Below are positions 1 to 64,000 of a stretch of 64,000 bases of DNA, piece after piece; position 1 is the first letter of the stretch, and the number at the start of each line of letters is the position of its first letter. The stretch is from positions 682,001 to 746,000 of the forward strand of contig NGBS01001160.1 of NCBI GenBank assembly GCA_002245135.1, given 5' to 3'. Below the pieces are notes generated by a model. The model worked only from the letters and a program-made list of their open reading frames with translations. It was not told the DNA's origin and did no database searches. Made by a program: the position numbers and the translations under genes. This stretch comes from Proteromonas lacertae. Lineage: Eukaryota.

Positions 1-106
1 TCTATCATAAATATCAATAAATGAGAAAGACATACAGAGAATCAACATCAACAGCATCAGTTTCAAGAGAATGCACAAAATCTTCAGTAGGTTTGATAGT
101 TGACAT
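1..106 (-). CDS. 5' end of an unidentified gene running off the window (first exon plus intron)
   Basis: ATG at 106 opens MSTIKPTEDFVHSLETDAVDVDS, followed by a 34-nt GTATGT...ATAG intron (35..2). Confidence 0.6.
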
Positions 107-202
107 TATTTTAGATTTGTTCTCTCAGAAATACAAAAGAATCTAAAAAAGCAAATTTGGTTTATGAAAAAAACATTTTGGTATTAATTTTTAAAAAGTG
201 TT

Positions 203-934
203 TTATCTGGGTGGAAGACCATATTTTTCTGGATTAAAATCATTTAATGTGTTTAATACTTCATCAGCATCTGTAAACAAACTTAAATTATGAATCTCTC
301 CAGGAATAGCAATTGCAGTCATTCCAGCAGCTTTAGAACCTTTTATACCATTTACACTATCTTCAAACACAATACAATCTTTCGGTGATACTTTCATCTT
401 TTCTGCTGCCTTTAAAAAGATATCTGGTGCTGGCTTACCATTTATTACTTCATTTCCTGTTGCCATACATTCAAAACGTTTTAACATTTCTGGATGCCTT
501 TCCATTTTCTTATATACTGATTCTGGAATTGAAGAAGTTGCTAGACATTGCCTTATGTTGTGATTGAAAAAATATTCTGTCAATTCATTTGCTCCAACAG
601 TATATTCTGCATCTGACATCACTTCTTGACAATATCTTTCCCATCTCTCATTCTATTGTTTTTATATCACATAATTATAAATATACATATTCTTCTATTG
701 TAATTGGCAATTGCATTGAATTTATTATTATCTCAGAATGTTTTGATTGATTAACACCAATAACACTTTCCCTCACATCTCTTGGTAATTTGCTAGAGTC
801 TTTTCCACACTCATCTATAATTCTGTGAATGATTTTTTCGTTGATTATTTCTGTAATTAAAAGAGTTCCATCTAAATCCCATATTATACACTTTTTAACT
901 ATTTATCAATGTATATGAATAATATACCAGACAT
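203..934 (-). CDS. HAD-superfamily hydrolase (HDHD1/pseudouridine-5'-phosphatase-like), 2 introns
   Basis: Spliced N-terminus MSVKKCIIWDLDGTLL (HAD motif I DxDGT), then LATSS, GKPAPDIFL, CIVFEDSVNGIKG and a C-terminal FNPEKYGLPP. Confidence 0.9.
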
Positions 935-1097
935 TATATGTTATTAATTTAGAAAATTAGCTTGTTAGTAATGAATAATATACTATTTTAATTATTTGGT
1001 GTAACGAAAAGAAACACTATTTTCGTACACCACTACATTAAAATTGTAAATTTCTCCCCATAAACATAACTAAAATAACGCTATAGGTTTATAATAA

Positions 1098-2756
1098 TTA
1101 ATCTTGAGATGGTTTCTTTTGAATGAATCTCTGAGTTTCTTCATTTGCATGAGCATGTTCTAAATCTAAATACTCTTCATCATCTTGTCTTCTTTCTTCA
1201 GGTAAATTCATATAAACAGTTTTAACTCTAGATGGTCTAAATACACACATCACAACTAAGAAAGCAACTAAAAACAAAATTTCCCATCCACCATACATTA
1301 AGCTATATAAATAAAAACAATAATTCAAATATATATATATACAACCAGTAAACTCTCCATACAACAGTCATATTACCTTTCAACCATCTTCCAAAAATAA
1401 CAAATTGAACAAAAACAGAGAAAGTGATCATCAAATATAATAAATACTTCATAGTACTAAATTTCTTAGATGTTTGAGCTTGATCTGAAGTTTCTAAATC
1501 AACTTGTAAAGATTTTATATTCTTCAATAACCAATAGAATAATATTGAATCTAATATTGATGTAAATATTTGAGTAATATATGTTGCTGAATGAGTTAAT
1601 CCATTTGGTAACATAAACACTACTAACTGGAAAAATGTCATTGTAATATAAACCATTCCAAAACAAGTGGCTTTACAGAGCACTTGACCCATTGCTGGAC
1701 GTGTAGTACCAAAACCCATTGTAACAAATAAAAAGAATATTCTACTAATAGTTTTTCTACATGCATATATAAATGCAGTGAATAGAAATAGCATAATATT
1801 AGCAGAACCATTCTTATTATATCCATCATAATATGAATGTACAAATGCTGTATCAATAACACAGAAAATAAGAACGATAAGTATCCATACTTGAATAGTA
1901 TGAAATGAACAGGTGAATAAACAAAAAGCAAACCAATTGATGAGTAAAATTACATAGATTATAGTTAAAGCTATTCATAAATTAATATATAAATACCATA
2001 GGAACATTCCATTGTTCTATATGATTCTCCGCCTAAGAAACCAAATCCATTCTTATATATCACAGATCCATTTACATTTAATGTAATATCATTATTTCTT
2101 TTATTATTATTATTATTATCACAGAATAAAAGATAATAATAATAATATTCTGAATGACCTAATGAGAATACATCTGTCTTTGCACCTGGTGCTCTAAATG
2201 AATATATTATATTATATATTATTATTATTATTATTATACGATGAGGTGAATGAAATATTATGAAAATATAATATTGAATTTTTTGCATTACCTATTATTG
2301 GTCCATTTACAATGCTACAGATTTTGTTCTTCTTTAAATTCTCTGTACAACAATAGTATACTACTTTTGTTTTGGGATTTTGATAGCCAAATGCTTTGAA
2401 ACCTACATCATTTGTGTTGATTACCTAATTATCAGTGTATTATGTTGTTATCATGTATACATTTAACATTCCAATAGTTTTATTCTTATTTGGTTCATCT
2501 TTTGCATTGGTAAATGAATATTTGAAAGAAAGAGTAACCATTGAAGATCCACGTGTTTTTCTAGCATTTTCAATAACAAATAAAATGTATACACAGGTGA
2601 ATCTTTTGCAGAATATATCGCTTCTTCTCCTACCTTCGTCAGTACTTCATTATTCAAAATTTTTGAGAAAGATGTTTTTGAAGCATTAATAAATCCAATT
2701 ATTAACAAATACTAAACGAATGTAAATTTTATTTATACAAAAATGATAGATTTCAT
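1098..2756 (-). CDS. TMEM87/GPR107-type (lung seven-transmembrane, GOST) protein, multi-exon
   Basis: Signal peptide MKSIIF/YLLIIGFINAS, luminal end NGSVIYKNGFGFLGGE, TM motif ISRIFFLFVTMGFGTTRP, and GWEILFLVAFLVVMCVFRPS. ORF fragments are joined by GT-AG introns. Confidence 0.8.
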
Positions 2757-2837
2757 GAGAAAAACAATAAAAAGAAGAAATTTAAAAAAAGAAATATTAT
2801 CGTTTTAGTTTTAGTTGTTTTTTGAATTTTCAAAGTA

Positions 2838-4142
2838 ATGGAAGACATAATTAAGCTTTATGGACTGTTTCTAGAAAATTTAAAATCATACTATGAGCCT
2901 GTATTTATTTATATTTTATGTTTTTAGGGTTTTGAAGTATTAGGTGATAGTGAAGTAGTAAAAAAAGTAAATGATATGATGGATTCACTAAAAATAGATG
3001 CTTCTGATGATTTCGAAACTGTATTCTTATTAATTTTTAATTCATAGTCCATAACGACAAATATTATAGCTCAACTTCCTGACTTAGCTAATATGACTAG
3101 AGAATACATTAATGAATTAATTAAATCAACCTTGTCAGAAAATCTATCACCTTCAGACATTGAATCTACATATATTCGTCCTTCCTTCGTAGAATTAGGA
3201 AGTCGATATGTATGTCAAGTTATATGTCTCTTTATATTGTATAAAATAAATGAAGTTAAATCAGAAGACACAATCGATACAGTTTATGAAAAATTTCATC
3301 AAATTGTTGATGTTGATGATTTATGTCAATATTTCCCAATATTTTATCCAGCGTATTATCGTTATTATCATTACATTAATTTATAATAGTTTTCGACATT
3401 CAAATGATCTATGCTATTGTGCATTATCAAATTTTCTTCCTCCCTCATTGCAAGATCAAAATTTAGAGTTAATAATCTATGCAAATAATGTAAATGACAA
3501 TATAAAACTAACAAATATATATCCACTCCATCTATTAGCTAATGAATCAGATGATATATGGGATGCTTGTGTTTGCAGTATGATCTATATAGTTTGTGGA
3601 GTAAAAATGGATATGCTGAATAAAGATAGACAAACACCTATTCAAATAGCAATGATGAAGAATGGTGCTTTATTCTCAGTGTTTATGAATTTAAAAATTG
3701 ATTCAAAAGTTAAACAAATGTATTCACCATCAGCATCTCCCATTCCTCCAATGCAACCAAATCAACAACAACAACAACAAGGATTTTCATTTAGATCACA
3801 AAGACCATCCTCTGGTATTATTCCAAGAACAACAAGTATTGGTTCAAGAGGAGGAATATCTCCAAGAATAGAGAATGATGGAACACCTGCTACTATGTAT
3901 GATTTAGAGTTATTAAAGAAAGAAATGAAAGATATGCAGAGTGAATTTGGTGCTACTTTGTTGTTATTTGGTAAAATCACTGGAGTATATGGTGAAGCTA
4001 TTGATATGGATGACACTTTAGGATCTGTATTGTTATTTATTGTTATTTATTGTTATTTATTGTTATTATATAGACTTTAAAGAATCATGAAAGTGCTGTT
4101 AGTGAAAATGACTCATTGTATGCAAATGACAGTGATGAATAA
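2838..4142 (+). CDS. Hypothetical multi-exon protein with a possible ankyrin-like segment and a Q/S/P-rich region
   Basis: ATG 2838 (MEDIIKLY), GT-AG introns, YPLHLLA and NKDRQTPIQIAM motifs, stop TAA 4140-4142. Confidence 0.65.
4028..4067. repeat. Intronic tandem repeat (TATTGTTATT)x4
   Basis: Directly visible inside the last intron of the 2838-4142 gene. Confidence 0.85.
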
Positions 4143-4186
4143 GAATATAATCCCCATTAATTAGTTATTTTTAGTTTATAAATGTT

Positions 4187-4948
4187 TTATTCGGTTAAAT
4201 TTAAATTACTATTGGCGTGAAAAGAAAGTGATGTAGTAATATTTAAAATCAAAACACACAATTCTGACTGATCTACACTATCTATTATATTTGTGAAGTA
4301 TTTCTTTAGTTTTTCTACTCTTCCATTGTCATCCAATCTATCTAACATTTCCCTCATCTTTATCTTATCGAAGTAAGTCTTTACCATTTCTTTTATAATA
4401 TACTTTACAAAATTATCATATTCTATCATTTTGCTTCCATCAATAGGTAGATCTTTCTTTGGTGTAGTTAATATTTCTTTTGAAGTTATTTTCTTATCAA
4501 TTAAGTCAACGGTTATAACAATAGAGAGAACTTTATCTTTAATACAATTACAAATAATAATTGTTGTAAATGTGCTTGTTCTACCATCATCTGAAACAAC
4601 AAAGTTGAATTCTTTACTCAAATGAGAGAGTATATGAAAATGCCTATAAGCTTTTCTATCTTTATATCCAAATATAGATTTAATTCTAGAAGGTGAAGTT
4701 CCTTCATAAGCTATTTCGAATATTTTCAAGCAATCATCTTCATTATCGTAGGGATTTTTAGATCCAAACCCTCGTTTCATTGGTATTTCATTGGTTTCTA
4801 GGAATTTTTGGAAGTTTCTTCTAGCTTGCCTTTCTCCTAAATGAATTGACTATGCAAATTTGTTGAGTGATATCTTTTTATCTTTATATTCTTCATAAAA
4901 CGGTCTTAATATATTTATATCAGTGATTCTTTTAGAATGTTTAACCAT
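4187..4948 (-). pseudogene. Intronless HTH-containing ORF interrupted by an in-frame TAG (paralog of 5210-6274)
   Basis: ATG 4948 gives MVKHSKR...ISLNKFA*SIHLGERQARRNFQKFLETNEIPMKRGFGSKNPY. TAG at 4850-4852 is in frame with the listed 4187-4780 ORF. Confidence 0.65.
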
Positions 4949-5209
4949 ATATAACAATTAAAAAGTAAAAAGTGAATTGATTCACTGGATGACTTTCTCC
5001 TTGAATAGACATTCAATGAGACAAAACACATAAAATGGCATAAAATTTATGTATTATAATCATCGTATAAAATACATAACACAATTATAAATAACTCTCA
5101 AGATTTTAGTTTTTCTCTTATTATGTAGAACTTAATTATTTAATTAATTTTTTATTTACATCAGTTAATAATTACTAACAATATACATTTTTTTTGTAAC
5201 TAAAGTACA

Positions 5210-6274
5210 TTATGCTAATTCAGATACAAGTACAGTTAGCTCGCCATATTGTGGATCAGCTGGAATAATTTTATTGTTACAGCGATTGGTGTTGTTATAT
5301 ATTTTATTTTTCAGCATTGTTAAGATATCTTGTTCTGGAGTATAAGAACTAGATTTTAAAGAATCATTCGCCATGTTATTGTCTATGTAATTCATACTGC
5401 TAATATTAAACTCTTTAATCAGACTTTTACTGTGAATGTCACACTCAAACTTATTTGTATCTTCATCCTCTTCATATTTTAAACCACACACAATGCTTTT
5501 CATCATATATAAAGATTCTGGTGGTGATGTAAAAATATTTCCCTTGTTGATAGAAGCTTTTGAGATTGTGTTAATTGCTTCGTAAAGCTCATTATCCTTC
5601 ATAGAAGCTAATAATCTGTTATAGTAATCGGAATAAACATTTACGCAACTTATATCGTCCGTTTTGTCCATTTTTCGCATTTTTAATTGTTGAAAGTAAG
5701 TGCAACTCATATTTTTAAACATTAGTTGTATAAAACCATTATACTCAGAAGTATTAACACAGGATAATAACAAAGGACTATTTTCTATCTTTACATTTCG
5801 ATAATTAACAGTATGATTGACAGTATTAATAATAATAGTGGCTATAAGGTGTAAATTAGAGTCTTTTATTCTCTTACCAAGTATTTCAAAAGATAACACT
5901 ATGACATCTTGTGGAATATAAGACAGTAAGTAACATTTCGAAGGGTAAGTAATATTCCTCACATGACGCAATACTGATGATGTTGAAATATCTTTAACAT
6001 GAATGGAATGTGAACTGGGATTATTATACATCTGAATAACTAAGTCGAGGAATTCATTTGATGAGTAGGGAATTTTGCACCCATACCCTCTTTTTGGGAA
6101 TAATGTACCATCCTTTTTCCATCTATCATATCTTCGTTTTGCCTGCCTCTCACATAGGTGTAGACATTGCCCCAATTTTTTTAAAGTGAGGTTATTGTTT
6201 TCATACTGCAGAAACAATGTCAATAAATCGGCTTTGGATAATTCTATATTCTTATGTGAAAGTGGAAGTGACAT
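5210..6274 (-). CDS. Intronless hypothetical protein with N-terminal helix-turn-helix (transposase-HTH-like)
   Basis: 354-aa ORF. LTLKKLGQCLHLCERQAKRRYDRWKKDG...KRGYG resembles transposase N-terminal HTH domains and aligns with the neighbouring ORF. Confidence 0.65.
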   Translation of the reverse strand: MSLPLSHKNIELSKADLLTLFLQYENNNLTLKKLGQCLHLCERQAKRRYDRWKKDGTLFPKRGYGCKIPYSSNEFLDLVIQMYNNPSSHSIHVKDISTSSVLRHVRNITYPSKCYLLSYIPQDVIVLSFEILGKRIKDSNLHLIATIIINTVNHTVNYRNVKIENSPLLLSCVNTSEYNGFIQLMFKNMSCTYFQQLKMRKMDKTDDISCVNVYSDYYNRLLASMKDNELYEAINTISKASINKGNIFTSPPESLYMMKSIVCGLKYEEDEDTNKFECDIHSKSLIKEFNISSMNYIDNNMANDSLKSSSYTPEQDILTMLKNKIYNNTNRCNNKIIPADPQYGELTVLVSELA

Positions 6275-7159
6275 ATCAGTTTTTTTAGTGGTGAAATTCT
6301 ATTGGTTTGCTAGGATGAAGGTTTAAAAACTCAAAATCATACACTTCTATTTATTATTAGTTTTTCATTACTAGGATAAAACATTCCTACAACTACAAAT
6401 TTTTATTAACTATAATCCGCAAGATAATTACCTCTGTAATAATAAAAATCACTTTTGATTATAAATGTACTATGCATATTATTAGGGAATTAATAACATT
6501 TTTATATGTTAATTATCAATGAACACCTGTTATATCATTTTCTATTTCTGTCAGCAAAACAACCCTCCAGTGTATTAGTATTATGCAGCTATATTAGACC
6601 ATTGCTATTTCTAGATATACTACTAATAACAAAACTGCTTTCAAGGCAGTTTATTTACTTTTATGTGAGTGATTATTAGATTTACAACACTACACCACAT
6701 AAAACGCATCTCATTTATGATTACAAAATGATTGTAGTAGAATTATATAATTCATTTGTTAAAAAGACAAGAGACATAATTCTAATACTTACGAAAAACC
6801 AATTAGTTCTTTCATAGAATGCATGTACATTCCCAAAGCTACAGGTAGTTGTTAATAAATTCTGTTAAAAAATAGATTTAATATAAACATCATGTTTATA
6901 GCATTATTATAATACTAAAATAAGTAAAACACTTGCATTACTTCTTTTTATAATGAACTGTTGAAAAATACAATAGTTAAATAAGGAGATTTTCAAAAGA
7001 TTATATACTTTATTATTAGAAATTGTTAATAGAAAGATATTCAATCATTTGACCAATCAAATTAGTCATTTTTTCACTCTAGATGACAATTGTCATTCAC
7101 TGTGAATGTGGGTGTGGAAATTTCACCCCACAAAAAAAGAAATATTCATTTTCAATGAA

Positions 7160-10100
7160 TTATGGTTTAACTGATATTACAAACGTTTTGATTTCCATTG
7201 GTTTTATAGAAATTTCCTCGTTTACTCTCTTATCAGAACTTCTTATCAGTTTAACTCTCTTAATTCCATCTTCACTATTCCAAGTCAATCTTTCTTTATC
7301 AACTACATCTTTCCTTTCATAACCAGTTAATATCATTTCAGTCACTTTTTCTATTTTCATTCCGTTGAAATACTCTCCTAATTCAATCTTTACTTCTTGT
7401 GATAATTCCTTATCTTCATTCTTTTCATAAATATGATGGAATCTTATTGTTATATCGTTATTATTATCCATTGAATGGAAACTCAATAATTCAATATTTT
7501 TAGGTAATTCTTTTGATAATAAACTATGTGAAGCAACACCATTTCTTTTATTATTAGCATTATTACCATAGTAATATGGAATTAATGGATGAGATAAGAA
7601 TCTAGATAATTGTCTATGTTGTTTAATTGATTTCTCTACTGTGTCAACTAATACCCATGATCTGACTTTAAATACATTATTCTCTTTTAAAGGTTCCATC
7701 ACACCATAACCATCATCGTTTATTGTTCTTCTATGTAACATAAACTCTAATTCACCATCACCTAAACTAGCAACTCCATGACTTCTATCATGTAATACAG
7801 TCAATCTTAACTCATCATCTTCAAGATATAATCTCATTACACTTGGATAGTAATTGCCTGCAACATTCTCACTTATATATTTATATTCATTATGTCTTCT
7901 ACGACTTTCTAATCCATTTAAGTCTGAATAAAAGGTATTCTTTGAATTAATATCTGTTCTGATTCTACTGATTATTTCTCTTCCATCATCTGTTGGACCT
8001 AAATCGAAAATATACTCAATTACATTGTTATTGTTATATTTGCTATTGTATAATCGAATTGTTTCAGAATAACCTTTTTTATAATTCATTTCTATTTCTT
8101 CTACTAATTTACCTTTTACAATTCTTACATTTGTTTTTACATTGCCATTTATACTTTCTAATTTACCATCAGTTGGGATTGCTAAATAGAATAATTCTAC
8201 ATTTACATCTTTATCATTCTTTTCTAAACTATGAAGTCTTACAGTAAAATCAGTTTGACTTCTACCCAAAATATTCACAACTATTGAACTCTTTACATCA
8301 CTTTTAACTTGACAAATCAAGAAATAATCTTCTCTAAATTCTTCATTTAATGGGAGTGTGACATCCTTTGTATCACTGCCTTTACCAATAACAATTCTTT
8401 CAGATTTCTTTGATAATATTTCCATATGACTGTAATAGGTAGAAAATGATTTCTTTTCACTTGTATATACTACATAATGTAAGTCTAAATCAGATTTCCA
8501 ATTACCTCTGGTTGAATCTTCAGTGTTGTTGTTGTTGTAACAGTAAATATAAACTGTGAAGTTCTTTTCATTAATATCTAATATACTACTAACAAAATAC
8601 TCTTCACCATCTGTATTGAATAATTCAGTTTGAATTTGAATTTCATTTCTATTAGGGAATGATTTCGTAAATGGAACTGTTATAGTTATATCTTTTCCAC
8701 TTTGATTTCCTATATGATAAACTCCAAATTCACTATTCTTATTCATATTATCTCTATTAATTGGTAATATTCCATTATGTAACATTGAACTAGATGAAGA
8801 TAGATACTTGTATTGGTAAATAATTTTTGCATTATCCAACTTCTTATTTCCAGTTATTACTACACCATCTTCTTTTACACCATTTACTGTAGTTAACATA
8901 GTCATTATTTCTGGTTTTCCTTGACTGAATGGAACTTCATGTGTGTGTGTTTTTTCTGCTGTTGATTGATAATCGCCATTATAACTTGTTGGCCTGAATG
9001 AATAAGCACCTGAACTTTGACCATTTGAATTACCTTCATATTGGTATAATTCTTCTTCAAAACGGATAGTTTTTGACAATTCTTTTAGTTTCAATTGGCT
9101 AATATGACCTGTAGTTTCATCTAATATTAATTCATATTTTGAATTTTCAATTGATGAAGCATCATTGTCAATCTTTCCTAAACTCTTTTTATTACTCTTT
9201 CCAATAGAAATATGATAAATTGCATAACCAACAGCTTCAACTTTAACTGGGAAGTATAAATAATATGAATTTTCTTTCTTATCAACCGAATAATCAGGTA
9301 TTATATTATATTGTATTTCTACTTCTTTATTATCACTATCTTTTACTATTAAATCATTTCTATCTACCATTATTGAGATAATTTCTTTAGGTTCCCATGA
9401 ATTTGAGTTATATATAACAATACCAACTTCTTCATCATTCTTTAGATTCTTTAATATCTCTTTATTATCACTTGTAATACCTTTCTTGTCTAAATTGTAA
9501 CTCAATAATTCACAGATGGCATTATTACCTTTCTCTATTCCTTCATTCAACATATTCACTTGAAAAAAAAATATTAAGGCAATACTAAAAAATATCTCCA
9601 TATAATAAAAATTAAAAAAAAGATATATAATCATCATTCACAAATTGTTTTTCAGTTCCTGTAATGGCATCATGATGAAGATTAACACCTTGATTCTGTC
9701 TTAATTTCATTATATTATCATAAATTATCTTTGTATCATTACCAGCTTTAACTTTACCATTAACAATAGAATCTGCAAATATTAATTCACTACTTCTCAA
9801 TACATTATAAGCATCTCTAATTAAACCTTTCTTATAAGGTCTGGATGTATAATAACCGCCCCAATAGGCATTTGTTTTATCAGCATATGGGAAGAAATCT
9901 CCTTTAAATACTGGCCATTTCTTTGTTTCAGTATTATTCTGATGAACTATATTAATATATTCACCAAATGTGGAATATCTAAACTTTATATGATATTTAT
10001 CATAATGTGAATTTACATATTCGATAAGTTCATCCATTGGATCAAAGCAATTATCTGCATTAGTGAATGAAAAATCTGCACCAAATGGGATTAAAACATT

Positions 10101-10979
10101 TCCACCATTATTATAACTATTTTAATATAGCAATAAGTATATAATAATAATTATACAATGCAGCTTTCTCTTTACATATTGGTACAAATTCATCAGCAAT
10201 TTTAGGTATATCCCATCCATAACCTCTTAATTTAGGATGTAAAGCCGACCAATAGTCATCAATTGACATATTTCTTGGTTTATACCAAGTATTGAATTTG
10301 ATTTGTGGTGGTGTATAATAATGATCCCAAAAATTGAACATAAATACATCAGATTCTTCTCCTAATGAAGTTGAACCTCTCCATATTGTTTCTAAGGTTT
10401 GACTTTGTCTACGACGTTCTTTATCTAAATAATCAATTCTATTTGTTCCAAATGCATCAAATCCCATTTCTGACATTAATCTTGCGTTTTGACTGGAATG
10501 ACCGAAAGGATCAATATGCCAACCTACTCTTGGTCTTATTCCAAATTGTTCTTTAATATATTTTGTTCCTAAAGCCATTTGATGAATCATTGCTTCATAA
10601 TTAGTACAAGCTTCATCATGCATAACCCATCCACCTAAATTCAACTCTAATTGACCATTCTTTACTAATTTTCTTGCTAATTCTTTTGATTCATCACTAG
10701 CTTCACTCCACCATCTTTGAAAAAAACTCTGTTCTACATAAGTAAATTTATGCTTTGGATTTTTATTCATTGATTCAAGTATTGAATTAATAATATATCT
10801 AACAGACTAAATTATTATATTTAAAATGGCTAAATATATACACTAGTGTAATACTGTTCCATTGTTGATCTCCAACCAGGATCTTCATGAGAATGAGGAA
10901 TTATATGAACAAGGAACTCATTTTCACCATAAGCAATTGAGCAGATAATTGCAAAGACTAGAAAATTCAAATATTTCAT
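7160..10979 (-). CDS. Lysosomal-type alpha-mannosidase, glycoside hydrolase family 38
   Basis: Signal peptide MKYLNFLVFAIICSIAYG, then HIIPHSHEDPGW, GGWVMHDEA, GWHIDPFGHS, DFFPYAD...YWGGYYTSRP, HHDAITGT, SGAYSFRP and ELEFMLHRR. Confidence 0.95.
9560..9626 (-). other. Candidate U12-type (minor spliceosome) intron with AT-AA termini
   Basis: 5' end ATATCTTTT, branch-like TTGCCTTAAT about 14 nt from the 3' end. Removal restores VNDDY|VNMLNEG in frame. Confidence 0.7.
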
Positions 10980-11179
10980 AAACACAATTCTTGGTTCTAC
11001 GTTTCTACGATTATAAATAATCTTGTTTTTTATTCTAAAATGTGTTGTTATATTACATCAAAGTGTTTTGCCCTGTTATATTACATCGGCTGAATTTGTC
11101 TCTTAATAGAATTTGAAAAAATAAAAAAAGTTTGACAAATTCAAACCATCATTTTTGATTTATTTTTAAAAAATTGAAA

Positions 11180-12737
11180 ATGCAGTCGCCCTACGTACTT
11201 CCAGTTGGTTATGACATTGTATTCTTATTTATGTCGATTATATAGTCAAATATTGATAGTAAAATCAAAGGAAAAGTACATACTACAATTATATATTGAT
11301 AGGTTCAAGACATTTTATCAAAAAGAATGGATGCTCAAGTGTATATAATACAGGAGGGTAAGTCTACTGCAAGAAAAGTTTATAAATTAATTAACACATC
11401 TGAAGCAGATGAAGACAGTATTGTAGAATATGTATATCATGATTATTTCTATTCTTTAATCATATTAGCTTGAAGATTTGAGATTAGGCAAACTTCATGA
11501 ACATTTACTCCAAATAACAAGTTCTTATTACCGTGAATATAATTGCATGATATTGCAAATGGAATATTTCCCAGAAGGATGTTTAGCAGATGTTGATGTA
11601 ACAAAATTCTTTCAAGAATGTGGTTATAAACACATACTATTAGATATCTGTTTAGGATTGCATGAATTACATTCATTTAAATTACCTCATAACAATATAA
11701 AACCCTCCAATATCCTATTTTGTGGGAAAAACAGATATATATTAACAGATTATTGTAAGAATATTTTATATTTAAAATCTGATAATTTATCAATTCCAAC
11801 CAAAGAAACATTTGAATATTTCAGTCCTGAGATAATTAAAGGTAATGAACCAACTATAGAAAGCGATTTATGGAGTTATGGATGTTTATTGTATTACATT
11901 TATACAGGCACAACTCCATTTTACAGTAAAATACATTTTGAATTATTAGAAAATATAGTTGCAGGGAGTTATAAAGAATTGAATATAAATAACAATGAAA
12001 GTGCAAGTAAAATAGTTAATGACTTGTTATCTTTGTTATTATGTATAAATCCTGATGATAGATTAAATACAAGTAAAATATATAAGAAAATAAAAGAAAT
12101 AGTAGATACATCTACATCATCATCATCAGTTACAAGTTCTGAAAAAACTAGCCGTTGTAATAGTGTATCAATGTCCAATCCTGATGTTGATCAATTATTA
12201 GATTCAATTATATCTCATTCACAAAGACATCCTGAGAAATTTTTACAGTTAAATGATGTGAGTTTAACAACAGAAAATAAAGAATATTTTACTAATCAGT
12301 TAATGAGTATTCCTACTTTAAGACATTTACAAATTGCTAGAACTAATTTTGGAGATGAAGGTTTTAAAATGGTATGTGATAGATTTACTGGTATTTCATC
12401 TTTATCATTATTAATGTTGACTGGTATAAATATATATTTATTATATATATATATAGATGATATGATAAGTGATGAAGGTGTAAAATATTTCTGTGATAAA
12501 GTCACTTTATTGCCACGTTTATCTAATTTGTATTTGTATGGTAATAATATTACAGACGGAGGGATTGAGTGTTTAGTTAATCATCTTACTTCTATGCCAA
12601 GATTGGAGTTTTTAGATTTTTCGAGTATATTTTTGTTATTTATATTGTTATTAGAAAATAAAATTAGTGATACTTCAATAGTGAAAAGGATTAAAGAGAA
12701 GAATCCACATATTCATTGTGATTATAGATCAAAGTAA
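11180..12737 (+). CDS. Protein kinase-like domain (probable pseudokinase) with C-terminal leucine-rich repeats
   Basis: ILQMEY, HNNIKPSNIL, LTDY, YFSPE and SDLWSYGC, followed by RNI-like LRRs (LSNLYLYGNNITDGG). ATG at 11180; several short introns. Confidence 0.85.
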
Positions 12738-12844
12738 GAGTTTTTTTGTGGGGGTTAATTTTTGTTAAAATAATGTTTTTAATTTGTTTTCTTTGTTTAA
12801 TGGTTTTAGTAATATAAAAAAGAAATGAATTGTTAATATAATGA

Positions 12845-14208
12845 TTATGTTTTGCTTGCTAATGCAGCTTTTAATAAAAATGAATACTGCGGTTCATAAA
12901 TAACCACATTAACTACTGGTTCTTGAACTACTGGACATACTATACAAAATAATAACAAATTATTGTATATATATACTATCATAATTAGTATTTCTTACTT
13001 TATTCTCATTGTCTTCATTGTTATCTAAGTTAGGTATTTGTTTCTTTGACATTCCCATTGTATATAATCTACTATATACATTCTTACTACCTATTGGTTT
13101 ATATTTTTGTGATATTTTATTCAATTTTGGATGAAATATATCATTTTCATGACCAATCCTTTGGTCTGGCTTATTTTGTGGTTCTAAATATCCATTTTTT
13201 CTGTTTATTTTATTCATTAATCTCTTTGATTTAATATTTATAGTTGGTGAATATCTGTATTGTTTTGCTTCTTCATATTTTCTTTTATTCTCCTCCAATT
13301 TCGATTGTTTAATTTTAGACTAATATAATACAAATATATATATATATACATCTTCGTAAAGATCTTCAACAGTTCTTTTCTTTCTATTCGTTTGATAAGG
13401 TTGTACTAATAACAATATTTATAAATATTAACAAATTAATAATACAATATTGAGGATATAACAACATATATCTCTGACAATAAGGAGCATGTTTCTATTA
13501 CAATAGATTAATAAATATAAATACTTTTAATTCATTCTCATCAAATCGATCATTTCCTAATCCAACTCCACAAATACATGGATTAATAATATCAGGTTTA
13601 AAAACTAAATGTCTTTCATTATATTTCTCTTCTGCTTCTTGATATTGTTTTATTTTTTCATCGCTATTTAACAGTAGATAATATTAATTATAATATGTTC
13701 TTACTGTTCTTTAATAATATCATTGACTCTTTCATGAATTGGAGATGCTGATCGTTTTTCTGCTAATCGTATAGAAGTATCGTTTAATTTGGGTGTGAAT
13801 GTATAGATTTGCTTCTATTGATATATAAATAAAAAAATACATATTCTTCATCCTGTTTTTTCTTCAAATCTTCTTTTCTTTTTTCATACTCTCTCTGTTT
13901 GGCTTGTACTCTTTCATAATACACTTCACTCTCATCAATATTCTAATGAATTATGCAAATAAGTAATACAGAAGGTAGATCAACATGTTGGTTTGTTTCA
14001 ATCAACTCATCAATCTAAAACATATAAAAACATAAAAATACTCTGTGTGATATTTTGTTTTTGTAATCTTTACTATCTAAAGGTATATGACTCAGATCTT
14101 GCTGTATTCTTATTGCAAGCGCTGTTACAACATACTTGATGAATTCTTGATCTTTTTTTGATTGATTCTAATGTTTATATATTCATTTTATACATCTAAC
14201 TTAGACAT
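12845..14208 (-). CDS. Hypothetical multi-exon protein with repeated (Y/F)x(F)xPx(I/L)N motifs, possibly microtubule-associated
   Basis: ATG 14208, many GT-AG introns, repeats YTFTPKLN, VFKPDIIN, YSPTIN and IFHPKLN, stop at 12845-12847. Confidence 0.6.
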
Positions 14209-14343
14209 TTTGAAAAATCAACTGTTTCAAAATATATTATCGTTTTCTTGACATTTTGACATTTTTTTGACATTTATTCATTTTCTCAAAGACACAAACA
14301 AAATACACAAAAGTCAATAATAAATAAAAAAAGAAAACTCATT

Positions 14344-15317
14344 TTATTTGCCCTTATTCACATTGTTATTCTGTTTTTCTTCCTCAATCTCTTTAATCAA
14401 TGCTTTTGCTTCTTCTTCAGTTATACCAACTCCCTTCAACAGTTCTTCAGGTGATTTAACTTCCTTTTTAAATCCAGAATACATAGAATCTATCTTATCC
14501 TTATCTTCTTTAGATAATTGTAATTCACCACTTTTAAACCTATGAATCGGAAACCATGATGGAAAATCCCACTGTGGTTTACTTTTATGATTCTTATCAT
14601 ATTCTTCCACTTTCTGTTTGGCTAAAGGAATTAAACTCTCGTCAATTGGATTGAAATAATGATTATTAGATCTGTAATGAATTGCTGTAGAAACATTATC
14701 ATTTTGCTTATTCTCACTGTGTTGGACATTTAATCGCAATTGTTCTATTATATATTGCTTTCTCTTTATTTCTTTATATTTATTAATCAACGGTTTTGAC
14801 TATTTTATTATAATAATAATAATTTTTAGTAATTACATACATAATAAAGTGCAACATTTACTCCACATAGACCAAGAGCAAATAATGGCGATTTTAGCTT
14901 TCCACGATATAAAACACCTAAACATAAGCCAGTAATACCTCCTGATACACCCCATGTTATAGCATCATCTCTCTGTAACATCATTCTCACTGCTCCAAGC
15001 GAACCTATTGAATTATAGTGATTTTAGATATATACCAAAATAAATTCCGCCTATTATACATCCATTCATTCCATATCGGACAATATGTGGAAGAGAATTA
15101 GTATTATTGAGGATATTTGCTTTACTCCATCCATATATTGCACCAAATGCACCTACAACATAGAAAATAAACAATACCTGGAATAAACACTTTAGTTACA
15201 AGTTGTTTCAAATCATTTGAAGCTATTCAAATAAATTAAATGCAAAATACCCATCTTCAATCTATAATCTTCTGTTTGAATAGTGTCTTCCTCTACTTTA
15301 TCTTCTTTCTTACTCAT
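14344..15317 (-). CDS. Tim17/Tim22/Tim23-family membrane protein with C-terminal extension
   Basis: Spliced product has Gly-rich TMs GAFGAIYG and GCIIGGIYF, plus RDDAITWGVSGGITGLCLG (Tim17-family pattern). Confidence 0.65.
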
Positions 15318-15395
15318 AATTCCAAAAGAAAGAGATGGTCAAAATGACATGTCAGAAAGACATTACAGTTAATATTTATTTTTGTTGAATATACA

Positions 15396-18217
15396 ATGTC
15401 TTTAAACAATACATCAATGTATACAAGTCAGGATCCAAATGGAAGTACAATTACAATCAATAGCAACCATAAAACACCTACAAAAGTGAGAATTCATAAT
15501 TCTGGAACAGTGACTGTTGGAATAAATGGAGCAGAAATAAGCAGTGAAGATACTTCAAATGTTGGTGACTATGATATAGATAAACCATATATGTCTGATA
15601 ATTTATCAACAAACAGTGCTGAATCTGGAACATCGTCAGTTGCCTCGGGTATGAACAATTATAACCAATTCCAACCAACAACAAATTACACTAGCAACAA
15701 TAATTTGAATACTAATACTCTTGGTACAGGTTTAGGTAATTATCCAAATAGCTTTTCTACAAGTGGATTAGGTTTAGGAATTAGTGGTATTGGTAATACA
15801 GGATTAGGAACTACTACAAATGGAATAAGTAACACTCCAAATTTAGCATCAGGTTTAAATGGTAATTATGGATTAAATGCAAGCTATAACAATAATCTAT
15901 CAACTTACAGTAGTGGTCTTAGTAATTCTAGTTTAAATATTAATAATCCTCTTGGAATAGGGTTAAATAACAATGGTTTACATTTGAATGGAGATATTGG
16001 TGCTGGTACTAGAGGAATAGGAAGTGGTTTGAATATGAATACAAGACCAATAAGTGGATTAAATACATCATCATTAGGATTAAACACTACTGGATTAAAT
16101 ATAAGTGTAGGTGGAGGTTTAAATACTGGTTTAGGTAATAATGGATTTGGATTGAATACTAGTTTGAATAACAGTCTTGGAAATGGTTTAGGAACAGGTT
16201 TAGGAAATAGTTTAGGTGGAGGTTTGGGTGGTTTGGGTGGTTTGGGTAATACAGGTTTAAATAGTAGTCTAAATACAGGATTAGGAGGTGGCATAGCCAA
16301 TACTGGAATTGGGTTAAACAATACTGGTTTGGGAAATGGTTTGAGTAATGGATTAGGAGGATTAACAGGTTTAAATACAGGATTAGGTTCTGGATTGAAT
16401 ACTACTGGTTTAGGGACTGGATTGACTGGCTTGAACAGTAGTTTAGGAGGTGGTTTAGGTAATAATGGGATTGGATTAAATACAAGTTTAAACAATAATT
16501 ATGGTAATGGATTAGGAACAACAGGTTTTGGAGGTGGTTTGAATACATCAAACTATAGAAGTACAACCATACCAGGTTTAGGAGGAGGAAATGGAATAGG
16601 ATTAAACAGTTTAAATAATTCGACAATACAACCGAATAGTTCAACTTTAGGTGGTTTGGGATTAGGTAATAATAATAATAATACATTTATATCATCAGCT
16701 ATTCCCAATTATAGTACAGGTATAGTAAATAACGATAATAGAGCATCATTAGCTGCTTTAAGAGCTTTACAAGATAAGATACAAAGGATTAGAAAAAGAA
16801 AGAGATTATTATAATAATCAATGTATAAATTTAGAAGATGGTTTGAGAAAAACAAAAACGAAATTAGAGTTAGAAGCTAAAGTATTATTATTATTATTAA
16901 CATTATTATTATTAAAAATAGGATAAAGAAATTCAAAGTATAGTTGCTCAGAATAAAACAAAAGGATTAGAAGACACAATTAAAACTGTTGCTGATTTGA
17001 GAGAGAAAGAAGTAGGGAAATTACAGGAAGAAAAACACAATATAACTCAGCAACTAACTCAAGAAATGATTGAAAGACAAAAAATAGAAAATGAATATAA
17101 AAGAGCAAAAGAAGAAGCAGAACAAAAAGAAAGAGAAGCTGCCAATTTAGCTGAAGATTTAAACAAATCTGTTCATTATCAACAGAACTTAGAAGAAGAA
17201 TTAGAGAGAGAAAAAGAAGAGAAAAGACTATTAGCAGAACAGAAAGCTAAATCTGCTCAAGTAATATCTGAATTAAGTGGATTAAATAATGAATATAATT
17301 CTATAGTAAAAAGTCCTAAGAAATTAAGAGAATCAATTAATAGAATTGAAAAGCCATCAAATAGAAATAAATGTCCAGTTTGTTCAAATGAAATTCCAAA
17401 TAATAATAATAGTATCTATACTCAACCAAACTCAAATTATACAACATCAGTAACATATAAAAGAGGTAAAAAACAGAAGAAGAATGTTCATCAACAATTA
17501 GTTGAAGCAAATCATAATAATCCAGTTCCGTTTATTCCAATGGTTGGTAAAAACACATTTTCTGTATATGGTAAAGTCCAAAATGCAATTCATCCATCTG
17601 AAGCTTATGGAAAGAAGTCTTTAGTTGTTAAAAGAAGAAGTAAAAGTTCATCTAAGAAGAGAGTTGCTTTTCAAGAATCATCATCATTATATCCACAACA
17701 GCAACAACAATCTCAGAATATATCAAATCAAAATACTAATTCATTTGCAGTTCCAGATTATTCTCACAATAATATTCCTGTCACTCCATCACTAAGAAAA
17801 AGTTTTGACAATGCTCAAGAAAGAGAAATAGCAAAGAATGAAGCATTAGAAGATTTTGATAGAATATATTCAAAACATGAACAAAGTTTATTACATTCTC
17901 CCTCTAAATTAGATCTTCAGATTAAAGATATAGAGATTGTGAAAGCTTCATTGGAAGATGAATATGATAGACTTCAAAGAGATTATAAAGAGTTATTATC
18001 TCAATCATATGAATCAAGTGATCCATCAATACAAAGAAGAATAGAAATAATCAAACCTCAACTTGAGAAAAAAGCTCATCAAATATATTTGTTGGAGAGA
18101 TATAAGAAATTAAACATTGACAGTCAATTGCCGAGAAGAGAACAAACCATGACTGATAAACAAGCTGAATCGTTGAGAATATTGAGAGATTTTAAGTCAT
18201 TAGGTGAAGATAAATAG
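15396..18217 (+). CDS. CEP57: CEP57-like centrosomal protein with long Gly/Leu/Asn N-terminal repeat (one apparent +1 frameshift, one intron)
   Basis: NRASLAALRALQDKIQRLEKER (Cep57 CLD start), VPFIP...FSVYGKVQNAIH, and C-terminal LEDEYDRLQRDYKEL...LEKKAHQI (Cep57 MT-binding pattern). Frameshift at 16786-16787; intron 16882-16921. Confidence 0.7.
15700..16670 (+). repeat. Coding low-complexity repeat (GLG/GLN/LNT units)
   Basis: Dozens of ggttta/ggatta/aatact-type units translating to GLGxxLN-like motifs. Confidence 0.85.
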
Positions 18218-18418
18218 TTATTTGATTTTTATTAATTATTTTATTATTTGATATAAGAAATTAGTATCATTTAACATTGTTTGTATTGGTTTGTCGAGTT
18301 TATGTTAGATTCTTTAAAATCTTATGAATATATTTACACTAATAAAAATATTTAATTATAATTACAATAAGAGATAATTTTTATTTAATATAATAAAAAC
18401 AAAATAAATACTCTTCTT

Positions 18419-21400
18419 TTAATCTTCTTTCACATTTGGATCATCTTGTGTAAGAGCTAGCATAGCAGCTAATGTCGCTCTACTAACCTTATCTAAATCA
18501 TCATGATCAGGATTTTGTTTAAATCTAACCATATACACTTGACTATTTCTTTGATTAAGACTAACTCTTTTTGCTTTACTTGATCTTCCTTCTGGTTTCA
18601 TACTTACAGCTGATTCTGAAATAGATTCATTGTTATTTGAATGTATGCTGTTTCTTGTAGTAGCTGTTGTTGTACTTTTTGATGCATCTAATGTAACTGT
18701 ATCAATTGTATTGTTTGTGTTGTAAGCTTGATATACTTTAGGGAAATAATGAATAGTTAAAACAATAAACGCACTCAATTCAATGGCATAAGCTCTTAAA
18801 CCAAGTAATGCATTTGGATTATCTTCTAATATGAAATTCAATGGAACATCAATTATTCCTATTATAACTATTTAAATATAATAAAAAATTATATATTATT
18901 ATTATATATACACATGATTAAGAATGTTGAAGCTAATGTTATTGATTCATTAAACTCACTGGATGCTTTTCTAACAGACCAAGCCAATTTAATACCAAAT
19001 AATAACATTATAGCAATTGCACCAACTTGAATATATACAAATATTTGATTTACTGTACATTCTGGTATAAATACATTCTCAAAGAATGTTGAATATGTAT
19101 CACTTAATGTCTCTGTATATTCAGATTTATCAACACCCCACCATATCCCTAAATATACCAATTGAACAGTTAATGTACCTAATATAACCTTTATTATAGA
19201 CATATTTGATATGGTAATCTTCTTTAGTTCTTTATTGTTGAATAATCTATGAATTCTCCATGCTTTTGCTAAGATGATACTAAATACTAAATCAATTGTT
19301 AAGGTTAATCCCCATACTCTTAACTCACAAATTCCATTTGTTTTAGTAGGTTCAAATATAAAAACTACACCTTCAATTGATAATAACATCAAAGCTATTA
19401 ACATATAAAACAAGAACAATGGTGATGCGAACTTTACTGCACTTATATCACGATAATTCCATAAGAAATAACACAAATATACACAAATCACTATTATTAT
19501 TGATAAAACAACATATAAAACAATTTGTAATACAGTATCAAACTTATATATCTCTTTACCAACACCAAATTCACATCGTGTTGATAAAATTGGATCTGTT
19601 TCAATGTTTATACCTTTTGTTGGATAAACTAATGATTCTTCTCTTGTTACTAATTCTGTCACATAGAAATTTTGAGTTGTATACATAGATGATTTGATAG
19701 TAGTTGATCCACCTGGTATTGTAATAGATTGACCAATTAATGTTAATCTTACATACTCAGTACCTGGCCAATTACCATTTACTTGTTTTGATGCTAATTC
19801 TACTCCTGCTTTCCATAATTGTATTGCAGAATACATAAATGTCATTGTATTTGTTATTGGGAAATCAGATCCTAAATTTGATTGAATTAATCGATTAAAT
19901 GATAATGACACTGTGTTTTGAGTTCCATCTCCATTTGGATTGATAATGAAATTACCTTCCATATAATCTAATTCAGCTTCAGTGAAGAAGTATTGTTCAT
20001 ATGCAAACAATATTAACTTTATCTTTTCCATCAAAATATCATTCCTTTTAAGTGATTCTATAAAATAACTAACTTCATAAGAATATATATTCACATAGAC
20101 TATCACTCTATCATATGTTTCATATAAATCAACTATTGCAGATGAACATTTCTGGAAACTATCTACTGAAACATTATTATTTGAATCGTATAAACAGATT
20201 CCACCTAATGCCAAACCAATATCTGTAAATTGACTAGACATTGCATTAATATCATCAACAATATGACCAACTGGATAAGTTATAACAAAAACAGCATTTA
20301 CTTCAACAGTCTTTAAGAATGGGAATAATGGAACAAGCATTTGATTCAGGGATGGACCAACATGAACAGTATAAGCAGAACAGGCTGAACCATCTTCAGA
20401 TGTGGTAGTAAAATATAATAATTGCAAGTCTTCAGCTATTTCTGTCATTATTTGAATACAGAATATGGATGTACAACCAAACGTTGCTATTATATCATTA
20501 TCAATTATCATATCTTTTACTTTTCTTCTCATTTCGCCTGAATTTGCGCTAAAGAAAGCATCTACAATTACTAATTCATAACCTAATATTCCTCCATCTT
20601 TATTTATTGCATCTATAAACACTTTTTCTACTAATGATTGGTACAAATCACTTAATTGATCAGTTGCATCTGTATTATGAACCATTAAAATATACTTATG
20701 AGGTTTTTCATAACTTGCTTGTTTCACTGAAGCTGACCAATCACAAACAGAATTTCTCAAATTATTTGTATTTATATCACTATATACATCAGGTATAATA
20801 ACTTCTTCTGGACCTTTCACTACATACATTTCTTTCTGTTCTGTTATATAAGCGGTATATATTCTTCTACTAACTACATTACTACTTGTCACAATAATAA
20901 AATCAGATGGAGATGTGTATTTTCTACCATATATTACAGATCTTACAGTATCTGCATCAAATGTATATGCTTTCTGAACTGCATCAGCCCATAATAATAA
21001 TGATGAATAAGAAGCTTCCATATATGACTCAATCTTTGAATTCCAGCCAATTCTTTGACATAAATGATTTGCAAAATCATTAATCGAATTTGAAGATATT
21101 GTGACTGCTGATAATGAATCATTAGCAAGAGATGGGAAGAATGATGAAATTATATAATGATTAGCTACACATTTACCTTCTAAACTATCTAAATAATGAT
21201 TTTGGAAGAATAAACTAACAACAGTATATTTTGGAGCATATAAATAATTATCACACATTTCTTTCATGAAATCAACAATTAACGAAGTAGATAGACAATT
21301 AACTATTGTACCACCATTCACTATTTTACTTTTCATTAATTCTACTGATGTTTTTAGATTCTCTTTAGTCAATAATGTTTGACCATTACTATTCAAATGT

Positions 21401-24400
21401 GATTCTCCAATTATTTGACCTACCATTAATTTACATTGTAGACCTATCTCACTACCGTCATATACAATAAATATAGTCTTCATTGTTTCATACAAATATA
21501 ACTTTAATGGGATTTTCAATTGATCTAACATGTAATTCACTGAAATTGCGTTTTGAAAACACATTTCACCTGGATTATAGCCTGGGAAGAAATATAATAT
21601 CTTTTCTATTCTTGGTCCAACATTTGAATATACTTCACTCTTTATTCCACCAATTATTAACTTTGGATCTGAATCTTTCACTGTTTCAACTATACTAAGG
21701 AATTCTGCTTCATCAGAATTTGTATCTCTTATATCAGCTATTACTTTATTATCCAAAATACCACCATTTTCATTAATCTCATCAATTGCTAATAATATTG
21801 AATCTAATAATTTCAATTCTTCTTGTGCATCATTTCCTGTTAATGCAACTGGAACTACCACAGTCACAGTCCTTTCCTTTTTCTTCTTACCTATCGAAGC
21901 ATCAGTAAAATCACATGTGAATAATTCAGTCTTACCTTCACTAATCCATGGAGATCCTTCTATTGCAGTATTGGTTGAATAAACTAATGCAAATTTGGAT
22001 GTAGTATTGTCAAATTCTGTCAATGTCATTACACGAGTCATATAATTATTTTTGGATAATGTCAATATACCTTCAGGAGCATTGTATTTAGTTTCATACA
22101 TTGTTTCTCTTACTTTTGAAAAATCTGTTGTTGTATTTGCTTTTATCATTGCATCAAATAATATATTCAATATTGAATAACTTCTAGCAATTCTATCACT
22201 TAGATAAGTTGATCCACTATAATAAGCTTTCATTCTTTCAATAAACTGAACATTTTCATCTCTATTAATTGATTCAGAATAAGCACCAGCAGATTCAAAT
22301 GGTAATATAGTATCTATTGAATCAATAATTTCACCACCACTTGTAAAGGATATTAAATGATAATCTGGTTCATATAAACCTGTATTAATCATTCCTGCAT
22401 TTAATAATGAATGATATTTTGATTCTCCTAAGAATATCAAACAACCTTTATCAAATTGAGATTTCAATGTATGTAATAAAGATGACATAATCACTACATC
22501 AACTGTTGATTCATTATAATATACCATCAATACATTACCACCTTTTCTTTCTAAATACTTCTTCACATATGATGAAGGAACATTATCTAATTCACTGATA
22601 ATAGCAAAACCTGGATATTGTCTGTGAAGTATAATATCTAATAACCTATCATAATAACCAATCGTCAAACCAGCAGCAATTACATTCTTCTCACAAAAGT
22701 CAGGTTTAGACATTGAAGCATCAATCAATAATCCATTCATCTCTGTAATTGTCTGAAATACTTTATTTCTTACTTCATCATTTATACTTAAAAACACCAA
22801 AGGAGTCATCTTAGCCACATCACTTGCTTCACTGTTTATACTATCTTTAATTGCATTTATAAAAGTTAAAGCACCTTCAGCACTATCTGTATTCTTTAAA
22901 TAATGAACAATTGTATGTCCATTAATCCCTTCATTGGCATTATAAGCATCAACAACAGCATTAATTGCTTCAGATACACCTTTATTCAATTCATTATTAT
23001 CACCGCTTGTGCCTATAACGGATGTTAACGTAATTACTTCTTCAACTATCATATTTGCAACACCTCCTTTACCAAATTGACATTGTTGTCCTAACATTGA
23101 AGAATCCATCCAATCATAAGGTTGAGGTGTAATTGGTTCTAGGAAGTAATTAATCAATTGTTCTTCTCCATTATCATCAATATGTACTAATATATAAGGA
23201 TGAGATAAATAATGTGATTCAGAGATTGTTGTATAACCTAATGGACCTTGAAACTTTACATTTTGTAATAACATTGACAAATCTCTTGATGATATTGATT
23301 TAGCATAATATAAACCTTCAGCTAATAGCTGAGTAACATAATACATTTGTACTAATGAATCACCAGGTTCAAAACTGGTATATTGGAAAATTATATCTGG
23401 AACTTTTGTATTTTCTGTATATAAAGGTTGTGCTTTAATAGAATACATTGTTGGAATATAAATATTTCTGAAATTATCATCAAAATAATCTCTATTCATC
23501 GTATTTATAGTAAAAACAAAAAGTGGATATTTTGTCTGAGATATTGATGACATATGATAATCACTTACAAACTGAACACTTTCATAAATGTCAGTAACTA
23601 ACACAATACAGCAACTATCACCATTACATTTATCAGGAATTTCATATATAAATGAACTATATGTAGTTAAAGTATTCAATAAATGAATTCCTTTTAATCC
23701 TAATATACCATGAGCAGTTTTAACAGTTGTCATTGCTAATTTGAGTGAATAAGATGATCGATTTGTTCCAACTATAATAGCATTATGAGGCAATTCACTT
23801 TTAGCAATATATTGAATTGTTTGTGTTACATATTGATTTGGTAATTTACCTGTAAAGTAAGCATTAGCATAACACTCTTCACCTGAAATTGGACCAGCAT
23901 AGAAGAATGCTAATGTTACATTCTGTTTAACATAATTGATTATTGTATCCTTACATTCATTATTTGAACATCCAATAAAGAAAATAACACCCTGACTTTG
24001 TAATATTTTCAATTGTTCTAATGCATATGCTGAGTCTGATTTTATATCTGCAAACATTGTCCTGATTTTATATCCTTTTATATCATACCTTGTATTAACA
24101 TATTTAAAATAACCAATAATCATTTCAATCAGAACTCTATCGTTTTTATAATCATTTCCTGTTGAAGATAACAACACTCCAACATCTAAATATGGATAAG
24201 TCTCTTTACCTTTTTGACCATTTTGTTCATTCCATTTACATGTAGTATATTCTGTTGGATTAAATGTAATAACTTCAGGAATTATATCAGTTAAAACAGG
24301 ATAATACCAATTATTGACAGTATAGTCACCTCCTTTATCAACAATTTGTGATAAATATATTGGAACTTTAAATATATTTGTATCAGCTAATTCATATTCA

Positions 24401-27400
24401 CCAAGAGGTGTAATTACAGCGTTACTGTATAAAACAATTCTTGTAAATTCTGGATCTGCAACACCTAATGCTTCATAAATAGCTGCAATTGTTGAAAATG
24501 ATGCAAATATATTTGTTGCTAATGTCGAATAAGTATATCTGTATGTAAATGTGTTGCTATACCATTCAGTATATTGAGTTTTATCTTCAACTGTATAAGG
24601 ATTGTAAGTATTCCATATTAATTGATTTTCAAAATATCTACCATATGTATCAGAAGCAGCAACTCCAACATCAGCGAAAAATGAGACAATTTGATAAGAG
24701 GGATAAGTAACACCATTTGCACTTAAAACAGCTATAAATTCTGAAGCATGTGCTGATTCTAATAGATTTATTATAATACCACCATTTGGTAATTCCATTT
24801 TAATTGAATTCGATATTGGTGCTAAATCTGTTTTTGTATATGGAATGGTATGTTGACGAATCACATTCAAACCTCTATAAGTCAATTCAAAAGCAACACT
24901 ATCACCAATAGTTTGAGATTTCTTTGTATCACTCATCACTATGACAATATCTCCATCTAAATCTTTGTTTATTGAAGCGTAAAGGGCATTCTAAAGAATT
25001 ATAATTAATATATATATATATATATATATAATACATAAGAAGCAATTGGAGGAGAAACAAATAATGTGTTTTTAAAACAGTATGTTCCTTCTGACAAGAA
25101 TGGAACATAGTATAATATGTTATGTTCATCACATAATGGACCAAATAACTCAATTTCTTCAGATCTATTTAAAAAAAAAAAAGATAAAATGAATTATATT
25201 ATAAATACGATGTTGTTCCAACTAAAGCAACAATATTTCTTTTTAAACCTTTACTAAAACATTCTTTTCCCTTCTCAATATCTCCATGAACATCACAAAC
25301 AAATATATTCATTCTTTGTCCATTTAGATTCGTCATTGAATTTACAGCAATAAATGATACTTCTAATAACTGTAAAGCTTCATCAATTGATTGCTCGACA
25401 TAAGATATAAAGACACCTACATTAAATGTTTGAACTTTCACTTTCTGACCAGCATTACATACATATACTTCATCAACATAATAATCACCTTGAAATGGTT
25501 GGGATGGCCATGATTTTGACACTACATCATCAACTTTAACAATACCATCTTGTATTTTACCAACAATCATTTGTTGTTTAAGATGATTGGTTGAATCAAA
25601 TGCAGTATAGCCAGTAATACCAGTAAAGGATGGAAGTTTAATTGCATTTAATACTACAGCTGGTAATGCATCATAAGATACATAACTTTTCAATGTTACA
25701 GTTAATAAAACAAATGCATTCCATGTTAAAACAATACTATATGGAATAATTGATTTTTCATTCTTATTTCCAACTACATTTAAGAATTCTTTAACTGCTG
25801 GTGCTTCTATATCTGCAGTATAACTAGTAAATACATATTGTCCTTCCATATAACTAGGATTCTTAAGTTCACCTGATAATTCAGTATAGGCAACAACAGG
25901 ATATAGTTTAATATCTGATGATGATGATATTACATTATGATATTGTATATAATATTCTTCCATATCTTCTTGATCCATTATTAATACAGTTAAACATGTA
26001 TCTTTGTATTGTTGCAATGAACTTGTAGCATTTTTTAATGTTTGTTCTCTATCGTTACTATCTTCCCAAGTAAATTTAGTCACACTGTCATAAGGCAACA
26101 TCTCCAATACTGAATCTATTAATTGTATTCTTGTTTTTCTATATTCATCTACCTTTTCAACTATCACTAAGTTTACTAACCCATATTTCTGTAGTAAATA
26201 GTAAAAACCAGGCATTATTTCTTGAGATGGTGATGTAGCTAACATTAATATATTACTTGAACATTCATTACCATAATTTCTACCTGCATGGAATAATATC
26301 ATATTCAATAAACTAACTGGATCTTTCATCTGTTTTAACGATTCTTCAGAACATATACTAAATACATAAATAACATCATCAGCTTTCAATTCCATAAGCA
26401 AATCAGATGCATCTCCTGTTGGACAAGATCTAATAACTGTTACAATTTGTAATCCTCTTATTCCTCCATTACTGTTAATTGTTTCTACTTCAGATATTAA
26501 CATTCCATATAATCCAAATGAATCACTTGGTTTAGTAATATCTAACAAAATACCAACTGGAAATGAGGTGATTTCTTTTTTCTCTAGAATATTAGTGTCA
26601 ATGAAATTGCATTCATAATATTTATTATCATTCATCTATTACAATAAATTAAATATATACATATGTTGAATAAGGTACAGCTTGAATTGCTCCATCACTA
26701 CTATATATTGGTTCATGAAACCAATTATTATTAGAAGTAAACTTGTTAATACGTGTAACAAATATAGGTTTAGATAGATAATTATTATAACCTAAATCTT
26801 CCTCTACACAGAGTGAAATAACGGAATAACCATAAAATAATGATAATAATTTGGAAGTATCATATTTTTCAATTGAATCAAGATTTCTAAAGAACTGTAA
26901 AACATCAAATATATTTACAGCATAAGGAGTAGCAAAATCATTTGCTCTTCCCATCTTTTTATCTATTAAACCTCTATATTGAAGATTTGTAGTATAATTG
27001 GAAGAACCTAAATATGTTGAAAATACAAACACTTTATCCCAAATTGATGGATTTTTATCGACTGTTTTATCCCATATATCAAATACATATAATTTCAAAT
27101 TATCTTCTTTCTTAAAACAATTCTGTACAAACAATTCAGAGTGTTTTTGATTCATAAATATAAACACGCTTGGATTTTGATATGTAGATTTTATATCATC
27201 AAAATAATCATTGGTTGAAGTAAAATTAGTAAAATCAGTTATCTTTGATAGTTTAATATGTTCTGTAGTAAATTGCCTCAACATTTTGTAACCAGCTGAG
27301 GATATATTCACATTATTAATCAGTTCATCACTTATAATTTCTAAATAATCAGAATTTTGGAATGCAAATATTAATGGAGATTCACCTAATTGATTAAATG

Positions 27401-30340
27401 TTCCACCAACATGAACAATATGAGAATTACAAGTTTCACCATAATGAGGATGTAAATCAAATAATAACAAGTTATATTTTGATAATAATGGAGTAATTCT
27501 ATCTATTTCTTCTGCATCATAACCACCAAAAATACCATAGAAAATTGGATTTGATCCATCATAGGTATTACTCATCATATTGATTATATTCTCTTCATAA
27601 TTCTTAAATTTATCCTCATCGTTTAAATGTTTAAAATGATATATACGAATTACTGTATCTTGTACAACTTCGAATGAATTTGCAGCTTCAACTGTGTTGA
27701 TTAATTGCTCAATGTAATCATAATGTTCTGGGTTTGTATGATCATACATACTTCCAAATACAATCAGACTGTAGTTTTGAATTCCAGTATTTTTAGCTAT
27801 ATATATATATATATATATATAATTAATAATATATATATATACCTTCTTTCCATGAACATATTCTATTGGAAGGATAATATATATCTGGATTAATAGTAAA
27901 CTGAGGTATAAACACTGGTACAAATGTATGAGTGTGATCCAATTGATATATCTTTGCAGACATTCTCGTATAACCTGAGAATTCCATACTGAAAATACTT
28001 GGTGTTGTGATAGATTGAGAATATAGAAACTGTTTCATTGTTTCTTTATCATAACCTCCGGCTTGAGTTCAAAGCTTGAGCAATTAAATTGATTGAATTA
28101 AGAGCAACTGCAGCATCTGATGTGTATATACCATCATCATATAGATACTCTCTAATATCATTCATTACAGAAGCATTCTCTACATTGAAATAATAACCAA
28201 TCGAAAATAGTCCTGTTAACTAAGGAAATTAATAAATAAAATAGTAATTATTATTATTATACATTTGTATCAACTCCATATGTTTGAACATCTTTTTCAG
28301 TTAGAAATATATTATATATTTCATATCCATTAGCATATGTTAAACTCTCATTATAAAGTGCTTTAAATAGATATTTATTATAGGAAGATGAAGCTGTATT
28401 AATTACTATACCACCATCTGGAAATGCTTCCTTTATTGATTTCGCTATAACTGTTCCTTCAACATCATTCATATCAGACATCATGGCGTTTGATATAATT
28501 CTTACTTCAAACTCTTTTAATCGATATTCTAATGTCTGAATCAAAGCAACAGAAAAACTAAATAAAACATTATTATTAATTTATATATATATATATACGA
28601 TTCATTAGTTCCTACTATAAATACCTCAGGTACTGTAGAACTTCTAGTAATATGACTCATTAATGATTCAGCTATAACAGTTGTAGACAAACCCATCTCA
28701 AACCTATCAGAAATGCATTTATCTGAATTGGATTGTGTAGTAATAATGAATATTACATTCCATTTATTAGCATTAACATCTAATTTTAATATTAATAAAA
28801 GAAAAAATATTTATATACATTGATATAAAGGAGCCATTGCATCATCAAATGCAGCTACAAATATAACAGCAACTTCATATTTCTTATAATAATATTCAAC
28901 CTATTATTGATATATATATATATATTATAATATACTTGAGGAATTAAGGCAAATGATGGAATGTCTGAATTGATTACATAAGCTCTAACATGTTTACCCA
29001 TAAAACCACCCTATTAATTACAATAATTTAAAAATAATCAATACAATTTTATTCAAATAATCAACAACAGCTACTTCAAAATTACTAAGAAACTGAGCAT
29101 TTTGCCCTGCAGATCCACTATTTGGATTTAAAAACAACATAATAACTGATTTTGCACTAGTTTTACCTGTTATTGGATTACTTTGCCAACTACAATGAAC
29201 CAAAGGACATCCACCTATTACTTCCGTTGGATCAAAATAATCATGAGGACCATATGTATGAAGTACTTTAACTGAAACATCTGCATTACTATCTGTAGTT
29301 TTATCAACAAAATCAGTAACATAATAAGAACAAGATGCGTAGTTATGTTCAACTAAAATGACTTTATTATTACCATAAGTATATTCTTTCCCATATAAAG
29401 AATTTGTTAAACCAATTGGTGATAATGTCCCTGCATTGGTATAACCTTGGATTAGTAGATTAAATAATATATAGTAACCATAATCAACATAGGTATATGT
29501 ATGACTATTGGTTGTGACTGTTGTTTTAAAACCTTCATAAATTAGATCATCATTTAGATAAGTTGGTGTTATTTTAGTTGTTTTCTTTGCTTTTAACCAA
29601 CTATCTGCAAAACTACCTAAGTTAAAATTAACTATTGAATAAACTGTAGCAGGAGGTACAGTATCGAAATTTGAATTCTTATAAAACTTTTCAATTAAAG
29701 TCTCATCTCTATTACATATGATATAAACAGCTCCATCAATATAAAAATTGTATGGACCATTCTTCAACTGCTCATGTGTAACAATTGTAAAGTTATTAAA
29801 TCCTGGAAATGCTAAATTGCCTATTATTTTATCAGTGAAATTGTTCTTTGACCTGGAATAATCATCTTCAATTATAACAACTGGAATGAATGGATTTCTT
29901 GCATCAGCAATTACTATCTGTCCATCTATAAGAATAATAGAAATAATATATAAAATACATGTCATTAATATTGGAACTAAAGAACTGAAATATATTACAT
30001 TCTTTGTACAGGATTCTTGAGCATAAGCGTAAGACATCCATACGAAAAAAGGTTGATAGTTAAACTTGTCTGTAGCACTAAACAGTAATTCATCTGCGAA
30101 TATATGAAGTACTTTATCAGCCTTTATCCGATTTATCACAGTATCAATATCTGATAGATCTGATAACACAGTATAATCATGATACTCGATTGTTACACTT
30201 AAAGTAGTGGCTAATTGCTTAAAGAAGTCCTCATAAAAAGAATCCACAGCTCCACCATGAATATAACCTATTTTAATATCATCTGCACACTGTATAGAAA
30301 TTAATAATAAAAAATATATAAAAACTATATTGCCTTTCAT
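18419..30340 (-). CDS. Giant class C GPCR-like receptor: signal peptide, nine tandem type-1 periplasmic-binding (UrtA/AmiC-like) domains, 7tm_3
   Basis: Start MKGNIVFIYFLLLISIQCA. Repeated G-x-x-C-x-x-N motifs and terminal C-x-(W/F) motifs. TM region VKFASPLFL, CELRVW, AKAWRIHRLF, VRKASSEFNES. ORF pieces are joined by short GT-AG introns and one apparent frameshift near 28067. Confidence 0.85.
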
Positions 30341-30485
30341 CAATAAATAATGAATAACGATAATGAATCGGCTTGAGCTGTTCAAACATATTATCATTTT
30401 TAAAAAATAAGTATATTCTATTGTATTATTTTGAATAATTTACGCTCAATAGACTTCCCAATAAAAAACATTAAAACGAACCTAT

Positions 30486-32628
30486 CTACTTTTTCTTGGT
30501 TGGTGTCTTTACTTTATCTAACTCATTTTTTGTCTTTTCAGAAAAGTTTATTTTAGATTGCAATGCTTTGTGTTTCTTCTCTCTCGGAGTTTCTTCATCT
30601 TCTTTCTTTCTCTTTTTCTTTTTAGGTATTTCTTTCTCACTTTCTACAACATCAGCATGAGTATTATTCTTTATTTTCTTCTTTTTTATCACTTTTTTAT
30701 TTTCTTCTTCTTCTTCTTCTTCGTGGAGTGACTTAACGGGTGGTATATCCTCTGAATCTGATAATTGTTCTAAACGTTTAGGTATAATCTCTTTTATATT
30801 ATTTGTTGCGTTTTTTGGTATTATTGGTTTACTATTTATATTGTTTGTTTTACTATTTTTTGGCTTATTATTTTCAGTTGATTTAAACATATTTTTAATT
30901 TTCCCTACCATTTTACATATTTTTTTTACAGCTCCTTCATTATTCTCTGAGTTATAATAATTATTATCTAATTTCCTTTTTACACATTTTGTTTCTGTTT
31001 CTTGTTGTGGTGGTTTTAGTGTTTTACCTTCCAATATATCCATTACACTGGGTAATTTACTATCTTCTTCTTCTTTATCTTCTTTTTGATTATTACTTTC
31101 ATTCTTTTCTTTATCTTTTTCTTTCACTGATATTAATGTCTGTTTTATTAATCCTTTCATTGGTAATAATGGACAAGTTTTGTTTAGTTTTAACAACAAT
31201 TCGTTTTGTTCAATTAAATAATTTCTATCATGAAGAGAATTGATTATTTTTTTGTTTTTATTGAAATTCCTATCCTTTTTCTCTTTGTTTTTGTTTTTGT
31301 CTAAATAAATCTCATGAACTAAATACATTAAATAACTTCTCAAAAATTTGGAATCTTTAGGAAAATTACATTTTTTTGACCATTCTTTTAAACTACTAAA
31401 ATCAATTATTTCTTGAGATTGTAGAAAATAAAACAAATAAAATAAAACAAAAACTCCACAATCTCTAGCATTCTCTTGTCTTGGAAGATCTAATTTTTTA
31501 TAGGGCAATTCAAGTGGCTGATGAAATATCTTCTTATGTTCTTCTTCTTCTTCTTCTTCACTATATAATTTACAATACAACTTTCTTATTTTATCTTGAA
31601 TCACTGTAATACTGTGAATTCCCATTGAATCCATTAATATTATAAATGGTTGAGTCTAATTTAAATACATAATAATAAAAGATAAATAATATATATATAT
31701 ACACTTTCTTTATACTCATATAGATGATCTTTGTATTTCTTATAGTATTTATTTGCATTTACCATAACAGCTAAAGACCAGTGCATATCTAAATTAATTG
31801 GAAATATCAGATATTTCACTTTCTTAAGATTCAAATCTTTAAACCATGATTTATCAATTTTCTCAATTGATTTGAATAAATATAATGACAAAAATGATGG
31901 GAAAATATAATATTTATCTAAGCGTTTATTATCACTAATGTTATAAAGTGAATAAAATGCAAAGAAGTCTATATCTGCGTCATTCAACCATCCATCCTTA
32001 ATTAAATTCTATAATAATTATGAATAACAACAAAAAATACTAAATCATATTCAGTTAATAAAGCATTTTTAAATGATAATATTGTTATTCCTTTATTCTG
32101 TATTGGTGAAGGTGATACTGACTCATCGTCACTTTCTATATCAACTATTTCAGGAATAGGATTTGGTTTTGATGATTTAGGAGATTTAAATAAACTGTTA
32201 TTACACTTAAATGAGTTGATACTTAATTTACGATTTGATGCAGGAGTTTTATTTGGATTAGAACTTTTGCATGACTGAGGTGTAGATGGCATTTTTGGTC
32301 TTGTTGATTCTATAATGATATATATTTTAATTAATATACTTAGTTTATTTGATAATTCTAAATTATAGTGTTTATTACATTCTTCTTTAACTTTTGCACT
32401 ACATTTGGTTGGAGTAGTGTATTTGGAGCTATTTTCTTTATCTCTGTGCTCTTTTAATTTTTTCAATACATTAAGAGATATACCGGTGTTTATTTTCTTC
32501 TGTATATGTAATTTACTTCCTGATATAAGCTCTTTCATTACATTTTTCTTTATATCTTTTAATTTATGATTACTATTATTCTGAATTACAAGTTGTGCAA
32601 AGCCTGAAGATCTTGATAATTTACTCAT
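30486..32628 (-). CDS. Ulp1/SENP-family SUMO protease (peptidase C48)
   Basis: GWLNDADIDFF, LIFPINLDMHWSLAV, ILMDSM and PRQENARDCGVFVL give the His/Asp/Gln/Cys catalytic set. Confidence 0.88.
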
Positions 32629-32707
32629 TTTCTAAAAATATAGTCGTTTCATTATTCTTTAATTCTTTGTTTTCTCATTATCTATTTATTTACTTTGATA
32701 AATTAAT

Positions 32708-33922
32708 ATGCCAGATTTAAGAAAGCTATCTAATTTCGAATTATTTTACTTAAAAATTAAAGTTACTATTGGATTATTTGCTGAATTGAAAGAAAACGTT
32801 GATGAAAGTAAGATAGTTGAAGCTATCCAATCAACATCACAATTTTATGATTTTGCTATGTTGAGACTTTCATATTCTATAGAAGAACCGCTTTATTGGA
32901 GAGACACTCATAGACTACCGCTTATTGAAAAAGTGGAAGGAAATAATACTCTTGATGAATTTTCACAGAATTTATCAAATGAACCAATTCGAGGCAATCA
33001 ATGTTGTAGAATCTTTATTCAAAATAACAAAATAGGAATGATAGTATGTCATTCAGCTGTAGATGGTAAAGTATTTACCAAATTATTTCTTTATTTAATG
33101 TCATATTTAAACAATGATAAAATAAATAAAGACAAATATCGAATTAACACTAATAACTCAAAAATCTCAATAGCAGAATTATTATTTGACACAAGGAAGA
33201 TTGTACCACCAAATTTCCCATCAGATACTATGAAATCAATAACTGTTCCATGTATATCAAAGAAAGGACCATCTCAACAGTGTTTTATTACAATAAAGAA
33301 TTCAAAATATGATAAATTAGAGTCATTTTTGAATAAACTTCAATCAGAAATATCTATTCATAGAATAGGAATTACATCCACAATATTAACACTTATAAAT
33401 ATTGCAATGAATAGATATAAGAGAAATGAAATATATAAATCAAGTGTAGTAGATTGTATAATAAATTTAGATAAATATTTACCAAATAATAATGAATGTT
33501 ATTTATGTTCAATAGCATCAGTTCCTTTGATAATTGTAAATGAAAAGAATATATTAGAATCAACAAAAGTAAATACAAATACTTTATACAGTGCTATTGA
33601 TTCAAAGTTACCTTTATATTATTACAATAAAATGAATGAGAGTTGTTTAAAATCAATAGGTGAAATAGATGAAGATTATGATAAAAAATCATTAGATTTA
33701 GAGATAGAATATTCTTCTTTTGGTAATTATCATCTTCCTACTAATATCAATGAAGATGGATTAAGGATCAGTCAGAGTTGTCATGGAATGATGAATTTAT
33801 TGAGTATTACTTCAATTCAGGATAGAGAAAATAGATCAATTAATTTTACTTTCACATGTTATGCTGGTGCTAGAATAGAAGAGTTTGTTGATATATTTTA
33901 TAGCTTGTTTGACGAATTATGA
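32708..33922 (+). CDS. Intronless condensation-domain / alcohol acetyltransferase-like acyltransferase
   Basis: N-terminal LRKLSNFE and HxxxDG motif IVCHSAVDG in a 404-aa uninterrupted ORF. Confidence 0.7.
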   Translation: MPDLRKLSNFELFYLKIKVTIGLFAELKENVDESKIVEAIQSTSQFYDFAMLRLSYSIEEPLYWRDTHRLPLIEKVEGNNTLDEFSQNLSNEPIRGNQCCRIFIQNNKIGMIVCHSAVDGKVFTKLFLYLMSYLNNDKINKDKYRINTNNSKISIAELLFDTRKIVPPNFPSDTMKSITVPCISKKGPSQQCFITIKNSKYDKLESFLNKLQSEISIHRIGITSTILTLINIAMNRYKRNEIYKSSVVDCIINLDKYLPNNNECYLCSIASVPLIIVNEKNILESTKVNTNTLYSAIDSKLPLYYYNKMNESCLKSIGEIDEDYDKKSLDLEIEYSSFGNYHLPTNINEDGLRISQSCHGMMNLLSITSIQDRENRSINFTFTCYAGARIEEFVDIFYSLFDEL

Positions 33923-34007
33923 ATATCTGAGTAAATGTTTTAATATACACACATTTTGATGTCATTAATTAATTTACTATATTATTATACATTTTTTTAA
34001 TATAATA

Positions 34008-35025
34008 TTATGAAAGAAATGACTTCTCAAATTCCATTTGTAATCTAATCTGTTTATCACTTTCACTCCTTCTAGTAGATGTTTTTCTTATTATCTCTTC
34101 TCTTTGTAGACTTACAGGACGTTGTGTTCTTTGAATCATATCATCTTTAAACAATGAATTAAGTCCATTCAATACATATTCACTCTCTTTCTTCTCTCTT
34201 ATGATTCTTTCAGCTCTATTACCTCTTTCTAATAGTAATTGATGATGTCTTTCATCTTCCAATTGTTTATGTTTCATTCTTTCTTCAAATAAACGCTTAG
34301 CTTCAACAGCATTTTGGTATGCATTTTTTTGACTGTTTTGATTTCTTTCAATTGTTAATTCTGTGGGATAATGATGGTGTACAAATCCCATTAACATATC
34401 TGAAGAGTCTAAAATTATACGATCCTCAATTCTTTCATAAGAACTATCAGAATCTGATGATTGATTATTAGATATATCATTGTATAGCTTCATTGCTTGT
34501 TTTTCTATTTCTGCTTTATCATGAGCTTGTTCTCGTTGCATTTTGGCATAAAATGAATTGGTAGCAAACCTATTCTTCTTCACATTCTCAATTCTTCCTG
34601 TTTCTGATTTGGATTTCAATATTACTGATTTATAGGCTGATCTTGATCTTTGTATTGATCGCTTCCTTTGTTGTTGTAATATATACTTCTATACAATGAT
34701 AAAATAAAAAAAATACTTGATCATTTGCCACAACGTTTTCATTCTCAATGTATTCGGCTGCAGAATCATGAGCACATCCTAAAGATGCCAAATTCTTTTC
34801 ATATCTTGTTGTTAATCTCTTCAATAAGTCATCATGCTCTACTTTCCATTCTGCACCAAATTTATATCCAGCTTCTGCAATCATTTGTTCCTTTTTCTGA
34901 TTATATCTCTCTGTCTGTTTTTTCGAAATCATCAGCTCCTGTTGTCTAACTTGGCGCAGACGTTCCTTTCTTCTCCACTCTTTATCTTGTTGAATCAAAT
35001 TGTCATCATAGAAGAAATTGACCAT
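34008..35025 (-). CDS. CEP295/Ana1 (DDC8-like) N-terminal domain protein, one intron
   Basis: RRKERLRQVRQQE...AEW...YEKNLASLGCAHDSA matches the CEP295 N-terminal pattern. Intron 34689-34716 joins the two listed ORFs in frame. Confidence 0.65.
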
Positions 35026-35200
35026 TGGAGGTAGAAAATAAATTTCAAAAATGAGGTCAGAACAGATCATGTTCTATGAGGCTTAAATAGAATTATTTTT
35101 TAAATTAACTAAATTAAGCGAGGCTTAATATCTTATTCAAGCCTTATTTATTAAATAAAATACCTCTTCCTTCTAACTCTCTTAATAATAAAGAAATACA

Positions 35201-38200
35201 ATGGATACAAAACCTCTGGAGGGTAGTTTATCCACAGGTAGCATGTTAAGGTCTAGACAATCAAAGTAATTCTTTTTTTGATATAATTTATAGAGTGGAG
35301 TTCAGATGTGAAGCAAAATTGGATAAAGGAGAGTCGATAATGGTGGTAGGATCACACCCTAGTTTAGGGATGTGGAAACATACAAAGGGTGTAGAATTAT
35401 GGACATCTCCAGAGACGTAAGAGTTTCAGGTTATATTCGCATAGATATCCAATTTGGAAGACAAATGCTGATTTATATTTTGATCAAAATAAAGAATTAG
35501 TTTATAAATACTGTATACTACAAGGAGGAGCTTTTTCTGTATGAATTTTAAATTTTCTAACATATATATATATCTATAAATAGCGTTGGGAAGAATCAGA
35601 AGGTAATCGAACAATAACACCAATATGTATATTTACTCTTCTAACAATAACAATAGCAACTGAAGGTCATGTAATGGATATATTAGACACTCAAAGATCA
35701 TCAGGTTATGTAGGAGATACCTGTGACAGAGATGAAGAGTTGAATAGTGAAGATGCAATCCCAGTATTAACTAGAACACTATCAACTAATGATCAGTTAT
35801 TAATCGTCACTATGTTTCTACCAATCAAAATCTCCAAAGACACAAATACAAAGAGATTCAAATTTGAATGGTCAAGTTTATCAATATTATCATTATTCCT
35901 TCGTGAATTGGTGTTAAATAATAATTACAAATGGGTAGGCTGCTTAAGAACAGAACAAACATATACATTAGATGAACAAATTGAAATAGTGAATATTTGT
36001 AAACAGAATAAATGTATTCCAGTGTTTTTAACTCCTGAAGATTTTCAATTGCATTATATTGGTTATTGCAAAGGCTATTTATGGCCAATTTTCCATAATA
36101 TTTTAGATATTTATGGTGATTATGCTCAAAAAGTAATGCCTGAAAAACTAGATCCACAGTATCAAGCCTATAAAAGAGTGAATAAATTGATAGAAAAGGT
36201 AGTTAAAGAGGAATATCATGAAGGTGAATTAATATGGATAATGGACTATCAATTGATGCTATTACCATTCTCATTAAGAAGACATTTAAAACCAGCTAAA
36301 ATTGGATTTGTATTTTATGTACCATTTCCAAGTTCAGATGTATTTTCAACCATTAAACGTATAAATAAATATTTTCTTATTATTATTATTATTATAGAGA
36401 GAAAGGAGTTAATAACATCATTATTATCCTGCGATTCAATCTCATTCCAATCATTTAGTAGTGCAAGACACTTTGGTAATATGTGCCATAGATATATGAA
36501 GGTAATCTATCGTAAGAGTAAAGAAGGATATATAGAAATAGAATATAATGGAAAAGTAGTACCAGTAATAGCATCACATTGTGGTATTGAACCTGAAATA
36601 TATGAGAAATATATCAAAGAAGAAAAGACTATAGCTAAGAAGAAAGAAGAATTAGAAGTTATTGCTAATGGAAGACAAATCATTGGTAGTTATGAAATGG
36701 AAGAAAGATTAAAAGGTATTCCATACAAATTAGCTGCATTATATCAATTCTTTGAAAGATATTCAGAGTTTCGTAATAGTGTCTGTGTTATTATGTATTT
36801 AACTACATCTCCATGTAGAGGAACTGATTATAGTACTTCTGTGAATGAAATACATCGACTGGTGGATAATATTAATACGAAATTTGGTAAAAATAATCAA
36901 AAAATTATTGAATTGAAAGAGAGTAGTTATTTTGATATTGAAAGTAGAATTGCATTATGGACAATAAGTGATTTATATTTTTCCACTCCATTAAGAGATG
37001 GTTTACACTTAATAGCATTAGAATATGTTTATATTAGAAAGGTACTTAGTAGAAAACCTGGTACTGTTATTATATCTGAGCTAACTGGCTGTGCAAGATT
37101 ATTAAATGGTTCTATTAGAGTAAATCCATGGAGAACTGAAGAAATAGTAAGTGCATTATATCATGTATTTGGCAAGATGAGTTATAATGAAAAACAACTT
37201 AGACAAATCAAAAATGAAGAATCATTTGTGCTTAATTCAGCCAGTCAATGGGCAAGAATTCAATTAGAAACATTAAAGAACAGTAATAGCAATACAAGTG
37301 GTGTATTAGTTGGTTTAGGTTTAGGAAATCATATTATACATTTAAGAAGTGATTTTAGACACTTGAGGTATGAAGATATTCGTGATAAATATGTAAATGC
37401 TAAGAGAAGATTGATATTAACAGATTATGGTGGTACTTTAATCCCAAGTCATGTAGAATCAAAGATAGAAGGTGGTGTAGGTGAGAAAATAGATATTAAA
37501 AGAGCTCATGATGTATTATTCAGATTAACTTGTTCTGTATCAAACACTGTGTTTGTAACAAGTGGAAGATTAGCTGAGGAATTAACTTCATCAGTTGGAG
37601 ATATAAAAGAATTGGGATTAGCTGCAGAACATGGATATATTTATAAACTAAACAATAAAACTGATTGGAAGAGATTAATTCAAAGTGAAAATGATGATTA
37701 TGGTTGGAAGAACTTGTGTTATTCAATAATGACTATATTTAAAAACAGAACCAATGGTACCTCTTGTGCAATTAAAGGATGTAGTGTAGTATGGGAATAT
37801 AAAAATGCTGATCCTGATTATGGTCCAATTCAAGCCAAAGAATTATGTGATGTATTAGACTATGAGTTAGCTAATTATGATGTTAAAATTATATTAGAAG
37901 ATTATTATATTGAAGTAAGACCTAATGGAGTAGATAAAGGGAATAGTACAAATCATTTTATTAATTTATTATGTGAAAATGGTAATAGTGTTGATTTTAT
38001 AATGGCAATTGGAGATGATTCAGCTGATGAACCTATGTTTGAAGTAGTTAAGAAATATGCTAATATGCATAGACAAGTTAATTGTTTTACTGTTACAGTA
38101 GGTCAGAAGCCAAGTGAAGCTGATTATTATTTTAATGATGTTAATGACTGTTTGAAAGTACTTGAAGATTTAGGAAGAACGATTGGTAAAGTCAAGAGTG

Positions 38201-38415
38201 TAACTGATCTACAAACTATATTGAGGAATAATCCAGAGAATTCGTTATCATTGAAGAAGAAGCCAGTTCCTAGAAGTATTAGTGCAATATTTCCACAGAA
38301 GTTCACTAAGAGTGGTATTAATCCTGATGATATGTTTGGTGGAATTGATGATTCTGTTCCAGAGGAAGCATTTAGTGATGATGATGATGATGATGATAGT
38401 GCTGTGTTTGTATAA
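35201..38415 (+). CDS. CBM20 + trehalose-6-phosphate synthase (GT20) + trehalose-phosphatase fusion protein
   Basis: Spliced N-terminus VVGSHPSLGMW...YPIW...YKY (CBM20); GYCKGYLWPIFH, PFPSSDVF, PLRDG, IISELTG, VNPW (GT20); TDYGGTL, SGR, LAAEHG, VDKG, IGDDSADE (TPP). Confidence 0.92.
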
Positions 38416-38670
38416 AAATTATTATATAAAAGTTATAAATTCTGAGTTTTTTTTTATAAATTATATAGTAAAGCCAATAAAATTTACATTCTATTCTTTA
38501 TATTATTGTATTTCTAAGAGGAAATAAGATAAATACATAATTAAAAGGATTTATAACATATTATAAAGAATCATTAATACATACTACTATCATCATTTGT
38601 TTGTAGTATTTATTATATTTGTTTGTAAATAAATCATATTTAAAAAAAAAAAATGTTTAACAATAATAAA

Positions 38671-40065
38671 CTACATATGAATTAAACAAAGAATTCCACA
38701 TGATAATAGCAATGTAATTGGTGTTAATATACATCCAACCTTTATAAATGTGAAAAAGGAAATATTAATCTTATAATCTAACAATATTCTTAACCACATA
38801 ATACCAGCTAAAGCTCCTAATGGAGTTAAATTTGCACCTAAATTACTACCAATAACAGATGCAAAAACAGCATTTTCATTAAATGGCTTTGACATGGATG
38901 ATATAATAGGAACAAATGAAACAGACATTGGTATATTATTTAATACATTAGCAGCAATGGTTGAACCAACACCATAAACTAATAATACTTTAACATTTGA
39001 ATCTGATATACCAGAAAGAAAATGACCAATTTTTGAAAATACATCATGAAATGTTAAGCAATTTACTAATATAAATAATGAAGGTAAAAATGGAAGAATT
39101 GGCCAAGGTAAAGTAGACATTATAGAAATAAAGAAACCAGGGGATGGTTTTCTGACTATATCAATAACAATATTATAAATTAATAAAACTAATCCTAAAA
39201 TAGCAGAAATTTGCCACATCTCAAATGGAAAGAATGGTAATGAACTAATTGCCATTAAAACTATAGTTATTGATAATATGATTAAACCAACAATCATATC
39301 ACATTTATTTTTAATGCATTCACTTGGATCATGAGGACTTCCCACTTTTGTGAATGGCATGTTAATCTCTTTACTAAAATAAATGTATAAAACAAAAACG
39401 TTAGTTAATCCACCTATTAGTGTAGCAGGAACCATGTAAACGAAAAAATGTATAAATGAAATATTGAATGCTGTTCCTAATACTATGTTTGTTGGATTTG
39501 AAATAATGAATATCATACTCCATGTGTTTGCAGCAAAAAATTCTCCAAATAAAAAAGGAATTGGGTCTATTCCTACAGCTTCTGCAAAATGATATATAAA
39601 AGGAGTAAATGTCAAAATAACAACATCATTTGAAGTGAAAACAGTTAAGACTGAGACTGTGAAATATATTATAAAGTACAATTTACGACTACTACCTCCT
39701 GATTTATTTACAGCGTATAATGCACACCATTCAAAAAATCCTGTGCAATCTAAAAATTTAGATATATAAACCATTGAAAAGAACAATATAATAATCCCAA
39801 CAGGATTTAATCCTTGAAACATCCACAATCCATCCATAGCGACTTTAAACGGAATACAACCAGTAGCCAAGCAAATAATAGCTCCAATAAAAGGAAATAT
39901 AAAAAATGTTTCAACTACAATAACTCTCTTATAACTAGTACCTACAACGTTATATTCAACTCTCTTTCCGTATTTATATGTAATTGTCGGTTTAAAGAGT
40001 GCCAACAGCGCCATACCAGCGATTGATATACAAAATATGATTATAGATAATATGAATTTATCCAT
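38671..40065 (-). CDS. ArsB/NhaD (ion transporter superfamily) permease, intronless
   Basis: Multi-TM protein with TSNDVVILTFTPFI, ANTWS...SNPTN, NNIPMS and IGSNLGANLTPLGALAGIMW. Confidence 0.85.
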   Translation of the reverse strand: MDKFILSIIIFCISIAGMALLALFKPTITYKYGKRVEYNVVGTSYKRVIVVETFFIFPFIGAIICLATGCIPFKVAMDGLWMFQGLNPVGIIILFFSMVYISKFLDCTGFFEWCALYAVNKSGGSSRKLYFIIYFTVSVLTVFTSNDVVILTFTPFIYHFAEAVGIDPIPFLFGEFFAANTWSMIFIISNPTNIVLGTAFNISFIHFFVYMVPATLIGGLTNVFVLYIYFSKEINMPFTKVGSPHDPSECIKNKCDMIVGLIILSITIVLMAISSLPFFPFEMWQISAILGLVLLIYNIVIDIVRKPSPGFFISIMSTLPWPILPFLPSLFILVNCLTFHDVFSKIGHFLSGISDSNVKVLLVYGVGSTIAANVLNNIPMSVSFVPIISSMSKPFNENAVFASVIGSNLGANLTPLGALAGIMWLRILLDYKINISFFTFIKVGCILTPITLLLSCGILCLIHM

Positions 40066-40716
40066 AAACAAAAAAATGTAATTGTTTCAAAAATATATTC
40101 GTTTTGATGGAATAGTATTTCAAGCAACACTATATTCATTCATTTATATTACAATAGTTGTATATCTTCCCATTACAACTGCTAGTAAAAAACAATTCTT
40201 CACTATAATTCCTAAAATCATTCACAAAAGCAGAACATTTATTATATTTTTTGTTATATCATCGTAAACACTCTTATTTGCACCAGTTGCCCATATCATA
40301 AATACACTATTTGATGTACAAGATTGCATTTTTTCTTCTTTCAATACTGATACTATATTTAATAATATATTGCATTCATTTTCAGATTTGCAAAATTTAC
40401 TATCCATTTTATTCAATATATTATTCAAAAATCAAATTATTATGATTCTTTTGTGTCTTCTTCATTAAATTCGGCTTATCTATATCTTTTTTGGTATATT
40501 AATTGATATCTGTTGAGTATTATCAATCAAAACACTTTAGTTAATTCTGTAATGCAAATTTCACATGTTTATAATTAATATTAGTTGCAAATATACCACA
40601 TCATCTGTCAATACTTAGTAACACAAAGATCAATCAGATTCTCTAATCACATCAATCAAATAATTCTTTTTCTTAAACTAAGCTTGATTCCTATCAAACA
40701 TCAAAATTCTTTTTTT

Positions 40717-41184
40717 ATGTCTACTAGCTATCAGAACGTAGTTACAGGGAAATTGAAGTTAGCTGTTAAAAGTAAAGTAGTCACACCAGACGAGTATCAT
40801 ATGTCTATACCTTTTAGACTTAAGAAAAGAAAGCATCACCACCACCATGATAAAGAAGATAAAGAATCATCTAAAAAACGAAAATTAGCTATTCCTAATA
40901 TAGAAGAAAAAATAAAAAAGTATAATTGGAGTTTTTATTCTTATAGAGATGAATATGAACCAGTGGTTAGAGAAGATACTCGAACAGAAGCTGAGAAGAA
41001 GTTTGAAGAAGCTAGAAAAGCCAGAGTATACTTTAACAAAATATTGATAATTTAGGAGAAGAGTTTAGCAAAGGAGATGGCACGAAAATCACATCGAGAA
41101 AGAATATCTGAATTTAATGAGAAAATGTGTAAAGCAACAGAATACTATGAAATGCCAAAAATTGCTTCAGCTGGTTTAGGTTAA
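40717..41184 (+). CDS. FAM32A: FAM32A-like protein (DUF1754), 3 introns
   Basis: YQNVVTGKLKL, RTEAEKKFEE and KSHRERISEFN...TEYYEMPKI. Confidence 0.85.
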
Positions 41185-41262
41185 TGATATTTATTTTTAT
41201 TTTTATTTTTTTAATATTGTTTATAAAATGAAAAACAAACAATATAACAGAAATAATATATT

Positions 41263-43635
41263 TTAAACTCTTTTTCTCTTCATCAATTCTAAAGGTATTA
41301 GATATATAATGTATATATATATACGAAATGATACTAATCCAATAACAGCTAATGTTGATAATGTCATAACAACTGGAAGTTTCATACTTCTTTTACTTTT
41401 AGTTGCAAAACCAATACCTCTTGTAACAGTAAATTCATACAACAAATTGTGATTGAAATTCTTTATTCTATTATTGAATTCAAGTGGATCAATCAACCCT
41501 ACATCTTGAGTATGTTTTCTAATTATTTTAAATGATTCACATTCATTAAATTTAACTGTCAATAAATCAGATTTTGTTCCAATAAACTGCATTTTTAATG
41601 ATAATGGTATTTGTTTCTATCATCATTAAATATTATATATATATAGAATATACTTGAATATTAATTGCTTCATATGCAGATTGAGTGCTTGTAGAATCAT
41701 ATAATATATCTAAACATAATAATCAATAATATTATTATAATAAATTATACAAACTACATCACAATAATTGATATTGTTAGTTAGTATTTTATTGATATTA
41801 TTATTACTACATTCAGTCATCTAAAACAACAATATATAAGAGATTTATATATATACAATAATTGATTTCTCTTCATCGCTTTTACCTGATATACTATACA
41901 CACCTGTATAAGTATCAGTAGGATAAGAAGTAATTTCATTCTGTAAAAAGTGACTTATAAAACTTGTCTATTAAAAAAACAATAATAAAGACTGAATTAT
42001 ATATATATATATATACTTTACCACTTCCTTTTGATCCAACAACAAAGCAATGAATAGTTTTATAATCCAACTCTTTATGCAAACGAAACTCTAATGATGG
42101 ACATCTATTCAATAAGAATAATTATTTTATAATTTTATATACTTTTTAACAACAAATGCAGTATTAATATCATCTCTATAACCAAGATAAATCAACATTT
42201 CCAATGTATAATTCACATTAATATGAATAAGAAGATTCCATAATGAAAAGAATGAGATATAAGTCAATGTATCATTAACGTTCTTCGTTATTAATGAAAA
42301 TGGAATATCTTTAGAAAAACTATAAATAATATATAATTATATATTAAATAAATACAATTCTGAATTTAATATATTCTCATTATAAAATATATTATCATAT
42401 TCAGTAATCTTTGACATTTCTTTTATATCATTATAACTCAATTTACCATCATGATCTGAATCATATTGAATAAATATCTTTCTAAGATAATTAATTGCAT
42501 TATCAGATAATTCATATCTACAATTATTATCTATAACAGGTAAATGAGAGGTATTGTATTGCAATTCTTTATTATAACTATATTATATAATATATATATA
42601 TTAATAATACTTAAACTTGTGTAATATCTGCCAACATGATTCTGGATTATCTCTTTCAATAAACATAAACACCAATAACACAAAACCACTATATATTAAT
42701 TATTATTAATATTATATACTCAAATGTAATATAGTTTTTATATAATGCATTTTTATTTGCTTTAAATAAAATATTTTTAATCTGCGAAATATGACAAGAT
42801 AATAAATCAACATAAAAACAGGATTTCTATAATAATATGTTATATATAAATACTTGAAAATTAGATAATTCTGTATCATTTAAATAATTATCACAATCAA
42901 TATCATAATAATTAAATATTCTATGTAATACCATTATATATTTATCAGTAAATGACTATTTAAATAAATAAATATAAATTTATACATTATTTAATCGATT
43001 ATAAATTGGTGTTAATGGAGATAAAACAGATCTTTCACAATAATAAAAGGCAGTTTGGATATTTTCAGTGGAAAATTTAGTGCACAAAACAGATGCTTCT
43101 ATATTGTTGTATATACTTAACATTTTGTCTGAAAATTCTTTTAATTGTAATTTGATTTCATCGATTTGTGATGGATCTATTAAATCTACTTTATTTCCTA
43201 CAATAACAACTTGACACTATTAATAATTAATAATATACAATAGTCATACTGATTGATTATTCTCTTTTAAGAAAGTGAACAAGTTATTTGTCAAGAAATC
43301 AAGTGAATTTGGTTTTGTTATATCATAAACAGCTAAAATAGCATCATACTATAATAAATAATCAAATAAAATATACTCTTTCGTATAAAATCAGTTCCTT
43401 ATAATTATTACCTAAAATATATTAAATAAATAAGTTACCAGAATCTGTAATTAAAACTGTTGGATCTTGCTTATTTTCTGGAGGTATCATCACCTCATCT
43501 AGAATAGATGGAACATCTTCATCTTCTGATTCACTAACAAGTGAATGTATTAAACTACTTTTACCAACTTTATCTATTAATATTATATTGAATATATTTA
43601 CTTGCTCCTACAACGAGAATTTTCAAAAAATTCAT
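41263..43635 (-). CDS. MIRO: Mitochondrial Rho GTPase (Miro), about 15 introns
   Basis: N-GTPase ILVVGANKVGKSSL and VVGNKVDL; EF hands DIDCDNYLNDTEL and DSDHDGKLSYND; second GTPase CFVVGSKGSGK and FIGTKSDL; C-terminal TM followed by a basic tail KRKRV. Confidence 0.9.
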
Positions 43636-44167
43636 TTAAAAAATCAATGAAACGATCAAATATTTTGAAACATGATTTGAATTGATATACAAGCAATGCT
43701 GAATGCTCTTAGAAGTAATAACATGCATGTTATATGATCTTTTGAATTGTAAACTATCAAATAATTCAAGTGCCTTCACAATTGTGTTCTATATTATATT
43801 ATGCTCTATTAAAAGGATGACTGATTAATATATTTCATGCATATCATATAAATGAACATAAATTTTAGTTAAATACTTTTAAATACCCATTTTATTTTTT
43901 ACATGGATGTGAAATGAAAGTGAAAATCACCATAATGCTTATAAAATGGATAATATTATGCTTTTATGTCAATTAAAAAAGCTATGAATGAAATGTCAAA
44001 TATTAGGTTAATCTTACATAAAAGTGATGTGTACATATATTCAAATTAATAGAGAAGCATAAATAACTCAAAATGGAAGGTAATTACCTAGAAATGACAC
44101 TGTGTAAATAAAGAAAAAAAATTGTCGGTTAATATTTCTAAAATTTCATAAAATTTTGAATTTAGAA

Positions 44168-45688
44168 ATGTCTGTCAAAATCAACTCTCTCACACTTTGT
44201 ATGAAAATTTTAAGGTTATATTTTAGGTTTTGCCTTTTTTGTCTGCCTATCTGCAGTTTTTGCTTCCTCAGTTCAGCAATCTGGCAAATCATACAAATTA
44301 CTTGGCAAATTTTCCCCCAAAAGTGTAATTCACAATGATGGTGATGATGAAGTGCTGGTAAAAAGAAAGTTCAGCAAAATAACCCCAACTGAAAAGAATA
44401 ATTTGAAACACTTGGAAGTTGAGGAGAAGAAGGTAGATAACGAAGAAATAAAGATTAATAAGGATGGGAAAAAGTTAATTGAAGCAGAGAGAGAATTGGG
44501 TGATGAAAATGAAAGAGAATTAAGGTGGTTATTACTAGTGATACAACTGAAGAAGAATCATCAGCATCAACAGCTGATGTTACAACACCATCAACAATCA
44601 GAACCAATAACTACTGATCCAACAACTACTGATCCAACAACCACTGATCCATCAACTACTTCACAATCACAAGGATCATCAACAACACAAGCAGCATCAA
44701 CAGATCAACAACAGAAGCAACTACTTCAACTAATGAAGCTACAACAACAGAACCAGATACAGACAGGATCAACCAGAAACAACAGAAGCAACAACTGCCA
44801 ACAGATTCACCAGCTACAACCACACCATCACATCAGAAACGATCAACATCTGATAGCAACTACATCCATCAGTCAACAGAAACAACAACTACACCATCTT
44901 CAACATCAGAAACTGGATCAACAACTACACCTACAGAAACTGGACCAACAACACCAGAAGCAACTACTGAAAAGCCAACTACACCAGAACCAACTACTAC
45001 TTATTCTATATCACTTTACATATAATCATTACTAAAGCTAAATAGTACTGTAATGAATGATGCTTATGAGGAAGATGGAGATTATTATTATGAGAATGTG
45101 GAAAGAAGATTTTAAAACACTTTACTCGAAAATATAACTAATATCTTCCAACGATGATGTAACAATGTTGAAGTTATAGATATTAATAATGATACATACT
45201 GACTGTCAGATCATACAAAGAATAGTTTGAGAGGATTAGAAAATAGTAATGATGTATGGAATTATGAATTTACTTTGTAAATGTTACAATAACTGTTAAA
45301 ATCTTATGATGAATGAGCGTGATCAATATTAATGAAACTTTAAATGAAATAAGTGAAGAAGATAAGATTGATGATAAAATCATTAGTAATAAGTATTATG
45401 AAAATTTGATAGTGTTGAACTAGTGAATAGCAAGTATTACTACTATTTCAATAGGTTGAAACTAACATCAGGAGAAGTTGAACTACAACTACACCAACTG
45501 ATGATAGTCAAGGTGGTGATGATGATGATGATGATTGGAAGATAGTAGTAGGTATAGTAGTACCTGTAGTATGTATAATAATCATCATATTAATCGTACT
45601 ATGCTGCTTATACTGTAAGAAACCCAAATATACAGTTGATGAGAAGACTGGTTCAAAGGTGATGAGACAAACAAACCCATACCTTTAA
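44168..45688 (+). pseudogene. Disrupted mucin-like type I membrane protein gene
   Basis: Thr-rich repeats (TTDPTTTDP) and TM WKIVVGIVVPVVCIIIIILIVLCC with tail ...TNPYL, but many frameshifts and stops. Confidence 0.65.
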
Positions 45689-45894
45689 AGGTAAATTTTA
45701 AGCACAACTAAACATATATATTTATTAATTTCTCAAAATGCAAAAGAAGTAATATATTAATTTTGTTTGTTATAGTTGAATGAATGTTACAAAACCATAA
45801 AATAAGTTGTGATAAATATGAGCATAATTAAAATGATACGAAATTGTGATAAAAATGACAGTTTAAATACTTTAGACATAATTGTGAAACAGAA

Positions 45895-46982
45895 ATGAAT
45901 TTCAAATTATTCTTGATTAGTATAACCAAAATTATCTTTTTATAATATATAGTATTTATTCTATTCTTCGTTATTCACATCGTAAAAGCAAATAAAAACG
46001 AAGAAGATTCTGATTATGAAATTCTATACAAAAGAATATCTTTATCCAATTCCAAGCAAGTAAGTAATGATAAACATGTAAAGAATAAAATAAAATATAT
46101 TGCTGCTGTAGAACAGATAGATGAGAAAGAAACAATTGAAGAATCAACCTTAGAATCAAATACTGTTGAAAATATACTAACAACAACATCTATTACCACT
46201 CCAGACACAACAACCATAATTGAATCATCTACAACTATTCAAGATACGACAACTACGGAATTAACAACTAATACTCCTCAATCAACAACAGAATATACAA
46301 CACCAGAAGAAACAACAACTACTGTTGATATTACCATCTATTTCAGATATAACAACTGCTGAATCGACTACTACTCAAGAGATTATAACACAAACAACTT
46401 TACTCCCTTTCAATAAAGGTGATATAACAATCATTATTACATTCTGCAATACAATATCAAACACTTTATCTGATAAATCAATCACATCCCTTAAAGTAAT
46501 TTTCATTTATTTATATTCTAAAGTATTTAATATCAACATAACAGAAAATCAAATACAGATACAAGTAGAACAGACTAAAAATACTTTTCTAAGAATATTA
46601 TCATCAAGTAATCTGATATTGATATTGAGTATAAAAATAACATCAGATAATGAATATGAATATATCCTGTTGAAAAATGCCACTGAAGTATTTGTCCAGA
46701 GCTATTACAACAACACATTAGTATGAATCGAACTATCCATTAATTTTACTTGAAAAAATCAAGAATGACAGCAATTTAAAAGATATATTCCTAAACTCCA
46801 ACATTATTAATTTAGATTATTATTTTTCTATAGATAATGAAGAACCAACTAAAAAACCTGAGAATAATACTTGGAAGATTATTATAGGAGTTGTTGTCCC
46901 ACTTGTTTGCATTGTGATTATTCTAATTGTTCTACGTTTAATCAAGCCAAAGAAAGCATCTCATCAAAAAGCAAGATTTTAA
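45895..46982 (+). CDS. Mucin-like type I membrane protein (signal peptide, Thr-rich stalk, SEA-like domain, TM), one apparent +1 frameshift
   Basis: MNFKLFLI/IFILFFVIHIVKA, T-rich region, FLRILSS and WKIIIGVVVPLVCIVIILIVL. Frameshift near 46325; intron 46688-46721. Confidence 0.65.
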
Positions 46983-47153
46983 CAATCTAAATCTAAATTT
47001 TTAATATTATTCCAATATTTCATATTATTTGTATTGATTGTACTGATAGATATATAAATAAACCAAAATAACACACCTGATCACCTTATATCTCACTCTA
47101 CAACTTTTAAAAATCAAGCCTATATCAAACTATTTTTATCGTTTTTTTCTATA

Positions 47154-49196
47154 ATGGGTGGTGGTACTTCTAAAGTTGGTATATTTACATTTGTTTATGT
47201 TAATCTTGTAGCACCTACATCAAACAAGAAGGATGAGCCTCCAATTGAAAAGAAAATATCAAAAGCATCTGAAAAATACCTTGCGGAAATGAAACAGAAT
47301 GAGCAAGCTGCTAAAAGTCATGTTAGTGATGCTTCTATACGGTCAAAGCGAAAGAGTACTCTACCTAAACAAGAAATTCGTAGGATAAGCATAGATTTAG
47401 CATCTGTATTAAATAATTGATATATTATATTTTAATTAGAAATCTTATATAAGTGAATTGCAATCTATACAAGGTTATATGCAATTTTTGGTAAAGAATA
47501 TAATAAACGTAGATGATATGGATGTATTCAAACAAAAATACGGTTATTTTTCTATCTTATACTCAGAAGATACATTTATCTCAGAAAAAGCACACAAAGT
47601 ATAAACAATTAATCTAATTATTTATATAACCAATAGAATGGAGAATGGAATGAGTGTTATCCAATCATAATAAAGAAGCCAAACACCTCTGTCTACCTCC
47701 GATGTGGAGATAAAGATATGGATCAATTACTAGGAAGGGGAGAAATAAACTTAATGAAATACATAGTTCGATCAAACAATACAGATCCAATTGATGTTTA
47801 TATCCCATTAGACGAATCAATAGAATGTTCCAATAAACCAATTAACCATGTACCTTGTATTCACGTTGTATTACAAATGATTAATCGAGATGATTTATAT
47901 ATGCAATTTTATAAATCATTACTAGACATTTATACTGATTCTGACTCCTTAAGTGAAGTAGAAGTTATCTCAATAATGGATGAAATTGGTCATTCAATGA
48001 CAGATGATTCTATTAATAAGATAGTGAATGATTTAAAGAATGAAAGTGGTATAATAACCAAAGATAGATTAGTTAAATATTTAATATCACCAGAGTTTGT
48101 ATCTGAACCAATGGCTTATTCAATGTTATCGTATGTTTTATATGGTGAAACTGATGTGTATAATATGTTATCTAGTTTATATAATACTATTGATGATGAA
48201 ACGAGTAAACATATCACCATTGGGAAGGTAAACCCTCAAGAATCTATAGATACAATATATTATAGAGATAGAGATAGTTGTTTAACCGCCATTGAATATA
48301 TTCCAAGATATATAACAATGATATATCATTTATTACACTCTTATAATGCTAATAATAAGAATATACAAAATATTTATTCAATTATTAATAAATTAACAAC
48401 CTGTGAAGGATTACATTACAATTCAGCTAAGAGTATTCGATATATTAAACCATTTATTGAGAAGTATAATATACCAACAGACTGCTGGACTGAACCAATA
48501 GAGAAATATCGAACTTTTAATGAGTTTTTAGCTAGAAAAATAGATCCAGAATCTAGACCTTTAGATTTTCCAGATCATAGTAATAATACTGGAATATTTT
48601 CATGCTGTGCTGATTCTAAAGTGACTGTATTTGCTACAGTCAATGAAGCGGCGAGTATATGGATTAAAGGAAATGAATTTACAGTTAAATCGTTGTTAGA
48701 TGAGAGAGGTGATGAATTATCATCTCAATTTGAAGGATGTTCGATTGTTATTAACAGATTGTCACTACAAGACTATCATCATTTTCATTTCCCAGTCAGT
48801 GGTAAATTATTGCGTAAAACAATGATTACTGGTAAATTACAACCATTACATCCGTTATATTTAAGAACACCTGAAGATAACCCATTTACTACAAATACTA
48901 GACATATATTAGAAATTGATAATCCTTCATTTGGTCTGGTGGTTATGATACCTGTTGGATCGTGTTTATTTGGCTCTATTAAGTATGTTGATGAATTATC
49001 ACCTCCTTGTGAGGTTAAGATGGGACAAGATTGTGGATACTTCCAATATGGTGGTTCTGCAATTATTACACTAATACAGAGAGATAAAATAAAATTTGAT
49101 ACAGATTTATTAGAGAATACAAGAAAATTAATTGAGACTCTTGTTATGTGCAACAAGAAAATAGGTATATCTTCCAAATTGGATGAAGGTAATTAA
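47154..49196 (+). CDS. Phosphatidylserine decarboxylase, PSD2-type (C2-like/EF-hand N-terminus)
   Basis: YRTFNEFLARK, IWIKG, RLSLQDYHHFHFPVSG and autocleavage motif FQYGGSAII; N-terminal MGGGTSK. Confidence 0.92.
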
Positions 49197-49315
49197 TTAA
49201 TTCATTAATATTCCTAATTTTTTTAAAGAATTGAATTTTGTGTTGAAACAACCAAAAACGAATCTATTTTTATTGCATTTAGTAAAAATTGATCCGTTTC
49301 ATTTCATTTTGATAA

Positions 49316-52300
49316 ATGAATTTTCTAGCAAAACTGCAAGACACTGCAGGATTATTCCTGCAATCAGTTGGTCAAGCCATTGAAGATACGGAATTCGATA
49401 TAATGTTTCAAGATCAACTCGAAGATCCAAATAAAGTATTCTCTTCATGTTCATTACTGTCTAGACATTCAGAAAAATGTATGAAGAACTAAAAATCGAG
49501 ATTGTAAATACCACAAGGTTGTTTAAAGATAAAAGACAAATTCAAGATGTATATTTAACCCTTTATATTTTTATTTATATAGAATGTGATAGCAGAGTTG
49601 ATTGAAAAGTTGAAACAACATGGAGAAGAAATCGATTATGATCCAAAGGAAATGCCAATCGAATTCGCATTAGAAAATGGTGAGCCAGAAGATTTAAAAC
49701 GAGAATTGAACAATTTGTATATCAAATACAAGAACTTAGAAGAAATCTGTAATTCTCTAAGAGATAGTGGAACTGAGAATGAAATGAAGGTAGTTCAGTT
49801 AAAAGATGCAATTGTAAAGTTAGTGAAAGATCATGATGAAGAAACTCAAACATTAAAACAAGCTTTACAAACAAATCAAATCAGTGATGTGAAAGAATTA
49901 ACCAACAAGATAAACGATTTGCAGGAAAAATATAACAAATCAAAAACTGATAATGATGTATATATGCATACAAATATATATAAATAAATAGAAATTGGTT
50001 GATGAAAATGATGAATTACAAACTGAATTAAAGAATATTAAATCCAAGTATGATGATTTACAGGTAAACTATGAAGTATTTGAAAGTAAGATTCAAGCAT
50101 ATCAACAATTGATTGAACAGAATAATGTTGATACATCTCCAGAAAAGAAATCAAGAAGTGGAAGTGCCGAAAAAATCCCCACAAACCCACAAGAACATTC
50201 TGAGAATATTCCTGAAGGTATAATCACTTCATCATCAGTAAGTGATGCTGAATTGAATGAATTGAAGCAAAAGTTACAACAATCTCAAAGTGAATGGGAA
50301 AATTTAGAAGTTACTTATATAAGACAAATAAAAGAATTAAAATCTAAAGTAAATGATTTAGAAACAAAGTTAGCTGATAATTCCAGTATAAATGTCGATA
50401 AATTGACAGATTCAAGTAATGAAATTGAAGAATTAAAGAAAAATATTGAATCTAATTTATCAATTATCAATTCAAAACAAGAAGAAATCCAATCATTAAA
50501 TAGTAAAATAGAAGAATTAACAGGTGAAATAGAAAAGAAAAATGAAGAAATTAAGAGTAATAAAGATACTATAGAAAGTATGAATAAAACCATCGAGTTA
50601 TTGAAATCTGATAATAACAGTGAAACTCAGAATATTATAAGTGAAAGAGATAATAAATATAAAGAATATGAAGAGAGGATAAAGAATATTCAATCAGAAA
50701 TTACTCAACAGAATGAAGAAAAACAGAAATTAGAAAATGAATTAAATGACATGAAAGAGAAGGTAAATCAATTGGATCAAAGTAATGATGAAAAAGTGAA
50801 AGAATTAGAGAATGTTAAATCAGAATTGAATAATAAAATAGAAGAAAAAGAAAATGAATTAAATGAAATAAAGAAAAACAATGAAGATGAAATGAAGTTA
50901 TTGAATACACAAATTAGTGAATTAAATGGTAAATTAGATGAAAAACAGAATGAATTAGATGATAATAAAACTCAATTAGAATCACAGATAAATGAATTGA
51001 AAGTAAAAATAACAGAATTAGAATCTGCAATAAGTGATAAAGAAAAGGAAGTTACTGAAATAAAAGAGAATAATGAAAAGGAAGTAAATGAATTGAATAC
51101 AAAGAAAAGTGAATTAGAGAATGAAATAGATAATAAGAATAAAGAGATAAATGATAATAAAATAAATTATGACAATGAAATACAGTTATTGAATACACAA
51201 ATTGGTGAATTAAAGAATGAAATAGAAAGGAAAGAAAGTGATTTTAATCAAGCCAAGACTGAATATGAAAGCAGTATAAACGAATTGAAAGAAAAACAAA
51301 GTCAATTGGAAAATGAAATTAAAAGAATAAATGAAGAAAATACTCAAGAAATTGAAAGATTAAAACAATCATTTGAATCAGAAAAAGAAGAATTAATTAA
51401 TACCAAAACAACTGAATTTAATAAACAAATTGAAGATCTAAAACAAGAAAATGAACAAAGAATAGCAACAATTCAAAGTGAAAATGAGAATCAAATGAAT
51501 GAGTTGAGAAATAGTAAAGATAATGAAATAAATGAATTAAAATCATCGCATGAAGAAGAGTTTAAAAGAATAAATGAAGAAAATGAAAATAAAGTTAATG
51601 AAATAAACCAAAACTATGAGAATCAATTGAAAGAAATAAATGAAAATAAAGAAGCAGAAATAGAAAATATGAAACAAGAAAATCAAAAAAGAATTGAAGA
51701 AATAGAAGAAAGTAATAAAAACAGTATTAATGAAATAAATGAAAATCATACAAAGGAAATAGAAAAGATAAATAATGAATATGAAGAAAAGATAAAGCAA
51801 ATTGAAGTAGATAAACAAGTATAAATATAATAATAATAATAATAATATTGAATAGAATGAGTTAGAAGAAATGGAAAAGAAAACCGTTCAACGTATTGCA
51901 GAATACAAAACACTCTATGAAAAGGAATGTAAATTACGAAAGAAACTAAATAATGAATTGATAGAAATAAGAGGTAATATCCGTGTCTTCTGTAGAGTTC
52001 GTCCATTATTAAATGTAGAAAAGAAGAGTGGAGATAGTGCCAAAATCATTACATCCTTCCCAGTAGATGGAGAAATTCATATATCAAAAGAAGATGGAGA
52101 TAAAAACTTTGAATATGATTACGTTTTCCAGCCAACTAGTACTCAAGAAGAAGTATTTAATGAAGTTGCTCCATTTGTGACCAGTGCAATGGATGGATTT
52201 AATATCTGTATATTTGCTTATGGTCAAACTGGAAGTGGTAAAACTTTCACTATGCAAGGTCCAGATGATAATCCTGGTGTTAATTCTAGAGCATTAATGA

Positions 52301-53154
52301 GATTATTTGAATTACATAATCAATTGAAGAATGAATATGAATACAATTTTTCTGTATTTATTTATAAATTTATATTTATATTTTTTCAATAGGTAAGTGT
52401 ATTAGAAATATATAATGAAACAGTAAGAGATTTATTATCAACAAAGAAAGAAAGTGTTAATTTAGATATTAGAATGAATAAAGATGGTAGTTTATATGTA
52501 CAAGGTTTAACCGCTACTACTGTAACTCAATACACTGATGTAACAAATGTATTAGAAAAGGCGGGAAAGAATAGATCTGTTGGTAGCCACAATTTCAATG
52601 AGCATTCCAGTAGATCTCATTTAGTATTAACTGTTTATATAAAAGCAAAGAATTTTAAAACAAAAGAACAATTTAGTTCAAAAATGAATTTGATTGATTT
52701 AGCTGGTAGTGAAAGAGTAAGTAAAACAGATGCATCTGGTGATCGATTAAAAGAAGCACAAAATATTAACAAATCACTTTCTGCACTTGGTGATGTTATT
52801 AATGCATTATCCAATAAGAGTAAACATATTCCTTATCGTAATTCAAAATTGACATATCTTCTACAAGACAGTTTATCAGGTAATTCAAAAGTATTGATGT
52901 TTGTTAATGTTAGTCCTGCTAATTATAATGCTTCAGAAACTGTTTGTTCTTTATCGTTTGCCGAGAGATGTAGAAAGACTGAATTAGGTAATGCTTTGAA
53001 GAATACTAATCAATCTGTTGAAGTAGCAAGATTAAAGAGTTTAGTTGAAAGTTTACAATCTCAACTGAAAATATTACCAAGTCCATCTCCTGTAACACCT
53101 GCAACTGATGCTGATGAAGTAAGTTCAATAACATCTACACCTAAAACGGAATAA
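49316..53154 (+). CDS. Kinesin-14 (C-terminal motor, KIFC3-like) with very long coiled coil
   Basis: Neck RKKLNNELIEIRGNIRVFCRVRP, then FAYGQTGSGKT, NEHSSRSH, LIDLAGSER and HIPYRNSKLT. Confidence 0.95.
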
Positions 53155-53265
53155 TTAATGAAATTTATTATTATGATTGATGTGTTTTCTTTATTAATAT
53201 TAAAGAAGATAGGCAAAAATAAAATAAAAACATATGAATAAAAACAATAATCAATATTTACTATT

Positions 53266-56200
53266 TTATACTTTAGTTCCACGCTTCTTCACTGGAGCTT
53301 TCGATGCTCCACCATGACTTGATTTTACTCTACGACAATAGCAAATTAAACAGCAAACTACAAGAATAATTAACACACCAACAGCTGCAGCAACACCAAT
53401 TATGATATACATTGTAGTATCATCTAATCCTTCTTTTTTAGCTTCAGGAGGTTTTGGAACTACTACTTGTTGTATAGGCGCTTCAATTCTTTTTATAAAT
53501 GTGTATAATGTAGATGACTCAAGTTTATTACCTAGTGCTTCTTTATAAGCTTTTTCGAATGATTCTTTAGCTTGGAAATTAGGTAAATTTTCTTCAACTC
53601 TTGCTTGTGTAACTGTTTCTTTATCTGTTACTATATAAGCATTGAATTCTACTGATTCATCAACAAGAATTCTTCTTCTTCCATTACTTTTCACTGCAAC
53701 TACTTGAACTCGATTTTTACAATTATCTTTTATACCTAAAACTGCACAAATACCTTGTCTTAATCCTTCGATATCTTCCATTAATAAATCATCTATTGTT
53801 ACATTCTTTGCTGTAAATTTAAAAACTACTGTCAAATTATTTTCTTCATTATGAATAATTGGATTTGTACAGTTAGTTGTTAATAAATCACTCCAAATAC
53901 CACCACTCAAACATTCTATTCTTTGATTTCCTATTTTACCATCTAAACATGGTGAATCAAATTTAGATCCTTTCACAGATGTTGGATAAATACCTTTTGC
54001 AACACATCGATAATCATCAGCAATATACACCATCAAAGGAAATGGATCAGATTCTTTATTACCTGTAGATGCTGTAATACCAATTATTTGAATATTATCT
54101 ATAGGATTAGTTGATGTTGGAATTCCTTTTATTGATCCATCAGTTGGATTACCACTTACACCATCTGGTAAATTTTCAAATGTCCATGTCAACAATGGAA
54201 ATATGTTTGCATCATACTCTGGAATCAAATTAATTTCATCTTTTCCTAATCTATATCCTTTCTCTTGTGGAGTATAGGTAAATACTGGTTTAGCTTCTTT
54301 ACAAGTATTATCAAGAGGTATAAATACAGCAATATAATCACTACCAGACTGTTTAATTGTACATCTTGCATTCATTGTACCTTCTTCTCCTTGCTTACAA
54401 CTTCCCTTAGCTATTTCACCAGCATTAACTTCTGGATAAATTTCATCTTTTTCACATTTTAATTGAATTACATTTATCACTAATTTATATTCAGTATCTG
54501 TATCTCCATGAACAATCACTGTAAATTCAGGTGAATTTTGAGTATCTTCAGTTGGAACTCCGATTATTACACCTGTTTTACCATCTAATCTTAAACCACC
54601 TGGAGATTTATTATCTTTCCATTCAAACGATATTGTATCTGGAGGATTACTTACAACTGGTCTTATTTCTAATGCAAATGCTACATATAATTTATCTGGA
54701 ATATTCCATTCCACATTCGTTGGATAAGCATCATGACAATTGTTATCATTTTGTTGAAATTGATATGGAGGATCAGTTTTCATACACATGGCTGTAATTG
54801 TTCCATAAAGAGGAGGTGTACATTTCTTAGTTGCTGTTCCACCTACTTGAGTTCTTGGAAAACCATCTCCTTCACAGACTGGAGCATATATTTTGAAATC
54901 ATGTTTTTGTTCAATACTAATATCACCTATAACAGTAACAGTTGCTTCTGCTATATATGAACTACCTTTAGGGAAAACTGCCATCACATTAGAAACTGAA
55001 ATACCTGTAGGAAGAGGTGGATCAAATGTGATATTGTATTTATAATTGCTTGGTTCAATTGTATAAAACACATTTTTATTTCCATCTGTAACTATTGTTG
55101 ATGATTCAGAATTAAATTCAAATAATGTAGGATAAGCTTCGTCTATTATAATAAATAATAATTATAAAATAAATATACGACAACCAGAATTGGATGGATC
55201 TTCCCATTCTACATCATATGTTGTTTTATCGATTATTTTACATACTCTAGTTATATCTCCATATTCTTTTCCTTCTTCTCCTAATGTTGAACATGGTTTA
55301 GTACCTGTTTTACCTGGAAATGTCACTGCAAATCCACCATCTTCAGCACAATATTTGGCTGTGATTTTCAAATTAAAAGTAGCAGAAGTAGCAGTATTAC
55401 TAACTGTATGTTGTGCTTCATAACCATCTAATTGATCAGTGTTTGTTCCAGATATAATTCCTGTTCTACAATTCAATGTCAATCCTTGGGGTAATTCTGG
55501 ATCAATAGAGCAACTTCCAATCACAGTTTCTGGTTGAATTGCTGGTGGATTACTCTTAAACTCAATACCTGTAATCAACTCCATATCTTCATACTCTAAC
55601 TCTTCTGTAACTTTTTGGACTATTGTAATAGTAAGAGGGAAGGTATTCTTTCCATCTAAATTCTCTATAATAACATTGAATTTATATTCTTCATATATAG
55701 CTTCTGGTGTTCCAGATATAACACCAGTGTTACTATCAAAGATCAAACCACCAGGAAATTCACCACTAATACTGATATTTGAATGATAATGTTCTGTAAT
55801 TGGCTCGATAGGCTCAATCTCTTGTAAAGCTACAAATTGATATTCAGATTCTGGATATGTAATAGTTGGTGTAATATATGCTATAAGTTATTAAAAATAA
55901 TAATATATTTATACTGCATCTAGCGTTTGGAACCCATATTGGTGGTATGTAATTAGTAGAACAGACATATTCGCCAGCTACATTTTTATAAATATCACTG
56001 TAACTACTACAATCATGTACAGCTAATGTTTGCCCAGCTTCTGTTTTAGGAAAAATGCCATCATCACAATAAGATACTATAACATTATAATAATTAAAGA
56101 AATATACTTTCAGAAGTAATTGTAACAACCAAACTACCTGTGTCTTCTGCTAAAGCTCCTACATATGATACTGTACATTCTAAATCAACTTCTTCAGCTT

Positions 56201-57904
56201 CGGTATTACCATAAATGACACCAAATTTATTAATCTTAATGTTATTTGCTATTATACTTTCTCCACAATCGATTGTAAATGACTCAGCTAAACCTTCATA
56301 AAATGGGATAAACACATTTTTTAATCCAATGAAGAATGTCAACTTATTCTCATTTCCATATGAAAACTCAGATATTTTCATTGGTTTACAATGTTCTTCC
56401 ACTTCTGGATAAAAACCATCATCTCTACATCTCTTAATAGTACCTCCAAATTCACCTTCTGGACATACTTTAACACCATAACTGCCACTAACTGAATCAG
56501 AATAATCATCAGATACACATTTATCCATTCTCTTATATTGAACAGTAAACTCTCCAATTTCTAGATAATTACCATAGGCAATATTATAAGCAAAATTTTC
56601 ATATATTATAATTCTATATCCTTCATAAAAATGATGATTTGGATTATTCAATGGATATGTTTTTACACTTTCCCATCCTAAATTAGAAGGATTCTCTTGA
56701 GTATGTTCATACAAATCTTCCCATACAATTTTTTCTGTTTCTTCTCTCATACGCATGGTTGCTTGAATTATATAAGATTTTGGAAATACATAATTGTTTG
56801 TTACTGTAATAAAGTATACTTGGTTAATATATTTTGCTTTGTTATGGAAATTACAAGTAATAGTGTTTGGAAATAGTGAAGATTCGTCTCCAGCTGTTCC
56901 TTCTAATCCAAATTTTACTTTATTACCATCAATTAATCTTATAAGAGAAGGATCCTTTGTTTTCCCATTTTTTTCTAGCGTTATATTCATACCTGTTGAA
57001 CTTAACTCATTTACCATAGTTTGTGTCACTGCTTCATTATTATTACCTAAAATTCCACTTACTTCTACATATACAGTTTTATCTACACTTAAACTACTTC
57101 TAGTTGAATGTAATACAATTGCAACAGTATTATTTCCATTGATAAATAATTCTTTTGGGGCATATAATTCATAATTCTCAACTGATATTTCTTCATCAGC
57201 ATATTGATTAAATACTCCTGCATTTTCAATTCCAATACCTCTTGCATACACTTTAAAACCATTTAGATATAAAGCAAATGATGTGTTAGCTGTTATCTTA
57301 ATTAAAAATTGTTCTAAATTATTTAAATCAAAAGTCAATTCAAAAGTATTTCTATAGTATATTGTAGCATCACCAATACTACTTGGTAGATTATTTGGCG
57401 AAGTATACACCCATACATACGGATGTAACATTGGATTGAAGATATTTAAATTCCAATTTTCTACTGGGGGAGTATCAACACTTTGATATACATACCAATA
57501 ATCACTGAGAGATATAAACACAGGAGGAACATCATCACCTTCTTTAACTTTCTTAGAAATCACATTTAGTGAACTAACGGCAAATTCAACATCATAACTA
57601 TCAGGTGTTTTTGCTGAAATGATGATGAACTTTGTATAGATTGTTTTCACATCTTTCTTTCAACAATCCAACAATTCTATCTTCAATTAACTCAAGACCT
57701 TTAGGCAACTTTGGTGTAATTTCAATAGTTCCAATTTGCTGAGAACATCTAATTTGCATATTAATCTTTTCATTTAGAAATAATTTGAGATCATCAAGTT
57801 TCTCGCATCTAAATGGTGTTATCGAATCTATATTAAAGAGATGATACAACATTCATACATGATGAACTGATTAATAAAAGGAATGTTAATAATAAAGTAC
57901 TCAT
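53266..57904 (-). CDS. Putative-Ig (He_PIG-like) repeat type I surface protein, array copy 1 (one apparent +1 frameshift)
   Basis: Signal peptide MSTLLLTFLLLISSS, galactose-binding-like domains, LPxGLxL...TGxISG repeats alternating with Cys-rich modules, TM YIIIGVAAAVGVLIILVVCC. Frameshift near 57625. Confidence 0.85.
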
Positions 57905-58180
57905 AAAAGAAACAAACTACAAAAACGTACAGTTACTTTTTCTCTCTTTGATTATCAAAGTTTCTACGATTCTGACCAATCAAATTACAGAAATTAGATT
58001 TCAGTGTCGTTTCAAAATACTCCAATTTTTAAAGAGTATGGAGCATAATTTTGATGAATACATTCTACTAGATAAAATAGTTATTGATGCATAATCGTTA
58101 TGTCATCATAAACAAAACAATAATTGAAATAATTACACTACTTTATCAATTTAATAAACTTACTTCACTATTTTATTACT

Positions 58181-61100
58181 TTATACTTTAGTTCCACGCT
58201 TCTTCACTGGAGCTTTTGAGGATGGAGCATGAGTAGCACTAACTCTTCTGCAGTAGCATATAAAACAGCAAACTACAAGAATAATTAACACACCAACAGC
58301 TGCAGCAACACCAATTATGATATACATTGTAGTATCATCTAATCCTTCTTTTTTAGCTTCAGGAGGTTTGGGAACTACTACTTGTTGTTTAGGTGCAACA
58401 ATTTCATTTAATACACTACTCAATTTAGAAGTAGTGTCATCTTTATCAAATGCTGTGGCAAAGGCATCTAAGAAAGTCTTTTTAGCTTGGAAATTAGGTA
58501 AATTTTCTTCAACTCTTGCTTGTGTAACTGTTTCTTTATCTGTTACTATATAAGCATTGAATTCTACTGATTCATCAACAAGAATTCTTCTTCTTCCATT
58601 ACTTTTCACTGCAACTACTTGAACTCGATTTTTACAATTATCTTTTATACCTAAAACTGCACAAATACCTTGTCTTAATCCTTCAATATCTTTTATCTGT
58701 AAATCATCTATTGTTACTTTTTTGGCAGTAAATGAATATACAACTGTCAAATTATTTTCTTCATTATGAATAATTGGATTTGTACAGTTAGTTGTTAATA
58801 AATCACTCCAAATACCACCACTCAAACATTCTATTCTTTGATTTCCTATTTTACCATCTAAACATGGTGAATCAAATTTAGATCCTTTCACAGATGTTGG
58901 ATATCTACCTTTTGTAACACATAAATAATCATTACCAATTTTTAATTCTAATATTAACTTATCAGAATGAGTATTAGCTGTAGATGCTGTAATACCGATT
59001 TTTACAGTATTATCATCACCAGTCGTTATTGGAATTCCCTTTATTGATCCATCGGTTGGATTACCACTTACACCATCTGGTAAATTCTCAAATGACCAAG
59101 CAAGATTATTAAATATGTTTGTATCATACTCTGGAATCAAACTAATTTCATCTTTTCCTAATATATATCCTTTTTCTTGAGGAGTATAGCTAAATACTGG
59201 TTTTCCCTCTCTACAGGTATCTTCAACTACAGTGTATTTTGCTCCATAATTACCACCACTTTGAGTTATTGTACATCTTGCATTTATATAACCATCTTGC
59301 CCTTGTTTGCAATTACCTTTTACCATCTCTCCAGCATTTGCTTCTGGATAAATATCATCTTTTTCACATCTTAATTGAATTACATTTAATCTCACTATAT
59401 ATTCTACATCAGCATCTCCATGAACTATTATTACAAATTCAGGTGAACTTTGAGTATCTTGAGTAGGAGTTCCAGTTATTACACCTGTCTTACCATCTAA
59501 TCTTATACCACCTGGTGATATACCATCTTTCCATTCAAACGATATTGTATCCGGAGCATCACTTATTATTGGATCAATTTTTGTTAATGCAAATGCTACA
59601 TATAATTTATCTGGAATATTCCATTCCACATTCGTTGGATAAGCATCATGACATCCACTATCATCTTCAGAAAATAAATATGGAGGAGGATTAGCTTCTT
59701 GACATGTTCCTATTACTGTTCCATAAAGAGGAGGTGTACATTTCTTAGTTGCTGTTTTCTTAACTTGTGTTCTTGGAAAACCATTTCCCTCACAGACTGG
59801 AGCATAGACTTTGAAATCATATTGATGAGTAATTTCAACATCACTACTTAGTGTTACACTAGCAGTTTCCATATATGAACTTCCTGAAGGAAACATTATT
59901 ACATTACCAGCAGCGATAGTACTAGATGGAGGAGGAGGATCTAATGTTATTTTATAATTAACACCTTCAGGTACTACTGTAAGCTTTACAGATTTAGGAC
60001 CATCTGTTACAACTGTTAATGCTGACTCTGGTATTTCAAAAGATTGTGGATAAGCTTCGTCTATTATAATAAATAATAATTATAAAATAAATATACGACA
60101 ACCAGAATTGGATGGATCTTCCCATTCTACATCATATGTTGTTTTATCGATTATTTTACATACTCTAGTTATATCTCCATATTCTTTTCCTTCTTCTCCT
60201 AATGTTGAACATGGTTTAGTACCTGTTTCACCTGGAAATGTCACTGCAAATCCATCTTCAGCATCACAATATTTGGCTGTGATTTTTATTGTAAATTCAT
60301 TACTACTTGTTCCACCACTATTACTAACTATATGTTTGGCTTCATAACCATCTAATTGATCAGTGTTTGTTCCAGATATAATTCCTGTTTTACAACTTAA
60401 TGTTAATCCTTCAGGTAACGGTGGTTCAATTGAACAACTTCCTATTGTTGAATCAGATTCAATTGTTGGAGGTGGACTTCTAAATCTAACACCTGTATAT
60501 AGATTCATGTCACTATATACGATGGATGTTGTTAATTTATTCACTATTTTTATGGTTAATCTTACTATACTATATGTATCTTCATTTTCAATTGTTATTT
60601 CAGTTTTATAGGTATTTGTTAAAGATTCAGTTGTACCACTTATTACACCAGTTTCTGGATCGATTTTGAATCCTTGAGGAGTTTCCTTTGAGAAATATAT
60701 CCTTGTATGACGTAGTTCGATGCTTAATGGTTCAACTGGTGTAATTTCAGTGTCTTTGACAAATTCGTATTCTGTTTCTGCATATTTAAGTATGGGTTTA
60801 TCATATTCTATTAATTAATACAACTAAAAACAATAAAACATACTACATCTATCAGTAGCGACAAATTTAGGAGGAAATGCTGGATAACAATAGTACTTCC
60901 CTGCATTATTATCAAATAATTCATCTAAATCTTTACACTTGGAAATTTCTGCATATTCTCCTGCAATGGTTACTGGATAATTCTCTTCTTCACAATACTG
61001 ATCTATTAAATACATATAATAAAAATTTAATGAATACTCTCACTTGATATTGTTACTGATGCTTTTCCTTCATCACCACCATCACCTATATAAGAGACAG

Positions 61101-62830
61101 TACAACTAACATCTTCATATGTGAAAAGAGGTACAGAATAAACAACACCATATTTGTTTACTTTAAATTCTGTATGTTCTTCGCCACAATCAATTGAGAA
61201 TGACTTTGCTAAGCCTTCATATGTTGGAACAAATGTATTATTGTAATTAACATAAAATTTAGTAATACCATCATTTGGATATACAAGATTGGATATTTGT
61301 TTTGGTTTACATTCATTTATTTCTTCATTACTAAATCCATCAGCTGTACATTCTTTCTTTATATATCCATATTGATCTTCTGGACAAAACTTAGTACCAT
61401 AACTTCCCATAACAGCACTTGAATATTCATCTTCAATACAATTCACCATACTTTTATATTTCACAACAAATTGAGTCATTTCTAAATAGTTTCCATATAA
61501 AACATTATATTCAAAATTACTTTTAATATTCAATCTATAACCTTCATATAAATGGAAATTTGGATTATTCATATCCCATGGAATCATATCTGTGGTTGGA
61601 TATCCATCAGGTTTATCTCTAGTTTCACTAAATATCTCTTCCCATACCGAATCAACTCCTTTTTCTCCAACCATATCCATTGTTCCTTCAACTGTAAATG
61701 TTTTTGGAAATACAACGTTATTTGATACTGTACCTAATACCAAATTATTAAAATATTTAGCATGGTTTGGAAATGAACATGTTATTTTGTTTGGAAATAT
61801 TGATGATTCATCACCATATATACCAGCTAACTGAAATTTGGTATTTTTTAAATCTATTAAATATTCAAATTCTGGATTCTTTGTTTCACCTTGTTTTTCT
61901 ACTGTCATATTCATTCCTCCAGATCCTACACTTGATAATGTTTGAACCACTGGTTCATCTGTTGATGACCAAGCAGATAAAGTAAAGGAAAATCGCTTCT
62001 CTTTATCTTCTTCACCTTCGTAAGCATGAACTGCGATTTCTATTGTGTTTTCACCATATATGAATAATTCTAAAGGCATATATAATTCATAGTCTTCTAC
62101 AGATACATTACGATATGCAGTTTTATTGAAATCACCAAAATCATCTAAACTAATACCTTTACTGAATATTCGATGACCATTTATTATTATTCCAAATGCA
62201 CCATCTACACTGATTATTCCTAACATTTGTTTCATATTATCAATTACATCATTCGTATAAGTGAAACTGGTTTTATAAAATACATACTTTTGACCTATGT
62301 TAGTAGGCAAATTGTTAGCTGGTGTATAAATCCATTCATATGGACTAACAGCTGGATTGAAAGAAGGATCTATCCAATCTTTGCCTGGTTCACCTGTAGG
62401 GTAAGTATATACATACCAATAACTACTGAGTGTAATATAATCTTCAATAGCTTGACTTTCTTTAACTCCTTTCTTATATTCTCTTAAATGAGTTATAGAA
62501 CCAAGAGTAAATTCATCATCATAGCTGTCAGGGGTTTGGGCTGAAGTGATATGAACTTTGTAAATATAATCTTTGCATCTTTGTTTCAACATTCCAACTA
62601 TTCTATCTTTTACCAATTCAAGACCTTTAGGTAATTTAGGTGTAATTTCAATAGTGCCAATTTGTTGAGAACATTTGAATGGTATATTAACCTTTTGATT
62701 TCTAAATAAATGAATGTCTGAAGTTTTATTACATGTAAATGGAGTTAGTGCATCTATATTATATAGATTCGACATTATACATACATGAAGAACCAACCAA
62801 CAATAACAGAAATAAAACTAAAAATCTCAT
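58181..62830 (-). CDS. Putative-Ig repeat type I surface protein, array copy 2
   Basis: ATG 62830 (MRFLVLFLLLLVGSS). Same architecture and intron positions as copy 1. Confidence 0.88.
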
Positions 62831-63078
62831 AATATTTTGTTTAAAAATGTATAGTTAGATTTTATGCTTAATAATCAAAGCAATTGATCTATCATCCAAT
62901 AGATCAAAGATTCAATTTTTTTAATTCTATTATGAATAACTCATTTTTAATGATTAAAAAATGATATTTAATTATATATAGTCTGATAAATAAAACAATT
63001 AGACATATATAATTGTCTAATGTTAGAAAATAAAATAATAAAAGAATGATAATAATTATACAACACTTCTTTTGAACT

Positions 63079-64000
63079 CTATACTTTAGTTCCACGCTTC
63101 TTCACTGGAGCTTTCGATGCTCCACCATGACTTGATTTTACTCTACGACAATAGCAAATTAAACAGCAAACTACAAGAATAATTAACACACCAACAGCTG
63201 CAGCAACACCAATTATGATATACATTGTAGTATCATCTAATCCTTCTTTTTTAGCTTCAGGAGGTTTTGGAACTACTACTTGTTGTATAGGCGCTTCAAT
63301 TTCATTTAATACACTACTCAATTTAGAAGATGTTAGTCTATTACCTAGCGTTGCTTTATATTTGTCTGAGAATGTCTTTTTAGCTTGGAAATTAGGTAAA
63401 TTTTCTTCAACTCTTGCTTGTGTAACTGTTTCTTTATCTGTTACTATATAAGCATTGAATTCTACTGATTCATCAACAAGAATTCTTCTTCTTCCATTAC
63501 TTTTCACTGCAACTACTTGAACTCGATTTTTACAATTATCTTTTATACCTAAAACTGCACAAATACCTTGTCTTAATCCTTCGATATCTTCCATTAATAA
63601 ATCATCTATTGTTACATTCTTTGCTGTAAATTTAAAAACTACTGTCAAATTATTTTCTTCATTATGAATAATTGGATTTGTACAGTTAGTTGTTAATAAA
63701 TCACTCCAAATACCACCACTCAAACATTCTATTCTTTGATTTCCTATTTTACCATCTAAACATGGTGAATCAAATTTAGATCCTTTCACAGATGTTGGAT
63801 AAATACCTTTTGCAACACATCGATAATCATCAGCAATATACACCATCAAAGGAAATGGATCAGATTCTTTATTACCTGTAGATGCTGTAATACCAATTAT
63901 TTGAATATTATCTATAGGATTAGTTGATGTTGGAATTCCTTTTATTGATCCATCAGTTGGATTACCACTTACACCATCTGGTAAATTTTCAAATGTCCAT
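63079..64000 (-). CDS. Putative-Ig repeat type I surface protein, array copy 3 (3' part only)
   Basis: Near-identical to 53266-54187 except for one variable patch. Confidence 0.88.
   Translation of the reverse strand, partial: WTFENLPDGVSGNPTDGSIKGIPTSTNPIDNIQIIGITASTGNKESDPFPLMVYIADDYRCVAKGIYPTSVKGSKFDSPCLDGKIGNQRIECLSGGIWSDLLTTNCTNPIIHNEENNLTVVFKFTAKNVTIDDLLMEDIEGLRQGICAVLGIKDNCKNRVQVVAVKSNGRRRILVDESVEFNAYIVTDKETVTQARVEENLPNFQAKKTFSDKYKATLGNRLTSSKLSSVLNEIEAPIQQVVVPKPPEAKKEGLDDTTMYIIIGVAAAVGVLIILVVCCLICYCRRVKSSHGGASKAPVKKRGTKV

What the first reader, a model, noticed from the sequence alone, without database searches (positions are those of the whole stretch)
18419..30340. Giant class C GPCR-like receptor with nine tandem bacterial UrtA/AmiC-like binding domains
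Seen: at least seven listed ORFs splice into one ~11.9-kb gene (about 3,800 aa) with a signal peptide and a C-terminal 7TM. Nine repeats carry a central Cys motif (QESCTKN, DKCISD, GETCNSH, GNECSSN, GTYCFKN, GEECYANAYFTGKLPNQ, DFCEKN, GEMCFQN, GSACSAY) and end in C-x-aromatic-like motifs (CSW, CSW, CNF, CNA, CKW, CQF, CDF, CDW, CEF). Known: class C GPCRs such as GABA-B and mGluR have one Venus flytrap, and the GxECxxNxFYTGxxPNQ and terminal CDW pattern is that of bacterial urea/amide-binding UrtA/AmiC. Inference: a multi-ligand nutrient or amide sensor built by fusing and amplifying a bacterial-type binding protein onto a eukaryotic 7TM. The divergent repeats could sense different solutes.
Basis: partly seen in the sequence, partly recalled or inferred. 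Interest (0 to 1): 0.88.

Follow-up and report, generated by a model that had tools for sequence, protein, structure and literature searches.

The report
Nine-flytrap class C GPCR in protist
This protist gene spells out a GABA-B-like membrane receptor carrying nine bacterial urea-binder-type clamshell domains in a row instead of one; their pockets have lost the urea-binding residues and likely sense other small solutes, and one frameshift, likely an assembly error, interrupts this copy.

Summary
The architecture is real. Twelve exons (minus strand, 30340-18419) give about 3,830 aa: a signal-like N-terminus, nine UrtA-type Venus-flytrap repeats, a class C 7TM (Pfam 7tm_3, E 4.5e-34) and a short tail. 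No ordinary intron removes it, and no reads were available to test it; an assembly error is the likelier cause.

The fold is UrtA's (model pLDDT 92, Z 48.5), but each repeat keeps only 0-2 of 8 urea-pocket residues, so an amide sensor is not supported.

The gene is not a one-off. Of the 150 best hits, 44 carry three or more repeats. Repeats group by position, not by protein (159 of 171), so the array predates a large unnamed family. Distant relatives include Capsaspora and a chytrid, and one unnamed 3,745-aa receptor has nine repeats, five with a complete urea pocket.

Bacterial-type ectodomains on class C receptors are known. My ten literature searches found no UrtA origin or ninefold array. 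Verdict: new variant of a known kind; ligands unknown.

The parts
18419..30340 (-). Whole gene, 12 exons (30340-29959, 29925-29045, 29010-28936, 28900-28819, 28779-28599, 28557-28263, 28219-27843, 27796-26661, 26635-25209, 25164-25035, 24990-18912, 18867-18419); 3,830 aa when read with X at the break
30284..30340 (-). Signal-peptide-like N-terminus (aa 1-19)
   Evidence: sequence by eye; no predictor run
29185..30283 (-). Repeat 1, the most divergent flytrap
   Evidence: family HMM 31.8 bits, best of 200 shuffles 2.2; no Pfam hit
27843..29179 (-). Repeat 2, which holds the frameshift
   Evidence: 122 bits; weak TIGR03407 hit on one exon; pairs with repeat 2 of P0015, support 99/93
28049..28066 (-). 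+1 frameshift near 28062 and the resulting stop at 28051
26602..27779 (-). Repeat 3
   Evidence: 89-97 bits; no Pfam hit
25453..26601 (-). Repeat 4
   Evidence: Peripla_BP_5 E 8.9e-17
24219..25452 (-). Repeat 5, the position where relatives partly keep the lobe-1 pocket residues
23067..24218 (-). Repeat 6
   Evidence: Peripla_BP_5 E 1.6e-22
21897..23066 (-). Repeat 7
   Evidence: Peripla_BP_5 E 1.9e-19
20733..21896 (-). Repeat 8, closest to UrtA
   Evidence: UrtA 7s6e E 9.7e-19; model vs 8hic Z 48.5, rmsd 2.4 A over 381 residues
19570..20732 (-). Repeat 9, membrane-proximal; its terminal Cys lies about 15 aa before TM1, with no cysteine-rich domain
   Evidence: Peripla_BP_5 E 4.2e-15
18734..19530 (-). 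Class C seven-helix domain, with an intron in TM6
   Evidence: 7tm_3 E 4.5e-34; best PDB hit GABA-B2 E 2e-12
18419..18733 (-). Ser/Thr-rich cytoplasmic tail and stop
   Evidence: the last exon has no PDB hit and only two sub-threshold Pfam hits

Best explanation
A class C (GABA-B-like) seven-helix receptor whose outer part is nine tandem clamshell domains of the bacterial UrtA fold; it likely works as a G-protein-coupled sensor of small extracellular solutes other than urea, and the one frameshift in this copy is likely an assembly error. Shown here: the domain order, the fold of repeats 8-9, the loss of the urea residues, and the position-wise kinship of repeats across the family. Inferred: (1) a two-cysteine UrtA of the type found in cyanobacteria was joined to a class C 7TM in a eukaryote and multiplied; (2) in this AT-rich lineage an array of about nine became fixed, each position diverged, and then the whole gene multiplied; (3) each repeat is stapled by a disulfide between its central and terminal Cys, so the chain would be a stiff, packed antenna; (4) closure of one or several clamshells would pass through inter-repeat contacts to repeat 9, whose tail enters TM1 after about 15 residues, and would switch the 7TM.
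For: Architecture. Fold: AlphaFold2 of repeat 8 + repeat 9 + TM1-6 with 47 rows gives pLDDT 91.9 and pTM 0.84; the top four structural matches are urea-binding proteins, then AmiC. 7TM: GABA-B2 is the best PDB hit, with the TM3 Cys and the K-x-W-R-x-H end aligned. One-chain precedent: P0002 (3,745 aa, nine repeats plus 7tm_3) and P0031 (3,503 aa, eight plus 7tm_3) are single ORFs. Position kinship: the nearest tree neighbour has the same position in 159 of 171 repeats (shuffled mean 30, max 50) and lies in the same protein in 0. For TM-anchored proteins only it is 80 of 94 against 16. Window repeats 5-9 each score best on their own held-out position profile. Cysteines: both in 177, neither in 22, one only in 14 of 213 domains. 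Origin: all 35 eukaryote-type repeats and the 4 two-Cys UrtAs form one clade (99/97) when rooted on Cys-less relatives. Pocket columns vary more than average at positions 7-9 (one-sided P 0.044, 0.015, 0.003), as a diversifying receptor family would show. Frameshift as error: 3,146 codons after the break have no stop, and the X reading scores 130.6 bits against 98.6 for the only frame-restoring intron I tested.
Against: No ligand, transcript or G protein is shown: no genome was held. Variable pockets fit loss of binding equally well, and among 43 mutual-best pairs of repeats the pocket columns were not significantly more conserved than background in any of three identity bins (0.33 vs 0.31, 0.50 vs 0.40, 0.44 vs 0.49). 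The frameshift may be real: I saw no other clear frame break in the window, though my check was limited. The model's flytrap-to-TM geometry does not superpose on GABA-B as a whole (rmsd about 25 A), so class C activation may not carry over. The 7TMs of UrtA-bearing receptors do not form one clade in the quick tree. The repeats of P0002 show no position signature, so its count of nine may be convergent. Many branches are long. The disulfide rests on co-occurrence only. The P values are uncorrected over six positions, and six proteins with irregular position labels were left out.
Confidence: 0.58

Rival explanations
1. Most repeats are ligand-blind building blocks. The array is a rigid stalk or contact surface (adhesion, host or microbe binding, mechanical sensing), and at most one repeat, perhaps repeat 5, still binds a solute.
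For: Pocket columns are at or below background conservation at positions 6-9; only position 5 is above it (0.31 vs 0.21, P 0.045 uncorrected). The best-kept residues are structural Cys, Gly, Asn and Pro. In BvgS the membrane-proximal flytrap stays closed without a true ligand (PMC4352136 Discussion).
Against: Faster-than-average change focused on the pocket at positions 7-9 and fixed position identity suit specialised binding sites. The full bilobed fold is kept. Relatives keep complete urea pockets.
Confidence: 0.22
2. The frameshift is real. This copy is a recent pseudogene or null allele in a large family, or makes only a secreted 687-aa fragment.
For: The genomic sequence as given stops at 28051. 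Large receptor families commonly shed copies (general knowledge). A 70-nt GT-AG stretch could restore the frame in a shortened product.
Against: It is the only lesion in 11.5 kb of coding sequence, all 11 introns keep canonical ends, and no new start with a signal peptide follows the break. The 70-nt intron is 66% AT against 88-96% for the others and would delete a helix present in 210 of 213 domains.
Confidence: 0.3
3. One reading: a multivalent urea or amide sensor.
For: UrtA and AmiC are the closest sequences and folds. Relatives P0002 and P0001 keep 8 of 8 urea residues in 5 of 8 and 1 of 2 scored repeats.
Against: The window's repeats keep 0,1,1,0,2,1,0,1,0 of 8. The paper reports that mutating any of the four hydrogen-bonding residues strongly lowers or abolishes binding.
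Confidence: 0.06

Closest known systems
GABA-B receptor (class C GPCR)
   Same: 7tm_3 domain, best PDB hit GABA-B2; flytrap joined to TM1 without a cysteine-rich domain.
   Different: Nine flytraps, not one; UrtA type, not ANF type (ANF hit weak, E 0.003 on one repeat); whole-chain geometry differs in the model; no Pfam coiled-coil hit in the tail.
UrtA urea-binding protein (PDB 8HIC, 7S6E, 7S6F) and AmiC
   Same: Same fold including the C-terminal tail (Z 48.5); the two cysteines are shared with Synechococcus UrtA.
   Different: 14-23% identity; urea residues lost; far below the TIGR03407 cut-off (best 103 vs 493 bits); fused in tandem to a 7TM instead of serving an ABC transporter.
Non-metazoan Glutamate-family GPCRs with bacterial-type binding domains (BMP, OpuAC, SBP_bac_1, PBP1; Krishnan 2012, Port 2013, de Mendoza 2014, Seppala 2016)
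   Same: Binding-protein ectodomain plus 7tm_3. De Mendoza's supplement lists a /Peripla_BP//7tm_3/ architecture, and Krishnan's supplement lists Capsaspora CAOG_05347 among its sequences.
   Different: The passages read mention no UrtA origin, urea pocket or tandem array. Reported N-termini reach about 1,600-1,670 aa, against about 3,470 aa here.
BvgS/EvgS sensor kinases (tandem-VFT receptors)
   Same: Tandem flytraps feeding one membrane signal; homologues with up to five are mentioned.
   Different: Bacterial histidine kinases with a single TM helix per chain before the cytoplasmic part; no 7TM; fewer repeats.

Membership tests
Class C GPCR | 7tm_3 transmembrane domain | tested here: met
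   118.7 bits, cut-off 33.5, E 4.5e-34
Class C GPCR | Seven TM helices with TM3/ECL2 cysteines and basic TM3 end | tested here: met
   Seven hydrophobic segments; six helices in the part folded; alignment to GABA-B2. The FNE and F-x-PK motifs are visible in the sequence; that they are class C marks is recalled.
Class C GPCR | N-terminal type-I Venus flytrap domain | tested here: met
   Nine copies; fold modelled for repeats 8-9 only
Class C GPCR | Works as an obligate dimer | not testable with these tools
   Needs biochemistry or a structure
Class C GPCR | Couples to a heterotrimeric G protein | not testable with these tools
   No genome held, so G-alpha could not be sought
mGluR/CaSR/T1R subgroup | NCD3G cysteine-rich domain between flytrap and TM1 | tested here: not met
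   No NCD3G hit; about 15 aa between the last Cys and TM1
UrtA (TIGR03407) | Score above curated cut-off | tested here: not met
   Best repeat 103 bits vs 492.75
UrtA (TIGR03407) | Urea pocket W120,S122,Y141,Q144,E146,Y190,N246,S274 | tested here: not met
   0-2 of 8 per repeat; residues from PMC10392092, mapped through; Synechococcus P0090 gives 8 of 8 as control
UrtA (TIGR03407) | UrtA fold with C-terminal tail | tested here: met
   Repeat 8: Z 48.5, rmsd 2.4 A, 381 residues
Intact expressed gene | Unbroken reading frame in mRNA | not testable with these tools
   One +1 break in the DNA as given; no reads to lay on it

The most novel reading that the evidence does not exclude
An undescribed pan-eukaryotic branch of class C GPCRs built from captured UrtA. 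Its conserved members (P0002 with five complete pockets, P0001) are urea-sensing GPCRs with multivalent antennas. In this AT-rich protist lineage the antenna became a fixed nine-position panel in which each flytrap binds a different solute and one 7TM integrates them, multiplied into a large chemoreceptor family.
Probability: 0.3. Interest if true: 0.86.

Novelty: new variant of a known kind. Interest (0 to 1): 0.64.

Why it matters
Class C receptors are understood as one flytrap per chain, signalling through a dimer rearrangement. A nine-flytrap chain raises a testable question: how can distal domains reach one 7TM? The family also shows a near-continuous series from bacterial UrtA, through receptors with intact urea pockets, to fully diverged repeats. 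That is a direct view of how a transporter's binding protein becomes a GPCR ectodomain, and it names candidates for a urea-sensing GPCR. For the host lineage it points to a large unannotated chemoreceptor repertoire.

Tried and rejected
Genome: none held.

Sequencing runs: none was listed, which is no evidence on expression.

Sequence searches: JGI metagenome scan with the 7TM gave 188 pattern matches, none confirmed. The word-indexed homologue search found 1 relative, and none for the TM alone among longer proteins; the full HMMER search was needed.

Structure jobs: the single-sequence fold of repeat 8 failed (pLDDT 33). Repeat 9 as two copies gave no verdict (score 0.23, mark 0.32, alignment not used).

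ESM Atlas: only ordinary class C clusters for the receptor; the trehalose synthase neighbour gave no usable lineage signal.

Lineage: named kinesin hits were a mix of stramenopiles and plants at about 55-60% identity. A recalled Blastocystis 3'-end motif was not found at the 11 gene ends checked, which have genomic stops. The host is therefore left as an AT-rich protist with short introns, possibly a stramenopile.

Gene-model alternatives rejected: two separate genes (no start with a signal peptide after the break); a 70-nt intron as the fix; retention of the in-frame first intron (26.2 vs 31.8 bits, weak).

Earlier findings: three look-ups returned nothing.

Literature: searches listed no paper on UrtA-type or multi-flytrap GPCRs (31 was for UrtA structure). 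The library lacks most subscription papers. Of the eLife 2025 supplements only one small file was held, so its receptor-domain table could bear on novelty. One de Mendoza file was not searched.
Full report
Observation. The window is a compact eukaryotic genome stretch, about 27% GC. On the minus strand, 11 AT-rich GT-AG introns of 25-46 nt join 12 exons from ATG 30340 to TAA 18419. The joined frame is one base too long: it breaks near 28062 in repeat 2 and stops at 28051 after 687 aa. Read with X at the break it gives 3,830 aa with no further stop. The only frame-restoring intron I tested (28131-28062) is 70 nt and 66% AT. It would delete a helix present in 210 of 213 aligned domains and lowers the profile score from 130.6 to 98.6 bits. 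So the break is either an assembly error or a recent mutation. No genome was held and no run was listed, so this stays open; I put about 65-70% on error.

Anatomy. Pfam Peripla_BP_5 hits repeats 4-9 and 7tm_3 hits the C-terminus. The best NCBIfam family is UrtA, far below its cut-off. A profile iterated from relatives, window excluded, finds all nine repeats; repeats 1 and 3 score 31.8 and 96.6 bits against at most 2.2 for 200 shuffles of repeat 1. The repeats are 12-20% identical to each other. AlphaFold2 on repeat 8 + repeat 9 + TM1-6 with a 47-row alignment gives pLDDT 91.9 and pTM 0.84. Repeat 8 matches UrtA at Z 48.5, then AmiC. The whole model's best Foldseek hits are GABA-B chains, at about 25 A rmsd. 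The 7TM's best PDB sequence hit is GABA-B2. There is no cysteine-rich domain: about 15 residues link the last repeat to TM1.

Family. A search of 1.84 billion representatives with the last 988 residues of the large exon (repeats 8-9 and TM1-6) gave 2,082 hits at E<=0.001, of which 150 were listed. Of these, 44 hold three or more whole or partial repeats, and 23 of the 44 also match the 7TM; many of the others end part-way into repeat 9, likely at introns. The 15 AT-rich-type clusters looked up carry no names and come almost only from Logan. Named distant relatives are Capsaspora CAOG_05347 (up to four Peripla_BP_5 stretches plus 7tm_3) and Phlyctochytrium KAJ3101170.1 (two plus 7tm_3). Unnamed P0002 has nine repeats plus 7tm_3 in one 3,745-aa ORF.

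History of the array. In a tree of 213 domains, repeats group by position counted from the membrane: 159 of 171 nearest neighbours share the position (shuffled mean 30) and none lies in the same protein. With TM-anchored proteins only it is 80 of 94 against 16. Held-out position profiles place window repeats 5-9 correctly; positions 1-4 have too few relatives to test well. So the array was laid down before this family multiplied. P0002 shows no such signature, so its nine may be independent. In a 48-row IQ-TREE rooted on Cys-less bacterial-type relatives, all 35 eukaryote-type repeats group with the 4 two-cysteine UrtAs at 99/97. Those include a Synechococcus protein and a cluster with Alkalinema; most other 'bacterial' labels are assumed from architecture, and long branches abound. 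The 7TMs of UrtA-bearing receptors were not one clade in a quick tree, so one origin of the fusion is not shown.

Ligand. Eight residues are reported as important and conserved for urea binding in Prochlorococcus UrtA (PMC10392092, passages). The window's repeats keep 0-2 of them; P0002 keeps all 8 in 5 of 8 scored repeats and P0001 in 1 of 2. Across the AT-rich family these columns are more variable than average at positions 7-9 and somewhat more conserved at position 5 (uncorrected; six irregular proteins left out). In 43 close pairs they track background. This rules out a urea pocket here but cannot separate new ligands from no ligand. The two cysteines are the best-kept columns and occur together or not at all in 199 of 213 domains; a disulfide is inferred, not seen.

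Mechanism. Most likely a class C GPCR with a stiff multi-flytrap antenna for small solutes, in which closure passes through packed repeats to repeat 9 and TM1. Architecture and fold are shown; ligand, coupling and long-range transmission are inferred. BvgS shows that tandem flytraps can signal through a concerted change and that one may stay closed without ligand (PMC4352136, abstract and Discussion).

What is known. Non-metazoan class C receptors with bacterial-type binding domains are described (passages of PMC3251606, PMC3727952, PMC10445921, PMC5168858, PMC3971589, PMC12716839). PMC8687355 and PMC12965686 were seen as passages and add background only. A /Peripla_BP//7tm_3/ architecture and the Capsaspora protein appear in supplements. 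Searches gave no paper on UrtA-derived or multi-flytrap GPCRs; the library is partial and some supplements were not visible.

Verdict. Observation partly confirmed (one frameshift), interpretation partly supported. New variant of a known kind, interest 0.64.

Noticed in passing
P0044 / P0200 (cluster of 46; JGI, Logan, ENA): Two UrtA-type repeats, one TM helix and a cytosolic glutaminase domain in one chain; the first repeat of P0200 keeps 8 of 8 urea residues. It looks like a urea-responsive receptor-enzyme.
   Followed up: partly
P0002 (Logan, 3,745 aa): Nine repeats plus 7tm_3 with five complete urea pockets, 41-49% identical to Synechococcus UrtA in those repeats: the best candidate for a urea-sensing GPCR.
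   Followed up: partly
P0055, P0085: Proteins of about 1,520 aa with two UrtA-like domains (8 of 8 urea residues, no cysteines) flanking a HEAT-repeat region; probably bacterial.
   Followed up: no
window 53266-64000 (-): Three tandem paralogues of a single-pass membrane protein with He_PIG domains, 82-95% alike over their 3' parts.
   Followed up: partly
window 15348-18217 (+): Convergent neighbour with a long Gly/Leu/Asn low-complexity stretch followed by a coiled-coil-like region; no Pfam hit.
   Followed up: no
window 30486-32631 (-): Upstream neighbour with a Ulp1/SUMO protease domain, ending about 150 bases before the receptor's ATG.
   Followed up: partly
window 38671-40086 (-): ArsB/CitMHS-type transporter, a family that is mostly prokaryotic (recalled).
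   Followed up: no
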